Source: Christensenellaceae bacterium
Lineage (GTDB): Bacteria > Bacillota > Clostridia > Christensenellales > Christensenellaceae
Reading direction: 5' to 3'
Length of the DNA stretch: 64,000 nucleotides
Assembly: GCA_036660175.1 (NCBI GenBank)
Contig: JAVXBD010000001.1
Location: 4,511-68,510, forward strand
The position numbers were made by a program, and so were the translations under genes. Shown in pieces: positions 1 through 64,000 of this stretch. The notes below the pieces were generated by a model. It ran no database searches, was not told where the DNA came from, and was given only the letters and a program-made list of their open reading frames with translations. Within the stretch, counting starts at the first letter, position 1. Every line of letters begins with the position of its first letter.

Positions 1-178
1 CTGCGGGTGCTTCTGTTGCTGCTGCTGGCGCTTCTGTAGCTGCTGGTGCTTCTGTTGCTGCTGCTGGCGCTTCTGTAGCTGCTGGAGCCTCTGTAGCTGC
101 TGGAGCAGGAGCGATAGAGCATGCTGTAAAGGCAAACACCATTACAACTGCCAAAATGATTAGTAGTGTCTTTTTCAT
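1..178 (-). CDS. Sugar ABC transporter substrate-binding lipoprotein, N-terminal part only (gene runs off the left edge)
   Basis: Reverse-strand ATG at 178 with GGAGG (RC of 186-190) 7 nt upstream. It translates to MKKTLLIILAVVMVFAFTAC (signal peptide plus lipobox Cys) followed by TEAPA-type Ala/Pro repeats. This is the same architecture as the complete binding protein at 37515-38654. It lies directly downstream of the permease genes. Confidence 0.75.
   Translation of the reverse strand, partial: MKKTLLIILAVVMVFAFTACSIAPAPAATEAPAATEAPAAATEAPAATEAPAAATEAPA
6..83. repeat. Perfect 39-bp tandem duplication (6-44 = 45-83) inside the coding Ala/Pro/Thr/Glu linker of the binding lipoprotein
   Basis: The unit ggtgcttctgttgctgctgctggcgcttctgtagctgct is read twice back to back. 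It is in frame (13 codons), followed by a degenerate partial copy. Confidence 0.9.
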
Positions 179-250
179 ATTCTTTCCTCCTTAAGATTTT
201 TCGTTTTTATTTTTGAATAAGGTGATTTTTTCACCTCAAAACAAACAGTG

Positions 251-1282
251 TTATTTTTTCAGTTCTTTTACCTGCCTAAGCAGTGGAAGTCTGATACCTT
301 TTACCTTGTCCTGCATATACTGCGAAATCGACTCGTATAATACAACTGCAGCAAGTACAATACCAGATGCAAAAACCTGTGCCTCATACCCTGTGCCAAA
401 GCACGACAGCATATTAAACAACGTCATTAAGGTAAGCACCGCAAAATAACTCTTTACAACTGTACCCTTGCCGCCTGACATTGCCACACCGCCGATGATG
501 ACTGAGGCAATAGTAACCATCAATGGGCTGATGCCCTTGTCACCCATATTTGGAACGGCCGTTCCTTGACCCGCCGCAAAAAGTGCGCCTGCAAAAGCCG
601 CAAGTCCGCCGCAGATTGTAAATGCCAGTATCAGTTGCCTGTCTTTTTTAATACCTGCCAGCCATGCAGTCTCTGCATTACCGCCCACCATATAAAACGC
701 ACGCCCAAAACGTGTCTTTCCAAGGATAATCGCAAAGATAACAACCGTCGCAATTGTAATAATAGTGATAGGTGCCAGCAACGGAATCTTATCTGTCAGC
801 AACCAATCAGAGAATGAATAATCTCCGTTTACACTGATAGAACCACTCTTTGTATAAAGGAATATCAATCCTTGCACAATGGTCATGGTTCCTAAAGTCG
901 CAATAAATGAGTTTATTTTCCCTTTTGCAACCAAAAATCCGTTGAATAACCCAAATGCAACACCCACCAAAATAGCAATTATAAAACTTAGAAACCATCC
1001 CAGTCCATTGTTTGTAAACATACCCAGTGCAATTACCGCACCAAGATTCATAACTGCCTGAATGGATAAATCAAGCTGCCCGCATATCATAACGATACTC
1101 AGTCCAATCGCAAGCATCGCATATAAGTTTGCTGTTTTAAGCAGTGAATTTAAGTTAAACGCATTAAAGAAGTTAGGCGCTGCAAACGTTGCAATTAAGA
1201 AAACAACTGCAAATATGATAAATATTCTGTTTTTATCAATATAATAACTTGTATTACGTGCTAATTTTTTCTTAAACATCAT
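251..1282 (-). CDS. Sugar ABC transporter permease (RbsC/MglC-type)
   Basis: 343-aa highly hydrophobic ORF with multiple TM segments and ribose/galactoside-type permease sequence character. Its start overlaps the stop of the upstream permease gene. Confidence 0.85.
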   Translation of the reverse strand: MMFKKKLARNTSYYIDKNRIFIIFAVVFLIATFAAPNFFNAFNLNSLLKTANLYAMLAIGLSIVMICGQLDLSIQAVMNLGAVIALGMFTNNGLGWFLSFIIAILVGVAFGLFNGFLVAKGKINSFIATLGTMTIVQGLIFLYTKSGSISVNGDYSFSDWLLTDKIPLLAPITIITIATVVIFAIILGKTRFGRAFYMVGGNAETAWLAGIKKDRQLILAFTICGGLAAFAGALFAAGQGTAVPNMGDKGISPLMVTIASVIIGGVAMSGGKGTVVKSYFAVLTLMTLFNMLSCFGTGYEAQVFASGIVLAAVVLYESISQYMQDKVKGIRLPLLRQVKELKK

Positions 1283-2273
1283 CTCTCCCCAACTTTCTTA
1301 ATGATTTTGAATTGACAAATATAATAAGTATGAATATTGCACCAATGATAATGTTCTGTACAAAGGTGCCAATTCCGATAAACGTCAGGATATTAGACAG
1401 CATCTTGACCGTAAATACACCGCCCAGCACACCGATAAAGTTTCCTCTGCCGCCTGCAAGCGTGACACCGCCCAAAACAATTGCTGTTGCCGCCTGAAAG
1501 TCATATCCCACACCGTTATAGTACGCACCAACTTTACCAAATGATGTAATGAAAATTCCTGCAATCCCTGCTGCAATTGCGGTAAAGATATATGCCTTAA
1601 TAATGTTTGACGGAACGTTGATTCCAGAAAACTTTGCAACTTCTGGATTCGAGCCAATTACTTTTAACTGCTGGCCAAATTTTGTTTTGGTTAAAATATA
1701 TTGTGCAATCACAATCAAAACAATCATTACAACTACCGCCAGCGGTATTCCCAAAACATTTGTTCTTGAGATGTTTACAAATGCCTCTGCTGCTTGCGGA
1801 TTGCTCGCCGCCGCAGTATCTGGATAAATCTGTTTATTTGAATACAACCAACGAATCAGACCGTCCAGCATAAAGTTCATGGACAGCGTCCATATGACTG
1901 GATTTGCTTTTAGTTTTCCAACTACAAATCCATTAATCGCTCCAATAATAATTGCAGTTGTCATACCGAGCGCAAGCGCTGGCACAATTCCCAATGAAAG
2001 AGTATCTACTGCTACAATTCCGGATATTGCAATGATAATCGGCGCACTCATATCCACCATGTTGCCCGAGAACGTTACAAACGCCATACCAGCACACAAT
2101 ATCCCCAAAAATGCACCTGCTTGAATGATGTTCATGAAATTATCAGCCGTAAAAAACTTCGGATTAACAATTGTGCCGATAATAATTAAGATAATCAGTA
2201 TGAAAAATACGCCTGCTTTTGAGATAATCTCTGAAAACTTATTGCTTTTCAGACTTCTTGTATCTGTTGTCAT
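1272..2273 (-). CDS. Sugar ABC transporter permease (RbsC/MglC-type), second copy
   Basis: 333-aa polytopic membrane ORF, paralogous in character to 251-1282. There is a 4-nt ATGA-type overlap with the ATPase stop. Confidence 0.85.
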   Translation of the reverse strand: MTTDTRSLKSNKFSEIISKAGVFFILIILIIIGTIVNPKFFTADNFMNIIQAGAFLGILCAGMAFVTFSGNMVDMSAPIIIAISGIVAVDTLSLGIVPALALGMTTAIIIGAINGFVVGKLKANPVIWTLSMNFMLDGLIRWLYSNKQIYPDTAAASNPQAAEAFVNISRTNVLGIPLAVVVMIVLIVIAQYILTKTKFGQQLKVIGSNPEVAKFSGINVPSNIIKAYIFTAIAAGIAGIFITSFGKVGAYYNGVGYDFQAATAIVLGGVTLAGGRGNFIGVLGGVFTVKMLSNILTFIGIGTFVQNIIIGAIFILIIFVNSKSLRKLGRDDV

Positions 2274-3793
2274 ATTTTCATACCTCCTTCCCCATTTGCC
2301 GCCAAAAGCAGCGCATCTTCATTGATTTCCTGCTGAGATAACTCACCAATGAATTTTCCCTCACGCATAATCATCGCTCGATCAGAAAGACCAACCAGCT
2401 CTGGTAAATCAGAAGAAATCAAAATGATGCTATGTCCTTCATTCGCAATTTTTTCTATTGTTTTATGAATCAACATTTTTGCACCAATATCTACACCACG
2501 AGTTGGTTCGTCTAAAATCAACAGCCGTGGTTTTAAGGCAAGCCATTTTCCAAGCAAAATCTTTTGCTGATTTCCGCCTGAAAAGTTTGATACCATTCTG
2601 TCTTCTTCCGCAGGATAAATCTGCAAATCTTCAATAACCTGTTTTAGTGCTGGATTCCCAGCTTTTTTTGAAAAATACAGCCCTTTTGTAAGTTCTGGAA
2701 TCATAGAAGACAAAATATTTTCGGACATACTGAGCCTTAGTGCCAAACCTTGCAGTTTTCTATTTTCTGTCAGATATGCCATGCCACGTTTCATTGCTTG
2801 CTGCATATTTTTGTTTTTGATGGTTTGACCTTCAAAAATCATTTCTCCCTCATCAATCGGATCAATCCCAATAATGGAGCAGGCAAGCTCGCTTCTTCCA
2901 GCACCTGCAAGGCCGCAAATACCCAATATCTCGCCTTTGCTTACATGAAAAGATACATTATGAAAAAATCCCCACCTTGAAAGATTTTTTGCTTCAAAAG
3001 CAATTTCGCCAATATTTGCATCTCTTTTCGTATAGAACTTATCAATTTTTTGTCCTACCATCATTTCAACAAGCTTAGAAGAAGTCATGTTTTCAATCTC
3101 ATTTGTTGAAACTTTTTTTCCATCACGCATAACAGTTACTCTGTCAGCAATTTCAAAAACTTCCGGCAAATGATGAGATATATAGATAATCGCCATACCC
3201 TGCTCTTTCAGACCATTTATAATAGTAAATAATCTTTTTACTTCTTCGCTTGACAAGGAAGAAGTCGGCTCGTCCATAACCAATATAGATGGATTACTGT
3301 ACAGCGCCTTACCTATCTCTACAAGTTGTGCCTCGTGCTGAGAAATTTCACTAATTTCAATCGTGGGATCAATGTATTCCAGCCCCACACGTTTCAAAAT
3401 ATCTTTTGAAATTTCAATCATCTTCGTTTTGTCGATAAACAATCCTTTTCTTGGTAATTGTCCTACCAACATGTTTTCCGCAACAGATAACGGTTTTGCA
3501 AGTGATAATTCCTGATAAATCATTCCTATTCCATGCTGTTTTGCAATCAGCGGTGTCGTCAGTCTTGCAGACTGTCCATTTACCACAATATCCCCTGTAT
3601 AATCATCAAAGGAACCTGCCAGCATCTTCATAAGCGTTGATTTACCTGCGCCGTTTTCTCCCATCAGCGCATGAACTTCTCCTGCTTTTACCTGAAAATC
3701 TACGGCATCTACCGCCAGCGTACCTGGAAAGCTTTTAGAAACGCTTTTCATATCAAGTACAACCTGACCAATTTTACTACTCATTTCAGACAA
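2270..3793 (-). CDS. Sugar ABC transporter ATP-binding protein with duplicated ABC domains (RbsA/MglA-type)
   Basis: Two Walker A motifs (GENGAGKST, GLAGAGRSE), a signature FSGGNQQK, and Walker B motifs ILVMDEPT and LLILDEPTRGVD. The TTG start has GAGGG upstream. Confidence 0.9.
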   Translation of the reverse strand: MSEMSSKIGQVVLDMKSVSKSFPGTLAVDAVDFQVKAGEVHALMGENGAGKSTLMKMLAGSFDDYTGDIVVNGQSARLTTPLIAKQHGIGMIYQELSLAKPLSVAENMLVGQLPRKGLFIDKTKMIEISKDILKRVGLEYIDPTIEISEISQHEAQLVEIGKALYSNPSILVMDEPTSSLSSEEVKRLFTIINGLKEQGMAIIYISHHLPEVFEIADRVTVMRDGKKVSTNEIENMTSSKLVEMMVGQKIDKFYTKRDANIGEIAFEAKNLSRWGFFHNVSFHVSKGEILGICGLAGAGRSELACSIIGIDPIDEGEMIFEGQTIKNKNMQQAMKRGMAYLTENRKLQGLALRLSMSENILSSMIPELTKGLYFSKKAGNPALKQVIEDLQIYPAEEDRMVSNFSGGNQQKILLGKWLALKPRLLILDEPTRGVDIGAKMLIHKTIEKIANEGHSIILISSDLPELVGLSDRAMIMREGKFIGELSQQEINEDALLLAANGEGGMKI

Positions 3794-3878
3794 AAGTTAG
3801 CACCCTCTTTCTATATTCTAATTTTATTAATTGATTATTTTTTTAGAAATCACTATATTAATAATGAATTTTAAGATT

Positions 3879-4931
3879 TTATTTTCCACAGCCATATTTT
3901 TTTGCTTCATCAAACATAGCAATAATATTTTGTGCAGGAATTTCTGGCAAAATATAGTCATGCGATGCCGCAACAATGTATCTGCCTTTACTGCCTAAAA
4001 TATCAATGATTCTGCGAGTTTCGTCACGTACCTGCTGAGGTGTTTGGTTTTGCAAAATCTCGTTTTCATCAATACCGCCAAAAAATACACAATCGTCACC
4101 AAATTCTTTTATCAGTGCCTCTGGGCTCATATTCTGTGCATTTACCTGTATCGGATTGATTGCATCTACACCAATTTCAATAAAATCACCAATGATTTCG
4201 TGAATATCTCCACAGGAGTGTACAGCCGTCACACAGCCATTCTTTTTTGCTTGTGCAATCAGCTTTGCCACATACGGTTTGTAAAACTTACGCCACATAT
4301 CCGGCGCCATCAGTAGCGCACGCTGTGATCCGAAATCATTTCCAATAAAGTACATATCAATCGTATTTGGATTTGCCTCAAACGTACGTCTATCAAGTTC
4401 ATAATAAAACTCAAAACACTTCTCAATAATTGCATAACATACATCTGGGTTGGTATACATATTAATAAAAAACTCTTCCATATCCATAAGCTCTGTAGAA
4501 TCATGGAAAAACGGTGACCAGCAGCCACCTATTAAGCAATAATCTTTTGCCCATCTCAATTGTTCTTTTGTAAATCTTACTTCATAATTATCTGGATTCG
4601 GAAACCCTTTATATGTTTCTATTTGTTTTACCGTTTCCATTTTTTCAAGCGGATGCGTCAATGCCTGTCCATAATGAACACCGCCTCGTTTAATACCCCA
4701 TTCGCTCATATGTGTACCATCTGTAAACTGTTCAAGTACAGGCCCAATATATTGAGGGCGAATTGTTTTATAATCAAGTCCTATGATTTCATATAGTGCT
4801 TCTTCCTCTGTTTTTACGTCCAATATTTCTTTGATATTCTCGGTAACCTGCGGTGCAGCACCATACCACATTGGAAATCTATCCATGCTTTGCTTTAAAA
4901 AAGGAGCTAATCCTCTTTGTCTACTATTCAT
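3879..4931 (-). CDS. Uroporphyrinogen-decarboxylase-fold (URO-D/MT2-like) protein, function unknown
   Basis: The ORF resembles the URO-D/MtaA family over its full length and has an HSCG motif (VTAVHSCGDIHEII) followed by GVDAINPIQ. I start it at the ATG at 4931 (MNSRQRG), which lies 9 nt downstream of a G8 purine tract. The longer ORF-track start (4979) has no ribosome-binding site. It is the first gene of the ABC operon. Confidence 0.7.
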   Translation of the reverse strand: MNSRQRGLAPFLKQSMDRFPMWYGAAPQVTENIKEILDVKTEEEALYEIIGLDYKTIRPQYIGPVLEQFTDGTHMSEWGIKRGGVHYGQALTHPLEKMETVKQIETYKGFPNPDNYEVRFTKEQLRWAKDYCLIGGCWSPFFHDSTELMDMEEFFINMYTNPDVCYAIIEKCFEFYYELDRRTFEANPNTIDMYFIGNDFGSQRALLMAPDMWRKFYKPYVAKLIAQAKKNGCVTAVHSCGDIHEIIGDFIEIGVDAINPIQVNAQNMSPEALIKEFGDDCVFFGGIDENEILQNQTPQQVRDETRRIIDILGSKGRYIVAASHDYILPEIPAQNIIAMFDEAKKYGCGK

Positions 4932-5226
4932 ATTCTTACACCCCCCCCTGCTTCTACGATTATCATATTGCAAAATCATCGCCTTTCAAATACAAATACG
5001 CACAAAAAGTGTTTAAAAATTCATACGAAAATAAACAAAATAATCTTGATGCAAAAATGATGGTTAAAATTTATATGAATGTTGTTTGATTTTTTATCAT
5101 TTATTCTTTTTTAAACAATAATAGGTGCTTTTTCATTATTTTTGGTGTAATATTTTACCATAAGTATAAATACCTGCATTGAACTTTAACAAACTTCCTT
5201 CCATTTTATAGAAAGGGCGGCTCATT

Positions 5227-6816
5227 ATGTATAAACTTTTAATTGTTGATGATGAAGAACTTGTGCGCAACGCTGTTGTAAACATTATCGACTGGAATTC
5301 CATCAATATTACTGAAGTTATGCAGGCAGAGGACGGCGAGCTTGCACTTGATATAGCTAATCAGTTTCGTCCTGACATCATCTTAACGGATATTCGTATG
5401 CCTTTTATGGATGGACTGGAGATGGCAAGACAGGTGCATGAAATACTTCCTGAAACAAAAATTGTGATATTAACTGGTCATGATGAATTTGAATATGCTG
5501 TGAAATCAATCAAACTTGGTATTACCGACTATATCGTAAAACCCATATCGGCAGAAAACCTTCTTCAAACAATGAACAAAATCGTACGGTCTTTGGGACA
5601 TGAGCGTTCTCAAAAACTTTTACAGCAAAAAATGCGCACACAGCTACGACAAAGTCTTCCGCTTTTAAAAGAAAAGATGCTGAATCAGATGATTACAAGC
5701 AAGGCAGTCTTAGACGAACAGCAAATGCAGTATCTTGACATCGACCTTCATTATAACACCTATACCGTGTGCGTTTTCTCGGCTGGTGTAGAGCATGAGC
5801 AGGGCATAGAAGATTTTGAAGTTTTAAACATGATACTTAAGCAATCCTTAGAAACTTGCTTTAACAAAAGCGATATTGTATTCAGCAACTACAAGAATCA
5901 GCACATTGTTATACTCAAAGACTTAAGTACAGCAGATTATGACGCACGTGCAAACCTGCACCGCCTCATTGAGGAACACAACCAAAAATTCAAAGACGAA
6001 TACCATTGCTACATTAATACAGGCATTGGCACCACAGTTACAAGCATTAGTGAACTTCCCCTCTCCTATTCAAGTGCACAACACGTGATGAGCTACAATA
6101 CTGCACTTGGGAACGATATTATTTTTGATTTTATAGACCTCGGATATAAATCTCCAGAGTTTGTGTTTCCAAAAGAACTCATTGAGGAACTTCTAAAAAC
6201 AGTCTATTTAAACATCAATTGTGAAGAAAGCTTAGAGAAATTAATTGATTTTTTAGCTGGCTGCAAAAATCTCACATCCTATAATTTACAGTTATTGTGT
6301 TTTGAAATCATCAACAATATCAATAAAATGCTGCTTGAAATTGACCCTGCTCTTGATATTAGAGAATACGAAACAATTTTGCATGATACTTATGCCATCA
6401 AAACCATACAAAATTTCAAGGTATTGATTGGCGAGTTTTTACACACAATTTTTCATTTGTTTAACGATAAAAAGCAAAGCAGAAAGCAACTGATTGTGCA
6501 TAACGCAAAACAATATATTGAGAAAAATTATGCAAGCACTGACCTAAATCTAAATACGGTCGCAAACAATGTCTTTATCAGTCCCTCTTATCTTTCTGCA
6601 CTTTTTAGAAAAGAAACTCATATGTCATTTGTAGATTTTATCACGCAAATTCGAATTGAAAAGGCAAAAGAGTTTTTGGCAGCATCTGATGCTCGTACTT
6701 ATGAAGTCGCTCTAAAATCTGGTTATCAAGATCCACATTATTTTTCTGTATGTTTTAAAAAACAGACTGGACTTTCGCCCAGTGAATATAAAAAGCAATT
6801 GGAAAATACGCAATGA
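5227..6816 (+). CDS. Two-component response regulator, CheY receiver plus AraC-type HTH (YesN-like)
   Basis: N-terminal receiver (LLIVDDE ... DIILTDIRMPFMDG ... KP) and C-terminal AraC HTH (SPSYLSALFRKE ... GYQDPHYFSVCFKK). A ribosome-binding site (AAGGGCGG) lies upstream. Confidence 0.9.
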   Translation: MYKLLIVDDEELVRNAVVNIIDWNSINITEVMQAEDGELALDIANQFRPDIILTDIRMPFMDGLEMARQVHEILPETKIVILTGHDEFEYAVKSIKLGITDYIVKPISAENLLQTMNKIVRSLGHERSQKLLQQKMRTQLRQSLPLLKEKMLNQMITSKAVLDEQQMQYLDIDLHYNTYTVCVFSAGVEHEQGIEDFEVLNMILKQSLETCFNKSDIVFSNYKNQHIVILKDLSTADYDARANLHRLIEEHNQKFKDEYHCYINTGIGTTVTSISELPLSYSSAQHVMSYNTALGNDIIFDFIDLGYKSPEFVFPKELIEELLKTVYLNINCEESLEKLIDFLAGCKNLTSYNLQLLCFEIINNINKMLLEIDPALDIREYETILHDTYAIKTIQNFKVLIGEFLHTIFHLFNDKKQSRKQLIVHNAKQYIEKNYASTDLNLNTVANNVFISPSYLSALFRKETHMSFVDFITQIRIEKAKEFLAASDARTYEVALKSGYQDPHYFSVCFKKQTGLSPSEYKKQLENTQ

Positions 6817-8612
6817 AGATTTTTAAAAATACTTCTTTAAAATCAAAAATGATTTCACTAAATTCTGTTTTGGTTTTTTTTACGGTCATACTTATCAGTG
6901 TCATCGCTATTTTGTCGTTTAACAGCATCAACAACAGAAATGCAAAAGTACTGTCTAAACAAATCATCAATCAAGTTGCACAAAATATCGAATACTATTC
7001 GCAAGAAATGACCAATATTTCCAAAATTGCAAATTACGATTATCACATTCAGAAATATCTATCCGGCACTCCTGCTACAGCCACCCAGCAATACGATATG
7101 TTAAATAGCATCTCGCTTCTTTTTGAAAATGTAAGTAGTACCAGAGAAGATATTACAACCATTCTACTGTTTGATGAATTTGGCAGACCTGTTTCCAATA
7201 TAGATACCAACGACATTAATATAAACTATCGTTTTGTTGCACAGTCATGGTATAAAAAAGCACAAAATACACCTGATGGATTTGTAATGGTAAAACCCCA
7301 CAGGCAAAGCTATATCAACAATTCTTCCGAGCTTGTGATTTCCTTTATCAAACGTGTAAACCGCTTTGATTCACAGATTGGCGCAGGGATTATCATGATG
7401 GATTTAAACCTCAATGCCCTCAAAAAAATCTGTTCTAATGTGCAGCTTGGGGATGAGGGATATATTATGGTGGTAGATGCGGACGGAAATGTCATTTATC
7501 ACCCTGATTATAGTTATATGTATCGTGCATGGGATGAGATGTATATCAAAGAGGTCTATAAAGAAGATGACCCCATCATTTTTGAAGCACTCAATGCAGG
7601 AGGCAATACGCTGCAAAAAAGTATCAACGGACGGAATTTAATCATTACCTCTCAAACCGTATCCGACCTTGGATGGACAATCATCGGCATTTATCCGCAA
7701 GCCGCAATCATTGCAGAACAAACGCAGATTGCGCTTCTTATCACAGCCATAGGGTTTATTATTGTTGCGATTGGTATTTTGGCAACAACGCTTATCTATA
7801 CACTTATTTTTGATCCAATCAGCAAGCTACAAAAGAAGATGAAGCAGGCAGAAGAAGGTATTTTAAACATCAGTGAAAAAAATCATTATACTGATGATGA
7901 AATTGGTTCTCTTAACAAAAATTTTGACAACATGATTAGCCAAATTCATGAATTGATGCTCCGCATTAAAAGTGAAGAGCGACAAAAGCGCAAAGCTGAG
8001 CTTAATTTTTTGCAGGCACAGATTAATCCTCATTTTTTGTATAACACGCTTGATTCTATTGTTTGGATGGCAGAAACTAACCATAAAGATGTTGTGAAAA
8101 TGACTGAAAGTCTTGCAAAATTATTTCGTTTATCACTTTCCAAAGGCAAAGAGATCATTAAAATACGAGATGAAGTTTCGCACGTGGAAAACTACTTAAT
8201 TATTCAAAAAATGCGTTACACCAATAAATTTGATTTTAAGATTGACGTAGAAGAACAGATTTTGGATATGCAGACCTTAAAGCTTATCCTGCAGCCACTT
8301 GTCGAAAACGCAATTTACCATGGTATTAAGAACACTCGCCACAAAGGCAATATTCTTATTAAGGGCAGACTTGTTATGGACAATGTCCTTCTACAAGTTA
8401 TGGATGACGGTGCAGGTATAGAACGCACGAAAGCGGCAATGCTTCTATCTGATGATAGTAAAAAAGGGATTGGCATCAAAAATGTGGACGAACGCATTAA
8501 GCTATATTATGGAGAACAGTACGGACTTGAAATAAACAGCGAAAGGGATATTGGTACTGTGGTAGACATTTGGATACCCGCACTGCCATATTCGGATGAT
8601 TTAAATGAGTAA
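6813..8612 (+). CDS. Sensor histidine kinase, YesM/LytS-type (two TM segments, large extracytoplasmic domain, HAMP, His_kinase, HATPase)
   Basis: An N-terminal TM, an external domain of about 270 aa, then a second TM. The phosphoacceptor region is LQAQINPHFLYNTLDSI. The ATPase has an N-box (LVENAIYHG) and a G-box (DDGAGI ... GIGIKNV). There is a 4-nt overlap with the regulator stop. Confidence 0.9.
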   Translation: MKIFKNTSLKSKMISLNSVLVFFTVILISVIAILSFNSINNRNAKVLSKQIINQVAQNIEYYSQEMTNISKIANYDYHIQKYLSGTPATATQQYDMLNSISLLFENVSSTREDITTILLFDEFGRPVSNIDTNDININYRFVAQSWYKKAQNTPDGFVMVKPHRQSYINNSSELVISFIKRVNRFDSQIGAGIIMMDLNLNALKKICSNVQLGDEGYIMVVDADGNVIYHPDYSYMYRAWDEMYIKEVYKEDDPIIFEALNAGGNTLQKSINGRNLIITSQTVSDLGWTIIGIYPQAAIIAEQTQIALLITAIGFIIVAIGILATTLIYTLIFDPISKLQKKMKQAEEGILNISEKNHYTDDEIGSLNKNFDNMISQIHELMLRIKSEERQKRKAELNFLQAQINPHFLYNTLDSIVWMAETNHKDVVKMTESLAKLFRLSLSKGKEIIKIRDEVSHVENYLIIQKMRYTNKFDFKIDVEEQILDMQTLKLILQPLVENAIYHGIKNTRHKGNILIKGRLVMDNVLLQVMDDGAGIERTKAAMLLSDDSKKGIGIKNVDERIKLYYGEQYGLEINSERDIGTVVDIWIPALPYSDDLNE

Positions 8613-9549
8613 AAAAAATATTATCCTCTTTATATTGTTAGTTGCAGCACTTGTATTTTTTATTGTACTCACTTTGTTTTTTATTACAGATATTAATGCT
8701 CCCTCTGTTATAGAAAGCTCAATGTCCACACCAGAACCCCCAGTGAAAAATGTATATTACATTGCCAACTCTTTATCGCAGGCAGAAGAATACGCTTATA
8801 CCACAGATTTACGGCATAAGTTCATGAAAAATGCAAATATTGAGTTTTATATTTTAAATTCTGAAGGATTGACAACAACACAAGTAAGCAACATCAAAGC
8901 TGCACAAGAACATGCCGATTTAATCATTATAAACCCGCTTTTAGGTGATGATGTTTCAAAAAGCATACAAGAATCAAGCGTGCCTATACTTGTTTTAGAC
9001 GTTCAAGATGCCACAGGTACTACTGTTTATTTTTCTGATAAGCGCAGTGCGCAACTTATGATTCAATATATTTCTGCAACGCTATATTACGATTCAAATA
9101 TTTGCATTGTAACAAATACTTTAACCGACTCTCTTTATCTGCAAATGCTCAACCGTGTCAACTCCACTTCTCAAAAATACAATCGCTTACACGTTTTAGC
9201 CTCTTACCCTACGCACAATTTGCCTATCAGCGATATTAAAACAAAAATGCCACGGTTGCTTGAAGCGCAGTCTGTTTTAATTCTGGATGAACTTAATGCC
9301 CAATTAATCGTTGATTATTTAGTCGCAAATAATTATGAAGGTTCTATCGAAATGGTAAGCAGTAATCCGAAAATGATTTCTTATATTCAAGCAGGCAATC
9401 TGGATGCACTTGTTTTTAAAAATCCTCAAATCTATGCAGATAGTATTCTTGCAGCTTCCCTTTCGATGCTGCAAAGCAATAATATTTCATCCACCGAGTG
9501 TTATCAGCATTTAATCAATATTTACAATTTAAATGAATACCTCAACTAA
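8605..9549 (+). CDS. Membrane-anchored periplasmic-binding-protein (type I, ribose-binding-like) domain protein; putative ligand-sensing partner of the kinase
   Basis: A single N-terminal TM helix (IILFILLVAALVFFIVLTLFFI) is followed by alternating beta-alpha segments typical of PBP1 sugar-binding folds (LIIINP, VPILVLD, GNLDALV). Its start lies inside the kinase stop region (8-nt overlap). Confidence 0.6.
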   Translation: MSKKNIILFILLVAALVFFIVLTLFFITDINAPSVIESSMSTPEPPVKNVYYIANSLSQAEEYAYTTDLRHKFMKNANIEFYILNSEGLTTTQVSNIKAAQEHADLIIINPLLGDDVSKSIQESSVPILVLDVQDATGTTVYFSDKRSAQLMIQYISATLYYDSNICIVTNTLTDSLYLQMLNRVNSTSQKYNRLHVLASYPTHNLPISDIKTKMPRLLEAQSVLILDELNAQLIVDYLVANNYEGSIEMVSSNPKMISYIQAGNLDALVFKNPQIYADSILAASLSMLQSNNISSTECYQHLINIYNLNEYLN

Positions 9550-9580
9550 TCTCATAAAAAATTAACGGAGGAAGAAAATC

Positions 9581-10900
9581 ATGATTAAAAAAATAGCATT
9601 TGTACTTTCGGTTGTCTTATCAGTCTGCTGTTTTTCAACATCGTGCTTCAACCAGCAAAAATCTGCGCCAAAAACTGGCATTACCATCAAATGCGCACTC
9701 ATTGGTTATGGTGACTATGAAAAGCTATACGAGAGCATCCCAATTTTTGAAGATCAAACAGGAATTGATGTGGAAATTGTTTATCTTGATAATCACTTTG
9801 AACTTGATAAAAAGCTAAAAAGAGATTTCTTGTCTGATACCGATGATTATGATGTAATCTCAAATCACTCAAGTTTTTATTCACAGTATATTGATTACTT
9901 AGAACCTTTAAATCAATATTTTTCACAAGAAGAACTTACAGACTTTTTGCCACGTCTTTTAAATAGCGGCAAACAAAACGGAAATTTATATTTAATGCCT
10001 CGCCATGCAGACATCAGCTCTATTTTATATCGCACCGATCTTTTTAAAGATGAAAATTATAAAAAGCAGTTTTTTGATACATATCATCGTGAACTTAGCG
10101 TACCTCAAACATGGGATGAATTTGAGCAAGTTGCGACTTTTTTTGGACAATTTGAAGGATTATATGGGACACAATTTGCAGGAAAAGAAGAAGCATTAAC
10201 AGGAAGATTTTATGAGGTATTGCTCGCAAATGGCGGACACTTCATTGATAATACTGGAAATGCTGTCTTTAATAGTCCACAAGGCATCAAATCTGCCATG
10301 ATGTTCAAAAATTTATATCAAAACGGCTCTGTTCCTGAAGATACTTTTGATTATCTTTGGGACGATCTTGCCAAAAATTTCGCTTCTGGCAATGTTGCTA
10401 TTTATGTTGAATGGTACAGCTATTATTCATTCCTCCAAGATCCGAAACGTTCACAAGTAGTAGGAAAATTTGATATTGCACGATTGCCCATTGGTGACGG
10501 CGGAATACACAGTGGATGGATGGGCATGCACGGCTTCTCCATCACAAAAAATTCGAATCATAAAGAGCAGTCCGCAGAATTGATACGCTTTCTTACAAAC
10601 AAAGATAGCTCTTATGCAGAAGCAAAAATAGGATATTTACCTGTACGCTCTTCCGTATGGAATCGTGTGATCTCTGACGCAAGATTTGATGATATGCAAC
10701 AAAAGCGTTTGGAGCTTGCAAAACTTCAATTATCCGAAGATTCTTTTACACCACCGCTGACACCCGAATGGATTTCCGCATCGGATATTTTCTATCCTAT
10801 TTTCCAACAAATTATATCAGGAGAACAAGATATAAAGACTGGGCTTGATGATGCTGCCCACCAAATTAATTCTATGTCACAAAGAAACACGTATTTCTAA
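9581..10900 (+). CDS. Extracellular solute-binding protein, family 1 (sugar-type), lipoprotein, with no cognate permease genes nearby
   Basis: Signal peptide with Cys-rich lipobox region (VLSVCCFSTSC). The 439-aa length and sequence character fit MalE/family-1 binding proteins. There is a strong ribosome-binding site (GGAGGAAG). Confidence 0.75.
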   Translation: MIKKIAFVLSVVLSVCCFSTSCFNQQKSAPKTGITIKCALIGYGDYEKLYESIPIFEDQTGIDVEIVYLDNHFELDKKLKRDFLSDTDDYDVISNHSSFYSQYIDYLEPLNQYFSQEELTDFLPRLLNSGKQNGNLYLMPRHADISSILYRTDLFKDENYKKQFFDTYHRELSVPQTWDEFEQVATFFGQFEGLYGTQFAGKEEALTGRFYEVLLANGGHFIDNTGNAVFNSPQGIKSAMMFKNLYQNGSVPEDTFDYLWDDLAKNFASGNVAIYVEWYSYYSFLQDPKRSQVVGKFDIARLPIGDGGIHSGWMGMHGFSITKNSNHKEQSAELIRFLTNKDSSYAEAKIGYLPVRSSVWNRVISDARFDDMQQKRLELAKLQLSEDSFTPPLTPEWISASDIFYPIFQQIISGEQDIKTGLDDAAHQINSMSQRNTYF

Positions 10901-10903
10901 AGT

Positions 10904-12166
10904 TTAATATTCACAAGACACGACCTTCATATATCGGCGCAGTGCCAAATCTCCATCATGTGCAATTCCGCAATAACTTTTCGACATATTTTCACCATTT
11001 GTGATGCGCACAACACCAGTATGAAAGAATAGATCCTCGAACTCTTGCCGATCTTCTTCTTCACACACCAATGCCACCGTCTGCAAATGGTTTTTATAAC
11101 CAATCATTTCTATTAATAATCGGTTTTTCGGCAATGGTTTTACCCAACAATTTCGAAACATATAGGACGGTTCGAGCAGACTGTTATTATACGCAATTAC
11201 GCCACAATTTTTTGTTCTAAAAACGCTTTTATTTCCAGTATTGATTGCCTCCAGCTCTTCTGTACAGCACTCCAACGTTTTTTGCGCATGGATATATAAA
11301 TCATCTTGCTGTGGCATACTTTGTGATTTAGAATCCAATATTCTGCAGAATCGCCGAGCAAATACGATTACTTCTTCAAAGTCATCGGTATCCACATAAA
11401 TACCTTGGCATGAGTTGCAAAACAGTTGGTTCGTATCGCATATATTATACGCAATTTTTTCTAATTCATCATCTGCAATGTTTTTACCCGAAACATATGC
11501 AAAACTGATTTTATGCCCCCACTCAATGATTTTAGTATTTGGCTTTGCAAGTTTTCTTACAGCGCTTACGGCTGTATCGCCGCCCCATACAACAATTGCG
11601 TCTGCAGCGTCCGCCATCTTCTTCATAGATTCTATATCTTCAGATGGATAATCAAACACCACCACATAATTCGCAATCAGCGGATAGTATTGTATTAATT
11701 TCTGCAAAATCAAAATAGAAAGTCCATTGTCTTGCCCTGGCAATTTCAGAAGATTGATGTTACCAGTAATCAGTCCCTCAATCACACTAAAAACAGGTAA
11801 TGCATCCACATTTCCTGCTGCAATATGCAAAAGCACACCCAACGGTCTATACTTCTGCTGTACTTTTTTTGTGCTTGCAACATTTGGTAAGACCCACTCT
11901 GTTTTTGTACCTAATTCTAACTCTAATCTTTTTTCAAGATACTCCCTGCTCATCATATACTTAACGATTTGCAGCTCCTCACGTGCCTTATATTCAGGTA
12001 TTCCAACATCAGTCAACAATGTAAGATGCTGCCTCTCATGAAGGCTTTTAGAGAGTTTGTCGCACGCATCAATCACCGCCTGCACAGAAAGTTTTTCATT
12101 CTCATAAGCATGGCATATCAGTGCTTTTAACTGATTAAGCTGTTCTTTGTTTCGATTTTCCTCCAT
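10904..12166 (-). CDS. LuxC-family acyl-CoA (acyl-protein) reductase homologue
   Basis: Matches remembered LuxC blocks: LLHIAAGNV (LuxC HLLAGNV), AADAIVVWGGDTAV (ADVIVAWGGPDAI), a catalytic-Cys region CDTNQLFCNSCQGIYV (CFYDQRACFSAQNIYY), and C-terminal GIAHDGDLALRRYMKVVS (GGSHDGMRPLQRLVTYIS). It is coupled to the upstream gene by a TAATG overlap. Confidence 0.8.
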   Translation of the reverse strand: MEENRNKEQLNQLKALICHAYENEKLSVQAVIDACDKLSKSLHERQHLTLLTDVGIPEYKAREELQIVKYMMSREYLEKRLELELGTKTEWVLPNVASTKKVQQKYRPLGVLLHIAAGNVDALPVFSVIEGLITGNINLLKLPGQDNGLSILILQKLIQYYPLIANYVVVFDYPSEDIESMKKMADAADAIVVWGGDTAVSAVRKLAKPNTKIIEWGHKISFAYVSGKNIADDELEKIAYNICDTNQLFCNSCQGIYVDTDDFEEVIVFARRFCRILDSKSQSMPQQDDLYIHAQKTLECCTEELEAINTGNKSVFRTKNCGVIAYNNSLLEPSYMFRNCWVKPLPKNRLLIEMIGYKNHLQTVALVCEEEDRQEFEDLFFHTGVVRITNGENMSKSYCGIAHDGDLALRRYMKVVSCEY

Positions 12167-13284
12167 TATATTCGCCCTTCCAATAACTCTGCTGCATCAG
12201 TTGTACATGTTTTAATTTGCTGCACCCCTGCACGTCCTTTTAATTCAAAATAAGGTGTTTTGATTTTACATCCGCATTCTTTTGTATCATGTAAAATTGC
12301 TAAATCATCCGTAACAATGCTTGTAAGCGGCATACTTTGCACCAATGGTGTCACAAAGCTCAACAGTCCTATCTGACCATTTCTAACGGGTTCTAAAGTA
12401 TTTACATCACGAATAATTACTCGGCTATAAATTGGAACATGAAAATGACCGTTTTCGCATTTGCAATAAGGAAGCGGATGCTCTACTGTGCTAAAAAACT
12501 CAAGACAGTTTGCTTTTTCAATCCCTAACGTTTCTTTGATTAAAGAGTAAAAATGATTATGATCAATTTCTTGGTTTGAAAACTGCTTCCATCCGCCTCC
12601 CAAAAGAATCTTTGAATGGCGATTGAGTTTTAAGCAAATTCCATTTTCTTTTAGTGACTGTACGAGAAAATACATATAAGATGGAAATCCAACAAATCGT
12701 ACAGGAAATCCCTGCTTTGCATAGCGAATAAGCGATTCTTTGATTTTCTCAATATTAGGCTCATATCTCGTTCCCGTATCTTTCAGCGCATATTCTCTGT
12801 GCAATGCAGGTGCAAATTTCGTAGTACCATATGCCGTCTTAATAGCACCCATTTGTGTATGCTTGCTTGGTTCATATCCTAAAACAATATAATTTGTCGG
12901 AATCGGAGAAATCACTTTATAATACGAAAAAAAGCGTATCATCATTATTATGCCATAAAACAATGTATTTTTATCTAATGCGATGATACTTTGTGCTCCC
13001 TTTGTTCCAGAAGATGCTGCCTGTATAGCCAAGTCTTTTTTCTGCCTCGAAAACATTCGATTACGCTTAAAATAAAGTGATGGAAACACAGGAACTTTAT
13101 ACAAATCTTCCTTTGTGTGCAGCATCTCTACGTTAAAATTCCGAGCTTCCAATATCTTTTTATAAGGTTCACAATGTTTCGTATGAAATGATATATTTTC
13201 TTTTACTGCCTCAAAAAACAACTCCTGCGTATTTTGTAAATCATATGGATTCTTATGAAAAAAAAGTTTCATTCTACAACTCAT
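12166..13284 (-). CDS. LuxE-family acyl-protein synthetase homologue
   Basis: Matches remembered LuxE blocks: VPVFPSLYFK (LuxE IPVFPTSVFK), ASSGTKG (TSSGTNG), LLGGGWKQF (ITGGGWKSY) and IVTDDLAIL (IVTDDVGII). AGGAAG ribosome-binding site and an extended -10 (TGgTATAAT) upstream. Confidence 0.8.
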   Translation of the reverse strand: MSCRMKLFFHKNPYDLQNTQELFFEAVKENISFHTKHCEPYKKILEARNFNVEMLHTKEDLYKVPVFPSLYFKRNRMFSRQKKDLAIQAASSGTKGAQSIIALDKNTLFYGIIMMIRFFSYYKVISPIPTNYIVLGYEPSKHTQMGAIKTAYGTTKFAPALHREYALKDTGTRYEPNIEKIKESLIRYAKQGFPVRFVGFPSYMYFLVQSLKENGICLKLNRHSKILLGGGWKQFSNQEIDHNHFYSLIKETLGIEKANCLEFFSTVEHPLPYCKCENGHFHVPIYSRVIIRDVNTLEPVRNGQIGLLSFVTPLVQSMPLTSIVTDDLAILHDTKECGCKIKTPYFELKGRAGVQQIKTCTTDAAELLEGRI

Positions 13285-13357
13285 AAAACCACTTCCTGCT
13301 CATATTTCTTTGATGGCAATTATACCATACTTAAACGATTCTGAATTTTATACAATT

Positions 13358-13400
13358 GTAAAAAAGTTTACATACACTCAATAAGAGTATCTGTAAACTT
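13358..13400 (-). terminator. Rho-independent terminator after the tRNA cluster
   Basis: On the minus strand AAGTTTACA (RC of 13392-13400) pairs with TGTAAACTT (RC of 13364-13372). It has a 19-nt loop and is followed by a T-run. Confidence 0.55.
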
Positions 13401-13407
13401 CTTGTTT

Positions 13408-13481
13408 TGGAGGCGCCACCCAGATTTGAACTGGGGGTAAGAGCTTTGCAGGCTCCTGCCTTACCACTTGGCTATGGCGCC
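13408..13481 (-). tRNA. tRNA-Cys (GCA)
   Basis: RC reads GGCGCCATAGCCAAGTGGTAAGGCAGGAGCCTGCAAAGCTCTTACCCCCAGTTCAAATCTGGGTGGCGCCTCCA. The cloverleaf folds by hand, the anticodon loop is CTGCAAA, and CCA is encoded. Confidence 0.95.
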
Positions 13482-13484
13482 GTA

Positions 13485-13559
13485 TGGAGCGGAAGACGAG
13501 ATTCGAACTCGCGACTTTCACCTTGGCAAGGTGACACTCTACCACTGAGTCACTCCCGC
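13485..13559 (-). tRNA. tRNA-Gly (GCC)
   Basis: RC reads GCGGGAGTGACTCAGTGGTAGAGTGTCACCTTGCCAAGGTGAAAGTCGCGAGTTCGAATCTCGTCTTCCGCTCCA. The anticodon loop is TTGCCAA and CCA is encoded. Confidence 0.95.
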
Positions 13560-13580
13560 ATACAGTTAGCATTTATATAG

Positions 13581-13657
13581 TGGCGACCTGGAAGAGACTC
13601 GAACTCTCGACCTCTAGCGTGACAGGCTAGCGTTCTAACCAACTGAACTACCAGGCC
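13581..13657 (-). tRNA. tRNA-Asp (GTC)
   Basis: RC reads GGCCTGGTAGTTCAGTTGGTTAGAACGCTAGCCTGTCACGCTAGAGGTCGAGAGTTCGAGTCTCTTCCAGGTCGCCA. The anticodon loop is CTGTCAC. Confidence 0.95.
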
Positions 13658-13685
13658 ACAAATAAGTAAACGTCACATAATCGAA

Positions 13686-13762
13686 TGGTGGGCCCTCAGG
13701 GACTCGAACCCCGGACCAATCGGTTATGAGCCGACCGCTCTGACCAACTGAGCTAAGGGCCC
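13686..13762 (-). tRNA. tRNA with CAT anticodon (elongator type; Met by the table, but resembles lysidine-dependent tRNA-Ile2)
   Basis: RC reads GGGCCCTTAGCTCAGTTGGTCAGAGCGGTCGGCTCATAACCGATTGGTCCGGGGTTCGAGTCCCTGAGGGCCCACCA. A G1-C72 pair and the lack of a GGG/CCC anticodon stem exclude an initiator. The acceptor stem (C4-G69, C5-G68) and the CTCATAA loop resemble tRNA-Ile2. Confidence 0.9.
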
Positions 13763-13802
13763 GCATAATGCTAAGAACGTGTTTTTAATTTAATAAGTTT
13801 AT

Positions 13803-13877
13803 TGGTGACCCCAATGGGACTTGAACCCATGTTACCGCCGTGAAAGGGCGATGTCTTAACCGCTTGACCATGGGGCC
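13803..13877 (-). tRNA. tRNA-Glu (TTC)
   Basis: RC reads GGCCCCATGGTCAAGCGGTTAAGACATCGCCCTTTCACGGCGGTAACATGGGTTCAAGTCCCATTGGGGTCACCA. The anticodon loop is CTTTCAC. Confidence 0.95.
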
Positions 13878-13893
13878 ACGTATTAAATTAAAA

Positions 13894-13971
13894 TGGTCGG
13901 GGTGAAGGGATTCGAACCCCCGGCCCCATGCTCCCAAAGCACGTACGCTAGCCAAACTGCGCTACACCCCG
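13894..13971 (-). tRNA. tRNA-Pro (TGG)
   Basis: RC reads CGGGGTGTAGCGCAGTTTGGCTAGCGTACGTGCTTTGGGAGCATGGGGCCGGGGGTTCGAATCCCTTCACCCCGACCA. The anticodon loop is TTTGGGA. Confidence 0.95.
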
Positions 13972-14002
13972 AAACACATTCTTTTCATTTGCGACGCTTT
14001 AT

Positions 14003-14031
14003 AATATACTTGATTTTAGCTCGTTTGTCAA
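14003..14031 (-). promoter_or_regulatory. Sigma-A-type promoter for the six-tRNA cluster
   Basis: The minus strand reads TTGACA (RC of 14026-14031), a 17-nt spacer, then TATATT (RC of 14003-14008), about 30 nt upstream of tRNA-Pro. Confidence 0.55.
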
Positions 14032-14112
14032 TGTTTTTATCAAAAATAGTTGCTGAATTTTTTTATATGGATAAATATAGATTTTATAAGCCAGATGATT
14101 TATAATTACTAT

Positions 14113-15477
14113 ATGAAGAATTTAGATGAATTAAAACAATATATTAAGAATCACTGTTTAAAATATCATATTTCAACCTATGGTTGTAAGATGAACGAGC
14201 ATGAGTCCGAAAAATTAGCAGGCATACTAGAAAGCCTTGGCTATATTGATACAACTTGTCAAGAAAATGCAGATTTTATTGTTTTTAATACTTGCTGTGT
14301 TCGTGAAAATGCTGAGGATAAAACATTTGGAAATGTTGGTGCACTCAAAGGTCGTAAAAAAAGCAATGAGCATCTGATGATTTGCGTTTGTGGATGTATG
14401 ATGCAGCAGCAGGAAGCTGCTCAAAAACTTGCCGATATGTTTCCGTTTGTCGATATTGTTTTTGGTACGCACAACGTCCATAAACTTGCCGATATGATTT
14501 TGCAGCGAGTGCGTGACCAGAAGCGGGTGATGAACGTGTGGCAGACAGAGGGTGAAATTCACGAAAATACACCTGTAAAAAGACAAAATGCGTTTAGCGC
14601 AGATGTTAATATTATGTATGGCTGCAATAATTTCTGTTCTTATTGTATCGTGCCATATGTACGAGGGCGTGAGCGTTCACGTGACTCTAAAAAAATTGTT
14701 TCTGAAATCAATTCTTTATATGATGAAGGATTCAGTGAAATCACATTGCTCGGACAAAATGTGAATTCTTATGATGCAGGAGATTGTATGCGGTTTGCGC
14801 AATTGCTGCAAAAAATCTGTAAAGATACAAAAATACCACGGATACGCTTTATGACGTCACATCCAAAAGATTTATCCGACGAGTTGATTGATGTGATTGC
14901 AGCAAATCCGCAAATATGTAAGCATATTCATTTGCCTGTTCAGTCAGGCAGCAGTCATATTTTAAAGCTAATGAACCGTAAATATACACGTGAAGCATAT
15001 ATGAGCCTTGTGCAGAAGATTCGCAAGGCAATTCCTTCAATTGCGATAACAACAGATATTATTGTTGGGTTTCCTGGTGAAAGTGACGCAGATTTTGAAG
15101 ATACAATGTCGCTGGTTGATGAAATTCAATTCGATTCCGCTTATACATTTGTCTATTCAAAGAGAAATGGTACTGCCGCTGCACGCATGACAGACGTTGT
15201 TGAGGAAAGCGTGCAAAGAGAGCGTATTATGCGCTTGATTTCTTTACAAAACAGGATCACAGAGAAGTGCAATCAAAAGTACGAAGGAAAAATAGAAAAA
15301 ATATTGGTTGAGAGTGTCAGTATAAAAAATAAGAATCATCTGTTTGGGCGAACACAGAGTTCTAAAATTGTAAACTTTGAAGGCGATGTTAGCCTGATAG
15401 GAAAGTTTTGCGATGTGAAAATTACACAGGGAAAACGATCAACGCTTTTTGGAGAATTAAAAAACTATGGGGAATAA
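14113..15477 (+). CDS. miaB: tRNA-2-methylthio-N6-dimethylallyladenosine synthase (radical SAM methylthiotransferase)
   Basis: N-terminal MTTase Cys triad region (TYGCKMNEHESE, FNTCCVRE, VCGCM), radical-SAM CNNFCSYCIVP, and a C-terminal TRAM domain. I chose the start at MKNLDEL. The upstream 21 codons of the ORF track look non-coding. Confidence 0.9.
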   Translation: MKNLDELKQYIKNHCLKYHISTYGCKMNEHESEKLAGILESLGYIDTTCQENADFIVFNTCCVRENAEDKTFGNVGALKGRKKSNEHLMICVCGCMMQQQEAAQKLADMFPFVDIVFGTHNVHKLADMILQRVRDQKRVMNVWQTEGEIHENTPVKRQNAFSADVNIMYGCNNFCSYCIVPYVRGRERSRDSKKIVSEINSLYDEGFSEITLLGQNVNSYDAGDCMRFAQLLQKICKDTKIPRIRFMTSHPKDLSDELIDVIAANPQICKHIHLPVQSGSSHILKLMNRKYTREAYMSLVQKIRKAIPSIAITTDIIVGFPGESDADFEDTMSLVDEIQFDSAYTFVYSKRNGTAAARMTDVVEESVQRERIMRLISLQNRITEKCNQKYEGKIEKILVESVSIKNKNHLFGRTQSSKIVNFEGDVSLIGKFCDVKITQGKRSTLFGELKNYGE

Positions 15478-18067
15478 AACCGCAAAATTAACGCCGATGA
15501 TGCAGCAATATTTAGAATTAAAAGAACAATACAGTGATTGTATTGTTATGTTTCGTTTAGGCGATTTTTACGAGATGTTTTTTGAGGATGCAAAGATTGC
15601 TTCAAAAGAGCTGGAAATCGCATTGACTGGCAGAGACTGCGGACTTTCAGAGCGTGCGCCAATGTGTGGCGTGCCACATCATGCAGTAGAAACGTACATT
15701 AATAAGTTGATTTTAAATGGAAGAAAAGTTGCCATTTGTGATCAGTTGGAGCTTCCATCTGCCGCACAAGGTATTGTAAAGCGTGGTATTACACGCATCA
15801 TAACGCCCGGAACAGTTATAGAGAATTCTATGCTTACCGAGTCCGAAAATAATTATATTTTATGCATTGCCTATCAAACAGAAAGTATTGGCATTGCATA
15901 TTGTGATGTTTCAACAGGTGAGTTTTGCTGTGCACAGCTTTCAGATACACAGGCGCTTTTAAACGAAATCGCCAGAATCAATCCAAAAGAGATTTTAGTA
16001 GCTGATTCATGCGTAAAAGAAACACTTGTGCTTCTGGAAAAATCAATATTTAAAAACACGTTTGTTAATCCATATTATGACGGAGCTTTTGAAAATGAAG
16101 CTGCAAAAAAAGTCTTGTATGCTCACTTTCATATGAAGTCTTTGGCTGGCTTTGGAATAGATGAACAATGTTTTTCTGTGGGTGCGGCAGGTGCGCTGAT
16201 GCAGTATTTGTGCGATACGCAAAAGAACTCCTTGATGCACATTACAAAAATAACAGTATTATCAGACAACACCAATATGATTATTGACAGTAGCACACGA
16301 AGAAACTTGGAACTGACACAGACGCTGATGGAAGGCGCAAAAAAAGGTTCGCTTTTGTGGCTACTTGATAAAACAAAAACAGCGATGGGTGCAAGACTGC
16401 TCAAAAAATATGTTCTGCAGCCTTTAAAAAATATTGATTTGATTAATGAAAGATTAGATGCAGTTTCCGAAATCAAAGACAATCTTTATTTGCGGAATTC
16501 TTTAATTGACTATTTAGGTGGAATTTATGATTTAGAGCGGATTATTACCAAAATTTCCTATGGTACAATTGATGCAAAGGACTGTATTTCTTTAAAAAAC
16601 TCCATCAATGCGCTACCATACATTAAAAATCTGCTTAAAGATGCAAGCTCCATTCTTTTAAAAAGGCTTTATAATGAACTTGATGATTTACATGATATTT
16701 TTGATATTTTGGAGTGCGCAATCAACGAAGATGCGCCTGCTGGAATTATGGACGGCAATATCATTAAAAAAGGTTTCAGCGATGAAGTTGACAAGCTGAT
16801 AGAAGCTTCTACCAATGGAAAAACGTGGTTAGCAGAGCTTGAATCACGTGAAAAAGCAGATACAGGCATCAAAAACTTAAAAGTTGGGTATAATAAAGTA
16901 TTCGGATATTTTATAGAAGTCACAAAATCAAATATCGCACAAGTACCTTATCGTTATCTTCGTAAACAAACACTTTCAAACTGTGAACGCTACATTACCG
17001 AAGAACTAAAGGAAATGGAAGATACCATTCTTGGCGCAGAAGAAAAACGCTGCAGTGTGGAATATGAAGTGTTCCTTAAAATCAGAGATATTCTTGGAAA
17101 GAACGTTTCACGTATGCAGTCATGTGCGCTTGCTGTTGCAGCTCTTGATGTGATGCAGTCATATGCATTTGTTGCCTACGAAAACAACTATATACGGCCT
17201 GCTATGGTGCGTGATGGCAGAATAGAGATTGAGCAGGGGAGGCATCCTGTTGTTGAAAGCTTAGTAAAGCAAGGCTTTGTTCCAAATGACGCTTTGCTTG
17301 ATTGCTCACAGAACAATTTATTGTTGATTACTGGTCCAAACATGGCAGGGAAGAGTACCTACATGCGTCAGGTTGGACTGATTACATTGATGGCTCACAT
17401 CGGATGTTTTGTACCCGCCCAAAAAGCAACCATTTGTCTTGTTGACAGAATTTTTACACGTGTGGGTGCATCGGACGATTTAGCATCCGGACAAAGCACC
17501 TTTATGGTAGAAATGAATGAACTTGCCAATATTCTTAATAATGCAACCCCTGACAGCTTATTGATATTAGACGAGATTGGCAGGGGAACAAGCACCATTG
17601 ATGGTCTTTCAATTGCATGGTCAAGCGTGGAATACATTATCAATCATTTGCACGCAAAAACATTGTTTGCAACGCATTATCATGAATTGGTTGAACTTGA
17701 AAATATGTTTGACGGTATTAAGAATTATTCAGTTGCCGTAAAAGAGCTTGCAAGTGACATTGTTTTTCTTCATAAGATTGTTGAAGGCGGGACGGATAAG
17801 AGCTTTGGTATTGAGGTCGCAAAACTTGCTGGATTGCCCAAAATAGTCATCAGCCGTGCAAGAGAGTTTTTGGATAAACTTCAAAACTATGAAATTTCCA
17901 TTACGGAAAATTCAAATATAAAAAAAGATACACCTCAAAAAGCAGAACTGCCTAAATGTATGCAGAAAATTAAAAAAATAAATACAGATTTATTGACACC
18001 GCTTGAAGCGCTTAATTTTTTAAATGAATTGAAGCAGGAGTTGGACGATTGGAGTCATGATGAATAG
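15467..18067 (+). CDS. mutS: DNA mismatch repair protein MutS
   Basis: TPMMQQYLELK N-terminus, Walker A GPNMAGKST, and the DEIGRGTST motif. 866 aa. Confidence 0.97.
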   Translation: MGNKTAKLTPMMQQYLELKEQYSDCIVMFRLGDFYEMFFEDAKIASKELEIALTGRDCGLSERAPMCGVPHHAVETYINKLILNGRKVAICDQLELPSAAQGIVKRGITRIITPGTVIENSMLTESENNYILCIAYQTESIGIAYCDVSTGEFCCAQLSDTQALLNEIARINPKEILVADSCVKETLVLLEKSIFKNTFVNPYYDGAFENEAAKKVLYAHFHMKSLAGFGIDEQCFSVGAAGALMQYLCDTQKNSLMHITKITVLSDNTNMIIDSSTRRNLELTQTLMEGAKKGSLLWLLDKTKTAMGARLLKKYVLQPLKNIDLINERLDAVSEIKDNLYLRNSLIDYLGGIYDLERIITKISYGTIDAKDCISLKNSINALPYIKNLLKDASSILLKRLYNELDDLHDIFDILECAINEDAPAGIMDGNIIKKGFSDEVDKLIEASTNGKTWLAELESREKADTGIKNLKVGYNKVFGYFIEVTKSNIAQVPYRYLRKQTLSNCERYITEELKEMEDTILGAEEKRCSVEYEVFLKIRDILGKNVSRMQSCALAVAALDVMQSYAFVAYENNYIRPAMVRDGRIEIEQGRHPVVESLVKQGFVPNDALLDCSQNNLLLITGPNMAGKSTYMRQVGLITLMAHIGCFVPAQKATICLVDRIFTRVGASDDLASGQSTFMVEMNELANILNNATPDSLLILDEIGRGTSTIDGLSIAWSSVEYIINHLHAKTLFATHYHELVELENMFDGIKNYSVAVKELASDIVFLHKIVEGGTDKSFGIEVAKLAGLPKIVISRAREFLDKLQNYEISITENSNIKKDTPQKAELPKCMQKIKKINTDLLTPLEALNFLNELKQELDDWSHDE

Positions 18068-19883
18068 AATTAACTTGCTTGACGAAACAGTTTATGCACG
18101 GATTGCCGCAGGGGAAGTTGTCGGTAATCCTGCTGCTGTTGTAAAAGAATTGATAGAAAACGCAATAGATGCAAATGCAACGGCTATCACTGTTGAAATT
18201 TTGCAGGGCGGCAAAGAGCTGATTCGTGTAACAGACAACGGATTGGGTATTCATCCTGATGATGTTTTATTGACAATACAAAAACATGCTACCAGCAAGC
18301 TATCAAAACTTGAAGATTTATCTGAAATTGCAACACTTGGTTTTCGTGGTGAAGCATTATGCAGTATAGCGGCAGTATCACGTCTGTGCATCAGTACACG
18401 TATGCATGGAAGCATAGAAGGTGCAGTGCTTACCGCAAGCGGGCAGAGCGAGCCTCTGGTTGTTCCAGCAGGTCTTGCAGAGGGAACAACTGTTAAAGTT
18501 GAAGATTTATTTTATAATATTCCTGCTCGTCGCAAATTCTTAAAAAATACGACGCAGGAGGCAGTTCAAGTTACAAGCATTGTTTCAAAATTGCTGCTTG
18601 CAAATCCACAGATTTCTATAAAATATATTAATAATGGAAAAACGATGTTTCAAAGTCCTGGAAATAATCAACTAAAAGACAGTATTCTAACGATTTATGG
18701 TGTTGGAATTGCCAATAAAATTAGAGAAGTTTCCTATAACAATAATGAAATAAGAATCGACGGCTATATTTCAGAACCTGCTTTTTTATATAAGAGTACC
18801 AATCACATGAATATTTATTTGAATGGTCGGTATATCAAATCAAAAAGCTTGCAAGATTCGGTGATACATGGATATGGGGAGCGTCTTTTGCGTGGACATT
18901 ATCCGTTTGCAGTCCTCAATATTGGTGTGGCTTACAACAAAACAGATGTCAATATTCACCCAAATAAACTGCAAGTGATGATTGATGATGAGATTGATGT
19001 GATAGATGCGGTAGAAAGTGCTGTGAAATTGACGCTAAGTAAAAATACTCCGCCAGAAATCATTTTAAGCACCGATCAGCCGTTTTTTTCTCAAGAGAAT
19101 CATCAAAGTGAAGAAGACTCAGAGATCTCGTTCCCTGATTTTAAGTCGGCAGACAGATTGTATAAGCCTACCGTCAGCAAAGCAAATCAAGCGGCACAGA
19201 GTGCAAATTTTTTGATGGATTATCCAAAATACGATGAAGTACAGGATTTTGACAAGTTGATTGACAGCGTGATTGCATATGGCGCAAAAAAAGAAGAACA
19301 GCAAATCATTGAAGATGTCAGGACACTTACAGATTTTCGCATCATAGGTCAGGCATGGAACAGCTTTTTGATTGTAGAAAGCGGAGAAAATTTATATTTG
19401 ATTGACCAACACGCCGCACATGAACGCATTAATTTTGAGCGCATGAAACAGAACGGTGTAGATAAGCAGTTACTGCTAATCCCGTATATCGCTACGTTTA
19501 CACATGCCGATTTTGAACTATTGAAAACCAATCACAAAAAGCTTCAGGAGTTGGGTTTTGAATATGATGAGTTTGGGCCGCTGACGTATAAATTTGATGC
19601 TTTGCCTGTACAGATTGAAAAATCAAACGAAGCAACGATGATTGATGAAATTTTAAATGAACTTCGAAACTCACCAAAAGAACCGCTTGTGCTTCGTGAT
19701 AAAATCATTCGTGCTGCATGCAGATACAGCATCAAAGCAGGTTATCAGCTGTCAGATGAGCAGATTTTAGAGTTGATTACTGAAATTACAAAGCTCAATG
19801 CTATTCCGACGTGTCCACATGGCAGACCAATTGCGGTTGTATTAACAAAAACGGATTTAGAAAAAGGATTTAAAAGAAAATGA
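18057..19883 (+). CDS. mutL: DNA mismatch repair protein MutL
   Basis: GHKL ATPase N-terminus (IAAGEVV ... VKELIENAIDA ... DNGLGI) and C-terminal dimerisation/endonuclease region (DQHAAHERI). It overlaps the mutS stop. Confidence 0.97.
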   Translation: MMNRINLLDETVYARIAAGEVVGNPAAVVKELIENAIDANATAITVEILQGGKELIRVTDNGLGIHPDDVLLTIQKHATSKLSKLEDLSEIATLGFRGEALCSIAAVSRLCISTRMHGSIEGAVLTASGQSEPLVVPAGLAEGTTVKVEDLFYNIPARRKFLKNTTQEAVQVTSIVSKLLLANPQISIKYINNGKTMFQSPGNNQLKDSILTIYGVGIANKIREVSYNNNEIRIDGYISEPAFLYKSTNHMNIYLNGRYIKSKSLQDSVIHGYGERLLRGHYPFAVLNIGVAYNKTDVNIHPNKLQVMIDDEIDVIDAVESAVKLTLSKNTPPEIILSTDQPFFSQENHQSEEDSEISFPDFKSADRLYKPTVSKANQAAQSANFLMDYPKYDEVQDFDKLIDSVIAYGAKKEEQQIIEDVRTLTDFRIIGQAWNSFLIVESGENLYLIDQHAAHERINFERMKQNGVDKQLLLIPYIATFTHADFELLKTNHKKLQELGFEYDEFGPLTYKFDALPVQIEKSNEATMIDEILNELRNSPKEPLVLRDKIIRAACRYSIKAGYQLSDEQILELITEITKLNAIPTCPHGRPIAVVLTKTDLEKGFKRK

Positions 19884-20773
19884 TGAAACAAAAAGTATAT
19901 GTGATTGTTGGGCCTACTGCATCAGGCAAAACAGCGGCAGCAATCGAGCTTGCAAAGCTTATAAATGGCGAGATTATTTCTGCGGATTCCATGCAGATTT
20001 ATAAAAAAATGAATATTGGTACAGCAAAACCAACCTTAAAAGAAATGCAGGGGATTGTGCATCACATGATTGATATTGTTGAACCTGATGATGATTTTAG
20101 TGTTGCAATGTTTCAAAAAATGGCAAAAGAGTGCATTAAAGAAATTTTTCTGCGTGGCAAAACGCCAATCGTTGTAGGCGGCACGGGGTTATATATTAAT
20201 TCAATCACTTATTTACTTGATTTTACAAAAACAGTTCACGATGAAGTATTGCGTGAAAAATTAAATAAAATGGACAATATTCAATTACACCAACTGTTAA
20301 AAAATGCAGATGAGCAATCAGCACAGCGTATCCATCAAAACGATAAGAAAAGAGTCATTCGGCGGTTGGAAATATTACAAAGTGGTAAAACAGATAGCTA
20401 TGATTTTGATGTGCCAAATACTGAACATCAGTTCATTATAAGCGGTTTGAGTACCGATCGAAAGCTTCTTTATGAAAGAATCAATCAGCGTGTTGACGAT
20501 ATGGTTCAAAACGGTTTGATTGACGAGGCAAAATGCGTTTATAATCAATATGGTGGTAAGATTACTTCTATGCAGGCAATTGGTTATAAAGAAATTGTTG
20601 GCTTTTTTGAAGATAAAATTTCGCAAGAAGAATGTATCGAGCTTATTCGCCGCAATACCAGAAGATTTGCGAAAAGGCAGTTGACGTGGTTTTGCCGTGA
20701 TGAACGTATCAATTGGATAAATACAACAGAATTTTCAAATATGAAAGAACTTGCACAAAGCATGATAAAGTAA
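19880..20773 (+). CDS. miaA: tRNA dimethylallyltransferase
   Basis: P-loop GPTASGKT, then the SADSMQIYKKMNIGTAKP block. 4-nt overlap with mutL. Confidence 0.95.
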   Translation: MMKQKVYVIVGPTASGKTAAAIELAKLINGEIISADSMQIYKKMNIGTAKPTLKEMQGIVHHMIDIVEPDDDFSVAMFQKMAKECIKEIFLRGKTPIVVGGTGLYINSITYLLDFTKTVHDEVLREKLNKMDNIQLHQLLKNADEQSAQRIHQNDKKRVIRRLEILQSGKTDSYDFDVPNTEHQFIISGLSTDRKLLYERINQRVDDMVQNGLIDEAKCVYNQYGGKITSMQAIGYKEIVGFFEDKISQEECIELIRRNTRRFAKRQLTWFCRDERINWINTTEFSNMKELAQSMIK

Positions 20774-20785
20774 AGGAATTGTTTT

Positions 20786-22051
20786 ATGGATTTAAAGAAA
20801 TATATTGCCGATAATTTTAAAATTAAACCAGAGATTATTGATTTTGTTTTTGACTGTGAAAAAGAAGTAGAATCTGTTTTTGAGAGCTTTAAAATGACAG
20901 CTCAAGCCAATCAATTTAAAGTGATTGATGCATTCAAAAACAACAATGTTGCTTCACGGCATTTTTATGCTTCCACAGGTTATGGATATGATGACGAGGG
21001 CAGGGAACGGCTGTATCGTGTTTTTGCAGACTCATTTGGAGCAGAGCAAGCAATTGTTTCGCCTTTACTTATGAGCGGCACACATGCTATTTCTACCGCA
21101 TTATTTGGACTTCTGCGTCCGAATGATACGTTGTTTTCGCTGACGGGGAAGCCCTACGATACACTATTATCTACTTTGTATGGTGCTTCAGGTTCCTTAG
21201 AAGAATACAATATTCATTATCAAGATTTGCCATTGTTAGAAAACGGAAAAATTGATATAGAAAATGCACTTAATTTAATTGATGCCAGTGTAAAGGTTGT
21301 CTACATTCAGCGCTCTACAGGTTATGAAATCAGGCCTGCCTATACGACGCAATATCTAAGAACGGTCATAGATCAAGTAAAAAAACAGTTTCCAGAAATC
21401 ATTGTGATGGTTGATAATTGTTATGGTGAATTTGTTTGCATAGATGAACCTACGCAATGTGGGGCAAATGTGATTGCAGGTTCCTTGATTAAGAATGCAG
21501 GTGGGGGAATTGCACCCACAGGAGGGTATATAGCAGGGGATACGGATTTAATAGAGCAAATTTCAGCAAGGTTTTCTTGCCCAGGAATTGGCACGGAAAT
21601 TGGTTCCTATGCTTTTGGTTATCAGCAGTATTTTCAAGGCTTATTTATGGCTCCGCATACCGTTTCGCAGGCCTTGATGGGTGTTGCACTTGCTGCACGT
21701 GTTTTTGAGCAGTTAGGGTATGCGACACAGCCCGCATATAATGCTGTCAGAGGTGATATAACCCAATCCATCATATTTGGCAATGAGAATCTGCTTACTG
21801 ATTTTATTCGTGGTATACAGCGTGCCTCTGCGGTTGACGGCAATGTTGTTCCATATGCTTGGGATATGCCTGGATATGCTGATAAAGTGATTATGGCGGC
21901 AGGAACGTTTGTACAGGGTGCTTCCATAGAGCTAACCGCTGATGCGCCAATCCGAGAGCCATATGCTGCCTATTTGCAGGGAGCTTTAACATACGAACAT
22001 GCAAAGCTTGGCATCTTATATGCACTGGATGAAATGAAGGTAAAATTATGA
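20786..22051 (+). CDS. PLP-dependent methionine-gamma-lyase-family protein ('aluminium resistance' / YnbB-like)
   Basis: Characteristic STGYGYDDEGRERL ... FGAEQAIVSPLLMSGTHAIS block as in B. subtilis YnbB. 421 aa. Confidence 0.75.
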   Translation: MDLKKYIADNFKIKPEIIDFVFDCEKEVESVFESFKMTAQANQFKVIDAFKNNNVASRHFYASTGYGYDDEGRERLYRVFADSFGAEQAIVSPLLMSGTHAISTALFGLLRPNDTLFSLTGKPYDTLLSTLYGASGSLEEYNIHYQDLPLLENGKIDIENALNLIDASVKVVYIQRSTGYEIRPAYTTQYLRTVIDQVKKQFPEIIVMVDNCYGEFVCIDEPTQCGANVIAGSLIKNAGGGIAPTGGYIAGDTDLIEQISARFSCPGIGTEIGSYAFGYQQYFQGLFMAPHTVSQALMGVALAARVFEQLGYATQPAYNAVRGDITQSIIFGNENLLTDFIRGIQRASAVDGNVVPYAWDMPGYADKVIMAAGTFVQGASIELTADAPIREPYAAYLQGALTYEHAKLGILYALDEMKVKL

Positions 22052-22605
22052 GCAAAAAAGGCGATTTGTTGACGCTTTTTATAACATTTCTTAAAATTGG
22101 AGCTTTTACGTTTGGTGGGGGATATGCAATGATTCCGTTTATCCAGCGTGAGGCAGTGGAAAACCATAAATGGATTAACGAAGAAGATGTGTTGGATATT
22201 GTTGCAATTGCAGAAACCACACCAGGCGTGATTGCAGTCAATTCTGCAACTTTTATTGGATATAAGGTGGCAGGCTTTTGGGGTGCAGTACTTGCAACCA
22301 TTGGTGTTGTGTTGCCTTCCTTTGTGATTATTTGTGTAATAGCGGCTTTTTTGATTCCGTTTATGTCAAACAAATGGGTTGCGCTTGCTTTTCGTGGCAT
22401 TCGAATTGGTGTGATTGTACTTATGGTTGGCGCAATTTTAAAACTAATAAAACAAAACAAACTCAATGCTTTTTTCTTTATCATTCTGGTTCTTTCGTTT
22501 GTGACGGCATCATTTACAAGCATCAATGTATTGTTTGTGCTACTCGGCGCACTGGTTGTGGGAATTGTGTATTCTTTACTGATGCGCAGAGGTAAAAAGG
22601 CATGA
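22048..22605 (+). CDS. chrA: Chromate-ion-transporter (CHR) family short-chain protein, first half-transporter
   Basis: 185-aa hydrophobic ORF with the CHR signature FGGGYAMIPFIQRE. It overlaps the previous stop. Confidence 0.8.
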   Translation: MSKKGDLLTLFITFLKIGAFTFGGGYAMIPFIQREAVENHKWINEEDVLDIVAIAETTPGVIAVNSATFIGYKVAGFWGAVLATIGVVLPSFVIICVIAAFLIPFMSNKWVALAFRGIRIGVIVLMVGAILKLIKQNKLNAFFFIILVLSFVTASFTSINVLFVLLGALVVGIVYSLLMRRGKKA

Positions 22606-23141
22606 TAATATGGCAGATGTTTTCTACATTTTTTATGATTGGATCATTCACAATTGGCGGCGGATATGCCATGATTCCGCTCATCACACAAGAAGTCAGC
22701 AAGTGGATTGATTTAACAATGCTGTCAAACTTCATAGGTATTTCTGAATCTACACCTGGACCGTTTGCCGTTAATATTGCAACGTTTATTGGTTTTGAAA
22801 CATCGGGAATCTGGGGGGCATTTTTTGCAACACTGGGTGTTGTACTGCCATCATTTATTATTATTTTAGTTATATCAAAATACTATGAAAAATTCAAAAA
22901 TAATTTTTATGTAGTTTCTGCGTTTGTAGGGCTTCGTCCAGCGGTAATAGGGCTCATTGCTTCCGCTGTTTTTATGTTGGTTGAAGTGAATTTAATTGTC
23001 GGAAGTAGACTTGATCTATGGTCGGTCGTAATACTTGCTATTTTGTTGTTTGTTCGATTCAAATTCAAGAAATTACACCCGATTTTTATTATTTTAATCT
23101 CAGCATTCTTAGGCATTCTGTTTTTCGGTCTTTTTTCATAA
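22602..23141 (+). CDS. chrA: Chromate-ion-transporter (CHR) family short-chain protein, second half-transporter
   Basis: 179-aa hydrophobic ORF with the matching signature IGGGYAMIPLITQE. 4-nt overlap with the first half. Confidence 0.8.
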   Translation: MIIWQMFSTFFMIGSFTIGGGYAMIPLITQEVSKWIDLTMLSNFIGISESTPGPFAVNIATFIGFETSGIWGAFFATLGVVLPSFIIILVISKYYEKFKNNFYVVSAFVGLRPAVIGLIASAVFMLVEVNLIVGSRLDLWSVVILAILLFVRFKFKKLHPIFIILISAFLGILFFGLFS

Positions 23142-23147
23142 ACTATA

Positions 23148-24194
23148 TTATTCTCGTAATTTTATTTTTTTTGCTGCTTTTTTGCGGTTATCCTCAGACA
23201 TTGCTGCATAGTGCTTACGAGTTGTATTAATATCTTTATGCCCTAAAACATCTGCAACCAAATATATATCTCCAGTTTCTTCATATAACATTGTTCCATA
23301 TGTACTGCGTAATTTATGCGGGGAAATATTTTTGAGCGGACTGATTAACTGTGTATATTTCTTAACAAGCATCTCCACCGAGCGTACAGAAATACGTTTT
23401 CCCTGCATAGATAGAAATAGAGGGGCATCCGCAGCATAGGTGTTTTGGCTCTTTCGTTGCTCTAAATATTCACAAAGAGCTTTGGCTGTTTCCTCGTCAA
23501 AGTAAAGTATCACTTGATTGCCGCCTTTTCGCACAACTGTAAACATATTAGAATCAAAATCAATATCACGTATATTAATGGATACAAGTTCTGAAACACG
23601 TATGCCTGTCGTCAAAAACAGTGTAAAGATCGCCATATCTCGCATAACATTTTTTTTATGATAATTCAATTGCTGTTTTGTCAACTTATCGCCGCTCTCA
23701 ACAGTATCCATCAAGTTTGCAACTTCATTTGCATCAAGGCGTACAATTGCCTTATCATGAAGTTTTGGTGTATCTAAAAGCTCACAAATGTTCTTTTCGA
23801 GCATTTCTTTTTTATAATAGTGCTTAAAAAAAGACCGTAAGCAAGCAATTTTTCTCGCCTTTCCATGTTCGTGATTTTCTATAAAATCTTCATTTTTATT
23901 TACATAGAGATTTAGATAGTCTAAATATCGATATAAATCATCTACAGTAATCTGTTTTAAATCCTCCACTGATATTTTTGTAATATCCATGCCACAGAAG
24001 TGGGGGACTTCACTTACAAGAAAATGAAAAAAAATGCGTAAATCTGCAGCATAATTCACACGTGTTAAAATGGTTGTAGTGTTTTCCATTGCAATAAAAA
24101 AACTCTGCGTAAACGATGGCAGCTCACGAACCATTTCACGTAGTTTCAATGTCTTTTTAACGTTTAATTCTTTATGATAATTAATTTCACTCAT
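23148..24194 (-). CDS. Tyrosine site-specific recombinase (XerC/XerD/XerS-like integrase family)
   Basis: Catalytic region GIRVSEL (Arg I) ... SPHKLRSTYGT (H-x-x-R) ... LGHKDINTTRKHYA (His/Tyr). I chose the start at MSEINYH (GAGGGA ribosome-binding site) rather than the ORF-track start at 24218. Confidence 0.85.
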   Translation of the reverse strand: MSEINYHKELNVKKTLKLREMVRELPSFTQSFFIAMENTTTILTRVNYAADLRIFFHFLVSEVPHFCGMDITKISVEDLKQITVDDLYRYLDYLNLYVNKNEDFIENHEHGKARKIACLRSFFKHYYKKEMLEKNICELLDTPKLHDKAIVRLDANEVANLMDTVESGDKLTKQQLNYHKKNVMRDMAIFTLFLTTGIRVSELVSINIRDIDFDSNMFTVVRKGGNQVILYFDEETAKALCEYLEQRKSQNTYAADAPLFLSMQGKRISVRSVEMLVKKYTQLISPLKNISPHKLRSTYGTMLYEETGDIYLVADVLGHKDINTTRKHYAAMSEDNRKKAAKKIKLRE

Positions 24195-24238
24195 TGTAAA
24201 ATCCCTCAAAAAACGCATTTTAACGCTTATTTGTATGT

Positions 24239-24267
24239 ATTATAACACAAACCCCTTTTCATATCAA
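24239..24267 (-). promoter_or_regulatory. Near-consensus sigma-A promoter of the recombinase gene
   Basis: The minus strand reads TTGATA (RC of 24262-24267), a 17-nt spacer, then TATAAT (RC of 24239-24244) with an upstream TGn extension. Confidence 0.6.
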
Positions 24268-24268
24268 T

Positions 24269-24302
24269 AACTATGCGCAAAACTTGTGTTTTGCGCATAG
24301 TT
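24269..24302. repeat. Perfect 34-bp palindrome (15-bp arms, 4-nt centre) abutting the -35 of the recombinase promoter
   Basis: aactatgcgcaaaac ttgt gttttgcgcatagtt. The arms are exact reverse complements. Confidence 0.9.
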
Positions 24303-24367
24303 GCAAGTTTATAAGAAAGGAGATGGTGTTTACTCATCTCCTCAAAATTCCTAATAAAAGTTGTTTT

Positions 24368-25306
24368 TTATGGCATTATGTTTCCGGCTGCTGCATATAT
24401 CTCATACCATTCATCACGTGTTAGTTCTATGTTACTGCCGCTACAAATTTCATTTAATCTGCTTGCTTTTGTTGTTCCAGTGACAACTTGCATTTTTACT
24501 GGCAGCCGTAAAATCCAAGCCGTTGCAATGGCTGTATCGGTCACAGAATACTTTTCTGCAATTCTATCTAACAACTGATTTAATTCTGGAAATTTATCAT
24601 TGTTCATGAATGTTCCCTCAAACATTCCATATTGGTAAGGAGACCATGCTTGTATTGCCATGTCATTTAAACGTGCATACTCCATTACCCCACCATCGTG
24701 CAAAATTGATTGCTCATTTTTCATGTTTACATAGATGCCACTGTCAATCATTCCTGTGTGCATAATGCTAAACTGCATTTGATTGACAATTAACTCTTGT
24801 TTTATATATTTTTTAATGAAATCTGTTTGCCACGGATTTTGGTTGCTTACACCAAAACTTTTCACTTTTCCGCTGTCATATAAGGTGTCAAAAGCCTCGG
24901 CAACCTCTTCAGGAATCATCAATGGATCATAACGATGCAGCAGAAGCGTGTCGATATAGTCTGTATTCAGCCGTTTTAGGCTACCTTCTACTGCGTCCAT
25001 AATATGCTTTTTTGACCAGTCATGTGTTGTAAAGTATCTGTTTTTTTCATTGCTGATTCCGCATTTTGTTTGAATCATATAATCTTCTCTTTTTAGCTTT
25101 AGATTTGAGATGGCTGTTGCCATCAATTCTTCACAAGTTCCATATCCGCCGTAAATATCAGCATTATCAAAATGATTTGCACCATTTTGCATTGCTGTCA
25201 TAATGAGCTTTTCAGTATCTTTCATAGAAATTTCGGTTATACGCAAACAGCCGATCGAAAGTTTTGGAAGTTCTATTTTATTTTTACCAATTGTAAAATA
25301 CTTCAA
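24368..25306 (-). CDS. Aldo/keto reductase family oxidoreductase
   Basis: AKR blocks (FDNADIYGG, LHRYDP, FGVSNQ). TTG start with an AGGAGG ribosome-binding site 8 nt upstream. Confidence 0.85.
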   Translation of the reverse strand: MKYFTIGKNKIELPKLSIGCLRITEISMKDTEKLIMTAMQNGANHFDNADIYGGYGTCEELMATAISNLKLKREDYMIQTKCGISNEKNRYFTTHDWSKKHIMDAVEGSLKRLNTDYIDTLLLHRYDPLMIPEEVAEAFDTLYDSGKVKSFGVSNQNPWQTDFIKKYIKQELIVNQMQFSIMHTGMIDSGIYVNMKNEQSILHDGGVMEYARLNDMAIQAWSPYQYGMFEGTFMNNDKFPELNQLLDRIAEKYSVTDTAIATAWILRLPVKMQVVTGTTKASRLNEICSGSNIELTRDEWYEIYAAAGNIMP

Positions 25307-25307
25307 G

Positions 25308-25769
25308 CTATTTTCCTCCTACGTTCATCACAATTTGTTTTTTTGCAAGTTCATCACATAAATTATTAAATTTATCATTCGAATGTCCTTTTACTTTGTA
25401 CCACTTAACAACATGACCTTTTGATAGATTTACAAGCTGTTTCCATAAATCTTGATTCTCGACTGGCTTTCTTGCAGCGGTTTTCCAACCATTGTTCTGC
25501 CATGAAATAATCCAGCCTTTTTCAAAAGCGTTATGAATATAGGCACTATCCGTATAGACATTTGCTCTGCATCTCTCTTTTAAGGCCATCAAACCACGTA
25601 TTGCCGCCATAAGCTCCATACGGTTATTGGTTGTTTCAGGAAAAAATCCAGAAAACTCTTTTTGATTTCCTTTATAAATCAGCACACATGCCCAGCCACC
25701 AGGCCCAGGATTATTAGAACATGCTCCATCGCAGTAAATACTCACTTCTTTTAACATATTTTCACTCAC
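25308..25769 (-). CDS. rnhA: Ribonuclease HI
   Basis: IYCDGACSNNPGPGGWA ... TNNRMELMA ... TDSAY ... VKGHS catalytic DEDD pattern. The start may instead be the internal ATG at 25757. Confidence 0.9.
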   Translation of the reverse strand: MSENMLKEVSIYCDGACSNNPGPGGWACVLIYKGNQKEFSGFFPETTNNRMELMAAIRGLMALKERCRANVYTDSAYIHNAFEKGWIISWQNNGWKTAARKPVENQDLWKQLVNLSKGHVVKWYKVKGHSNDKFNNLCDELAKKQIVMNVGGK

Positions 25770-26551
25770 TTTGATAATTCTTTTGATTTTTCGACGCAGG
25801 CATCCACTGCTTCCTTGATTATTTCATAAGTATGACGTTTGTTGAATACACTCATTGCTTCTATGGTTGTGCCGCCAGGCGAACATACATTTCTGATAAG
25901 CGTTTCTGGCATTTCCTTTGTTTGTTTAAGCATTGCACAGGCGCCTTCAAACGTTTGAATGGCTAAATTTTGTGCTGTATCTTTGGATAATCCGTTTGCC
26001 TCACCTGCTTTTGCAAGTGCATCAATGAAAAGATATACATATGCAGGGCCGCTTCCTGAAACTCCTGTTACACTATCCATCAATTCCCCACTCACCTGCT
26101 CAATTATGCCAAGCGAAGAAAAAAGTTCTGTAATATAGTCAGATTCATCGGGTCTTAAATCGTTCGGATACTGCATACAGATTGCGCCCTTTGCAACCAT
26201 CAGCGGTGTGTTGGGCATGATGCGTAGAATCCTTGATTTCGGTTTTAAATAGCTTCTTATTTTTTCAACCGTTACCCCTGCTGCAATCGAAATAAATGCT
26301 TTGTTTTCATCTGTAATCTGTGATAAAACCTCTGGAATAACATTTGGCTTGACACATAAGAAAATAATTTGTGATTTTTCGACCAACTCATTAATATTTT
26401 TACATACAGTAATTCCCAGAATATTCCTGCATTTTTTGCTGTCTTTATCATATGCAAATATTTCACCTCTGTTTTGAAGTCTTTGCATGCCATTTATAAT
26501 TGACGATGCCATATTGCCACAGCCTATAAAACCCGTTTTAAAAGTATTCAA
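25766..26551 (-). CDS. proC: Pyrroline-5-carboxylate reductase
   Basis: GFIGCGNMA Rossmann N-terminus and the C-terminal SPGGTT block. TTG start. Confidence 0.9.
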   Translation of the reverse strand: MNTFKTGFIGCGNMASSIINGMQRLQNRGEIFAYDKDSKKCRNILGITVCKNINELVEKSQIIFLCVKPNVIPEVLSQITDENKAFISIAAGVTVEKIRSYLKPKSRILRIMPNTPLMVAKGAICMQYPNDLRPDESDYITELFSSLGIIEQVSGELMDSVTGVSGSGPAYVYLFIDALAKAGEANGLSKDTAQNLAIQTFEGACAMLKQTKEMPETLIRNVCSPGGTTIEAMSVFNKRHTYEIIKEAVDACVEKSKELSK

Positions 26552-26638
26552 TGTGAATATTATCTCCTTTATTTACTTATTTCATTTTATTATAATTGAT
26601 AGTGTTGTTAAAAACAATGTTCATCATGAAGATAATAT

Positions 26639-26671
26639 AAAAAAACGTATACTTAATTTCGTATACGTTTT
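26639..26671 (-). terminator. Rho-independent terminator after tRNA-Trp
   Basis: Stem acgtatac / gtatacgt (26645-26652 / 26661-26668) with an 8-nt loop, followed on the minus strand by a 7-nt T-run. Confidence 0.7.
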
Positions 26672-26680
26672 GTGTGAGAA

Positions 26681-26754
26681 TGGCAGGGGTAGAAGGACTT
26701 GAACCCTCAAGAACGGTTTTGGAGACCGGCATGTTACCATTACATCATACCCCT
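26681..26754 (-). tRNA. tRNA-Trp (CCA)
   Basis: RC reads AGGGGTATGATGTAATGGTAACATGCCGGTCTCCAAAACCGTTCTTGAGGGTTCAAGTCCTTCTACCCCTGCCA. The anticodon loop is CTCCAAA. Confidence 0.95.
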
Positions 26755-26907
26755 ATCAGATTCTGCAACGCTTTATATTATAACTGAAAAACAAAAGACA
26801 GTCAAGAATTTTATCTGGTATACTTCATGATATATACTCTGTTTTTTTATAAAAAACTTATTTTTAAAGAATCATGATAATATGTTCTCATTAATACTTT
26901 ATAATGC

Positions 26908-26936
26908 TTGACAATGGCATTTATTAGGTGTAGAAT
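26908..26936 (+). promoter_or_regulatory. Sigma-A promoter of the SorC-regulator / dehydrogenase-complex operon
   Basis: TTGACA (26908-26913), a 17-nt spacer, then TAGAAT (26931-26936). Confidence 0.55.
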
Positions 26937-26940
26937 AAAA

Positions 26941-26983
26941 TTAAATTTACAATATTAATGCGGTTTTACATTTGTAAATTTAA
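26941..26983 (+). promoter_or_regulatory. Nested inverted repeats in the leader (candidate SorC operator or leader hairpin)
   Basis: TTAAATTTACA (26941-26951) is the exact reverse complement of TGTAAATTTAA (26973-26983). Inside it, TTTACA-TT-TGTAAA (26965-26978) is a second palindrome. It starts about 5 nt after the -10. Confidence 0.45.
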
Positions 26984-27002
26984 ACGAGTAAGGAGCAAGC
27001 AT

Positions 27003-27971
27003 ATGGCATTATCAGAAGAAGAAAAATATTACATCAAATTAAAAGCATCTTACTTGTATTATATTGAGGACAAAACACAGTCCGAGATTGCAAAATTGTT
27101 TAATGTATCCCGCCCTACCTTGATTAAATTGCTAAATGACGCAAAAGATGAAGGCATTGTTAAAATTGAGATTCAAGACATACGCAGAGCAAATGCTTTT
27201 ATCGAATTAGAGCAGAAATTGCGTAAAAAATTGAATCTTCACGATGTGAAAATTGTTTCAGTAAATTTTAACGATAAACAGGCAACTCTAAACAACATTG
27301 GTGCAGCTGCAGCGCAGTATTTAAGCAGCATTATTAAATCTGGTATGATACTTGGCATCAGCTGGGGAAAGACATTAGAGGCCATGTCAAGATATGTACG
27401 TCATCAGCCAAATATTTCAGATATTTATATGATTCCGTTGCTTGGCGGCCCTGGCAACACAAACGGAAATAAAATGTATGCAAACTCGCTTTGTGAAATT
27501 ATTTCAAGCAATTATACGAATTGCTCGGTTGGCAGCATCTATGCACCACTGATTGCACCCAATAGAATTGTTGCAAAGGCATTTATGGAGAGCGATTCGA
27601 TGCGAGAAATTTTTAATAAAATGGAAAATTTAGATATTGCAATGGTTGGAATTGACGGAGATCCACACCACTCAACAACATCAGAAATGGAAATTTCAAT
27701 TCCTAATTTTGTAAAAAAATTGGAGGAGGCGCATATTGTAGGAAATATTTGTTCAAGATTCTTCGATATTGACGGCAACATCCTAAATAGTGATTTTGTT
27801 CATGACACGATTGCCATCAGCGTTGAAAATCTTCGTACAACACCTATTGTAATTGGTGTTGCAGGCGGCATACATAAAGTCGATTCTATTATCGGCGGAG
27901 CACGTGCAAAGCTGTATAATGTTTTGGTCACTGATGAAAATACAGCAAGGAAAATCTTAAAAACAATTTAA
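27003..27971 (+). CDS. SorC/DeoR-family sugar-binding transcriptional regulator
   Basis: N-terminal HTH (YYIEDKTQSEIAKLFNVSRPTLIKLLNDAKDEGIV) and a C-terminal SorC sugar-phosphate-binding domain (GISWGKTL ... VGIDG ... GVAGG.HK). I chose the start at MALSEEE with an AAGGAG ribosome-binding site. Confidence 0.85.
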   Translation: MALSEEEKYYIKLKASYLYYIEDKTQSEIAKLFNVSRPTLIKLLNDAKDEGIVKIEIQDIRRANAFIELEQKLRKKLNLHDVKIVSVNFNDKQATLNNIGAAAAQYLSSIIKSGMILGISWGKTLEAMSRYVRHQPNISDIYMIPLLGGPGNTNGNKMYANSLCEIISSNYTNCSVGSIYAPLIAPNRIVAKAFMESDSMREIFNKMENLDIAMVGIDGDPHHSTTSEMEISIPNFVKKLEEAHIVGNICSRFFDIDGNILNSDFVHDTIAISVENLRTTPIVIGVAGGIHKVDSIIGGARAKLYNVLVTDENTARKILKTI

Positions 27972-28003
27972 ATTAAAATATATAAAATGAAAAGGAGTAT
28001 TCT

Positions 28004-28963
28004 ATGCAACTTACAAGAGAAAAAATGGCAGACATGATGTATAAAATGTACTGCGCAAGATCATTTGAAGAACGCGTAAACGAAATGTTTATGAAGGGTG
28101 AAATACACGGTACGACTCACTTAAGTATTGGACAAGAGGGTTGTGCGGTAGGTGTTGTTTCTGCAACAAGAAAAGACGATTTGATGATGAGTCATCACAG
28201 AGGTCACAGTCATTGTATTGCAAAAGATGCCGACATTAACAAGATGATGGCTGAATTACTTGGTAAATCAACTGGATTTTGTAAAGGTATGGGCGGTTCT
28301 ATGCACATCGTTGACATTAACAGCAACAACTATGGTGCTAACGGTGTTATTGGTCCATCTATACCGATTGCATCAGGAATTGCACTTGCCTTAAAAAAAG
28401 ATAAGTCAGATAAGATAATCGTTGACTTTTTTGGTGATGGCACTACAAACTCTGGTTTGTTTCACGAAGCGTTAAATATGGCTTCTTTATGGAAGCTCCC
28501 CATTATATATATTTGTGAAAACAACCTATATGGTATGTCTACATCTGTTCAGAAGAGCATGGCTGTTGAAAACGTTGCTGATAGAGCATCTGCATACAAT
28601 ATGCCTGGTGTAATTGTTGATGGAAATGATGTGCTTGCGATTATGGCAGCGGTGGAAGAAGCGGCTGAGCGTGCAAGAACAGGCGGCGGCCCTACTTTAA
28701 TAGAGCTTAAGACATATAGATGGCTCGGACACTCGAAGAGCGATAAACGTGCCTACAGAACACGTGAAGAAGAAGCTGAATGGAAAGCAAAATGCCCTAT
28801 TAAACGTTTTGGCGCATATATGCTTACGCAAGGTTTTACGCAAGATGAAATTGATGCACTAAAAGCAAAAGCTGAAAAAGCGACTGCTGATGCTGTTGAA
28901 TTTGCACTTGCTTCCCCAGAGTTGACGCTTGAAGAAGCAAAAGCTCTTGTGTTCGCAGAATAA
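28004..28963 (+). CDS. TPP-dependent 2-oxoacid/acetoin dehydrogenase E1 alpha subunit
   Basis: The TPP motif GDGTTNSG ... ENNLYGMST and the 319-aa length are typical of heterotetrameric E1 alpha (AcoA/PdhA type). Confidence 0.9.
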   Translation: MQLTREKMADMMYKMYCARSFEERVNEMFMKGEIHGTTHLSIGQEGCAVGVVSATRKDDLMMSHHRGHSHCIAKDADINKMMAELLGKSTGFCKGMGGSMHIVDINSNNYGANGVIGPSIPIASGIALALKKDKSDKIIVDFFGDGTTNSGLFHEALNMASLWKLPIIYICENNLYGMSTSVQKSMAVENVADRASAYNMPGVIVDGNDVLAIMAAVEEAAERARTGGGPTLIELKTYRWLGHSKSDKRAYRTREEEAEWKAKCPIKRFGAYMLTQGFTQDEIDALKAKAEKATADAVEFALASPELTLEEAKALVFAE

Positions 28964-28977
28964 GGAGGAGTTAATTA

Positions 28978-29958
28978 ATGAGTATTATTACATTTAAACA
29001 AGCAATATCAGATGCTTTAAAAGAAGAATTACGCAGAGATGACAAAGTTTTTCTGATGGGCGAAGACATGGGAATCTATGGTGGATGTTTCGGCGTAACT
29101 GCTGGGTTCTTAGATGAATTTGGCGAAGAAAGAATCATGGACACACCAATTTCTGAAGGTGGCTTTACTGCTATGGCAGTTGGCGCAGCCATGAAAGGAT
29201 ACCGTCCTGTTGTCGAGTATATGTTCTCTGATTTTTGTACTGTTGCAATGGATGCAATTGTCAATCAGGCTGCAAAATCACGTTTTATGCTTGGCGGGCA
29301 AGTTAAAGTGCCTTTGGTTATCAGAACCCCATCGGGCAGCGGTACTGGTGCAGCAGCACAGCATAGTCAAAGTTTAGAAGCTTGGTTCTGCCATGTTCCT
29401 GGACTTACCGTTATTGCACCATCAAGCCCCTATGATGCAAAAGGCTTACTCAAAGCTGCAATCAGAAGTGATAACCCTATTATGTTCTACGAGCATAAAA
29501 TTGGTTATAGCGTAAAAGGCGAAGTTCCTGATGAAGAATACGTTCTTCCAATTGGAAAAGCAGACATTAAAAGAGAAGGCAAAGATGTTACCATTATCAG
29601 CTATGCCTACACTCTTCAAAAATGCTTAAAGGCAGCAGAAATGCTTGAAAAAGATGGGATTGATGCAGAAGTTTTAGATTTGCGTACCGTAAGCCCTCTT
29701 GACAAAGAAGCAATTATTAAATCTGTTAGCAAAACAGGCAAAGCATTTATTACTCATGAAGGTGTACAGAAGTTTGGTGTTGGTGCTGAAGTTTCAAGTA
29801 TCATAACAGACAGCGAAGCATTTTTCCATCTTGATAGACCTGTTAGACGTTTTGGCGGTGCGGACGATATACCGATTCCCTATTCACCAAAATTAGAGGC
29901 GCAAGTTGTGCCGCAGGTTGAAACAATCTATCAAGGCGTAAAAGACTTATTAAAGTAG
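28978..29958 (+). CDS. 2-oxoacid/acetoin dehydrogenase E1 beta subunit
   Basis: Transketolase-like pyrimidine-binding and C-terminal domains (VFLMGEDMG ... RIMDTPISEGGF ... PIMFYEHK). 326 aa. Confidence 0.9.
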   Translation: MSIITFKQAISDALKEELRRDDKVFLMGEDMGIYGGCFGVTAGFLDEFGEERIMDTPISEGGFTAMAVGAAMKGYRPVVEYMFSDFCTVAMDAIVNQAAKSRFMLGGQVKVPLVIRTPSGSGTGAAAQHSQSLEAWFCHVPGLTVIAPSSPYDAKGLLKAAIRSDNPIMFYEHKIGYSVKGEVPDEEYVLPIGKADIKREGKDVTIISYAYTLQKCLKAAEMLEKDGIDAEVLDLRTVSPLDKEAIIKSVSKTGKAFITHEGVQKFGVGAEVSSIITDSEAFFHLDRPVRRFGGADDIPIPYSPKLEAQVVPQVETIYQGVKDLLK

Positions 29959-29971
29959 GAGGTACACAGTT

Positions 29972-30913
29972 TTGAGCGAAATTATGTCCACTCCTGCTTC
30001 TAAACGACTTTCAAAAGAACGCGGGATAGATCTAAGAAAGGTAAAACCAAGTGGTATCACGGGATATATACAATTATCCGATGTCATAAACTTTAGAGGC
30101 GTAAAAGCAACGCCTTTAGCGATTGCGATTGCCGAATATAATAATATTGATATTGAACAAGTTCATGCTGATGGCGGTGTAATCCGTAAAAGCGATGTAC
30201 TTGCTTATATCGAAAATCCAACTGGCAGCACAACGATTCCTGTTGATGGAATGCGTAAAGTTATCGCACAACGTATGATGCAAAGTATGCAGGCTTCTCC
30301 TCAATATACTATGTTTATGGAAGTTGATGTTTTTGCAGTCAAAAAATTCTTTGCAGCCTATAAAGCGGAATGCTTGGAAAATGGGCAGCCAAAACCAACA
30401 TTGTCCGATGTGTTTATAAAAGCATGTGCGATGGCATTAAAAGAACATCCAATTGTTAACTCAACGTTCTATGATACGTATATTGAAATGCACAGAGATA
30501 TTAATGTTGGACTTGCAGTTGCACTGGAAAACGGTTTGATTGTGCCAAATATCAAAAATTCAGACTTGAAATCACTTGCAGAAATTACAGCAGATAGAAT
30601 TGGAATTGTTGGACGTGCAAGAGAAGGCAAACTTGCTCCTGACGATTGTTCAGGCGGAACGTTTACTATCACAAATTTAGGTCAGTTCCCTGTTGAATAT
30701 GCGACACCTGTTATTAATCAACCTGAAAGTGCAATTATTGGGCTTGGTACCATGGTTGACAAGGTGGTAGTAATTGATGGGAACATAGGCATTCATCCAA
30801 TGATGGGTATCAGTGTTACCTTTGATCATCGTCATGTTGACGGTGCTGCAGGCGGTAAATTCATGGGAACATTAAAAGAAATTTTAAGCAATCCGCAATC
30901 TTTGCGGGACTAA
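29972..30913 (+). CDS. Dihydrolipoamide acyltransferase E2 core lacking a lipoyl domain (two subunit-binding domains plus catalytic domain)
   Basis: Two PSBD-like segments (TPASKRLSKERGIDLRKVKPSGITGYIQLSDV; ATPLAIAIAEYNNIDIEQVHADGGVIRKSDVLAYI). They are followed by the catalytic domain with DHRHVDGA. There is no ETDK lipoyl motif, and only 13 nt separate it from E1 beta. TTG start 8 nt after AGGAGG. Confidence 0.85.
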   Translation: MSEIMSTPASKRLSKERGIDLRKVKPSGITGYIQLSDVINFRGVKATPLAIAIAEYNNIDIEQVHADGGVIRKSDVLAYIENPTGSTTIPVDGMRKVIAQRMMQSMQASPQYTMFMEVDVFAVKKFFAAYKAECLENGQPKPTLSDVFIKACAMALKEHPIVNSTFYDTYIEMHRDINVGLAVALENGLIVPNIKNSDLKSLAEITADRIGIVGRAREGKLAPDDCSGGTFTITNLGQFPVEYATPVINQPESAIIGLGTMVDKVVVIDGNIGIHPMMGISVTFDHRHVDGAAGGKFMGTLKEILSNPQSLRD

Positions 30914-30928
30914 AAAAGGAGTAACGAT

Positions 30929-32674
30929 ATGGGTAATTTTATACTTATGCCAAAACTTGGCATGACTATGACAGATGGAAAAATAATCAAATGGCTAAAA
31001 AATATAGGTGATGATGTAGAAAAGGGCGACTATGTTTTTGAAGTTGAAACAGATAAGACTTCTTTGGAAGTTGATGCTTTATATGACGGTAAACTTTTAA
31101 AAATATTCTTTGATGAGGGCGAAACTGCTCCTATCAACTACCCTGTTGGCTATATTGGTGCCGAGGGTGAAGAGATTCCCCCACTTCCAGAGATGGAAAA
31201 CGCACCAGCAGCAGAAACAGAAACAAAAGCAGCACCGGCAGCGGCTGCTCCTAAGGCTGCTCCCAAAAAAGAAGCAAAACCGAAAAAGAAAATTGATATG
31301 AGCAAATTTGACTATGAGCTTCTTGTGATTGGGGCTGGTCCTGGTGGATATGTTGCGGCAATTCGTGCAGCACAGCTTGGCGCAAAAGTTGCCATTGTTG
31401 AATGTGACGAAGTTGGTGGCACTTGCCTAAACCGTGGCTGTATTCCTACTAAAGCACTTTACACCAGTGCAAAAGTTTTTGGCAAACTCAAACATTGTGC
31501 TGATTATGGATTGAGCGTATCTGGTGCAGGATTTGACTGGAAAAAAATAATGGAGCGCAAAGACGGCATTGTAAAACAATTGACTACAGGTGTTGCGGGA
31601 CTGCTTAAGAAAAACGGTGTTACAATTATCAAAGGCAGAGCAAAAATCACAGATGCAAATACAGTTGAAGTTGACTTAAACGGAACAAAAACAAAGCATT
31701 CTGCTGGATATATTATGATTGCAACAGGTACACAGCCAATCAGCGTACTTAAAAATGTTGATAAGGCTGTAAAGATTAATACCACTGATGATATTCTTAC
31801 AATGCAAACCTTGCCTAAGAGCATGGTTATTGTGGGCGGTGGCGTTATTGGTGTTGAAATTGCAAACATTATGTCATCGTTTGATGTTGATGTAACAATT
31901 TTAGAGCTTATGCCTACTATTATTCCTATGGTTGATGCGGAAATTTCTACCATGTTAAAGAGTAAACTTGTTGCAAAAGGTGTAAAAATCTTAAACGAAG
32001 TAACAGCAAATACCATTAAAAAAGATGGCAAGGACAATGTTTTAGAACTTTCAAATGGTGAAACAATTAAGTGCGAATATATTCTTGAGGCTGTTGGACG
32101 TGGTGTCGTAAGCGATGCTTTTGCAGACATGAAACTCTCTACTTCTCCAAGAGGATTTATCACAGTTGATGACTCTATGTGTTCCAGTGTTGATAGCATT
32201 TATGCAATCGGCGATGTAACGGGAGGCTATATGCTTGCTCACGAAGCATCAGAGCAAGGAATTATTGCTGTTGAAACAATGTTTGGCGAAGCACCAACTG
32301 GCGAAATGTTAATACCATCATGTATCTTTACAGAACCAGAAATCTCCTTTGTTGGCAAAACAGAGCAGCAGGCAAAAGATGCAGGGATTCCTGCTAAAAG
32401 CTTTAAGTTCCCATTTGCAGCTAACGGAAAAGCATTGACATTAGGTGAATCTGATGGATTTGTAAAAGTTGTTGTAGATGAGCGTTATGGCGAGATACTC
32501 GGTGTTCACATTATTGGACCTGAAGCATCCAGCTTAATTCATGAGGCTGTCATGGCTATGAATTTAGAAGCAACTGCACAGTCGGCGGGTCATGTTGTTC
32601 ATGCACATCCGACACTTTCAGAAGCTCTTATGGAAGCATTCTTAGGAGCAAGCACAGGCGCTATACATATGTAA
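30929..32674 (+). CDS. Dihydrolipoyl dehydrogenase E3 with an N-terminal lipoyl domain
   Basis: Residues 1-80 form a lipoyl domain (MPKLGMTMTDGKI ... VETDKTSLEVDA). Then comes an Ala/Pro/Lys linker, then E3 (GAGPGGY, redox disulfide GGTCLNRGCIPTK, C-terminal HAHPTLSE). Confidence 0.9.
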   Translation: MGNFILMPKLGMTMTDGKIIKWLKNIGDDVEKGDYVFEVETDKTSLEVDALYDGKLLKIFFDEGETAPINYPVGYIGAEGEEIPPLPEMENAPAAETETKAAPAAAAPKAAPKKEAKPKKKIDMSKFDYELLVIGAGPGGYVAAIRAAQLGAKVAIVECDEVGGTCLNRGCIPTKALYTSAKVFGKLKHCADYGLSVSGAGFDWKKIMERKDGIVKQLTTGVAGLLKKNGVTIIKGRAKITDANTVEVDLNGTKTKHSAGYIMIATGTQPISVLKNVDKAVKINTTDDILTMQTLPKSMVIVGGGVIGVEIANIMSSFDVDVTILELMPTIIPMVDAEISTMLKSKLVAKGVKILNEVTANTIKKDGKDNVLELSNGETIKCEYILEAVGRGVVSDAFADMKLSTSPRGFITVDDSMCSSVDSIYAIGDVTGGYMLAHEASEQGIIAVETMFGEAPTGEMLIPSCIFTEPEISFVGKTEQQAKDAGIPAKSFKFPFAANGKALTLGESDGFVKVVVDERYGEILGVHIIGPEASSLIHEAVMAMNLEATAQSAGHVVHAHPTLSEALMEAFLGASTGAIHM

Positions 32675-32701
32675 GAAATTACCAAAAGATTTATTAAACA
32701 C

Positions 32702-32732
32702 AAAAAAGCAGGCATCTATTGTCTGCTTTTTT
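32702..32732 (+). terminator. Rho-independent terminator after E3 (symmetric, could act in both directions)
   Basis: AAAAAAGCAG ... CTGCTTTTTT with an 11-nt loop. Confidence 0.65.
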
Positions 32733-32765
32733 GCATGCTGAATAATTTCTTTTAAGCATATAATA

Positions 32766-32792
32766 AAAGAGCTATACTATATAGCCCTTTTA
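32766..32792 (-). terminator. Candidate terminator hairpin after the last URO-D-like gene
   Basis: Stem aaaagagctat / atagccctttt with one mismatch and a 5-nt loop. On the minus strand it is followed by a T-rich run. Confidence 0.35.
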
Positions 32793-32819
32793 CTAATATA
32801 TGTTATAGGAGTAATGAAA

Positions 32820-33959
32820 TTAGTAGTTTCCATATTTTAGACAGGTATCAAAAAATGTCTGAACGTTTTGTGGCGATACATCTGACTGTATATTATGTAT
32901 TGATGCAAAAACAAAACCACCATTGGGTTTAAAATCTAATACACGTTTTTTCGTTTCCTGCTGTACATCAGAAGTACTTCCCTGTGACATAATAACAGGA
33001 TTTGCTCCACCGCCCCAAAAAACGAGGTCTTTACCAAATTCTCTTTTTAGCTTTGCACTATCCATGTTTTTTGCTTGAATCTGCACAGGATTTAAAATAT
33101 CAACCCCAACATCAATCAAATCAGGAATAAACTCATACATACTGCCACAGCCGTGATAATAAACTTTTGCATCAGTATTCGCTTTGATACAATCAACTAA
33201 CTCTCTATGCCGCCACTTAAATATATCTCTATATGTTTTGGGATTAAATAGAGGTCCTGTCTGACTGCCTAAATCATCACCAATCTGCACAACTTGTACA
33301 TATTTTCCGATTTCTTTTAGGCATAGCGGCCAAAAAACCAAATACCAATCCAACACTTTTTGTGCAATACATTCAATTGCTTTTATATCTGCCGCCAAAT
33401 CCATATACATGACTTGAATGCTACGTAACGCATAAATCTGTTCAAAAATTCCCCATATTGGGCTATATAGAACCAATGCCTTATCGGTATGTTCATACAA
33501 ATATTGAACTTCTTCTTTTAAATTTTTTAAACGTGCCTTGTCATTCGGATCTGGCATCTGCCATTTTTTCAACTGTTCATATGTATAATCTTCAAGTACA
33601 CATTTTTCAAAATCATAATATAAACCATGATCTTTAGGGCATCTAAGTTTCGTTCCTAACTGATCATAATATGTCGTATATTTTCCCTCATCAACGATGT
33701 CCAGCGAATAACCGGTGCGTGGTTTTGTATGTATCGGCAAAACATCTGAATGAAATCTATCCAACAATCGCTTGTCTGGGAAAACAATTTGCTGAAAGCA
33801 ATCTTGAATTTTTGTTTCATAATAATCAAACTTATAAAACGCTGCAAGTGCTTTTTCACCATCTCTGTGAATGCTGTCGTGTACCCCACCAAAAGCGATG
33901 GGCACACGATCAGCTTCTTTATGATTTAATGCGCATATTATACGCTCTCGTGAGGTCAT
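32820..33959 (-). CDS. URO-D/MT2-like protein, paralog (last gene of the importer operon)
   Basis: 379 aa. The N-terminus MTSRERIICALNHKEADRVP is almost the same as the paralog at 38725-39849. HGCG motif (KVYYHGCGSMYEF) and GVDILNPVQ block. Confidence 0.7.
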   Translation of the reverse strand: MTSRERIICALNHKEADRVPIAFGGVHDSIHRDGEKALAAFYKFDYYETKIQDCFQQIVFPDKRLLDRFHSDVLPIHTKPRTGYSLDIVDEGKYTTYYDQLGTKLRCPKDHGLYYDFEKCVLEDYTYEQLKKWQMPDPNDKARLKNLKEEVQYLYEHTDKALVLYSPIWGIFEQIYALRSIQVMYMDLAADIKAIECIAQKVLDWYLVFWPLCLKEIGKYVQVVQIGDDLGSQTGPLFNPKTYRDIFKWRHRELVDCIKANTDAKVYYHGCGSMYEFIPDLIDVGVDILNPVQIQAKNMDSAKLKREFGKDLVFWGGGANPVIMSQGSTSDVQQETKKRVLDFKPNGGFVFASIHNIQSDVSPQNVQTFFDTCLKYGNY

Positions 33960-33961
33960 GA

Positions 33962-34930
33962 TCAGTCACTTATTTTCTCTTTTACAAGTTTGTCCAGCAA
34001 TACTGCTAAAACCAATACCATGCCTTTTACAACATATTGATAGAACGGAGGAACACCTGCCTGATTCATGCCTATTCCCAATATAATCAATATGAAGGCA
34101 CCGGCAATTGTTCGTGCTACTGAGCCTTCTCCGCCAAAGAAACTTGTACCACCCATCAGGATGGCAATGATTACATCAAGCTCAAAACCCATGCCTGCTG
34201 TGGCATCACCAATGGTCATATTTGAAGCTCTGATAACTCCTGAGAATGCCGCTGCGCAACCAACCATTGCATACAAAACCCAAACAATCATTTTTACGTT
34301 TATACCTGCAAGTTGTGCTGCCGTTTGATTTCCGCCAATAGCGATTGAATATTTACCAAATATACTTTTCTTCTGCAGTAAGACAAATATCACAACTGCT
34401 GCTATCATCAAAAATAATTGTATAGGAACGCCACCAACATCGCCTCTTCCAAGAAAACCAAAATCTTTTGGAAGATTTCCTTTTACGTACGGTATGGTTT
34501 CTCCACACATTAGTTTTGAAACACCAAGCAGAATATTCATTGTTGCCAGTGTCGCAATAACAGGAATTATTTTTAGTTTTACTACAATAAACCCGTTTAT
34601 AATTCCGATACCAATACCAACAATTGCTACTAAAATAGCCGAGATAGGAGTTGCTATTCCTATCTTACAGAATGTTGCAAACAAAACACCCGAAAATCCA
34701 AGTATGCTGCCTACAGAAAGATCAACATTTCCAGAAAGCATTAACAGTGTTGCAGCCGCAGAGGTAATAACCAGCGGTGCTGCGGTGCGCAAAATATTAT
34801 TTACGCTTGCAATTGATAAAAACTTTGGTGAAAGTGCCCAGAATATAATCACAAATAACAGTAATATGCCATAAACATAAAGATTTTTTACTGCATTTCT
34901 CCATGAAACCTTTTTTATGCTTTGTATCAT
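33962..34930 (-). CDS. Sugar ABC transporter permease (RbsC-type)
   Basis: 322-aa polytopic ORF resembling 251-1282 and 1272-2273. Confidence 0.85.
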   Translation of the reverse strand: MIQSIKKVSWRNAVKNLYVYGILLLFVIIFWALSPKFLSIASVNNILRTAAPLVITSAAATLLMLSGNVDLSVGSILGFSGVLFATFCKIGIATPISAILVAIVGIGIGIINGFIVVKLKIIPVIATLATMNILLGVSKLMCGETIPYVKGNLPKDFGFLGRGDVGGVPIQLFLMIAAVVIFVLLQKKSIFGKYSIAIGGNQTAAQLAGINVKMIVWVLYAMVGCAAAFSGVIRASNMTIGDATAGMGFELDVIIAILMGGTSFFGGEGSVARTIAGAFILIILGIGMNQAGVPPFYQYVVKGMVLVLAVLLDKLVKEKISD

Positions 34931-34966
34931 AGCTATGCCAACTCCTTTGTATAAATTTGAAGTAAT

Positions 34967-35959
34967 TTATTTATTCATTTTGTTTATGGCTGCTCTTTGT
35001 AAGAGTATAGCAGCGATAATAACAATTCCTTTTACAATAACCTGCCATTCAGGTGCTGCGGCAAAGAGGTTTAATGCGTTTTGGAGAACGCCGATGATAA
35101 ATACACCGATTACCATGCCAATAACAGAACCAGAACCGCCCTGCATACTTGTTCCGCCAAGAACAACTGCAACAACTGTATCAAATTCGTATCCGACTCC
35201 AACTTTACAATCGCCAGCGCCTAATTTTGAAGCAAGCAGCACACCAGCAAACCCAGCAATCAAACCACTCATCATAAACAATGTTGAAATTCTTTTGTTT
35301 ACTTTTACACCAGATAGTTCCGCTGCTTTTCTGTTTGCACCGATATAGAAAATTTGTCTGCCAAAGACTGTTTTATTTTGAATAAACATAAATACGAGTA
35401 CAAGTACAATCATTGTAATAACTGGTATCGTAAAGAATTCTGCGATTTCTACCTGCCCAAAAATTCTAAATTCTGGCGGCAAACCGACTTCAATCATTGA
35501 GCCATTTGCAAAAATATAAGCAAGTCCACGTGCAATAGACATCGTACCTAATGTTGCCACAACTGACGCCATACCAAGTTTTACTACCAAAAGAGCATTT
35601 AATGCCCCTATCAGCAACCCTACAAAAGAGGCAAGTATGACTGCAATTGCGAATGGAAGTCCTAAACCGCCATAGCTTGCAGGCTGGCAGAACCACGCAC
35701 ACATAACACCTGATGCACCAATAATAGAACCAATTGATAAATCAAAGTTACCTGTTATCATCAAAAATGTAATGGATACACCCACAATTACCAAAATTGA
35801 CTGCTGCGTAATAATGTTTCTAATATTAGAAGAATTCAAAAAACTCGGTTGTACCAAAGAAATTACAATAATCAGTATTCCCAATATCGCAAGCATAATA
35901 AGGGTGAGCTTTGATTGCTTTGAAAATCTGTTTTTTAAGGTTTTTTCCATATTATTCAC
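34967..35959 (-). CDS. Sugar ABC transporter permease (RbsC-type)
   Basis: 330-aa polytopic ORF. Its start overlaps the ATPase stop by 8 nt. Confidence 0.85.
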   Translation of the reverse strand: MNNMEKTLKNRFSKQSKLTLIMLAILGILIIVISLVQPSFLNSSNIRNIITQQSILVIVGVSITFLMITGNFDLSIGSIIGASGVMCAWFCQPASYGGLGLPFAIAVILASFVGLLIGALNALLVVKLGMASVVATLGTMSIARGLAYIFANGSMIEVGLPPEFRIFGQVEIAEFFTIPVITMIVLVLVFMFIQNKTVFGRQIFYIGANRKAAELSGVKVNKRISTLFMMSGLIAGFAGVLLASKLGAGDCKVGVGYEFDTVVAVVLGGTSMQGGSGSVIGMVIGVFIIGVLQNALNLFAAAPEWQVIVKGIVIIAAILLQRAAINKMNK

Positions 35960-37439
35960 CCCCCGTTACTATATGTATAATCTTTTCACCGTCAATATCT
36001 TTACCATTGTTGATTTCACCTTTTAGTTCGCCGTCATACATCAGTAAAATCCGATCACATAAATTTAAAACTTCTGGCAATTCTGAGCTAAACACCATAA
36101 TCGTCTTTCCGTTCTTAGATAAATCTCGTATGATATTATGTATTTCTTCTTTTGCCCCAACATCAACGCCTCTTGTTGGTTCATCTAACAGTAAAATATC
36201 CGAATCTGAGAACAGGCATTTTGCAAAGACCACTTTTTGTTGATTTCCACCTGACAAAAGCGATACTTCTTTTTCGTCTGTATTGGTAACGATGTTTAGC
36301 ATTTCGATATGCTCTTGAGAAACTTTTAGCTCAGCCTTAGAAGAAATAATACCACTTGAAGCAATTTTTTTCATATTCATCACAGGAATGTTTTGACGAA
36401 TAGACAATATCGAAAAAATACCTTCCGTTCTTCGTTCTTCTGGAGCAAGTGCAATTCCGCTTTCTATGGCTTCCGTAGCATTTTTAAACTTTACTTCTTT
36501 ATTATTGATAAGCATCTTGCCTTCAAATTGATCAATTCCATATATTGTGTTTGAAAGCTCTGTTTTTCCAGCACCTACAAGTCCATATACACCAATGACT
36601 TCGCCTTTAAAAACATCAAAAGAAACATTTTTCAATTTTTTGTTTGTTATATTTTTTAATTCAATAATTTTTGTATTATAATCAACCTTATTGGGTATGT
36701 ATTCTTCTACAACTGTTTTTCCGAGTATCATTTTTACAAGCTCTGTTCTATCTTTCACTTCGGAAATACTCTTTGTTTCTATATGCTTTCCATCTCTTAA
36801 AACAGTAACATAATCACCTATTTCAAATATTTCGTCTAATCTGTGAGAAATATAGATCACAGTAACATTTTTCGCTTTTAGTTCATTAATTATTTTAAAG
36901 AGTCTGTCAATTTCAGATTCTGATATGGCGGCAGTTGGTTCATCCATAATGATGATTTCCGCATCAGTAGCAATTGCTTTTGCGATTTCTACAATTTGTT
37001 TTTTTGCAACACTTAACTTAGAAACAAGAGTTTTAATATTGATGCTTGGTTCAATGCTCTTCAACGTTTCTATGCTTTTTCTTACTTGTTCATCTTTTTT
37101 AAAAAAACCGAGTTTTGTTTTTTCCATTCCAAGCGAAAGATTTTCTTCTACCGTTAGCTGATCAACAACATTTAATTCTTGAAACAAGGTGCTAATTCCA
37201 GACTCACGTGCTTCTTTTGTGCTGCTTGCAGAAAACTCTTTTTCATTTAAATAAATAATACCGCTTGTTCGAGGCTGTGCACCTGTCAAGATTTTAATAA
37301 GAGTCGATTTTCCAGCACCGTTTTCTCCCAACAAACAATGAACAGTATTTCTTTTAATATCAAAACTGACATCGTTTAACGCTGTCACGCCAGGAAATTT
37401 TTTTGTGAGGTTTTTAAATTGTAATATATGATCGTCCAT
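35952..37439 (-). CDS. Sugar ABC transporter ATP-binding protein, duplicated ABC domains
   Basis: Walker A motifs GENGAGKST and GLVGAGKTE, signature LSGGNQQK, Walker B IIIMDEPT and ILLLDEPTRGVD. Confidence 0.9.
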   Translation of the reverse strand: MDDHILQFKNLTKKFPGVTALNDVSFDIKRNTVHCLLGENGAGKSTLIKILTGAQPRTSGIIYLNEKEFSASSTKEARESGISTLFQELNVVDQLTVEENLSLGMEKTKLGFFKKDEQVRKSIETLKSIEPSINIKTLVSKLSVAKKQIVEIAKAIATDAEIIIMDEPTAAISESEIDRLFKIINELKAKNVTVIYISHRLDEIFEIGDYVTVLRDGKHIETKSISEVKDRTELVKMILGKTVVEEYIPNKVDYNTKIIELKNITNKKLKNVSFDVFKGEVIGVYGLVGAGKTELSNTIYGIDQFEGKMLINNKEVKFKNATEAIESGIALAPEERRTEGIFSILSIRQNIPVMNMKKIASSGIISSKAELKVSQEHIEMLNIVTNTDEKEVSLLSGGNQQKVVFAKCLFSDSDILLLDEPTRGVDVGAKEEIHNIIRDLSKNGKTIMVFSSELPEVLNLCDRILLMYDGELKGEINNGKDIDGEKIIHIVTGGE

Positions 37440-37468
37440 TTACCTGTCTCCCCTCAAATCATATTTTA

Positions 37469-37498
37469 TGCGGCAGGGATTTTGCAGCCCCTACCGCA
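37469..37498 (-). other. GC-rich intercistronic stem-loop between the binding-protein and ATPase genes
   Basis: tgcggcaggg (37469-37478) pairs with ccctaccgca (37489-37498), with a 10-nt loop and one G-U pair on the transcript. No clean U-tract follows. Confidence 0.55.
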
Positions 37499-37514
37499 CA
37501 AACATATTATTTTT

Positions 37515-38654
37515 TTATTTACCTGCTTTTGTTAAATCAGCTGTTGATTTATATTCATCTGTCAGCCATTTTTGAGCTTCGTCAACAGGCATTGTCCAAT
37601 AGTCAATTTCTTTATCTGTGCATTCAACCGTTAATTTCTCATCAGGATTGATTTCTCCTGTATAAGCTTTCATGATTGTATCTAATTTTGTTTGAGCGTT
37701 CTCCATTGGAGTAAGTCCCATTGTTACTTTGAAAGATGATGATGGATCATAAATCAACATCAATTCTGCTTCTGTTGCGTCTGTTCCAACAAGAATTTCT
37801 GTTTCTGGAACGCCATCAACAGCTTTTCCTCTTCCAGCTTCTTGAAGTGCAGGCCATATTGCCAATGAATAATCAGATGCTGCGCCATAGAAGATGTTTG
37901 TTTCTGGACAAGCTTGGATAATATCTTGAGCAACTTTGTAACCTGTGTCACGTGTGCCGCCGCCATCAACGATCATGCCTTCTTTAGCATCAGGAGCAAC
38001 GCTCTTGATTCCTTCAATAAACGGACCTGTTCTCATTTCTTGAACTGTTGGGTTATCAATGTAGTCAACTACACTGTATACAATAGGTTTGTCAGGATGG
38101 AATTCAATCCATTTTTCAGCTGAAACTTTACCCATTTGGAAAGCACTTTCCGCTTCGTTGATTGCAACGAAAGGAACGTTGTTTGGTGTTTCTAAATAGA
38201 ATGTTATGATTGGAATCCCAGCAGCTCTTGCCGCATCAATACCAGGTACTACAGATTCTGCTTCATAAGAATGAAGAACGATCATGTCTACGCCTTCAGC
38301 AATTAACTGATCTAAGTTTGATACAATTGTAGGTTGCTCAAATTTTCCGTCAAGTACTTTTACTTCTGCACCATACTGCTCTTTTGCTAACTGTGTAAAC
38401 CAGTCAACATCAGCTTGATGGTAGCCATTAGCTAAAGTAATCGGAATTTTACCAATAACGAGTCCCTCAGGAATCTCTTTTGGAGCATCAGCAGCAGGAG
38501 CTTCTGTTGCTGCGTCTGCAGCGGGAGCCTCTGTTGCCGCTGGAGCATCTGTTGCTGCTGGAGCAGCAGGAGCTGCAGGTGCACAAGATGTACCTACTGC
38601 GACTACACCAAGAATCATTACGACACAAAGTGCAATACAAATAATTTTTTTCAT
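37515..38654 (-). CDS. Sugar ABC transporter substrate-binding lipoprotein (type I, RbsB-like) with an Ala/Pro-rich tether
   Basis: Signal peptide plus lipobox (VAVGTSC). Then an APAAPAAPAATDAPAATEAPAADAATEAPAADAP linker, then a PBP1 fold sequence. Confidence 0.85.
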   Translation of the reverse strand: MKKIICIALCVVMILGVVAVGTSCAPAAPAAPAATDAPAATEAPAADAATEAPAADAPKEIPEGLVIGKIPITLANGYHQADVDWFTQLAKEQYGAEVKVLDGKFEQPTIVSNLDQLIAEGVDMIVLHSYEAESVVPGIDAARAAGIPIITFYLETPNNVPFVAINEAESAFQMGKVSAEKWIEFHPDKPIVYSVVDYIDNPTVQEMRTGPFIEGIKSVAPDAKEGMIVDGGGTRDTGYKVAQDIIQACPETNIFYGAASDYSLAIWPALQEAGRGKAVDGVPETEILVGTDATEAELMLIYDPSSSFKVTMGLTPMENAQTKLDTIMKAYTGEINPDEKLTVECTDKEIDYWTMPVDEAQKWLTDEYKSTADLTKAGK

Positions 38655-38724
38655 GTTTGTTCCTCCTTAATAATTTGGGTAATTCCCATTTGTCATTATT
38701 TTATTTTTGGCATCTGCCAAAACT

Positions 38725-39849
38725 TTATTCATATTTACCATATTTTTTAATAAACTCGAACATCTTTATGAAATTTTCAGGTGGTGTATCTGGCTGCACA
38801 TGGTTAGCAGTAGAAATAATATATCCACCGCCTGGTGCAAATGCATCAAGACGCTTTTTTACTTCTTTCTCAACATCATCAACATTGCCGATTAGGGCTT
38901 GCTGAATATCAATGCCGCCATGCAGCACAACATCATTACCAAAAGTTTCTTTGATTTTTTTAGAATCCATACCATTTGCCAGTGGCTGCAATGGATTTAA
39001 AACATCTACACCCATTTCAATAAAATCAGGTATATAGTCAAATATTGCTCCGCAGGAATGCAAAAATATTTTCATATTCGGAAATTTTTTCTTGATTGCT
39101 CCAAACATTCTCTCAAAAGGTTTTTTGAAAAACTCTCTGAAACAATCGGGTGAAATAAACGGAGCTTCTTGTGTACCAAAATCCGAAGTAAATTCTACCC
39201 ATTCAACATAAGGTGCGATTGGTTCTAAATAATATAAATTCAGTTCTGTTAAAAATTCTTCGATTTTTTCGATTAAATTATGCGCAAATGTCTTGTTAAT
39301 GTATAAATCCATAAAAAAGTCTTCTGCTCCACGCATGAATTGTCCAAGATCAAAAAATTGTCCTGAAGAAGCAGATGTTGCAGTAATTGCACAGTCTGTT
39401 TGCTCATAGTATTGTTTTGCACGCTCCGCAAGTCCTGCAATTCTGCCTGGATCCTTTGCATTGGGCCATTTATAGTTTGCCAATGCTGATTCATCAGCAT
39501 CTTTTAAAGGATGAAAAGCAACCGTTGGATAGTCGCCTGTCAATAGCCTGCCAATCCCCAATTCATCAATCAAATATCCGTTTTCATTTGTATAAGATTT
39601 AAAATTCTGTGGTTTTCCAATTGTAATGTGTCTAAAATCGCATCCAAAGATGTCGCTCATCCGATAATCTTCATATTCGGTAGCTGTACCAGGTCTAATC
39701 AGCTCTCCTAATTCTGTGAAATTCATCTCTTGCGCAAGTTTCTTATAGAATCTTGCATCCAGTCTTGATGCACTTCCCCACATATCAACAGGCACTCTAT
39801 CGGCTTCCTTGTGATTTAGTGCAAGGCGTACTCTTTCTCTACTTGTCAT
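38725..39849 (-). CDS. URO-D/MT2-like protein, paralog
   Basis: 374 aa. MTSRERVRLALNHKEADRVP N-terminus, HSCG motif (IFLHSCGAIFDY), GVDVLNPLQ block. AAGGAG ribosome-binding site. Confidence 0.7.
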   Translation of the reverse strand: MTSRERVRLALNHKEADRVPVDMWGSASRLDARFYKKLAQEMNFTELGELIRPGTATEYEDYRMSDIFGCDFRHITIGKPQNFKSYTNENGYLIDELGIGRLLTGDYPTVAFHPLKDADESALANYKWPNAKDPGRIAGLAERAKQYYEQTDCAITATSASSGQFFDLGQFMRGAEDFFMDLYINKTFAHNLIEKIEEFLTELNLYYLEPIAPYVEWVEFTSDFGTQEAPFISPDCFREFFKKPFERMFGAIKKKFPNMKIFLHSCGAIFDYIPDFIEMGVDVLNPLQPLANGMDSKKIKETFGNDVVLHGGIDIQQALIGNVDDVEKEVKKRLDAFAPGGGYIISTANHVQPDTPPENFIKMFEFIKKYGKYE

Positions 39850-39876
39850 AATGTTCTCCTTAAGCTATATAAAAAA

Positions 39877-41412
39877 TTAAAATTTTTGCTGAAATTTTGA
39901 AATTTTATCGTATACGCCACCATTGGCTAAACTTTCATATGCGTCACAATAGATGGCATACATTTCATCATAAATGACAACATTTTTTGAAATCGGCTCA
40001 AATCTCTTTGCGGGTTTTACCATTGCTTTAGCTGCTTGTACAACATTTTCGTATACACCAATTCCCACAGCGGCACACATTGCTGCACCCAAAACAGCTG
40101 CATCTTTTACGGCAAGTGTTTCCACTGGAATATTGTACATGTCTGCCTGTATTTGATTCCAAATATCAGATTTTGTTGCACCGCCAATAACTCTTCCTAC
40201 GTTGACATCAAATCCATTTTTTCTGATTGCAGTAATGATGTCACGCATCTCCATTGTAATTCCTTCCATACAGGCTCTTGCCATGCAAGCCCTATCATGC
40301 GCAAGCGTTAATCCTAAAAACGCACCACGTGCATTAGAATTCCATCGAGGAGCTGCAGAACTTGCAAAATACGGCATCATAATCAGCCCTTTTGCACCAA
40401 CGGGTACAGTTTCTATCATTTTATTTAAATCTTCAAAGATATTTGTGTGATTATTTTTTGACTGAAAGTTTTCAAGTGCTGCAATTTCTGTTGAAAACCA
40501 TTTGTAAACAACCGCAGCAGCATTTTGAAGCCCTTCAAATTCCCACATACCATGCAGTGCATGATTTGTTACCATGGTATTGCCCGTTGCATCTCTGTAT
40601 TTTGAATTCAGCAATGCTGTTGCAAGGCCGCCAGTACCAAGGGATGCTGAAACAATTCCACTTTCTACAACACCAGCACCGATTGCTGCACTGTTTTGGT
40701 CACCAATTCCAACACAAATGGGTGTTCCTTTTGCAAAAACACAGTTGCTTGTTACTTCACCAATTTTTGTACCAGACTGCATCACTTTAGGCAGTATTTT
40801 TTTGTCAATTTCAAACTTAGAAATCAACTCACTGCTATATTTACAATTATCGGTTTCCCACAATCCCCAAAAGGCTGCATCTGGCTCATCTGTATAATAA
40901 TCATCTGCGCCTAATTGCTTTAAGATATAATCCTGTACTTGACAAACTTTTTTTGTTCTTTGCCAAATTTGTTGCTCATATTGACGAACCCACATGATTT
41001 TAGGCAGAATCCAACAAGTGTTCAGCGGTAAACCAGATATTCTATAAAACTCATCTTTACCAAATTTTAAATCAAGTTCTTCAACTTGCTCACTTGCACG
41101 GTTATCCATCCATGAAATCATCTTGATGGGTTGGTCGTTTTCATCAATAAAAATGCACGAACTTCTTTGTGCAGAAATACTAATTGCAGCAATTTCTTTT
41201 GCATCAATCTGACTGGCAGCCATAGCAAGTTCACTTGCTTTTAAAACCGCATTAAAAAGTGTTTGCGCATCCTGCTCTACCCAGTTTGGCTTCGGGTAAA
41301 TACAAGGATACTCTACATATCCGCTGGACAGCGCATTTCCTTCAAAATCAAATAGTATTGTTTTTGTGCCAGTTGTGCCGACATCAATTCCCACCACATA
41401 AGCTTTTTTCAT
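39877..41412 (-). CDS. FGGY-family carbohydrate kinase (xylulokinase/LsrK/gluconokinase class; substrate unknown)
   Basis: N-terminal ATPase motif GIDVGTTGTK, central GIGDQNSAAIGAG, C-terminal GGATKSDIWNQIQADM. 511 aa. GGAGGG ribosome-binding site. Confidence 0.88.
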   Translation of the reverse strand: MKKAYVVGIDVGTTGTKTILFDFEGNALSSGYVEYPCIYPKPNWVEQDAQTLFNAVLKASELAMAASQIDAKEIAAISISAQRSSCIFIDENDQPIKMISWMDNRASEQVEELDLKFGKDEFYRISGLPLNTCWILPKIMWVRQYEQQIWQRTKKVCQVQDYILKQLGADDYYTDEPDAAFWGLWETDNCKYSSELISKFEIDKKILPKVMQSGTKIGEVTSNCVFAKGTPICVGIGDQNSAAIGAGVVESGIVSASLGTGGLATALLNSKYRDATGNTMVTNHALHGMWEFEGLQNAAAVVYKWFSTEIAALENFQSKNNHTNIFEDLNKMIETVPVGAKGLIMMPYFASSAAPRWNSNARGAFLGLTLAHDRACMARACMEGITMEMRDIITAIRKNGFDVNVGRVIGGATKSDIWNQIQADMYNIPVETLAVKDAAVLGAAMCAAVGIGVYENVVQAAKAMVKPAKRFEPISKNVVIYDEMYAIYCDAYESLANGGVYDKISKFQQKF

Positions 41413-41454
41413 TTTTTAAAGCCCTCCGTATATATCGTAATACAACAGCCTTTG

Positions 41455-42612
41455 TTAAATCGCTTTTTCTCTCATTTCAACAATTGTTTCAAGTAATGCA
41501 ACAACATTTTCAAGAGGTACATCGTTCATAATTTCTTGTGCCGGCGCTATAATATGGCCACCGCCTTTTCCAAGAATTGTAATTGCTTCTCTTGCCATCG
41601 TTTTTACTTCTTCTGGTGTTTTGGTCGGCAGTGTTTGTGTATCAATTCCGCCCCAGAAAACAAGATCTTTACCGTATTCACGTTTTAAATATTTTAAATC
41701 ATTACATGGCTGTACAGGTTCCCAGCCATCAAGGCCAATATCAATTAGTTGAGGCAGGTAGTCAATCATTGCTCCACATGAGTGCATAATGATGTACTGC
41801 CCATTCTTTTTATATTCAGAAAACAATCTCTTATAATGAGGCAAAATTTGTTCAGTAAACATTTTAGGTGAGAAAAATCCACTGATTTGCATACCTAAAT
41901 CATCACCATGATGAGCAAACTTAAAGCCCATATCGGACTTCACTTGTGCAAGTTTCATTCTATAATCCGTTACTTTTTCCATCAAGCACGAACATAACAT
42001 TGGATTGCCTGCCATTTCTGTCATAAATCTTTCCCAACCCATCAATGCGTAAGAACGCTCATAGGTTGCAAAATATCCAGAAGGAATGATGCACATATCT
42101 CCAGCAACACCATCTTTATCTCTTTCATACCATGTTAAGTTTTGAGGATCTAATGGATCTGGTATTTCATAGTTCATGATAGCATCTTCAAAAGACATAT
42201 CCATATATTTTGTTAATCTTTCAGGCAGAACTTTTCTAGCAGCCTTGTCTTTTTCTTTGTCGCCCATCAGCACACCATAATCTGTAAAGAATCCATCCTC
42301 ACCAATTACAATACCAAGACCCCAACGATCGTATACATGATTATTTTCAAAATCTGTATATACATATCCTTTTTTTGCAAGTTCGGTCATCATTTCTGGA
42401 TCATTTCTCCAAAAAAGAGGAATATCATCTGTTGCATAAGTAAATGCAATATGATTTTCTAAATAATCATCGAGCTGGTCTGGGCTGTCAAGACCTAACG
42501 CTTCACTAATTGCTTTGTCACGTGTTCTGTCGGAAAAGGAAATTTGACTTGGCAAATAGTCGATATTACGTTTTTCAAATAGTGCCAGTACTCTGTCCGC
42601 TTTTGTCATCAT
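41455..42612 (-). CDS. URO-D/MT2-like protein, paralog (first gene of the operon)
   Basis: 385 aa. HSCG motif (YIIMHSCGAMIDY) and a GLDGWEPVQ block. AGGAGG ribosome-binding site 9 nt upstream. Confidence 0.7.
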   Translation of the reverse strand: MMTKADRVLALFEKRNIDYLPSQISFSDRTRDKAISEALGLDSPDQLDDYLENHIAFTYATDDIPLFWRNDPEMMTELAKKGYVYTDFENNHVYDRWGLGIVIGEDGFFTDYGVLMGDKEKDKAARKVLPERLTKYMDMSFEDAIMNYEIPDPLDPQNLTWYERDKDGVAGDMCIIPSGYFATYERSYALMGWERFMTEMAGNPMLCSCLMEKVTDYRMKLAQVKSDMGFKFAHHGDDLGMQISGFFSPKMFTEQILPHYKRLFSEYKKNGQYIIMHSCGAMIDYLPQLIDIGLDGWEPVQPCNDLKYLKREYGKDLVFWGGIDTQTLPTKTPEEVKTMAREAITILGKGGGHIIAPAQEIMNDVPLENVVALLETIVEMREKAI

Positions 42613-42893
42613 AATAAAATACCTCCTAATATAGTGCTTACTCTCATTTCATCATAAAAGTTCTTGTTCATAATTTATAGTTTAAAGATAATATTATAAA
42701 ATTATACTGCTAAAATTATATTTTTGTAAAATATGGTTCTTCTTTGCTTACTATTAGAATATAATTTTGCAAAGCATATGTCAATAAATTTAAGGTTTCG
42801 GATGCACATTTGTTCATATATATGCCTATTCGTAATATACAAGACTTAATATAACAATTTTCCATGTATATTTATCAAATAATTTACGGAAAC

Positions 42894-42922
42894 TTGACAT
42901 TATCGTTCTATATTTATATAAT
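42894..42922 (+). promoter_or_regulatory. Consensus sigma-A promoter of the second SorC regulator
   Basis: TTGACA (42894-42899), a 17-nt spacer, then TATAAT (42917-42922). Confidence 0.65.
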
Positions 42923-42928
42923 ATTAGT

Positions 42929-42940
42929 GAACATTTGTTC
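42929..42940 (+). promoter_or_regulatory. Palindromic candidate operator GAACA-TT-TGTTC at the predicted transcription start
   Basis: It sits 6 nt after the -10. An imperfect second copy (GCACA-TT-TGTTC) is at 42804-42815. The core ACATTTGT is shared with the leader palindrome at 26965-26978. Confidence 0.45.
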
Positions 42941-42966
42941 GGATAAGTTTTGAAGGAGATTATAAA

Positions 42967-43926
42967 ATGAGCAGTACCTATTCCAGAGAGCAACTTGTTA
43001 AAGTTTCAAAACTTTACTATTTAGGAAATATGAGCCAAGAGGACATCAGTAAGATTATGAATATTTCACGTCCAATGATTTCTAGAATGCTAAGTATGGC
43101 ACGTGAACGTAAAGTAGTAGAGTTTAAAATCAATTCCTCTCCCTCATTATATTCTGAAATGTCAAAAAAAATACAGGATTTTTACAATTTAAAATATGTT
43201 TATGTAGTGCCATCATCTTTTTCTCAAGAAGAATCAAAACTTGAAGTTGCAAAGAAAGCTGCTGATTTTTTAAATCTACAGTTGAAAAATGATATTGTGA
43301 TTGGCTGTGCATGGGGTACAACAATTGACAGATTTGTACACGCATTCTTGCCCGAAAAAACAATTTCTGGTGCATCGGTTATGCAATTAACAGGCAGCCT
43401 CAATGCGCATATTGTAGAAACAGATGGCAGAGAACTCGCAAAAGAGCTTGCAACGAAATTAAATGCACAATTATACACGCTTCAAACGCCGTTGATTGTT
43501 GGAAATCCACTGCTAAAGCAGCTCTTGATTGATGAACCCGAAACAAGAAGACAATTTGATATGTTTAGAAATATTGACATCGCTTTTGTTGGTGTTGGCT
43601 CCAGTAAGCCTGAAAACAGTGTTTCCTATAAAGCTGGATATATTACAAAAGAAGAAGCACAGGTTTTGGAGGATATGGGTGCAGGTGCCGATATTTGCGG
43701 ACATCGTATTACAAAAAATGGTAATAAGGTCCAGACAATACTAACGGACAGAGTTATTTCAATTGATCTTGACACGCTCAAGCAAATACCGTTGGTTGTT
43801 GCACTTGGTGCTGGCGAGGACAAAGCCCCTACCATTGTTGCAGGAATACGTGGAAAATACATAGATGCAATTATTATTGACGAGCTTGCTGCGATTTCAA
43901 TTATAGAAACTGAAAAGATGATATAA
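42967..43926 (+). CDS. SorC/DeoR-family sugar-binding transcriptional regulator (LsrR/CggR/DeoR class)
   Basis: HTH (YYLGNMSQEDISKIMNISRPMISRMLSMARERKVV) plus a SorC effector domain (GCAWGTT ... VGVG ... ALGAGEDKA). It is divergent from the importer/kinase operon. Confidence 0.85.
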   Translation: MSSTYSREQLVKVSKLYYLGNMSQEDISKIMNISRPMISRMLSMARERKVVEFKINSSPSLYSEMSKKIQDFYNLKYVYVVPSSFSQEESKLEVAKKAADFLNLQLKNDIVIGCAWGTTIDRFVHAFLPEKTISGASVMQLTGSLNAHIVETDGRELAKELATKLNAQLYTLQTPLIVGNPLLKQLLIDEPETRRQFDMFRNIDIAFVGVGSSKPENSVSYKAGYITKEEAQVLEDMGAGADICGHRITKNGNKVQTILTDRVISIDLDTLKQIPLVVALGAGEDKAPTIVAGIRGKYIDAIIIDELAAISIIETEKMI

Positions 43927-43944
43927 CGGCTAAAATGAAGTGTA

Positions 43945-43993
43945 CAAAAAACCTCCATATATCGTATGTTTTTCGATATGTGGAGGCTTTTTT
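43945..43993. terminator. Bidirectional rho-independent terminator between the convergent regulator and citrate synthase genes
   Basis: 13-bp stem cctccatatatcg / cgatatgtggagg (one G-T pair), flanked by an A-run upstream and a T-run downstream. Confidence 0.75.
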
Positions 43994-44002
43994 AGTTGCA
44001 AT

Positions 44003-45367
44003 TTATTTTCTTTCATCAATTTTTACATATTCACGTGCATCAAAAATGCTCTTATATGCCGGTCTAATAATTTTGCCAGCATTAAGCAATTCTTCAATTC
44101 TGTGCGCACTCCACCCAGCAATACGAGCAATCGCAAAAATTGGCGTAAACAGTTCGGTGGGCAGATTGAGCATACTATAAACAAATCCGCTGTAAAAATC
44201 AACATTTGCACTGACGCCTTTATAAATCTTGCGCTCTTTTGCAATGACCTCTGGTGCACATTTTTCAACTATGGAATACAGCTGAAATTCCTTTGTTAAT
44301 CCTTTTTCATCGGACAGACTCTTGACGAATGCTTTAAAAATATTCGCTCTTGGATCGGAAAGTGAATAAACTGCATGTCCCATGCCATAAATCAGCCCAG
44401 CTTTATCAAATGCCTGCTTATTGAGCAAAGAAACAAGATACTGTTTGACTTCCTCTTCGTCTGTCCAATCCTTAATATTTTTCTTCATATCATCAATCAT
44501 TTGCACTACTTTTATATTAGCGCCACCGTGCTTTGGACCTTTTAAAGACCCGAGCGATGCTGCAACTGTTGAATAGGTATCTGTACCTGAGGATGAAACA
44601 ACTTTTGTTGTAAAAGTGGAGTTGTTTCCGCCTCCATGCTCTGCGTGCAGAACCAATGCTACATCTAATATTTTTGCTTCCAGTTTTGTATATTTACTAT
44701 CAGGACGGAGCAAATACAGAATGTTCTCCGCAGTCGATAAATTCGGTTGCGGCGAATGAATAAATAGGCTTTGTCCATCATGATAATGTTTAAAAGCTTG
44801 ATAGCCATATACAGACAGTAGCGGAAACAACGCAATGAGTTCGATTGATTGGCGCAGTACATTTGGAATACTAATGTTATCTGCTTTTTCATCATATGAA
44901 TAAAGTGTCAGTACACTTCTTGCAAGCGTATTCATCATGTCAGAGCTAGGTGCTTTCATAATAATATCTCTAACAAAACTTGTTGGAAGCGTTCTATAAT
45001 GCGCAAGCAACGCTGTAAAATCTTCTAATTCATCTCTATTTGGCATTTCGCCCATCAATAAAAGATATACCGTTTCTTCAAACCCAAATCGTCCTTCACG
45101 GATAAAACCATCTACAATATCTTCAATGTTGATACCACGATAATAAAGACGGCCTTCACAGGGTATCATTTCGTCCCCTTGTTCAACAAAGGAAACAATA
45201 TCTGATATTTTTGTTAAACCTGCTAAAACACCTTTTCCGTTTATATCACGCAATCCACGTTTAACCTGATACTTATTATAGAGTGCTGCATCAATTTGAT
45301 TATTCGCATTACAGCGTTCTGAAAGTGCTGCAATCTCTGGTGTGATTTCTGAAAACTTATCTGACAT
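44003..45367 (-). CDS. Citrate synthase (classical Si-type family)
   Basis: LHAEHGGGNNSTF, GMGHAVYSLSDPR and NVDFYSG blocks. I chose the start at MSDKFSE with a GGAGG ribosome-binding site. The ORF-track extension to 45469 lacks a ribosome-binding site. Confidence 0.9.
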   Translation of the reverse strand: MSDKFSEITPEIAALSERCNANNQIDAALYNKYQVKRGLRDINGKGVLAGLTKISDIVSFVEQGDEMIPCEGRLYYRGINIEDIVDGFIREGRFGFEETVYLLLMGEMPNRDELEDFTALLAHYRTLPTSFVRDIIMKAPSSDMMNTLARSVLTLYSYDEKADNISIPNVLRQSIELIALFPLLSVYGYQAFKHYHDGQSLFIHSPQPNLSTAENILYLLRPDSKYTKLEAKILDVALVLHAEHGGGNNSTFTTKVVSSSGTDTYSTVAASLGSLKGPKHGGANIKVVQMIDDMKKNIKDWTDEEEVKQYLVSLLNKQAFDKAGLIYGMGHAVYSLSDPRANIFKAFVKSLSDEKGLTKEFQLYSIVEKCAPEVIAKERKIYKGVSANVDFYSGFVYSMLNLPTELFTPIFAIARIAGWSAHRIEELLNAGKIIRPAYKSIFDAREYVKIDERK

Positions 45368-45660
45368 ATGACATAATCCTCCTTTTTTCTGTGTTGATTT
45401 TCTATCGTATACGTAAAACAAATGAAAAGCATTTCCATAAATACTTTCGACGTACATCGTGATTTGCAAATTAGAACTTAAATCTTATATCACAAAATCA
45501 AACTTATTTATACAATAAACTTTTGTGTAAATAATCTCAACTTATATTATACAATAAATCATACTTTTTGTAACGCTTTTTTTAATATTTAGCAATTTTA
45601 TACAAATTATTTTGTGTATAATTTCTGTTTTATATATAAATTAAAAAAATAAATGCGAAA

Positions 45661-45706
45661 CAAAAAAAGCGTTCATTTTATACAATTAGATAAAATAAAC
45701 GCTTTT
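45661..45706 (-). terminator. Terminator hairpin after the malic enzyme gene
   Basis: 14-bp stem with one mismatch (RC of 45667-45704), followed on the minus strand by TTTTT. Confidence 0.5.
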
Positions 45707-45723
45707 AAATTTTAAAGCTTACC

Positions 45724-46896
45724 TTATATTCTATTAACACCTGTTTTAATTGCCGCTTCTGCTACAGCTTTTGCAACTGTTTGCGCTACCTCTTTATTAA
45801 AAGGAGAAGGAATGACGTACTCAGGTTTTAACTCTTCTTTTGAAATCAAACTTGCAATTGCATATGCCGCTGCTATTTTCATCTCATCATTGATGTCGCT
45901 TGCACGAACGTCAAGCGCACCTCTAAAAATACCAGGAAAAGCCAAAACATTGTTGATTTGATTTGGAAAATCGCTTCTTCCTGTTCCAACAACCGCCGCT
46001 CCTGCATTTATAGCAAGATCTGGCATAATCTCTGGTACTGGGTTTGCCATTGGGAAAAGAATAGGATCTTTTGCCATGGATTTTACCATTTCTTCTGTTA
46101 CTGTTCCAGCGGCAGAAACACCGATAAACACATCTGCTCCAGCTAAAACATCTGCAAGACTACCTTTTTTCATGAATTTGTTAGAGATTGCAGCCATTTC
46201 TTTTTTCTCATCATTTAGCCCATCTCTTCCCTCATAAATTGCACCTTTGCGGTCACACATCACGACATCTTTTAATCCCATCGCCATCAAAAGTTTGATG
46301 ATTGCAATACCAGCCGCACCTGCACCTGATGTTACGACACTGATATTCTCTATGTTTTTCCCAACGATTTTCAAAGAGTTAATCAATGCAGCAAGCGTTA
46401 CAACTGCTGTACCATGCTGATCATCATGGAAAATCGGAATATCACAAACCGCTTTAAGCTTGCGTTCAATTTCAAAACATCTTGGTGCACTGATGTCTTC
46501 TAAATTGATACCGCCAAAGCTTCCTGCAAGAAGCGTTACTGTTTTTACAATATCATCGACATTTTTACTTCTGATGCACAGCGGAAATGCGTCAACATCG
46601 CCAAATGTTTTAAACAGAACGCACTTCCCTTCCATAACGGGCATGCCAGCTTCTGGTCCAATATCTCCTAATCCCAGTACTGCTGTACCATCTGTAACAA
46701 CTGCTACGATATTCCCTCTGCGTGTATATTCATAAGACATATTTACATCTTTTTCAATTGCAAGACACGGTTCAGCAACACCTGGCGTGTATGCAATTGA
46801 TAAATCTTCTTTTGTTTCTAAAGGCACTCTACTGATTACTTCAATTTTGCCCTTCCACTCCGTATGCGCTTTGATTGCTAATTCTTTGTTATCCAT
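45724..46896 (-). CDS. NAD(P)-dependent malic enzyme (short, MaeB N-terminal-type)
   Basis: Blocks LSIAYTPGVAEP, GDIGPEAGMPVMEGK, FGGINLEDI, FHDDQHGTA, and the Rossmann motif SGAGAAG. The start at MDNKEL lies 5 nt after GGAGGA. The ORF-track ATG at 46908 sits inside that ribosome-binding site. Confidence 0.9.
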   Translation of the reverse strand: MDNKELAIKAHTEWKGKIEVISRVPLETKEDLSIAYTPGVAEPCLAIEKDVNMSYEYTRRGNIVAVVTDGTAVLGLGDIGPEAGMPVMEGKCVLFKTFGDVDAFPLCIRSKNVDDIVKTVTLLAGSFGGINLEDISAPRCFEIERKLKAVCDIPIFHDDQHGTAVVTLAALINSLKIVGKNIENISVVTSGAGAAGIAIIKLLMAMGLKDVVMCDRKGAIYEGRDGLNDEKKEMAAISNKFMKKGSLADVLAGADVFIGVSAAGTVTEEMVKSMAKDPILFPMANPVPEIMPDLAINAGAAVVGTGRSDFPNQINNVLAFPGIFRGALDVRASDINDEMKIAAAYAIASLISKEELKPEYVIPSPFNKEVAQTVAKAVAEAAIKTGVNRI

Positions 46897-46924
46897 AATA
46901 TCCTCCATTTATTTTTAGTATTAT

Positions 46925-47869
46925 TTAATCTACTAATGATTTATGTAAAAAGGTTTTCATTGTTGTTGCTGAAGTTTTCAGTTCTTCCAGTTCTTTCTCA
47001 TTTAAGTGTAAATCAACCACTCTCTTGATACCATTTCTTGTAATAATGCAGGGTAACGAGAGTGCAACGTCTGATATTCCATATTCTTCATCAAGCACAT
47101 GTGTTACAGGAAGTACGGTATGTTCATCATCTAAAATTGCTGAAACAATACGCCCGACCAAGAGTGCAATACCATAGTTTGTTGCACCTTTTAGGCTAAT
47201 GACTTCTGCTCCTGAATCTCTTGTCCTTGTAAATATTTTTTCTCTGTCCAAAACTTTTCCAGTATCATTACATACATCATCAATCCGTTCTCCTGCGATG
47301 GTAACACCACTCCATATGGGAACTTGTGTATCTCCGTGTTCTCCGATGATATATGCATTGATGTCCCTAATATCAGAATCAAAATACTGACCTAAGAAAT
47401 ATCTAAATCGTGATGTATCAAGCAGAGTTCCGGTGCCAATGACCTGTGAAGCAGGCAATCCTGATTCTTTTTGCGCAACATAAGTCAGTGCATCTACAGG
47501 ATTTGATACTACAATAATCATGGTATCGTCATTGTGTTTTACAACATTCCGTACAATATCTTTCATGATTTTAATATTTGTCTGTGCCAGTTCCAAACGA
47601 GATTGACCGCTTCTGCGTGCTACACCTGCTGTAATAATCACCATAGAAGCATCTTTACAATCCTCATAAGTACCATCTTTTATAGATAGTTGTCGATAAA
47701 AAGCAATTCCGTGTTTCATGTCAAGAACGTTTCCGTGTGCCTTATCTTTGTCAACATCAATGATGACAATGTCAGAACTCAAACGTTTGAGCATTAGGGT
47801 ATATGCGACGGTTATGCCTACATTTCCTGCGCCAACTACTACAATTTTGTCTCTAGATTTTTTTATCAT
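46925..47869 (-). CDS. LDH-family L-2-hydroxyacid dehydrogenase with Arg at the Gln102-equivalent position (likely malate/oxaloacetate specificity rather than lactate)
   Basis: VVGAGNVG Rossmann motif, IIGEHGDTQVPIWS (catalytic His), LDTSRFR (Arg171). The specificity loop reads TAGVARRSGQSRLEL where B. stearothermophilus LDH has CAGANQKPGETRLDL (Arg85 codon at 47615-47617). Confidence 0.8.
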   Translation of the reverse strand: MIKKSRDKIVVVGAGNVGITVAYTLMLKRLSSDIVIIDVDKDKAHGNVLDMKHGIAFYRQLSIKDGTYEDCKDASMVIITAGVARRSGQSRLELAQTNIKIMKDIVRNVVKHNDDTMIIVVSNPVDALTYVAQKESGLPASQVIGTGTLLDTSRFRYFLGQYFDSDIRDINAYIIGEHGDTQVPIWSGVTIAGERIDDVCNDTGKVLDREKIFTRTRDSGAEVISLKGATNYGIALLVGRIVSAILDDEHTVLPVTHVLDEEYGISDVALSLPCIITRNGIKRVVDLHLNEKELEELKTSATTMKTFLHKSLVD

Positions 47870-47954
47870 CGTTTTGTCCTTTCGAGTAATACAATAATTT
47901 ATAAAATTAATGAACCAATCCTACCCCATTATATAGTATAACTCACAAATCAAA

Positions 47955-47972
47955 TTGTCAATACTTTCACAA
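47955..47972. promoter_or_regulatory. Rex-box-like 18-bp palindrome upstream of the LDH-family gene
   Basis: TTGTCAATACTTTCACAA matches the Firmicute Rex consensus TTGTGAAnnnnTTCACAA at 13 of 14 defined positions. On the minus strand it contains a TTGACA -35-like hexamer. It lies 86-103 nt upstream of the start codon. Confidence 0.55.
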
Positions 47973-48007
47973 ACATTATTTTGCTATTTATTAGAATCAT
48001 TATATAA

Positions 48008-48035
48008 TTGACAAATGATTCATTCATGATAAAAT
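48008..48035 (+). promoter_or_regulatory. Candidate sigma-A promoter of the DMT transporter gene
   Basis: TTGACA (48008-48013), a 16-nt spacer, then TAAAAT (48030-48035). The -35 is flanked by the 8-bp inverted repeat GAATCATT / AATGATTC. Confidence 0.4.
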
Positions 48036-48085
48036 TATTAACTGTACGCACTTCCGTTTTACTTTGTATTAGAAAGGTTCTCAGC

Positions 48086-48973
48086 ATGAAATCATCTATC
48101 AAATATGATATATTACTGCTTTGTACTGCAATTGTTTGGGGTACAGGTTTTATTGCTTCAAAATTTGCTTTGTCCTGTGGACTTCCAGCAAGTTTGATTA
48201 TTACTTTGCGTATGCTGTTCGCAGCGCTCCTCTTACTTCTGATATTCTTTAAGCAAATAAAATCACTGTCAAAGCCACATATAAAGCACGGTATCATTGC
48301 TGGAATACTGATGGGCATTGGGTATCTAACGCAAACAATTGCCATGAATCATACTTCTGTATCCAATAACGCTTTTTTAACAACTCTAAACGTAGTTTTT
48401 GTACCGTTTATCAGTTGGATAATTCTAAAAAAAAGACCTTCTGCAAAGACATTTTTGTCCGTTGCAGTCGGTTTTTTAGGAATTTTTATATTAACACGTA
48501 TCTATGAAACAAAACTTAGTTTTAATGTTGGCGATGTTTTATCTTTAATATGTGCTGCTGTTTTTGCGTGTCAAATCGCCTATATCGGTTTTGCCGCCAA
48601 AAATGTTCAGGCTGGATCGTTTTCATTTGTACAGATTGTGATTACCGCCGCCATTTCGCTGATATATTTTGCCCTTTTCGAGTCCGATTTTGCTATGACT
48701 GCAACCTTTGGATTTGGAATTTTAGCAACCGTCTATTTAGGTGTAGTATGTACTGCATTTGGCTTTTTTTTACAGTGTTTTGCACAAGCATATGTCCCTG
48801 CCTCACGTGCAGCACTGATACTCTCTCTTGAGGGGTTTACCGCAACACTCATCTCTGTTGGTTTAGGAATAGAGCCGCTGCGGTTGTCCATTATCATTGG
48901 CGGTTTATTGATTATGCTCTCTATTTTTATCTTAGAATTCAATTTAAAGAAAACAAAACTCAGTACTTTTTAG
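48086..48973 (+). CDS. DMT-superfamily (EamA-like) transporter
   Basis: About ten TM segments arranged as two EamA-like halves. I chose the start at MKSSIKYD with an AGAAAGG ribosome-binding site. Confidence 0.8.
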   Translation: MKSSIKYDILLLCTAIVWGTGFIASKFALSCGLPASLIITLRMLFAALLLLLIFFKQIKSLSKPHIKHGIIAGILMGIGYLTQTIAMNHTSVSNNAFLTTLNVVFVPFISWIILKKRPSAKTFLSVAVGFLGIFILTRIYETKLSFNVGDVLSLICAAVFACQIAYIGFAAKNVQAGSFSFVQIVITAAISLIYFALFESDFAMTATFGFGILATVYLGVVCTAFGFFLQCFAQAYVPASRAALILSLEGFTATLISVGLGIEPLRLSIIIGGLLIMLSIFILEFNLKKTKLSTF

Positions 48974-50210
48974 TCGATTCCAGTACCAAAGCAAACACAT
49001 TTAAAACGGTCATGTTTCTAATATGTTCTCGCTCAAATCCTTTGCGGTTGTTGCCCAACTCCAGCTTTAACACTTTTGTCAGCTTATCCGAATTAATTGC
49101 GATATAGACAAGCCCTACAGGTTTTTCATCAGTGCCTCCATCAGGGCCCGCAATTCCCGTTGTACTAACACCAATATCCGCACCAGAAATTCTGCGTACA
49201 CCCGCCGCCATTTCCTGCGCTGTTTGCTCAGATACTGCACCATATTTCTTTAACGTTTCTGTTTTTACACCCAAAACACTGTGTTTGATATGATTTGCAT
49301 ACGAACACACGCCACATTCAAAAACATCACTAGAGCCAGCAATATCAGTAATACGTTTGGAAATTAGTCCGCCTGTACAGCTTTCAGCTGTTGAAATTTT
49401 TAACGATTTCTTTTTTAAAGCCTGTACAACGGCACTTTCAAAGTTTTCAACATCAATGCCATAAATATATTGTCCTAATTGATTTTTAATTTGTTCAATA
49501 ACAGGTTTTATCAACACTTCGCATTCTTCTTTTGTGGTTGCTGATGCCGTCACACGCAATGTTACCTCACCAATTTTTGCATATGGCGCAATCGTTGGAT
49601 TGTGACTGCTTTTCATGAGGTCATACAATGCGTCTTCCACAGAAGATTCTCCAATACCAAAAAGCTTGATATTGTGCGATACCAGCACCTTATCAGAAAA
49701 TCCAGTGAGATATGGAACAACATCATGATCAAACATCGGTTTCATTTCCTTTGGTGGTCCTGGCAGCAAGATTGCAATTTGATTATTTTCTTTTACCGCC
49801 AATCCTGGAGCTGTTCCATTTGCATTGGTAAAGATGGTCGCATCTTGTGGCATCATTGCCTGTTTTTTATTATTTTGTGTCATTGGTCGGTCAATTTTCT
49901 TAAAAAAATCTTCAATGCTCTTTAAGGATTTCTCATCCATAATCATCTTCTTATGAAAATATTCCGCAACAGTTTCTTTTGTCAAATCGTCATAAGTAGG
50001 CCCCAACCCACCCGTCATAATAACAATATCTGCACGTGAAAAAGCAAGCGACAGACTCGACTTTAATCTGTCGTTGTTATCCCCCACTACCGTTTGATAA
50101 TAAACATCAATTCCAATATTTGCAAGTTCCTTTGCAATATAAGGCGCATTGGTGTTTATAATATCACCTAATAATAATTCTGTTCCAACACATAAAATTT
50201 CTGCTCTCAT
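48960..50210 (-). CDS. cinA: CinA-family competence/damage-inducible protein (MoCF-like domain plus nicotinamide-nucleotide amidohydrolase PncC domain)
   Basis: N-terminus MRAEILCVGTELLLGDIINTNA ... MTGGLGPTYDD and C-terminal TAESCTGGL ... VSTTGIAGPDGG. Confidence 0.92.
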   Translation of the reverse strand: MRAEILCVGTELLLGDIINTNAPYIAKELANIGIDVYYQTVVGDNNDRLKSSLSLAFSRADIVIMTGGLGPTYDDLTKETVAEYFHKKMIMDEKSLKSIEDFFKKIDRPMTQNNKKQAMMPQDATIFTNANGTAPGLAVKENNQIAILLPGPPKEMKPMFDHDVVPYLTGFSDKVLVSHNIKLFGIGESSVEDALYDLMKSSHNPTIAPYAKIGEVTLRVTASATTKEECEVLIKPVIEQIKNQLGQYIYGIDVENFESAVVQALKKKSLKISTAESCTGGLISKRITDIAGSSDVFECGVCSYANHIKHSVLGVKTETLKKYGAVSEQTAQEMAAGVRRISGADIGVSTTGIAGPDGGTDEKPVGLVYIAINSDKLTKVLKLELGNNRKGFEREHIRNMTVLNVFALVLESTKKY

Positions 50211-50219
50211 TTTATTCTC

Positions 50220-51125
50220 CTATCCATAAATAATCTGACCAATTTTTCGATATAACCCACTTTTAAATAATTGATAACGATTTAAAGTCAAAAATCTTTT
50301 ACATTTCCCATACTGCTCAAGCGCACAAAACGCATTTAGCATTTCTGCTTGCTGGTTATCCAGACCATCACGAAAAGTCTTTAAAAACGCTTGTGCCTGC
50401 TTATAGGTCATTTTGATAGACTCATGAATTCCCTGTGTATTATTTATTTTGGATTTAAAGTATTCTGCACTTTTTACATCTTTAGCACCAACTTCATTTT
50501 GCGTATGCTGTCGATACTTGACAGTTGCAAGCGGTAAAAAAATCACTTTTCCAAATGCTGCCGCAATCAGTGCAAGCCACCAATCGTGCATAATACTATC
50601 ATCTGCATTTCTAAATTGCTCGACTAACGCTTTATTAATCAACATCGTGCATCCCGTCACATTATTTTGAGCAATCAGCCTGTTAAGTGTACAATATGCA
50701 GGATTTAATTTTTGCAAGTGCATCAGAGAAGGATTTAATTGGTGCAGCGTATTATCTACCACTTCTAAATCTGTATGCACTAATAATGGAATAGACTGCT
50801 CATACCGCCATATTTCATGCAAAGAAATCTCGATTTTATTTGGAAGCCACACGTCATCTTGATCCGCAAAAAAAACAAATTCGCTACTTGCATGTTTAAG
50901 CAGCTGAAAAAAGTTATTCTTCGCACCTCCAGCGGTGTCACCGTCATGCACAATTTCAATTTTTAATTGATTTTGATAGGATTTCACAATATCAATTGTA
51001 CGGTCGATAGAGTTGTCATCACGTACAATCAACCTAAAATCTTGATAGGTTTGACAAACAAGTGAATCCAGCAATTCGCTAATATAACCCTCTCCATTGT
51101 AGGTGGCAAGTAAAACATCAACCAT
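50220..51125 (-). CDS. Family-2 glycosyltransferase (rhamnosyltransferase-like)
   Basis: VLLATYNGEGYI ... RDDNS.D ... FFADQDDVW (DxD) pattern. It lies 9 nt upstream of cinA. Confidence 0.8.
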   Translation of the reverse strand: MVDVLLATYNGEGYISELLDSLVCQTYQDFRLIVRDDNSIDRTIDIVKSYQNQLKIEIVHDGDTAGGAKNNFFQLLKHASSEFVFFADQDDVWLPNKIEISLHEIWRYEQSIPLLVHTDLEVVDNTLHQLNPSLMHLQKLNPAYCTLNRLIAQNNVTGCTMLINKALVEQFRNADDSIMHDWWLALIAAAFGKVIFLPLATVKYRQHTQNEVGAKDVKSAEYFKSKINNTQGIHESIKMTYKQAQAFLKTFRDGLDNQQAEMLNAFCALEQYGKCKRFLTLNRYQLFKSGLYRKIGQIIYG

Positions 51126-51186
51126 AGAGTACTCCTTTAAAATATCATATACTTAATTTAACACTTTTTTTGATTAAAAGAAAGTA

Positions 51187-51225
51187 TAAAAAAAGATGAG
51201 CTATATGAATTGCCCATCTTTTTTA
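51187..51225 (-). terminator. Rho-independent terminator after rubrerythrin
   Basis: Stem aagatgagc / gcccatctt (one mismatch) with a 10-nt loop, and A/T runs on both sides. Confidence 0.6.
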
Positions 51226-51237
51226 TCTAAATAAACC

Positions 51238-51783
51238 TTAGAAATTGTCTTCCATTAGTTGAAAATATGCTTTTGGATGATCACAAACAGGACATTTTTC
51301 AGGAGCGCTCTTTGAAAATTGAATGTGTCCGCAATTTGAGCATTGCCACATCACAGGTTCTTCTCTGTCAAAGACTTTGCCGTCAATAATATTATCACAA
51401 AGCTTGTTGTATCTTTCTTCGTGCGCTTTTTCTACTTTCCCTGCACCCTCAAACATCTTCGCAATTTCATCAAAGCCCTCTTCACTTGCAATTTTTGCAA
51501 AGGAAGGATACATCTCTGTTGTTTCATAATGCTCGCCTGCAGCCGCATCTTTCAAGTTGGTAACTGTATCTGGAACTTTATTATCAGGATGCAGCCATTT
51601 AAACCATAATTCTGCGTGCTCTTTTTCATTTCCAGATGTTTCTGCAAAAATATTGGAAATTTGCACGTATCCATCTTTCTTTGCCTGTGAAGAATAATAA
51701 ATATACTTCATATGCGCCATAGATTCTCCTGCAAAAGCATCCTGCAAACATTTCTCCGTTTTTGTTCCTTTTAAATCTTTCAT
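51238..51783 (-). CDS. rbr: Rubrerythrin
   Basis: Ferritin-like di-iron domain (EKEHAELW, KAHEERY) plus a C-terminal rubredoxin CSNCGH ... CPVCDH. Confidence 0.92.
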   Translation of the reverse strand: MKDLKGTKTEKCLQDAFAGESMAHMKYIYYSSQAKKDGYVQISNIFAETSGNEKEHAELWFKWLHPDNKVPDTVTNLKDAAAGEHYETTEMYPSFAKIASEEGFDEIAKMFEGAGKVEKAHEERYNKLCDNIIDGKVFDREEPVMWQCSNCGHIQFSKSAPEKCPVCDHPKAYFQLMEDNF

Positions 51784-51880
51784 ACTTATTTACTCCTTTA
51801 TACTCATTTTTTTCAGCAAAAATGCTTATGTACTACTCATAAACACTCTTGTAGATTTAAAAACAGTCATTTCTTAGTGA

Positions 51881-53311
51881 TTATACACTGAGTTCACCTT
51901 TCAACTCCAGTTTTCCTGCATAGTGCGATAATACTGGCTCTACTTCGTGCTTTAAAAAGTCTGAAACCTGCACATTTGCAAGTCCAATAAATTTTTCTGG
52001 TTTTAATATTGCGGCAATTTCTGTATCTGTCATCATAAAGGCACTATCCGATTCGATCAATTCAATTAGATTATTGTTCAAGCCCTGCTCTTTTACACGT
52101 GCACCTGCAATCATCGAATATTCTCTTATTTTTTCATGCAGCTCTTGCCTATCGCCGCCACGTTTTACAGCTTCCATCAAGATTGTTTCGGTTGCCATAA
52201 AGGGAAGCTCCTCGTTAATACGTTTTTCAATAACTTTATGGTATACCACCATACCGCTTGAAATGTTGATATAGATATTGAGTACAGCATCAAGTGCCAA
52301 AAAAGCCTGTGGTATTACAAGACGTTTATTTGCACTATCATCCAGTGTACGTTCAAACCACTGCGTAGAAGCCGTTATTGCTGGGCTGCTTGCAAGGCTG
52401 ATAATGTATCGACTCAAAGATGAAATGCGTTCTGAACGCATAGGGTTACGCTTGTAAGCCATTGCAGAAGAGCCAATTTGTTTTTTTTCAAAAGGCTCCT
52501 CAATTTCTTTTAGATTTTGTAATAATCGCAAATCATTAGAAAACTTATATGCACTTTGTGCGATATTTGACAGTAAATCCACTACTATGCTATCAAATTT
52601 ACGTGGATAAGTTTGCCCTGTTACTGCATAAACTTTGTTGTAACCCATCTTTTTTGCAACTTTTTTCTCTAACTTTTTAACTTTTTCTGCATCATTTTCA
52701 AAAAGTGTTAAAAAACTTGCCTGCGTACCAGTTGTACCCTTTACGCCTCTTAGCTTGATTTGTGATTTTACAAACTGAAGATGCTCATAATCCATCAGCA
52801 AGTCCTGTATCCACAAAGTCGCACGTTTGCCTACTGTTGTAAGCTGTGCTGGCTGAAAATGCGTGAAACCAAGTGTTGGTACATCTTTATATTCTTCTGC
52901 AAAATCACTCAATCGTGCAATGACGTTTACCAGTTTTAACTCGATTATTTCCAGCGCTTTGTCCATCACAATCACATCGGTATTATCCCCTACATAACAG
53001 CTTGTCGCACCAAGATGAATAATCCCTTTTGCACTCGGGCATTGCACACCATAGGCATAAACGTGTGACATCACATCATGCCGAACTTCTTTTTCACGTG
53101 CTTCGGCCACTTCATAATTAATATCTTCTGCGTGTGCCTCAAGCTCTTCAATTTGCTCTTTGGAAATCGGCAACCCCATCTCATGCTCTGCCTGTGCAAG
53201 CGCAATCCAGAGTTTTCTCCATGTTTTAAACTTCATATCGTCAGAAAAAACATAAGACATTGCCTTGCTAGCATACCTTGTAATTAGTGGGTTTTCATAA
53301 GTATCTCTCAT
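51881..53311 (-). CDS. purB: Adenylosuccinate lyase
   Basis: PLITRYASKAMSYVFSDDMKF N-terminus and the fumarate-lyase signature GSSAMAYKRNP. I chose the start at MRDTYENPL. The ORF-track ATG at 53338 has no ribosome-binding site. Confidence 0.92.
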   Translation of the reverse strand: MRDTYENPLITRYASKAMSYVFSDDMKFKTWRKLWIALAQAEHEMGLPISKEQIEELEAHAEDINYEVAEAREKEVRHDVMSHVYAYGVQCPSAKGIIHLGATSCYVGDNTDVIVMDKALEIIELKLVNVIARLSDFAEEYKDVPTLGFTHFQPAQLTTVGKRATLWIQDLLMDYEHLQFVKSQIKLRGVKGTTGTQASFLTLFENDAEKVKKLEKKVAKKMGYNKVYAVTGQTYPRKFDSIVVDLLSNIAQSAYKFSNDLRLLQNLKEIEEPFEKKQIGSSAMAYKRNPMRSERISSLSRYIISLASSPAITASTQWFERTLDDSANKRLVIPQAFLALDAVLNIYINISSGMVVYHKVIEKRINEELPFMATETILMEAVKRGGDRQELHEKIREYSMIAGARVKEQGLNNNLIELIESDSAFMMTDTEIAAILKPEKFIGLANVQVSDFLKHEVEPVLSHYAGKLELKGELSV

Positions 53312-53384
53312 TAACTGTACCGCCTTTATAAAATTCATTCTACATGAATCATTTTATATTGTTTGACAAATAATATCAACAGAA

Positions 53385-53416
53385 AATAAAAAAAGGAGTG
53401 AATTTACTCACTCCCT
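53385..53416 (-). terminator. Rho-independent terminator after rny
   Basis: Stem ggagtga / tcactcc (53395-53401 / 53408-53414) with a 6-nt loop, followed on the minus strand by an 8-nt T-rich run. Confidence 0.7.
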
Positions 53417-53427
53417 TTATTTTAGAG

Positions 53428-54969
53428 TTATTTTGCGAAATCTGTTGCCCTGGTTTCTCTGATTACGTTTACTTTAATCTGACCAGGATAATCAAGATTT
53501 GCTTCAATCTTCTTTACGATGTCTCTCGCTATTAAATTTGTTCCTGCGTCATCTATGATTTCAGGTTTGACAATGATTCTAACTTCTCTGCCTGCCTGAA
53601 TAGCATATGATTTTTCAACACCTTCAAATGAATTTGCAATTTCTTCAAGATTTTCAAGACGTTTTATATAATTTTCCAAAGATTCTCTTCTTGCACCAGG
53701 TCTTGCTGCGGAAACCGCATCTGCTGCCTGTACAAGTACTGCTTCCACCGTTTTTGGCTCAACATCGCCATGATGGGCAGCAATCGCATTGATAATATCT
53801 GGTGTTTCCTTGTATTTTTTTGCAAGATCCGCACCAATTTGAATATGTGGTCCTTCCACCTCGTGGTCAACAGCTTTACCAATATCATGCAAAAGACCTG
53901 CACGCTTTGCAAATGTTGCATTTGCGCCGATTTCTGCCGCCATTAGTGATGCTAAATGTGCCACTTCTATAGAATGTTTCAACACATTTTGACCATAACT
54001 TGTCCGATATTTCAATCGTCCAAGCAATTTTACAAGCTCTGGATGTAGAGAGTGAATACCAACATCAAAAACGGCTTGTTCGCCTGCTTCTCTCATTTGG
54101 GTTTCCACTTCTTTTTGGGCTTTTGTAACCATTTCTTCAATACGTGCAGGATGAATTCTGCCATCAAGAATTAATTTTTCAAGCGCAATCCGAGCTACCT
54201 CACGTCTAATGGGGTCAAATCCAGAAAGAATCACTGCCTCAGGTGTATCATCAATAATCAAATCAATACCTGTAGCTGTTTCAAGTGTTCTGATATTTCT
54301 GCCCTCTCTGCCAATAATTCTGCCTTTCATTTCGTCATTAGGCAGATTTACGACAGACACAGTAATTTCAGCAACATGATCCGCCGCACACTTTTGTATC
54401 GCTAACGAAAGGATATTTCTGGCTTTTTTGTCTGCTTCGTCTTTTGCTTTTTGCTCAATATCTCTGAGCATGATCGCCATATCATGACGAGCCTCATGCT
54501 CAACTTTTTCAAGCAGTAACTCTTTTGCTTCGTCCACCGTCATATTTGAAATATGTTCCAATTGCTCAATTTGTTGAGTATGAACAAGTGCTAAATCTTC
54601 TTTAGCTTTTGATATTTCTTTTGACTTTTTGTTGATTAATTCATCTTTTTGTTCGATGCTGTCTAATTTCTTATCCAGCAATTCTTCTCTTTGTACTAAT
54701 CTTTTTTCAATCTTTGTAATTTCGTTTCGTCTTTCTCTTGATTCTTTGTCAAATTCGCTACGCAGTCTATGAACTTCTTCCTGTGCTTCGAGAACCGTTT
54801 CTTTTTTGATAACCTCTGCACGTTTTTGTGCATCGTCAATCAATCTTTTTACGGAATCCTCTGCGCGTCCAATCTTTGATTCGGCAATATTTCTTCTGTA
54901 AACATAGCCAATAATAAGTCCGATAATCAAGCATGCAACGCCTATAAGGATAGGAATAAGTAATTCCAC
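53428..54969 (-). CDS. rny: Ribonuclease Y
   Basis: N-terminal TM helix, a long charged coiled coil, a KH domain ([12 protein letters not shown]), and an HD domain (LLHDIGKA). GTG start. Confidence 0.95.
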
Positions 54970-55041
54970 TTAGCAAATCCACCTCCAATTCCTTCTTATT
55001 TATATCATTATTCATTTATTGCGGTAATTAAACCTATTATT

Positions 55042-55070
55042 ATTGTAACTTTATTTTGACAAAATGTCAA
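55042..55070 (-). promoter_or_regulatory. Candidate sigma-A promoter of rny
   Basis: The minus strand reads TTGACA (RC of 55065-55070), a 17-nt spacer, then TACAAT (RC of 55042-55047). Confidence 0.5.
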
Positions 55071-55163
55071 TTCATACAATCATCAGAATAAAAAAGGTAC
55101 TGTTTATTCTGTATAAGCATGCAAATTAGTTTATTTACATAAAACAGAAAAATTTCAGATGTT

Positions 55164-56393
55164 TTATGTAAAAACACTTGTGCCTGCAAGGTATCCTGTT
55201 GAAAATGCAATTTGTAAGTTAAATCCGCCTGTTTTTGCATGGACATCCAACACTTCACCCGCAAAATAGAGATTTGATACAAGTTTGCTTTGCATGGTTG
55301 AAGGATTGATTTGCTTGACATTTACACCACCAGCGGTAATAATCGCTTCCTCAATGGGACGGGTATCTGCAATTTTTATCTTAAAATTCTTAAGAGCATT
55401 CAAAAGCACCGCTCGCTCTTCTTTTTTTATTTGATTTGCCTGTAAATTGGCATCTATTTTAATTTCTTCCAAAAAAGGGTGAATAATTTTTAAAGGCAGC
55501 AGCTCCCCCATCACATTTTTTAATTGTTTGTTGTGATTCGCTTCAAACTCTCGTATTAGGCGTGCATCAAGCACTTCAGCACTTAAAGCAGGTTTAAAAT
55601 CTATCATTGCATATAAATCCAACGGTTGCTTATCAAAATTAATATAGCTGCTTGCAGAAAGCACAATCGGTCCAGAAAGCCCAAAGTGTGTAAATAGCAT
55701 TTCACCTTGTTCAGCATATATTTTTTTATGATTCTGATACAATGTAAACAGAACATTTTTGAGCGTTAATCCCTGCATTTTCGGACAGAATCCATATTCA
55801 TCTTCAAGCGGAATTAACGCAGGATGCGGCACTTCTATTGTATGAGAAAATTGGGCAGCGAATCGAAATCCATCACCCGTAGAACCTGTAAGCGGATAAG
55901 ACTTCCCGCCTGTTGCAATAATCACTGCATCACTGTTTATTATCTTTCCATTTTTAAGTGTTATACAAAAGCGTTCTTCATGTTTTTCAACAGATAAAAC
56001 ATCAGCGTTATATTCAATCCTTACGTTTGCATCAGACAGCATTTTTTCAAGCACTCTAATCACATCTGCAGAACGATCACTCACTGGGAAAACTCTGCCG
56101 CCACGTTCTGTTTTTGTGGAAAGCCCATATTTTTTAAACAAATTCAGCAAGTCTGTATTGCTGAAGGAATAGAATGAACTCATCAGAAATTTGTTGTTTT
56201 TTACTATATTTATAAAAAAGTCGCTAATCTCACAGTCATTTGTGATATTGCATCTTCCCTTACCAGTAATATAAAGTTTTTTTCCTAATTTCTCATTCTT
56301 TTCCAGAATTGTTGTTGATATTCCTCGCATACCTGCTGCATAAGCTGCCAGTATTCCAGCAGGTCCGCCGCCTATTACAATGTTGTTTTTCAT
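55164..56393 (-). CDS. NAD(P)/FAD-dependent oxidoreductase, HI0933/BaiN-like family
   Basis: N-terminal GGGPAGILAA dinucleotide motif, GKGRCNITN block, C-terminal GGVNVKQINPSTMQSK ... FAGEVLDV. 409 aa. Confidence 0.8.
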   Translation of the reverse strand: MKNNIVIGGGPAGILAAYAAGMRGISTTILEKNEKLGKKLYITGKGRCNITNDCEISDFFINIVKNNKFLMSSFYSFSNTDLLNLFKKYGLSTKTERGGRVFPVSDRSADVIRVLEKMLSDANVRIEYNADVLSVEKHEERFCITLKNGKIINSDAVIIATGGKSYPLTGSTGDGFRFAAQFSHTIEVPHPALIPLEDEYGFCPKMQGLTLKNVLFTLYQNHKKIYAEQGEMLFTHFGLSGPIVLSASSYINFDKQPLDLYAMIDFKPALSAEVLDARLIREFEANHNKQLKNVMGELLPLKIIHPFLEEIKIDANLQANQIKKEERAVLLNALKNFKIKIADTRPIEEAIITAGGVNVKQINPSTMQSKLVSNLYFAGEVLDVHAKTGGFNLQIAFSTGYLAGTSVFT

Positions 56394-56430
56394 TTGTTAT
56401 TTAAAAGCTGTAAAAACTCTTTACTCCTCA

Positions 56431-57306
56431 TCATTCAAAATTTATTCCATCAATTTCTTTGGTTGCATATACATCATTTTCACGCCAAAGTTCTTCCAAT
56501 TTATTAAAATTAGAGAACAGAACATCTTTTTTCTTTAATCCAATCATAATAATCAGTAGATTAATTACCGCAAGCGGAGCTGTAAACGAATCCACAAAAG
56601 AATTCATATAGCTCTTAGATGTCAATACATAATCCGCTAAAACTGCAGGCGGCGCATCTTCATTATCTGTAATCGCAATCAACTTGCAGCCACGCTTTTT
56701 TAGATATTCCATACCTTCAATCGTGCGCATAGAATATCGTGGAAAACTGATTGCAATCACTGCATCTCGTTCATCTGCATTCAATATCTGACTAAAAATA
56801 TCACTTGCTTCAAAACGCACAAGCTTAGCATTTTCTGTAATATAGGTCATATAATATCTTAAAAACTCTGCAAGAGGTCCGCTTGAGCGTGTACCTAAAA
56901 TATATACGGTTCGTGCATTAACTATCGTATCCACAATTTTTTCGATATTTTGCGGGTCCATGTTTTCTTTCGTAATCCGCAAATTATGTATATCCGTTTT
57001 AAAGGAGGTGTTGATAATATCCTCGCATGACAGCCCCTCCATTAGATTTAACCTTTGTACAGTTGTCAGTTTATTCTGAATAACTTCTTGTAATTCTTTT
57101 TGCAATTTTGGGTATCCATCATAATCAAGTGCATATGCAAAGCGTACAACAGTAGATTCACTCACTCCTACCACATCACTTAAGGTTGCCGCCGTCATAA
57201 ACGCCGCTTTATCATAGTTTTTAAGAATATATGCCGCAATCAGCTTTTGCCCTTTAGACATCTTACAATATTCTTGATCGATTTTATCCATCACATTATT
57301 GTTCAT
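56431..57306 (-). CDS. MurR/RpiR-family transcriptional regulator (HTH plus SIS domain)
   Basis: N-terminal HTH_6-like region (SKGQKLIAAYILKNY ... TAATLSDVVGVSESTVVRFA) and a SIS domain (YILGTRSSG). Confidence 0.85.
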   Translation of the reverse strand: MNNNVMDKIDQEYCKMSKGQKLIAAYILKNYDKAAFMTAATLSDVVGVSESTVVRFAYALDYDGYPKLQKELQEVIQNKLTTVQRLNLMEGLSCEDIINTSFKTDIHNLRITKENMDPQNIEKIVDTIVNARTVYILGTRSSGPLAEFLRYYMTYITENAKLVRFEASDIFSQILNADERDAVIAISFPRYSMRTIEGMEYLKKRGCKLIAITDNEDAPPAVLADYVLTSKSYMNSFVDSFTAPLAVINLLIIMIGLKKKDVLFSNFNKLEELWRENDVYATKEIDGINFE

Positions 57307-57360
57307 GGCATCCTCCCATCAATTTTAATATGCTTCTCTTATTTATTTTACCACAAACCA

Positions 57361-58149
57361 TTAAAAATGCAATTTCATTTTTTCAAACTTGCATTTTGTA
57401 TTTTTAAGTTGTACATTTTCAGTAATGTTCCATTTTAACGGTGATACCGTGATATACCCCTCATGAATATATTTTGCGTCCGTCAGGTTTTCCTCGTTGT
57501 AGACACTTTTGGTAAGCTCACCGCTAATCCAATAATAGCCTCTCCCCATTGGATCAATGCGTTTTTCAAAGGTTTCATCATATTTACTAATGCCTTGCGC
57601 ACAAACTTTTAGACCTTTTATAGCTTCTGTTTCAGGAAAATTGATATTGTAAATATATTCTTTTAACTCAGATAAATCTATTTGTTTCAGTAATTCTGCA
57701 AATATTTCTGAGGTATTGCAGAACAGCTCCTCTAAATCTTCGGAATGTTTTGACATAATCTGAGAAAGAGCAATTGCAGGAATACCTACCATACAAGCGT
57801 CAAGTGCGGCATTTACCGTTCCAGAATAGGCAATATCCGTACCGATATTTCCACCATGATTGATACCAGACAGCACTAAATCGACAGGCTCTTTCATAAT
57901 ATTAGAAAGTCCAATTTTTACGCAGTCAACTGGTGTTCCTGTTACTTTATATGCTTCTATTCCGTTGTATTCAGCAATATCAATTTTCTTTACAGTCAAA
58001 GGCAGATCCATTGTCAGCGAGTGAGAACTTGCACTGCGTTCCCTATCGGGTGCAACGACTGTCACATCGTGTTCTTTCTTTAAACATTTTGCAAGTTCAA
58101 TAATCCCTCTTGCAAAAATCCCATCATCGTTTGTAATCAAAATCCTCAT
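57361..58149 (-). CDS. surE: 5'/3'-nucleotidase SurE
   Basis: MRILITNDDGI N-terminus and the GINHGGNIG block. Confidence 0.93.
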   Translation of the reverse strand: MRILITNDDGIFARGIIELAKCLKKEHDVTVVAPDRERSASSHSLTMDLPLTVKKIDIAEYNGIEAYKVTGTPVDCVKIGLSNIMKEPVDLVLSGINHGGNIGTDIAYSGTVNAALDACMVGIPAIALSQIMSKHSEDLEELFCNTSEIFAELLKQIDLSELKEYIYNINFPETEAIKGLKVCAQGISKYDETFEKRIDPMGRGYYWISGELTKSVYNEENLTDAKYIHEGYITVSPLKWNITENVQLKNTKCKFEKMKLHF

Positions 58150-58276
58150 GTTTTATCCTCACTTACTTTTTACCTATTACTATATTATATACCGTTTTCA
58201 TCTTATTTGCACATACAAAAAACCTTTACCACATATAAATACGCAGCAAAGGCCCTTTATATTTTATAATGTTACC

Positions 58277-59527
58277 TCATTTTATCCCAATATCTGTCCG
58301 AAATTGAGCGCCATCAAAGTGTATCTTTTTAACATTTGCGTAAGCTTTTTCACGTGCTTGTGCAATATCTTTTCCTGTTGCAGTCACACCTAAAACTCTT
58401 CCGCCATTTGTAACAAGCGTACCATTATCTATCTTTGTTCCTGCATGAAAAACAACAACATCTTTGTCCACTTGATCAAGCCCTACAATTTTTTTACCAT
58501 TTTCATATTTTTGAGGGTATCCGCCGCTTGCCAGCACCACGCACACCGCACTTTTATCTTCCCATTCAAGCGTAATCTTATCAAGCGTGCCATCAATCAC
58601 TGCATCAATCACTTTTAGCAAATCTGTTTTCAATAATAAAAACACAGACTGTGTTTCTGGATCGCCCAAACGTGCATTATATTCCAATAATTTCGGCCCA
58701 TCTTGTGTAAGCATAAGACCAAAGAAAATAACTCCCTGAAACGTTCTGCCCTCTGCATTTAAGGCAGCTACCGTTTTTGCAAAAATTTCTTTTTCGACAT
58801 ATTGCTGTATTTCAAGCGTATATTTAGGTGATGGTGCAAAAGTACCCATGCCTCCTGTATTTAAACCTTTATCGTTATCGTAGGCACGCTTGTGGTCTTG
58901 TGCTGACAACATAGGAAGAATTGTTTTTCCATCACAAAATGCAAGTACCGAAACCTCTGGCCCAGAAATAAACTCCTCAATTACAATTTGCACTCCAGCA
59001 TTTCCAAATTTTCTATCAATCATGACATCGTTTACAGCCTGTTTTGCCTGTGCAAAATTTTCACAGATAATCACACCTTTTCCAAGTGCCAAACCATCTG
59101 CTTTTACAACTACTGGATACTTTGAAGTTTGCAAATAAGAAACTGCTTTTTGCGCATTATCAAACACCTCAAAATTAGCTGTCGGTATGTCGTATTTCTT
59201 CATCAGCCATTTTGAATATGCTTTTGACCATTCAATTTCTGCCGCAGCCTTTGACGGACCAAAAGCACGTATTCCCACTTTTTGCAAAGCGTCCACCATG
59301 CCTAATGCAAGCGGGTCGTCAGGTGCAACAAACACCAAATCCATAGCGTTTTCTTTTGCCCACAAAACCATTTTTTCAACTTCATTTGGTTTGATGTCTA
59401 CACATTCCGCAAGCTGCGAAATTCCACCATTTCCAGGCGCACAATAGAGCTGAACACCATCTTTTTTAAGTTTATAGGCTATGGCATGCTCACGTCCGCC
59501 ACCACCGACAATTAAAATTTTCGTCAT
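58277..59527 (-). CDS. purD: Phosphoribosylamine-glycine ligase
   Basis: KILIVGGGGREHA N-terminus, ATP-grasp core, 416 aa. Confidence 0.95.
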   Translation of the reverse strand: MTKILIVGGGGREHAIAYKLKKDGVQLYCAPGNGGISQLAECVDIKPNEVEKMVLWAKENAMDLVFVAPDDPLALGMVDALQKVGIRAFGPSKAAAEIEWSKAYSKWLMKKYDIPTANFEVFDNAQKAVSYLQTSKYPVVVKADGLALGKGVIICENFAQAKQAVNDVMIDRKFGNAGVQIVIEEFISGPEVSVLAFCDGKTILPMLSAQDHKRAYDNDKGLNTGGMGTFAPSPKYTLEIQQYVEKEIFAKTVAALNAEGRTFQGVIFFGLMLTQDGPKLLEYNARLGDPETQSVFLLLKTDLLKVIDAVIDGTLDKITLEWEDKSAVCVVLASGGYPQKYENGKKIVGLDQVDKDVVVFHAGTKIDNGTLVTNGGRVLGVTATGKDIAQAREKAYANVKKIHFDGAQFRTDIGIK

Positions 59528-59536
59528 TTTTTTCTC

Positions 59537-61078
59537 CTAATGCCTAAAATGTCTAATTCCTGTAAAGACCATTGCAATACCATATTCATCACATTTTTTG
59601 ATAGAATCTTCATCACGTATAGATCCACCTGGCTGTATGATTGCAGTAATACCTGCTTTTGCTGCCGCTTCTACACAGTCGTCAAACGGAAAAAACGCAT
59701 CTGAAGCAAGCACAGCACCTTTGACATCTTCACCGCTCCGCTCAATCGCCATTTCAGCAGCCCAAATGCGGTTTGTTTGTCCAGGGCCAATGCCTAATGT
59801 AGCCATATCTTTTGCAATCGCAATTCCATTTGATTTTACAAATTTAACAACTTTAAATGCAAATTCAAGATTTTCAAACTCTTCTTCTGTTGGTTTTCGT
59901 TTTGTCACAACCCGTAGCTCACCATCAAACAATTTTGTGTTTGTATCTTGTATGAGCATTCCACCGCTCACTTTTTTTGCATCATAAGACATGGTATTTC
60001 TTTTTTCCAACATATCTGGTAACTGCAAAACACGCAAGTTTTTCTTTTGGCACAGAATTTCAAGAGCTTCTTCTGTATAGGATGGCGCAATTACAATTTC
60101 TAAAAATATCTTGCTCATCTGATTTGCTGTTTTCTCATCAATCTCACGATTTACAGCAACAATTCCACCAAAGATAGAAACGGGATCACATTCATATGCT
60201 TTCATGTATGCTTCAAGTACAGTTTCTGCACTACCAACACCGCATGGATTTGCGTGTTTAACACCCACTACCGTAGTATCTTCAAACTCACGAAGACAAT
60301 CGAGTGCTCCAGCCGCATCATTGATATTATTAAATGAAAGAGCCTTCCCATTTAGCTGTTTCGCATTTGCAAGGCTACCTGCAACATACATCGGTTCTTT
60401 ATAAAAAGCAGCCTTTTGATGAGGATTTTCTCCATATCTCATGTCTATTTGTTTTTCAAATGTCAAAGTAAGCTTTTGTGGAATTGCGTCTTTATTCTGC
60501 TGCTGACGTAAATATGCAGCAATGAGTGCATCATAGGCAGCTGTTTCTTCAAAAACCTTAGCACATAATCTGAACTTTGTATCCCTTGATACAGAACCGT
60601 CTTTTTTTAGTTCTTCAAGTACAACATCATAGTCCTTTGTATCAATCACCACTGCAACGTCCTGCCAATTTTTTGCAGCCGCACGAAGCATGGTTGGCCC
60701 ACCAATGTCAATGTTTTCAATGGCATCTGCAAGTGTTACATCAGCTTTTGAAATTGTCTGCTTGAATGGATATAAATTCACCGCAACAACATCAATTGTA
60801 TCAACACCAAGCTCTTTTAATTGATTCATATGCTCTTCATTGCTGCGCATTGCAAGAATCCCTGCATGGATTTTGGGGTGTAGCGTTTTTACCCTGCCAT
60901 CAAGACACTCTGGAAATCCAGTGATTTGTGAAACGTTGATTACTTTGATTCCATTGTTTTCTAATTCTCTTTGTGTACCACCCGTTGAAAGTATCTCAAA
61001 TCCAAGTTCATGCAGACCTTTTGCAAAACCTACAACACCTGTTTTATCAAAAACACTAATAAATGCTCTCTTTGTCAT
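59537..61078 (-). CDS. purH: Bifunctional AICAR formyltransferase / IMP cyclohydrolase
   Basis: MGS-like N-terminus ([11 protein letters not shown]) and a C-terminal AICARFT domain ending in [10 protein letters not shown] chose the start at MTKRA, 8 nt after GGAGGA. Confidence 0.95.
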
Positions 61079-61092
61079 TTTTTTATCCTCCA

Positions 61093-61713
61093 CTATTCTA
61101 AAATTGTTACTCGTCTGCCATCAACTATAATTTTTTCTTCTGCCATTTTCGAAACTACTTCGGGCAATATCTCATGTTCGATTTTAAGCACACGAGCTGC
61201 AAGTGTCTGCGGTGTATCGTCCGAAAAAACTTCCACTGCTTTTTGCATAATAATCGGACCTGTATCTGCTTTTTCATCAACGAAATGCACTGTTGCACCC
61301 GATACTTTTGCGCCATAAGCAATAACAGATTCATGCACTTTACTTCCATAATATCCCATTCCGCAGAAACTCGGAATCAGGGACGGATGAATATTCAAAA
61401 TCTTATTTCTATAAGCTTTTATTGTTTTTTTACCTACGATGTTTAAATATCCTGCAAGTACTACAAAATCTGCCTGCACTTCATGCAACGCATTTAAAAT
61501 AGCCTGATCAAATTTTTGCAGTTCTTCAAAATCTCTGCGTACAATTACTTTTACTGGAATATTTGCATTTTTTGCACGAGTAATCGCATAAATATCTGGT
61601 TTGCTTGCAATTACGCAACAAATCTCTGCATTTATTTTCCCGCTTTGCGTTGCATCAATCAACGACTGTAAATCTGTACCGCCGCCTGACACCATCACCG
61701 CAAATTTCAGCAT
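61093..61713 (-). CDS. purN: Phosphoribosylglycinamide formyltransferase
   Basis: SGGGTDLQ N-terminus and the [10 protein letters not shown] active-site block. Confidence 0.93.
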
Positions 61714-62714
61714 AATTCAATGCCTCCGCTGCCATCTGTAATTTCCCCTATTATATAGGCTTGCTCGCCAGAATCTTTCAAAGATTGTACAGCGTCATTT
61801 TGCATACCATCTTTCACCACAACAATCATACCAATACCCATATTAAAAGTTGAAAAGGCATCTTTTTGCGTTAGTTTTGCGTCTTTCACGAGCATATTAA
61901 ATACTTGTGGCATTTTCCATGACCCAAGATTGATTTTCGCACCTATGCCCTCATGTAAAATGCGTGGAATGTTTTCATAAAAACCACCGCCCGTAATATG
62001 CGCAATTCCTGTTACTGTAAAGTTCTTGATCAGTTTCAAAATTGATTTTACATAGATTTTAGTTGGTGCAAGCAATAAATCGCCCAGTGACTCTTTGTCT
62101 ACCTTCTTTGTTAAAAGCGAATGATCCATCGCATACAGCTTCCGAACCAATGAAAAACCGTTGGAATGCACACCCGTACTGCCCAGTCCTATGATTTTAT
62201 CACCGACTTCTATTTTGCTTCCATTGATAATATCTTCTTTGTTGACCATTCCTACACAAAATCCCGCAAGATCATATTCGCCCTTTGGATAAAAGCCAGG
62301 CATCTCTGCAGTTTCTCCGCCTATCAAGGCGCATTCAGACTGCATGCAGCCGTCTGCAATTCCTTTCACAATGTCAGATGCAACCTTAGGATTTAGCTCA
62401 CCTGTTGCAATATAATCTAAAAAGAACAATGGTTTTGCTCCATGGCAAATAACATCATTTACACACATTGCAACACAGTCAATACCAACTGTATCATTTT
62501 TATCCATAGCAAATGCCGCTTTAAGTTTTGTACCGACACCGTCCGTACCTGCAACAAGTACCTGCCCGTTTCCAATATCATACATACCGCCAAACGTACC
62601 CAAATCCGTAATTACATTCCCGTCAAAAGTCTTTTTTACATGCTCTTTCATCAGTTTTACAGCCTCGTATCCACGCTGCACGTCTACTCCAGCATCTTTA
62701 TATGTAACAGCCAT
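61707..62714 (-). CDS. purM: Phosphoribosylformylglycinamidine cyclo-ligase (AIR synthetase)
   Basis: YKDAGVDV N-terminus, DGVGTK and GGETAEMPG blocks. Confidence 0.95.
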   Translation of the reverse strand: MAVTYKDAGVDVQRGYEAVKLMKEHVKKTFDGNVITDLGTFGGMYDIGNGQVLVAGTDGVGTKLKAAFAMDKNDTVGIDCVAMCVNDVICHGAKPLFFLDYIATGELNPKVASDIVKGIADGCMQSECALIGGETAEMPGFYPKGEYDLAGFCVGMVNKEDIINGSKIEVGDKIIGLGSTGVHSNGFSLVRKLYAMDHSLLTKKVDKESLGDLLLAPTKIYVKSILKLIKNFTVTGIAHITGGGFYENIPRILHEGIGAKINLGSWKMPQVFNMLVKDAKLTQKDAFSTFNMGIGMIVVVKDGMQNDAVQSLKDSGEQAYIIGEITDGSGGIELC

Positions 62715-62725
62715 TCAATAAACTC

Positions 62726-64000
62726 CTATTCTATACTTAGTAAATCCATACCTTCTGATTCTTTAAGTGTTTTCTTAATATCCAATGGATAATTCCCATC
62801 AAAACAACCCGTACAGAAATTGCACCCAGCGCCTTCTACCGTCTTTAGCAAATCTTCTATACTCAAATAATTCAGTGTATCTGCACCAATGATTTTTCTG
62901 ATTTCTTCCACTGAATTTTTCGAACCGATAAGCTGTTCATGTGATGGTGTATCAATTCCAAAAAAACAGGGACATTTCACTGGCGGCGAACTAATTTGCA
63001 TATGCACTTCACGTGCGCCAGCAAGCTTTAGCATTTCCACGATTTTTTTGCTTGTTGTACCACGTACAATTGAATCATCAATGAGTATCAGCTTTTTGCC
63101 ATGCACATTGCGCTTCATGGCATTGAGTTTTAACTTGACGCCACGTTCTCTTAATGCCTGAGATGGCTGAATAAACGTGCGCCCAACGTATCTATTTTTT
63201 GCAAGTACTTTTGCATAGGGAATGCCGCTTTCAGACGCATATCCAGTTGCCGCTGGCGTTGCAGAATCAGGAACACCACCCACTAAGTCCGCTTCAATCG
63301 GAAATGCCTGTGCCAGCTTGATGCCCATCTGTTCTCGTGAACGATACACACTGATTCCGTCAATATCAGAATCTGGCCGTGCAAAATACACGTACTCAAA
63401 GACGCACAATGAAGTATGCATAGACGATTGTGCCTGATAGGATTTTAGCCCATCTTTGTTGATGACAACAATCTCACCAGGTCTAATATCCCTTACAAAT
63501 TCTGCATCAATCGCATCAAATGCACACGACTCTGATGCAATCACATAACTATTGTCAAGCTTTCCAAGTGCAAGAGGTCTGATGCCTAATGGATCACGCA
63601 CTGCAACAAGCTCGTCCTGCGTCATCAGTACAAGTGCATATGAACCACGAATCACTTTCATCATGGAAGCAATTGCCTGTACCAAACCTCGCTTTGAGTA
63701 CTTTGCAATCAGATTCGCCATGACTTCTGTGTCAATCGTTGTCTGAAAAATCGCACCATCATTCTCCATTTTTTCACGCAGTATACTTGCATTGATTAAA
63801 TTTCCATTATGCGAAAGTGCCAGTTTTCCACTTCGATAAGACATCACAAGCGGCTGTGCATTAGATGGCAAGCTGTCGCCTGTTGTAGAATAACGCACAT
63901 GCCCAATTCCAATATGACCACCCAGTATTTTATCTAAATTGTCTTTAAAAACCTCAGAGCAAAGCCCCATACCTTTATGGTACTTCATCTCCTTGCCGTT
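62726..64000 (-). CDS. purF: Amidophosphoribosyltransferase, 3' portion (N-terminus beyond the right edge)
   Basis: GIGHVRYSTTG, PRTase loop LILIDDSIVRGTT, and C-terminal Fe-S Cys cluster region (CPCFFGID, CNFCTGCFDGNYP). The reading frame is open to position 64000. Confidence 0.93.
   Translation of the reverse strand, partial: NGKEMKYHKGMGLCSEVFKDNLDKILGGHIGIGHVRYSTTGDSLPSNAQPLVMSYRSGKLALSHNGNLINASILREKMENDGAIFQTTIDTEVMANLIAKYSKRGLVQAIASMMKVIRGSYALVLMTQDELVAVRDPLGIRPLALGKLDNSYVIASESCAFDAIDAEFVRDIRPGEIVVINKDGLKSYQAQSSMHTSLCVFEYVYFARPDSDIDGISVYRSREQMGIKLAQAFPIEADLVGGVPDSATPAATGYASESGIPYAKVLAKNRYVGRTFIQPSQALRERGVKLKLNAMKRNVHGKKLILIDDSIVRGTTSKKIVEMLKLAGAREVHMQISSPPVKCPCFFGIDTPSHEQLIGSKNSVEEIRKIIGADTLNYLSIEDLLKTVEGAGCNFCTGCFDGNYPLDIKKTLKESEGMDLLSIE

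Follow-up and report, generated by a model that had tools for sequence, protein, structure and literature searches.

The described systems with which the locus reported here was compared are the Lsr system for AI-2/DPD, and the enzymes of the uroporphyrinogen-decarboxylase (URO-D) fold. In two papers on the UroD superfamily (PMC10418091, PMC13222342), all characterised members, HemE excepted, are corrinoid-linked methyl- or alkyltransferases.

The window, i.e. the whole 64-kb stretch of DNA that was analysed, derives from a gut Christensenellaceae bacterium. Nine genes, a minus-strand operon and a divergent regulator, had been proposed in an earlier note on this DNA; an ORF check found their ORFs, coordinates and strands to be exact, and the Pfam HMM search returned the domains named there (URO-D in three genes, FGGY_N/C, Sugar-bind). 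The operon genes are spaced by 42, 27, 70, 75, -8, 36 and 2 bp in the order U1 to U3. The larger island (Table 1), E1-E3 cluster included, is likely to represent one conserved, uncharacterised catabolic system for a sugar-like nutrient. The gene set recurs in many anaerobic phyla, often adjoining a PDH-like complex, and no characterised pathway fits it; a literature search likewise found no paper that describes such a gene set, in agreement with the earlier note.

Table 1. Features of the island and of its control regions in the 64-kb window.
Feature	Coordinates	Strand	Description
Catabolic island (probable)	26958-43926		Larger, conserved; the locus 32820-43926 is its core
SorC2	26958..27971	+	Second SorC/DeoR-type regulator, heads E1-E3 unit; Sugar-bind 210 bits
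E1 alpha	28004..28963	+	TPP-dependent, PDH/acetoin-dehydrogenase type; E1_dh 289 bits
E1 beta	28978..29958	+	Transket_pyr + Transketolase_C; NF006667 407 vs cut-off 321
E2	29972..30913	+	Acyltransferase core without lipoyl domain; E3_binding + 2-oxoacid_dh catalytic only
E3	30929..32674	+	Dihydrolipoyl dehydrogenase, N-terminal lipoyl; Biotin_lipoyl (residues 5-73), Pyr_redox_2, Pyr_redox_dim
Convergent gap, E3 to U3	32675..32819	.	Two hairpin/T-run elements
U3	32820..33959	-	URO-D-fold, last operon gene; PF01208 70 bits; 2-bp gap to permease
ABC permease 2	33962..34930	-	CUT2 type; BPD_transp_2 121 bits; all equivalogs below cut-off
ABC permease 1	34967..35959	-	CUT2 type; BPD_transp_2 160 bits
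ABC ATPase	35952..37439	-	Double cassette; two ABC_tran, 186 bits
Hairpin	37465..37502	-	15-bp stem, directly 3' of binding-protein gene; terminator-like scan
Binding protein	37515..38654	-	Substrate-binding lipoprotein; Peripla_BP_4 86 bits
U2	38725..39849	-	URO-D-fold, core conserved member; PF01208 89 bits
K	39877..41412	-	FGGY carbohydrate kinase; FGGY_N 181 bits, FGGY_C 112 bits
U1	41455..42612	-	URO-D-fold, first gene of operon; PF01208 83 bits
Divergent control region	42613..42966		354 bp, between U1 and SorC regulator
SorC regulator	42967..43926	+	SorC/DeoR-type, divergent from operon; Sugar-bind PF04198 190 bits

The likeness to the Lsr system, which the earlier note had seen in the layout, is confined to the parts list (SorC-family regulator, FGGY kinase, CUT2 importer). 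Every Lsr equivalog scored far below its cut-off (LsrK 240 vs 528, LsrR 116 vs 486, LsrA 365 vs 586, LsrC 121-147 vs 388, LsrD 100-122 vs 500) and the LsrB model gave no match to the binding protein at E<=1e-3; Lsr identity was rejected. An AI-2/DPD system, with AI-2 captured by the binding protein, phospho-DPD formed by K and sensed by SorC, and URO-D proteins and/or E1-E3 standing in for LsrG/LsrF, is extremely unlikely: phospho-DPD, as a methyl diketone, might in principle be cleaved by a TPP-dependent E1 to acetyl-CoA, but K is no nearer to LsrK (5ya0, 150 bits) than to glycerol, gluconate and xylulose kinases, and sister loci carry a PTS and, in some cases, a lactonase, Fe-ADH or UlaE, which are unfit for AI-2.

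Ordinary uptake of a xylulose- or ribose-type pentose, with the URO-D genes as passengers whose unrelated job would be in heme synthesis or in general methylotrophy, and with a housekeeping PDH cluster, is also very unlikely. Among the kinase models, K comes closest to the broad XylB one (TIGR01312, 337 bits vs cut-off 380; GntK, 265 vs 649) and the ABC components resemble Ara/Rbs/Xyl systems, but every specific model stayed below cut-off. The best PDB match of K is an annotated gluconate kinase (3gbt, 203 bits), and PGAP names it merely 'FGGY family carbohydrate kinase'; the best equivalog of the ATPase is AraG (500 vs cut-off 689). The binding protein, with a lipoprotein signal (…VAVGTSC followed by APAAP…; lipobox VGTSC) and an Ala/Pro/Thr linker, matches ribose-binding protein best in the PDB (E=2.5e-9), and XylF, RhaS and RbsB models at <=30 bits. 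Against passenger genes stand also the URO-D positions within the operon (gaps of 2-70 bp), the retention of K and transporter beside U1/U2 across phyla despite shuffled gene orders, and the E1-E3 genes interleaved among U1/K/U2 in L035, L042 and L092.

U1, U2 and U3 are true paralogues (21-33% mutual identity), each with orthologues of at least 50% identity in several phyla, and each belongs to a separate, unstudied branch of the uroporphyrinogen-decarboxylase/methyltransferase fold. Close orthology to a characterised enzyme, which the earlier note had allowed for, was not found: among solved relatives, MtaA and HemE come closest with 13-19% identity, and nothing solved or named is nearer than about 18%. 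HemE identity, already doubted in that note, was rejected (hemE model 29 bits vs cut-off 303; no heme genes in the 64 kb), as was true MtaA identity (NCBIfam MtaA/CmuA 33-55 bits vs cut-off 235). The structural comparison suggested there for all three paralogues was made for U1 and U2, whose AlphaFold models (pLDDT 95 each) match URO-D/MtaA barrels at TM ~0.65-0.76 and 13-19% identity; the U1 fold matches HemE and MtaA (13-17% identity), and MtaA (4ay7) is the best fold match of U2. A fourth URO-D paralogue adjoins another sugar ABC importer (3879-4979), and a sibling MAG has a fifth just outside the window.

The H-x-C-G motif is kept in all five paralogues, and its His and Cys line up with those that bind zinc in MtaA; at the third MtaA ligand position, U2 and U3 have a conserved His and U1 has Gln/Glu. 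U1 has a MetE-like site (His277/Cys279/Glu298/Cys303; residue conservation checked over 56 orthologues), and the U3 family is invariant in H269, C271, H355 and N356. The site of U2 is His264-x-Cys266 ... Asn349-His350, with LHSCG aligned to LHICG, the Zn ligands of MtaA, and 43 residues are invariant over 71 orthologues. These residues, like the known members of the superfamily, count in favour of U2 as an alkyl-transfer or demethylating enzyme, a role that is possible though somewhat doubtful. Two features count against this: the Cys that serves MT2 enzymes as third zinc ligand is not conserved, and the invariant set of U2, rich in Arg, Asp, Glu, Trp and His, would equally suit a phosphosugar-converting enzyme.

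The earlier note had stated that MT2 chemistry was unexplained here for want of a corrinoid protein, which holds for the window. HMMs for corrinoid protein, RACo and DUF2284 found none over the 64 kb, despite four URO-D paralogues (a point against alkyl transfer), and none past the left window edge in the sibling MAG; a cobalamin riboswitch was likewise absent from the 64 kb. A corrinoid protein lies within 10 kb at 0/14 ABC-type vs 6/21 PTS-type U2 loci (Fisher p = 0.06), which also counts against alkyl transfer. Elsewhere the statement fails: in Treponema and Oscillospiraceae, the operons that encode U2 orthologues (52-57% identical) also hold genes for a corrinoid protein, an MtaA-like MT2 and the activase RACo. 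This kit comprises a cognate corrinoid protein (TIGR02370, 204 bits), RACo, DUF2284 and an MtaA/CmuA-like protein (334-336 aa, 148-154 bits); U2 is operonic with it in L009 (Ca. Heteroruminococcus), L018 (Treponema) and L065, and lies in or beside a corrinoid operon in these three and in L013, L015, L061 and L001. In L101, a partial corrinoid protein is located directly upstream of U1. At the loci with the kit, U2 is the only candidate for the substrate-specific partner, a point in favour of alkyl transfer. In MtsA/MtsB, an MtaA-like enzyme and a corrinoid protein suffice as a two-protein system, and for this reason U2 need not be an MT1.

The neighbourhood census covered 28 non-redundant U2-orthologue loci with at least 3 kb on both sides. 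Of these, 24 carry a K orthologue or a PTS (K directly adjacent in 10) and 23 an ABC importer or a PTS; for U1 loci the counts are K 13/29, ABC 14/29, U2 11/29 and E1-E3 7/29. The linkage of U1/U2 to the FGGY kinase and CUT2 ABC importer is kept in Bacillota, Planctomycetota, Actinomycetota, Spirochaetota and Humimicrobiales, and a SorC orthologue adjoins U1/U2 in L004, L005, L028, L048, L087 and many PTS-type loci. Conservation of linkage, as called for earlier, is thus borne out for U1, the kinase, U2 and a transporter; U3 falls outside it and is missing from the operon of L004, the nearest relative. U3 is a non-conserved operon member found elsewhere in other sugar loci; its homologues lie with LacI, RhaM and ABC genes in L085 and L086 and inside an E1/E2/E3 cluster in L084. 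Sister loci carry a PTS of the Gat/Asc family (PF03611) in place of ABC and kinase; K is present in 10/15 ABC-only vs 5/19 PTS loci, from which we infer that ABC plus K is interchangeable with PTS and that U2 acts after phosphorylation.

The earlier view that URO-D genes alone could supply the downstream enzymes does not hold, since the SorC-regulated E1/E2/E3 genes (28004-32674) adjoin the operon and are interleaved with U1/K/U2 in other phyla. E1 alpha scores 353 with TIGR03182 (cut-off 394) and is closest in the PDB to human PDH E1α (224 bits); all E2 NCBIfam models remained below cut-off for E2, and E3 exceeded that of TIGR01350 (528 vs 409). E1 alpha co-localises with U1/K/U2 in L004, L035, L042, L088/L096, L092, L094 and L119. 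Gene orders are rearranged, e.g. in Christensenella (L004), L094 and L119, in Planctomycetaceae (L035, K-U2-E1a-E1b-E2-U1), in Actinomycetota (L042, U1-K-U2-E1a-E1b) and in L092 (ABC-U1-K-E1a-E1b/E2-lipoylE3), where the same lipoyl-E3 fusion, of 582 aa, follows directly after U1-K-E1. The pairing of SorC2 (DeoR 204 vs cut-off 420; LsrR 140 vs 486) with E1-E3 recurs in L004. Because of this co-localisation in distant phyla, the PDH/acetoin-type E1αβ-E2-lipoyl-E3 cluster with its SorC regulator (26958-32674) is probably the downstream module.

Our best explanation, which we regard as possible though somewhat doubtful as a whole, is that a modified sugar or sugar acid, probably a methylated one, is catabolised here and that U2 dealkylates the phosphorylated intermediate. 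The substrate would most likely be O-methylated, possibly S-alkylated or otherwise alkylated, and perhaps of the L-xylulose/keto-gulonate/lactone group. It would be imported and then phosphorylated by K, both steps being covered by the Gat/Asc-family PTS in sister loci; U2 would remove the alkyl group via its His/Cys/His metal site, serving as the MT1 (substrate-specific methyltransferase) in a corrinoid-dependent system whose carrier, for this genome, would need to be encoded elsewhere. U1 might catalyse a partner thiol/alkyl-transfer step at its MetE-like His/Cys/Glu/Cys site, or a second conversion, and U3 may be a lineage-specific addition that serves a related sugar. The unmasked phosphosugar would enter central metabolism, and a resulting 2-oxoacid or acyloin would be converted by the PDH-like complex to acyl-CoA and NADH; the alkyl-transfer model assigns this complex no specific role, which counts against it.

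The main rival, corrinoid-independent phosphosugar chemistry, is doubtful. On this reading, U1-U3 would derive from the UroD/MetE fold and act as metal-dependent TIM-barrel enzymes (isomerases, epimerases, decarboxylases or lyases), which either fill the classical isomerase - FGGY kinase - Zn epimerase/aldolase scheme of araBAD, fucIKA and rhaBAD, or take the place of UlaD/E/F-like steps in an L-xylulose/3-keto-L-gulonate/sugar-lactone pathway; an aldolase would be unneeded, since E1-E3 would cleave a 2-oxoacid or acyloin product to acyl-CoA. The corrinoid-free window and ABC-type loci, the Gat/Asc-family PTS and the K-U2 adjacency, which is like that of kinase-isomerase pairs, are consistent with such chemistry. 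So are a true UlaE/SgbU L-ribulose-5-P 3-epimerase between URO-D genes in L088/L096 (302 bits vs cut-off 272), an SGL/SMP-30 lactonase immediately next to U1 in seven loci and Fe-ADH in five (U1 neighbours in other phyla also include K, ABC and E1-E3), a DUF386 (YiaL-like) and a TRAP DctP gene adjoining the K orthologue of L001, and class II ketose-bisphosphate aldolase and TIM in Lachnospiraceae loci. A His/His/Cys ligand set is also that of LuxS, a sugar carbonyl-migrating enzyme. However, sugar conversion has no known precedent among UroD-fold enzymes, Cys is an unusual metal ligand for sugar isomerases, lactonase, dehydrogenase and UlaE genes are all missing from the window operon, and the corrinoid protein, MT2 and activase interleaved with U2 and PTS in three lineages would be left unexplained.

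For the control of the island, the SorC regulator (DeoR 194 vs cut-off 420) is preceded by a perfect TTGACA-17-TATAAT promoter (42894-42922, plus strand) and the operon by TTTACA-18-TATAAT (42730-42701, minus strand; 11/12 match); a promoter-like TTGACA-17-TAGAAT precedes SorC2 (26908-26936). The divergent control region contains ACATTTGTTC twice in exact form, at 42806 and 42931; because the motif shows no window-wide enrichment, it is regarded as a candidate operator only. In the convergent gap, AAAAAAGCAGGCATCTATTGTCTGCTTTTTTG and AAAAGAGCTATACTATATAGCCCTTTT are likely terminators (hairpin/T-run elements read by eye, which the scanner did not confirm), and the hairpin downstream of the binding-protein gene is possibly an mRNA-stabilising or attenuating element.

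The operon of this Christensenellaceae MAG comprises three URO-D-fold genes (U1, U2 and U3), an FGGY kinase gene (K) and the genes for a binding protein, an ATPase and two permeases, with a SorC-type regulator gene (SorC) divergent from U1; a second regulator gene of this type (SorC2) and a fourth URO-D-fold paralogue (U4) are also found in the window. Every ORF position claimed for the operon in the earlier note was reproduced by the ORF list, and its URO-D, FGGY and SorC domain assignments were confirmed by Pfam HMM searches.

Positions, strand (where reported) and domain content of the operon and of other features of the window
Feature	Position	Strand	Domains and remarks
CUT2 ABC importer operon headed by U4	251-4979	-	second importer operon of this class
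U4	3879-4979		HSCG kept
Genes divergent from the U4 operon	5227-10900	+	AraC-type response regulator, Cache histidine kinase, Peripla_BP_4 sensor-like protein, SBP_bac_1 protein
lux-like gene pair	10904-13284	-	LuxC-like acyl-CoA reductase, LuxE-like acyl-protein synthetase
tRNA gene cluster	13411-13971	-	six tRNA genes
Integrase region	23148-26551	-	phage-type integrase (23148-24218), then aldo/keto reductase, 153-aa ORF, pyrroline-5-carboxylate reductase
Single tRNA gene	26684-26754	-	just upstream of SorC2 and the E1-E3 genes
SorC2	26958-27971		SorC/DeoR type, 210 bits
E2 core and E3	29972-32674		lipoyl domain fused to the N-terminus of E3, absent from the E2 core
U3	32820-33959		Pfam URO-D, 70 bits
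Two permeases			BPD_transp_2 in both
ATPase	35952-37439		double ABC_tran
Hairpin	37465-37502	-	strong, 15-bp stem
Binding protein	37515-38654		Peripla_BP_4; lipobox present
U2	38725-39849		Pfam URO-D, 89 bits
K	39877-41412		FGGY_N 181 bits, FGGY_C 112 bits
U1	41455-42612		Pfam URO-D, 83 bits
SorC	42967-43926		N-terminal HTH; Sugar-bind PF04198, 190 bits
Central-metabolism genes	44003-47869	-	citrate synthase, malic enzyme, Ldh/Mdh-family dehydrogenase

The operon genes overlap or are spaced by 2-75 bp. Their domains define a CUT2 importer and, with both FGGY domains present in K, an FGGY kinase; both regulators are of the SorC/DeoR type, and both score below the cut-off (420) of the B. subtilis DeoR equivalog (SorC, 194; SorC2, 204). 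The PGAP product names of K, the binding protein and the regulator are generic only. Consensus promoters are found on either strand of the divergent gap between U1 and SorC, which also holds two copies of ACATTTGTTC, a sequence that is not enriched window-wide; an operator common to both SorC promoters was rejected, the matches being AT-rich chance only. In ABC operons, hairpins like the one between the binding-protein and ATPase genes typically go with differential mRNA stability.

U1, U2 and U3 share 21-33% pairwise identity and all score above the Pfam PF01208 gathering score (23.9), i.e. they are members of the UroD superfamily. The AlphaFold models of U1 and U2 are confident (pLDDT 95), and Foldseek matches them best to MtaA, HemE and the MetE barrel, at 9-19% identity (MtaA/HemE: E=1e-16 to 1e-9, TM 0.55-0.76); the best PDB sequence match is MtaA (E=3e-6), and nothing nearer than these three was found in the PDB, by sequence or by fold. 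Because the NCBIfam and PDB scores are weak and the Foldseek matches lie at 9-19% identity, U1 and U2 are placed, on profile and model evidence, in the superfamily and outside each of its characterised families; the possibility raised in the earlier note, that the URO-D proteins are close orthologues of a characterised enzyme, did not materialize. Its view that HemE is unlikely holds as well: TIGR01464 (cut-off 303) gives 28.7 bits for U2 and no match for U1 and U3, HemE has LYASG at the position of LHSCG in U2, and no heme or tetrapyrrole genes were found among the annotated genes at window positions below 48008. A true MtaA/CmuA identity was similarly rejected (TIGR01463, cut-off 235; U1, 55.5; U2, 49.1; U3, 32.6; U4, 72.7 bits).

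The motif H-x-C-G is kept in all paralogues, including U4 and a fifth just outside the window, and in a profile alignment falls on the zinc-binding His and Cys of MtaA. The third zinc Cys of MtaA aligns with Asn349 (adjoined by His350) in U2, with the His of a His-Asn pair in U3 and with Gln359/Glu360 in U1; U1 additionally conserves Glu298 and Cys303. With orthologue families defined at at least 50% identity, U2 orthologues occur in Christensenellaceae, Oscillospiraceae, Treponema, Synergistaceae and Dethiosulfatibacter, and U1 orthologues in Clostridia, Phycisphaerae, Actinobacteria, Spirochaetales and Humimicrobiaceae. U3 orthologues are found in uncultured Christensenellaceae, and relatives at only 41-48% identity in Actinobacteria, Atribacteraceae, Spirochaetes, Halanaerobiales and Planctomycetota. 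An exhaustive search returned 770 clusters (50% identity) of U2-like proteins at E<=1e-30.

For the census of gene neighbourhoods, species-representative genomes were scanned with a U2 profile (80 loci) and metagenome contigs with a U1 profile (80 further loci), and the ORFs of each locus were classified by phmmer against the window proteins and selected neighbours. Of 28 non-redundant U2 orthologue loci flanked by 3 kb or more at each end, 24 carry a K orthologue or a phosphotransferase system (PTS) and 23 a CUT2 ABC importer or PTS, with K immediately adjoining U2 in ten; the U1 loci whose flanks reach 4 kb or more (n=29) carry K in 13, the ABC importer in 14 and U2 in 11 cases. The window layout (SorC, divergent from U1, K, U2, binding protein, ATPase and two permeases) recurs in five loci (L004, L005, L028, L048 and L087), and the order is shuffled in four others (L035, L039, L042 and L045). 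The refuting condition set in the earlier note, a linkage that is not conserved, therefore does not apply to U1, U2, the kinase and the transporter; it does apply to U3, which is missing from the operon of the closest relative (L004). In L085 and L086, U3 homologues are found with other sugar importers, LacI and a mutarotase of the RhaM type, and in L084 within an E1/E2/E3 cluster. The inference does not draw on the more distant U2-like homologues of Asgard archaea and other Christensenellaceae (34-41% identity), whose contexts differ. In Thor- and Hermodarchaeota (L071-L083), U2-like proteins of 34-36% identity lie beside a PfkB kinase, a KDPG-aldolase-like protein, a glycyl-radical enzyme and an aminotransferase, with a corrinoid protein about 7 kb away in four of these loci.

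The earlier note took the URO-D proteins for the only candidate downstream enzymes and overlooked a pyruvate dehydrogenase (PDH)-like complex that adjoins U3 on the opposite strand, in the order SorC2, E1alpha, E1beta, E2 and E3. E1beta (407 bits, cut-off 321) and E3 (528 bits, cut-off 409) score above their NCBIfam cut-offs, and E1alpha lies below the PDH equivalog cut-off (353 against 394). These genes are linked to U1, K and U2 at the other side of the operon in Christensenella (L004), and also in a planctomycete (L035, Planctomycetaceae; K-U2-E1a-E1b-E2-U1), a member of the Actinomycetota (L042; U1-K-U2-E1a-E1b), L092 (ABC-U1-K-E1a-E1b/E2 fusion-lipoylE3; the lipoyl domain is again on E3, at 12615-16299, and the fusion is of 639 aa) and further loci (L088/L096, L094, L109 and L119); they are present in 7 of the 29 U1 loci. 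Since the linkage persists with differing gene orders in distant phyla, it argues for a shared function of the putative E1-E3 complex with U1, K and U2, and the system is therefore better drawn as 26958-43926. AT skew changes sign at about 22-26 kb, where the integrase region lies, a possible integration boundary near this island. On the other side, directly past the SorC gene, the citrate synthase, malic enzyme and dehydrogenase genes showed no conserved linkage to the system in the loci compared.

A Gat/Asc-family PTS (IIB, EIIC-GAT and IIA) replaces the ABC importer in 19 of 49 U2 loci. Because 10 of 15 ABC-only loci carry K, against 5 of 19 PTS loci, we infer that importer plus kinase may be equivalent to the PTS, and that U2 would act on a phosphorylated compound. 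In almost every U2 locus of the PTS type, a second GatB-like IIB of about 97 aa and a NifS-like cysteine desulfurase are also encoded (L001, L003, L009-L012, L018-L024, L047, L051, L061, L062 and L065); the latter, a putative sulfur-mobilising enzyme in a sugar PTS operon, reaches 455 bits to TIGR03402, under the cut-off of 531.

In Treponema (L018), Ca. Heteroruminococcus (L009) and L065, U2 and the PTS genes are interleaved with four genes of a corrinoid kit, i.e. a cognate corrinoid protein (TIGR02370, 204 bits), the corrinoid reductive activase RACo, a DUF2284 protein and an MtaA/CmuA-like protein of 334-336 aa (148-154 bits, for L018 and L009 to TIGR01463). As predicted from sequence, this kit is a complete corrinoid methyl-transfer set, for which U2 is the sole candidate substrate-specific partner at these loci. 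The same corrinoid-kit neighbours occur in L001, L013, L015 and L061. In the 64-kb window itself no corrinoid protein, activase or cobalamin riboswitch was found despite four URO-D genes, and a cognate corrinoid protein and activase are likewise absent from all 14 ABC-type loci (corrinoid protein within 10 kb, 0/14 against 6/21 PTS-type loci; Fisher p=0.06). The absence of a corrinoid protein noted earlier thus holds for the window only; the U2 orthologues of L001, L009, L013, L015, L018, L061 and L065 are encoded with a corrinoid protein and activase.

In the reading that we prefer, quite possible if short of probable, the system serves the catabolism of a modified, probably methylated, sugar or sugar acid. 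The nutrient would be phosphorylated by K or the PTS, U2 would, with the help of a metal, pass the alkyl group on to a corrinoid carrier (which in this genome would be encoded elsewhere), U1 would perform a partner step, and the product would be oxidised via E1-E3. The corrinoid kits interleaved with U2 are consistent with such a route. The window and the ABC-type loci, devoid of corrinoid protein, sit more easily with U proteins that are corrinoid-independent phosphosugar isomerases, epimerases or decarboxylases and feed E1-E3 with a 2-oxoacid or acyloin, which is possible, though somewhat doubtful. The UroD-fold proteins could also represent a new class of (phospho)sugar-converting metalloenzymes that ready a sugar, once imported, for cleavage of a C-C bond by a dedicated lipoamide-dependent TPP complex, with the PTS/corrinoid loci as a variant in which a methyl group is stripped first; we consider this unlikely. 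If true, anaerobes of the Bacillota, Planctomycetota, Actinomycetota and Spirochaetota would widely possess a route from sugar to acyl-CoA plus phosphorylated aldehyde that needs no aldolase.

By its scores and gene content, the locus cannot be assigned to any of the closest known systems. With the corrinoid methyltransferases (MtaA/MtbA/MtsA; MtvB/OdmB/VdmB/MtoB; CdmB/CmuA) the U proteins have in common the TIM-barrel fold (TM 0.58-0.76 to MtaA), the His-x-Cys of MtaA and, in some lineages, operons shared by U2 orthologues with a corrinoid protein, an MtaA-like methyltransferase (MT2) and RACo; however, they are 13-19% identical, replace the third zinc Cys and score 33-55 bits against the MtaA/CmuA cut-off of 235. 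A sugar importer/kinase operon setting is not described for characterised UroD-superfamily members (PMC10418091, PMC13222342). The type 1 mlp cluster, which encodes Mlp2 and Mlp3 (about 30% identical to CoM methyltransferases), a corrinoid protein and Ram/RACE (PMC10418091), likewise holds several divergent UroD-superfamily paralogues per cluster, in anaerobes and with the function still open (PMC10418091); here, in contrast, identity to MtaA in structure alignments is 17-19%, corrinoid protein and RACo are lacking, and a sugar importer, FGGY kinase and E1-E3 are present in the island.

The Lsr-like layout suggested earlier, a SorC-family regulator divergent from an FGGY kinase and CUT2 importer, is matched as a parts list only, since all components score well under the Lsr equivalog cut-offs. 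K gives 240 bits to LsrK (NF008187, cut-off 528), and the PDB LsrK entry 5ya0 ranks below gluconate, glycerol and xylulose kinases; the regulators give 116 (SorC) and 140 bits (SorC2) to LsrR (NF011947, cut-off 486), the ATPase 365 to LsrA (cut-off 586), the permeases 147/121 to LsrC (cut-off 388) and 122/100 to LsrD (cut-off 500), and the binding protein has no match to LsrB at E<=1e-3. LsrF and LsrG are indeed absent, as stated earlier, all genes of the island belonging to other families. That this is an AI-2 uptake system is hardly credible.

The operon resembles the Ula/Yia systems (ulaABCDEFG; yiaK-S with lyxK, sgbH, sgbU and sgbE) in having three small processing enzymes after an FGGY kinase, and its sister loci share with them an Asc/Gat-family PTS, a lactonase, a UlaE/SgbU epimerase and a YiaL-like/TRAP context; homologues of UlaD/SgbH, UlaE/SgbU and UlaF/SgbE are all absent from the island, where the processing enzymes are of the UroD fold instead, and neither the PDH-like complex nor the corrinoid linkage has an equivalent in Ula/Yia. 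AcoABCL/PdhABCD have the heterodimeric TPP E1alpha-beta, E2 core and E3 in common with the cluster next to U3, which differs in its control by a SorC-type sugar regulator, in the lipoyl domain on E3 rather than E2 and in its genomic tie to U1, K and U2 in several phyla.

The nature of the sugar is indicated only loosely. An SGL/SMP-30 lactonase gene immediately adjoins U1 in seven loci and an Fe-ADH gene in five; a true UlaE/SgbU L-ribulose-5-P 3-epimerase is encoded in L088/L096, the K orthologue of L001 is accompanied by a DUF386 (YiaL-like) gene and a TRAP binding protein, and Lachnospiraceae loci carry an additional class II ketose-bisphosphate aldolase, TIM and YjbQ. These neighbours hint at an acidic or L-series sugar (keto-gulonate, L-xylulose or a lactone), without identifying one. 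K is nearest to the broad XylB model TIGR01312 (337 bits, cut-off 380) and reaches 150 of 912 bits to the E. coli-type XylB model NF011601, and thus misses both xylulokinase cut-offs; in the PDB it matches an annotated gluconate kinase best. Neither the binding protein nor the kinase allowed a substrate to be assigned, every equivalog model being under its cut-off. An ordinary pentose operon with passenger URO-D genes, towards which the XylB-like score of K might lean, is poorly supported and highly improbable.

We rate the operon as a sugar catabolic one composed of unassigned enzyme clades, for which new chemistry is a real chance. Three deep UroD-superfamily clades without assigned function, each multi-phylum, all lie in sugar-uptake operons, in gut, rumen, termite and sediment anaerobes. 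Sugar operons with UroD-fold genes were not described in any paper of the literature covered, from which many subscription-journal papers are missing. The 6-O-methyl-D-galactose demethylase, an O2-dependent cytochrome P450 monooxygenase of aerobes (PMC6292453), was the only carbohydrate demethylase found within the same coverage, with no anaerobic counterpart; it would perform the same unmasking task if the demethylation model is right, with unrelated fold and cofactor. Methyl removal by these enzymes, if true, would supply the missing anaerobic counterpart and explain the anaerobic use of methylated plant and algal sugars, for which 4-O-methylglucuronate is our guess; if the reaction is corrinoid-independent, it would be a new reaction class for the UroD fold, with a sugar-breakdown role for a PDH-like complex. 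The gene set lends itself to testing: its enzymes are small and soluble, the binding protein can be screened, and some carriers can be cultivated (Faecalicatena fissicatena KCTC 15010, Clostridium sp. MCC353 and Clostridium sp. chh4-2).

U4 heads a second importer operon, which in a sibling MAG (L173, 11106-14959) extends past the left window edge with a binding lipoprotein, a 399-aa protein without Pfam match and a fifth URO-D gene; no corrinoid protein was found in this extension. Pairing of URO-D-fold genes with sugar importers is therefore a repeated feature of the genome, with a corrinoid protein never nearby. The regulatory and sensor-like genes divergent from the U4 operon are followed by the lux-like pair, with no other lux genes seen nearby. 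Furthermore, a family of 400-430 aa without Pfam, NCBIfam or PDB sequence match recurs in the URO-D sugar loci of different organisms (L088, 3728-5011; L173, 12458-13657; L086, 16010-17470; L108, 582-1946; L051, 528-1772).

Follow-up and report, generated by a model that had tools for sequence, protein, structure and literature searches.

The window analysed here, a stretch of 64,000 nucleotides from the genome of a Christensenellaceae bacterium, carries two operons for sugar uptake (A and B), both of which include genes for proteins of the uroporphyrinogen decarboxylase (URO-D) fold. Operon B lies on the minus strand. It opens with the URO-D-fold gene U4 (41455-42612), followed by a carbohydrate kinase of the FGGY family (39877-41412), a further URO-D-fold gene, U3 (38725-39849), and the components of a CUT2 (ribose/xylose-type) ABC importer, namely a substrate-binding lipoprotein (37515-38654; Pfam Peripla_BP_4), a double-cassette ATPase (35952-37439) and two permeases (34967-35959 and 33962-34930; Pfam BPD_transp_2), and it closes with U2 (32820-33959). 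The kinase is nearest to xylulokinase and gluconokinase models, below every equivalog cut-off, and the binding protein has distant matches only (ribose-, rhamnose-, galactofuranose-binding and YtfQ-type proteins). A divergent promoter region (42613-42966) separates the operon from a SorC/DeoR-type regulator with a Sugar-bind domain on the plus strand (42967-43926); promoter-like sites, which are consensus matches only, lie in it at 42730-42701 on the minus strand (11/12) and at 42894-42922 on the plus strand (12/12). The combination of a SorC-type repressor, an FGGY kinase and a CUT2 importer is also that of the Lsr (autoinducer-2) operon. Orthology with Lsr was considered and rejected because the kinase scores 240 bits against a cut-off of 528 and the regulator 116 against 486; unlike Lsr, operon B has no LsrF or LsrG, and URO-D-fold proteins are found instead.

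Operon A, likewise on the minus strand, begins in the window with U1 (3879-4931), for which the start at 4931 (MNSRQRG...) fits the N-terminus of the family better than the longer ORF starting at 4979. A second CUT2 importer follows (251-3793), with its ATPase at 2270-3793 and its permeases at 1272-2273 and 251-1282. The operon extends past the start of the window on the same contig (C1), where it comprises a binding protein (C1:3444-4688), a URO-D-fold protein of 433 amino acids without any Pfam match (C1:2035-3336) and a fifth paralog, U5 (C1:787-1953). The Pfam-less protein lacks the motif of the others, gave no match in a sequence search of the PDB and was placed solely by profile-profile and fold comparison; perhaps it belongs with U1-U5. 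In this small anaerobe of gut type, two operons for sugar uptake thus contain five, probably six, widely diverged URO-D-fold copies. An earlier note on this DNA had counted four, each with a sugar importer; the importer operons hold for every copy, and the number rises to five.

A third group of genes, on the plus strand (26958-32674), consists of a SorC-type regulator (26958-27971) and a complex of the pyruvate/acetoin-dehydrogenase type, with E1 alpha, E1 beta, an E2 without lipoyl domain and an E3 with an N-terminal lipoyl domain. It probably serves the same pathway as operon B. Homologs of E1 occur within 10 kb in 13 of 80 loci with U3 homologs and in 6 of 80 with U4 homologs, in the same operon in three cases (L044, L067 and L080). 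An FGGY kinase lies within 10 kb of the U3 homolog in 33 of the 80 loci, a SorC-type gene in 24, and the order U4, FGGY kinase, U3 recurs across several phyla. We found no coherent known pathway that fits the kinase, the dehydrogenase-type complex and an Fe-alcohol dehydrogenase together.

The four paralogs of the window are only 21-32% identical to each other, and Pfam PF01208 matches all of them over the C-terminal two thirds only (70-91 bits). All four ORFs carry the H-x-C-G motif that the earlier note had read in them, followed by a second and a third, distal motif: VHSCGD, GVDAINPIQ and AASHDY in U1; YHGCGS, GVDILNPVQ and ASIHNIQ in U2; LHSCGA (H264, C266), GVDVLNPLQ (Q288) and STANHVQ (N349, H350) in U3; MHSCGA, GLDGWEPVQ and APAQEIM in U4. 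U5 reads YHGCGD...GLDGYNPVE...SDHSV. Of about 100 clade members from some ten phyla, nearly all retain H-x-C, the few exceptions being H-x-D or degenerate, and H264, C266, G267, Q288, P289, N349 and H350 are invariant in the U3 orthogroup. The second motif had been described as G(V/L)D..(N/E)P(I/V/L)Q. Its glutamine is indeed conserved across the clade (U5 has Glu there), but its aspartate varies between D, E, Q, K, R, S, N and T and was rejected as a candidate ligand.

Relatives of these proteins bear the name 'uroporphyrinogen decarboxylase' in public databases, and the match to PF01208 agrees with it, yet the paralogs have next to no chance of being true uroporphyrinogen decarboxylases (HemE). 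Against a cut-off of 302.95 bits for the HemE model TIGR01464, U3 scores 28.7, U1 22.8 and U4 15.9, and U2 has no match. The N-terminal substrate-binding motif of HemE, P-x-W-x-M-R-Q-A-G-R (PROSITE signature), is missing: none of the genome's nine UroD-fold proteins contains an MRQAGR-like string. Tobacco HemE (1j93) has Y-A-S-G where the paralogs have H-S-C-G, in keeping with the earlier statement that true HemE lacks H-x-C. Eight copies of PF01208 in a genome of 1.55 Mb, all of them located in sugar operons, would also be peculiar for a haem enzyme, the more so since the genome seems to methylate neither a corrin nor a sirohaem ring: CobS is present, and a single genuine match to TP_methylase suggests that corrin ring synthesis is lacking (the tetrapyrrole search covered TP_methylase and CobS).

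The AlphaFold model of U3 (pLDDT 92, pTM 0.90) points instead to the zinc methyltransferases of the superfamily. Foldseek places MtaA (4ay7) first (E 2e-15, TM-score 0.76, target-normalised), followed by UROD structures and then MetE. The three motifs come directly after strands 260-264, 283-285 and 343-346, a strand-end position that in the model corresponds to the catalytic face of the barrel. Aligned with HMMER and MAFFT, H264 and C266 fall on the H-x-C of MtaA and of the genome's own MtaA-like proteins. The zinc-site residues of MtaA are presumably His240, Cys242, Glu263 and Cys319, in agreement with the 4ay7 alignment at a SEQRES offset of +6. The distal Cys of MtaA and the MtaA-like proteins appears in the alignment as P/A-G-C-D/E/G; the same column holds His in U1, U2 and U5, Asn (then His) in U3 and Gln (then Glu) in U4. 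Both the reading of H-x-C as the first half of an MtaA-type zinc site and the replacement of the distal Cys, as the earlier note had them, are therefore borne out by the alignment, and the change of distal ligand is absent from both characterised branches of the fold. Metal binding by the paralogs is putative. S-methyltransferases of the UroD superfamily possess a His-Cys-Cys zinc site, and O-methyltransferases substitute its Cys ligands (PMC10418091). The paralogs share with MtaA, MtbA and MtsA (4ay7; TIGR01463) the (beta/alpha)8 UroD fold, H-x-C-G at the end of the same strand, an acid or amide side chain about 24 residues on and a corrinoid-protein partner in the genome. They differ in being only about 18-20% identical, with an N-terminal third that the models do not recognise, in the distal residue, in their sugar-importer operons without coenzyme M, and in a likely role as methyltransferase I (MT I) and not MT II. 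MetE, with a related barrel (Foldseek TM about 0.5), has a comparable zinc site of His-x-Cys, a labile Glu about 24 residues on and a distal ligand; unlike the paralogs, it is a double barrel of about 750 amino acids, keeps a distal Cys and uses methyl-folate directly, without corrinoid. Asn and Gln are poor zinc ligands. Together with the example of CdmB, a UroD-fold MT I without any zinc (PMC13222342), this means that the putative site of the paralogs may bind no metal.

Phylogenetically, the five paralogs and their relatives form one clade apart from the MtaA/Mlp-like proteins of the genome (SH-aLRT 96). This clade belongs to the UroD superfamily, is large (1,679 clusters at 50% identity with E <= 1e-30) and uncharacterised. 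Its gene neighbourhoods link it to corrinoid proteins. A stand-alone corrinoid protein lies within 10 kb in 17 of 80 loci with U3 homologs, within 2.5 kb in 15 of those; when only loci flanked by 5 kb or more in each direction are counted, it is found in 12 of 39, against a chance expectation of about 2% (binomial p about 4e-13). The arrangements vary. In Desulfosporosinus and Peptococcaceae the order is pterin methyltransferase, U3 homolog, corrinoid protein; in Ca. Heteroruminococcus (57% identical) corrinoid protein, U3, SorC; in Oscillospiraceae DUF2284, RACo, U3, SorC, PTS; and in Treponema U3, DUF2284, corrinoid protein, MtaA-like protein, RACo. A second Treponema locus (L019) has U3, DUF2284 and corrinoid protein, then a U2-type relative with a CUT2 importer, and elsewhere (L084) a U1-type relative directly adjoins a corrinoid protein, with RACo nearby. 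On the tree, corrinoid adjacency requires at least 10 independent changes and is found in U1-, U2- and U3-type branches.

The same link appears between genomes. All 50 genomes examined with a U3 homolog encode a B12-binding_2 domain, nearly always as an ORF of about 210-270 amino acids. Among 150 genomes of the same class, a stand-alone corrinoid protein is present in 37 of 40 that carry the clade and in about 13 of 110 that do not (odds ratio about 92, Fisher p about 1e-20), and the association holds within four families (f22, f39, f24 and f14). The three clade-positive genomes without it are metagenome-assembled genomes, 62-84% complete. Such co-occurrence can mirror a common lifestyle instead of dependence.

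The genome of the window has the partner proteins as well, so that the search for corrinoid proteins proposed in the earlier note had a positive outcome. Its single stand-alone corrinoid protein (C67:1543-2175) adjoins a RACo activase (C67:1-1464). A pterin-binding protein of 264 amino acids (pterin methyltransferase) lies beside a fusion of homocysteine methyltransferase and MTHFR on contig C22, and there are three MtaA-like/Mlp-like proteins (contigs C45, C63 and C77), the gene on C45 adjoining a CobW-type metallochaperone. Because operons A and B contain no corrinoid protein, activase or pterin methyltransferase, the link between these particular enzymes and corrinoid is one that we infer.

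On balance, we think it somewhat probable that the paralogs are substrate:corrinoid methyltransferases (MT I type) that act on imported, methylated sugar-like compounds. Of the sugar-modifying activities suggested previously, decarboxylation finds no support; O-demethylation is favoured by the tight corrinoid linkage of the clade and by the corrinoid protein and RACo of the genome. The label MT2, also given previously, is probably the wrong slot, since the order of pterin methyltransferase, homolog and corrinoid protein in relatives puts the homologs in the MT I position. As to the bond cleaved, an O-methyl ether is preferred over S-methyl because N/O ligands replace the soft distal Cys and because a genome has many different paralogs in different sugar operons. 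According to this proposal, the CUT2 importer would take up a methylated monosaccharide-like compound, and a metal in the active site of the barrel, most likely Zn2+, held by His-x-Cys and by whatever replaces the distal Cys (His, Asn-His or Gln-Glu), would bind the heteroatom that bears the methyl group and turn it into a leaving group, the glutamine of NPxQ replacing the labile Glu of MtaA and MetE. The methyl group would pass to Co(I) of the single corrinoid protein, kept reduced by the adjoining RACo, and then to tetrahydrofolate via the pterin-binding protein of contig C22; homocysteine could be an alternative sink, through the adjoining methyltransferase/MTHFR fusion. The FGGY kinase would phosphorylate the demethylated sugar, and the product of the U4/kinase/U3 module would probably be processed further by the neighbouring pyruvate/acetoin-dehydrogenase-type complex.

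Several points speak against an MT I role. A single corrinoid protein would need to work with five or six such enzymes and three MtaA-like proteins; an MT I of the characterised systems usually has one to itself. The corrinoid protein could instead be devoted solely to the MtaA-like (mlp-type) proteins or to methionine synthesis. U4-type genes seldom adjoin a corrinoid protein: of 80 metagenome loci with U4 orthologs, three (L109, L110 and L127) have one immediately upstream. Furthermore, we know of no natural methylated sugar that, once demethylated, could be passed on to an FGGY kinase and a dehydrogenase complex of this type without an isomerase. That missing isomerase, which a xylulokinase-like kinase normally needs, is among the arguments for another explanation, namely that the paralogs are corrinoid-independent sugar metalloenzymes (isomerases, epimerases, hydrolases or decarboxylases) that have the barrel and part of the metal site in common with MtaA. 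We regard this as unlikely. In its favour, neither operon has a corrinoid gene, most loci of relatives contain sugar genes only (46 of 80 U3 loci carry FGGY kinase, SorC or CUT2 genes, and just 4 have both the sugar and the corrinoid kind), a site of His, Cys and His/Asn/Gln is reminiscent of those in which zinc acts as a catalytic Lewis acid, and MetE transfers methyl groups without B12 in the same fold family. It leaves unexplained why close and distant orthologs repeatedly, and in independent arrangements, adjoin a corrinoid protein, RACo and a pterin methyltransferase, and it sits badly with the near-perfect dependence at genome level described above; moreover, no member of the UroD superfamily is known to have an activity of this kind.

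Two further readings retain the corrinoid and alter the chemistry. Demethylation could take place at sulfur or selenium, with zinc binding a thiolate leaving group, as in MtsA, MtpA or MtaA run in reverse, on 5-methylthioribose-type thio-sugars, methylthio-ketopentose phosphates or S/Se-methyl amino acids. His/Cys-type zinc sites alkylate thiols, and the first Cys ligand is retained in the paralogs. A NifS/IscS-like cysteine desulfurase stands directly beside U3 in 23 of 80 loci, about a quarter, which speaks for sulfur or selenium chemistry rather than O-methyl ethers. By analogy with methionine-salvage shunts, a TPP-dependent E1 and a kinase of the xylulokinase kind might go well with a route from methylthio-xylulose-phosphate to deoxy-xylulose-phosphate. 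The U3 of Treponema and Oscillospiraceae lies within or next to mlp-type clusters (MtaA-like protein, corrinoid protein, RACE), for which methyl-sulfur or methyl-selenium compounds have been proposed as substrates (PMC10418091). Every paralog, however, has lost the complete His-Cys-Cys signature by which S-methyltransferases are recognised (PMC10418091). A genome may contain up to 12 or more clade members, in different sugar-importer operons, which agrees better with the diversity of O-methyl sugars than with the handful of S-methyl sugars known, and methylthioribose kinase does not normally belong to the FGGY family, so that we consider demethylation at sulfur or selenium quite unlikely. It is very improbable that the paralogs work in the opposite direction, as MT2-type, methylcobamide-dependent enzymes that methylate a thiol cofactor or a sugar hydroxyl. 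In favour of this reading, the chemistry can run both ways, and the nearest solved structure and the best NCBIfam models are of the MtaA/MtbA-type MT2 enzymes. Nevertheless, none of the cut-offs is reached (33-82 bits at best for TIGR01463, NF004889 and the equivalog models, with cut-offs of 235-600; 33-73 bits for the MtaA/CmuA models, with a cut-off of 235), the distal Cys is missing, the importer, kinase and repressor indicate a catabolic context, and in Peptococcaceae the MT2 slot is already taken by the pterin-binding protein beside the U3 homolog.

An MT I function for the paralogs would have precedents in the superfamily. OdmB, VdmB, MtvB, MtoB and CdmB (PDB 9rui) are UroD-superfamily MT I enzymes with the role that we propose for the paralogs, transfer of methyl from substrate to corrinoid protein. 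Their anaerobic O-demethylase and dehalogenase systems are assembled from three or four components on the same plan (MT I, corrinoid protein, pterin MT II and RACo/RACE activase), and the gene order of the Peptococcaceae relatives is that of these systems. Aromatic methyl ethers and chloromethane are the established substrates of UroD-fold MT I enzymes (PMC13222342). Both offer far better leaving groups than the sugar alkoxide proposed for the paralogs. The paralogs show no close sequence relation to CdmB (E = 0.16), and two genomes (G149 and G178) with 19-21 B12-binding_2 matches are negative for the profile of the clade; the genes of the paralogs are scattered over sugar operons with one common corrinoid protein. 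Type 1 mlp clusters (Mlp1-3, corrinoid protein and RACE; Kountz and Balskus, PMC10418091) share the superfamily and the partner proteins, and several U3 homologs lie inside or beside them. Three Mlp-like proteins are encoded in the genome of the window. The Mlps retain His-Cys-Cys and fall together with the coenzyme M methyltransferases, whereas the paralogs form a separate clade without distal Cys, in carbohydrate operons.

The glycans of plants, algae and microbes commonly contain methylated sugars, for example 4-O-methyl-glucuronate, 2-O-methyl-xylose and -fucose, 6-O-methyl-galactose and the methyl-inositols. The sole enzymatic demethylation of a sugar known to us is that of 6-O-methyl-galactose by a cytochrome P450, which requires oxygen. 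A full-text literature search found no paper on sugar-linked UroD-fold proteins, corrinoid-dependent sugar demethylation or sugar-linked corrinoid methyltransferases. The clade may represent an extensive and so far unrecognised radiation of demethylases that depend on corrinoid and split aliphatic sugar methyl ethers anaerobically by means of a new zinc site of His, Cys and His/Asn/Gln. One 'hub' corrinoid protein may be shared by many such enzymes in sugar fermenters and would feed the harvested methyl groups into methionine or folate metabolism, and the U4/FGGY-kinase/U3 pathway, continuing through the pyruvate/acetoin-dehydrogenase-type complex, may be an undescribed catabolic route for a five-carbon-type methylated compound. 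We put this combined picture forward tentatively, as one that has less than an even chance of being right in all its parts. It bears on how anaerobes of the gut, rumen, termite gut and sediments handle methylated sugars. If true, more than 1,000 gene families annotated as 'uroporphyrinogen decarboxylase' would be re-assigned, and corrinoid methyltransferase chemistry would reach poor (alkoxide) leaving groups. The availability of vitamin B12 in the gut would be coupled to the use of methylated sugars, and dietary methyl groups could supply methionine synthesis in organisms without a classical MetH. U3 homologs are also found in cultured organisms, namely Faecalicatena fissicatena KCTC 15010, Clostridium sp. 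MCC353 and chh4-2, Desulfosporosinus paludis SB140 and Moorella naiadis.

Translation of the open reading frames confirmed four divergent URO-D-fold paralogs at the coordinates and with every motif reported in the earlier note, all on the minus strand: U1 (3879-4979, with a probable start at 4931), U2 (32820-33959), U3 (38725-39849) and U4 (41455-42612). The count of four stands for the window, but a fifth divergent copy, U5, lies outside it at C1:787-1953 (minus strand), 2.6 kb ahead of the window start. U5 carries the motifs YHGCGD, GLDGYNPVE and SDHSV, with Glu in place of the NPxQ Gln of the other paralogs. The Pfam URO-D model (PF01208) matches U1-U4 at 70-91 bits, over the C-terminal two thirds only. 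The window corresponds to C1:4511-68510 of its genome, a 1.55-Mb assembly that is 98% complete and holds eight PF01208 matches, five of them of the divergent kind. Identity among these five is only 21-32%, so that they represent old lineages rather than recent copies; the closest public relative of U3, from an uncultured Christensenella sp., is 79% identical.

The paralogs are embedded in two importer operons. Operon B (minus strand, gaps of -8 to 75 bp) comprises U4, an FGGY kinase, U3, a CUT2 binding lipoprotein, a double ATPase, two permeases and U2. A SorC/DeoR-type regulator diverges from it, with promoter-like sites in both directions within 42613-42966. Operon A consists of U1, an ATPase and two permeases, followed beyond the window by a binding protein, a 433-aa protein and, as its last gene, U5; it diverges from genes for an AraC-type response regulator, a histidine kinase and a sensor-like binding protein. 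Neither the binding protein nor the FGGY kinase of operon B matched a characterised specificity. Directly past the binding-protein gene, within operon B, lies a strong 15-bp stem-loop (37465-37502, minus strand). Intra-operon stem-loops are common in ABC operons and are believed to increase the fraction of transcript that encodes the binding protein.

The earlier note had taken the H-x-C-G motif as an MtaA-type rather than a HemE feature and had proposed a changed distal Cys position, and both readings hold. In HMMER alignments to PDB sequences the motif aligns with that of MtaA (4ay7), which has a His-Cys-Cys zinc site, whereas tobacco HemE has Y-A-S-G where the paralogs have H-S-C-G. Across some ten phyla, H-x-C is retained almost throughout the 113 clade members and MtaA-like proteins aligned with MAFFT. 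The column of the MtaA-like distal Cys (P/A-G-C-D/E) is occupied by H in U1, U2 and U5, by N and then H in U3, and by Q and then E in U4, with the same column equivalences to 4ay7 in the HMMER alignments. The Asp of 'GVD', which the earlier note lists for all four paralogs, varies across the clade. The NPxQ Gln sits 24 residues past the motif His; MtaA and MetE have a labile Glu ligand at similar spacing, on ligand numbers that fit the +6 SEQRES offset of the 4ay7 alignment. Within the U3 orthogroup (24 sequences, 52-79% identical), H264, C266, G267, Q288, P289, N349 and H350 are invariant.

The AlphaFold2 model of U3 (pLDDT 92, pTM 0.90) places the three motifs right after strands 260-264, 283-285 and 343-346, at the catalytic end of the barrel, and its Foldseek list runs from MtaA (target-normalised TM-score 0.76) through some 25 UROD structures to MetE. 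In a subclade from Desulfosporosinus, Peptococcaceae and Moorella, the His after Asn is gone ('ANV') and a new His stands directly after the Gln ('PIQH'), a change from 'ANH' that may be a compensating relocation of a functional site residue. These homologs are found at six loci (L052, L053, L054, L055, L057 and L070; match at ~10001-11120 in most), and in 5/6 of them a pterin methyltransferase and/or a corrinoid protein directly adjoins the U3 homolog.

The 433-aa protein of operon A (C1:2035-3336, minus strand; 1.2-2.5 kb ahead of window position 1, between the binding protein and U5) had no match in Pfam, NCBIfam or a PDB sequence search. Alignment to the U3 profile (hhalign probability 92%) and an AlphaFold model (pLDDT 83), for which UROD and MtaA structures top the Foldseek list, identify it as a predicted, very distant URO-D-fold member. 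Its family has an invariant Y-G-C-C-E at the H-x-C-G position and adjoins U3/U4-type genes in at least nine other loci.

A search of the genome for corrinoid proteins, the route suggested by the earlier note, yielded one stand-alone protein of 210 aa (B12-binding_2 plus B12-binding) adjoining its activase RACo (C67:1-2175, minus strand), and no second B12-binding_2 domain. The methionine-synthase parts of the genome, a homocysteine-S-methyltransferase/MTHFR fusion and, encoded after it by a gene of its own, a 264-aa pterin-binding protein (C22:9094-11675, plus strand), come without a B12 module. Together these findings suggest that one corrinoid protein is a hub for methionine synthesis and the methyltransferases. 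Since CobS is present (C12:14963-15655) but the genome has a single real tetrapyrrole-methylase match, the organism appears, from its gene content, to salvage or remodel cobamides without corrin ring synthesis of its own, and the proposed enzymes would rely on community B12. Three canonical MtaA-like proteins (C45:4219-9551, C63:2854-3861 and C77:90-1190) resemble Mlp proteins, which type 1 mlp gene clusters encode (PMC10418091). Two are His-Cys-Cys; the one on C45 is without the zinc His (FFVCGN) and ends in a thioredoxin-like domain, with radical-SAM, CobW-type GTPase, class II aldolase and MFS genes on its flanks. The same gene set occurs in an Oscillospiraceae MAG (L001), there in one contiguous stretch with genes for a corrinoid protein, RACo and a homolog of U3.

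Linkage to corrinoid proteins recurs among relatives. In a census of 80 U3-homolog loci from species genomes, searched with seed proteins of this genome, a stand-alone corrinoid protein lies within 10 kb in 17/80 (15 within 2.5 kb; 12 of the 39 loci with full flanks), against ~2% by chance if genomes of ~3 Mb carry one to ten such proteins (binomial p ~4e-13). Within the same distance are an FGGY kinase in 33/80 loci, a SorC-type regulator in 24/80 and another clade member in 24/80. Gene orders at the corrinoid-linked loci include AraC regulator, pterin methyltransferase, U3 and corrinoid protein (Desulfosporosinus and Peptococcaceae, 42% identical); corrinoid protein, U3 and SorC (Ca. Heteroruminococcus, 57%); mlp-type cluster, DUF2284, RACo, U3, SorC and PTS (Oscillospiraceae, 57%); and NifS-like protein, U3, DUF2284, corrinoid protein, Mlp-like protein, RACo and PocR (Treponema, 55%), a second Treponema locus starting alike and continuing with U2 and a CUT2 importer. 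In a maximum-likelihood tree, U1-U5 and their relatives form one clade (SH-aLRT 96) separate from Mlp-like proteins; corrinoid-adjacent members occur in U1-, U2- and U3-type branches and need at least ten independent changes. A corrinoid protein directly upstream of a U4-type gene was found in 3/80 metagenome loci.

The association extends to whole genomes. All of 50 genomes with a U3 homolog, mostly picked for loci showing no corrinoid gene nearby, have a B12-binding_2 domain, nearly always in ORFs of ~210-270 aa. In 151 genomes drawn evenly from the same class (150 scorable; membership at profile E <= 1e-22), a clade member occurs in 40/150. A stand-alone corrinoid protein accompanies it in 37/40, and the other three are MAGs 62-84% complete. 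Among clade-negative genomes at least 13/110 have one, and most have only a MetH of ~800 aa (odds ratio ~92, Fisher p ~1e-20; with 20/110 instead of 13, p ~4e-17). The same split is seen inside families holding both kinds of genome.

The paralogs most likely work as UroD-fold substrate:corrinoid-protein methyltransferases (MT I). A Lewis-acid metal site would activate the methyl-heteroatom bond of the substrate, and Co(I) of the corrinoid protein would accept the methyl group. The HemE model scores 16-29 bits with U1, U3 and U4 (cut-off 303) and has no NCBIfam match to U2, which with the Y-A-S-G of HemE excludes that assignment as far as sequence allows. NCBIfam MtaA/CmuA, MtbA and MtaA models give 26-82 bits against cut-offs of 235-600, and MtaA/MtbA membership fails by score and by the missing distal Cys. 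For the known MT I clade of O-demethylases, no membership was detectable (CdmB, E = 0.16). Against an MT I role stand the absence of a corrinoid gene from both window operons, the many enzymes that the single corrinoid protein would need to serve, and the Asn and Gln at the distal-Cys position, residues that bind zinc poorly.

As to the substrate, S-methyltransferases of the superfamily retain His-Cys-Cys and O-methyltransferases lose Cys ligands (PMC10418091). Since, in addition, up to 12 clade members were scored per genome, in different sugar operons, O-methyl sugars come first among the candidates. A serious rival is a substrate with an S- or Se-methyl group, favoured by the cysteine-desulfurase and mlp-cluster neighbours of U3 homologs. 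The gene immediately upstream of U3 that looks like a class-V 'aminotransferase' encodes a cysteine desulfurase of the NifS/IscS-like type (NifS score 374 bits, under cut-off). It occurs in 23/80 loci (e.g. L022:3339-4469 and L019:1046-2278, with 21 further U3 loci), often alongside a PTS of the galactitol/ascorbate type and a metal-binding protein with DUF2284, and belongs to a second U3 context of SorC and this PTS (24/80). Its role may lie in sulfur/selenium chemistry or in Fe-S supply for the activase. A literature search turned up neither this clade nor a demethylation of sugars that depends on a corrinoid, and no pathway is known that connects all of the parts. Among 1.84 billion representatives, the U3 profile matches 1,679 clusters (50% identity) at E <= 1e-30 and 6,980 at E <= 1e-10.

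Convergent with U2 lie a second SorC-type regulator and the E1 alpha, E1 beta, E2 and E3 genes of a pyruvate/acetoin-dehydrogenase-type complex (26958-32674, plus strand), whose E2 (313 aa) is without a lipoyl domain and whose E3 (581 aa) has one at its N-terminus. E1 genes of this type lie within 10 kb in 13/80 U3 loci (2% expected; p ~7e-9) and 6/80 U4 loci. The order U4, FGGY kinase, U3 is found again in Bacillota, Actinomycetota and one Verrucomicrobiota-labelled MAG, and E1 homologs are linked to U3, U4 or FGGY-kinase genes across at least four phyla, at times in one operon: MFS, Fe-alcohol dehydrogenase, U4, FGGY kinase, U3, E1 alpha, E1 beta, E2 and E3 at L044, and SorC, E1 alpha, E1 beta, E2 and U3 at L067 and L080. 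Because of this linkage, the complex in the window probably belongs to the pathway of operon B; as a mere guess, it might cleave the phosphate of a ketose or 1-deoxy-ketose. Elsewhere in the window (10904-13284, minus strand), a LuxC-like acyl-CoA reductase is paired with a LuxE-like acyl-protein synthetase, in a non-luminous anaerobe.
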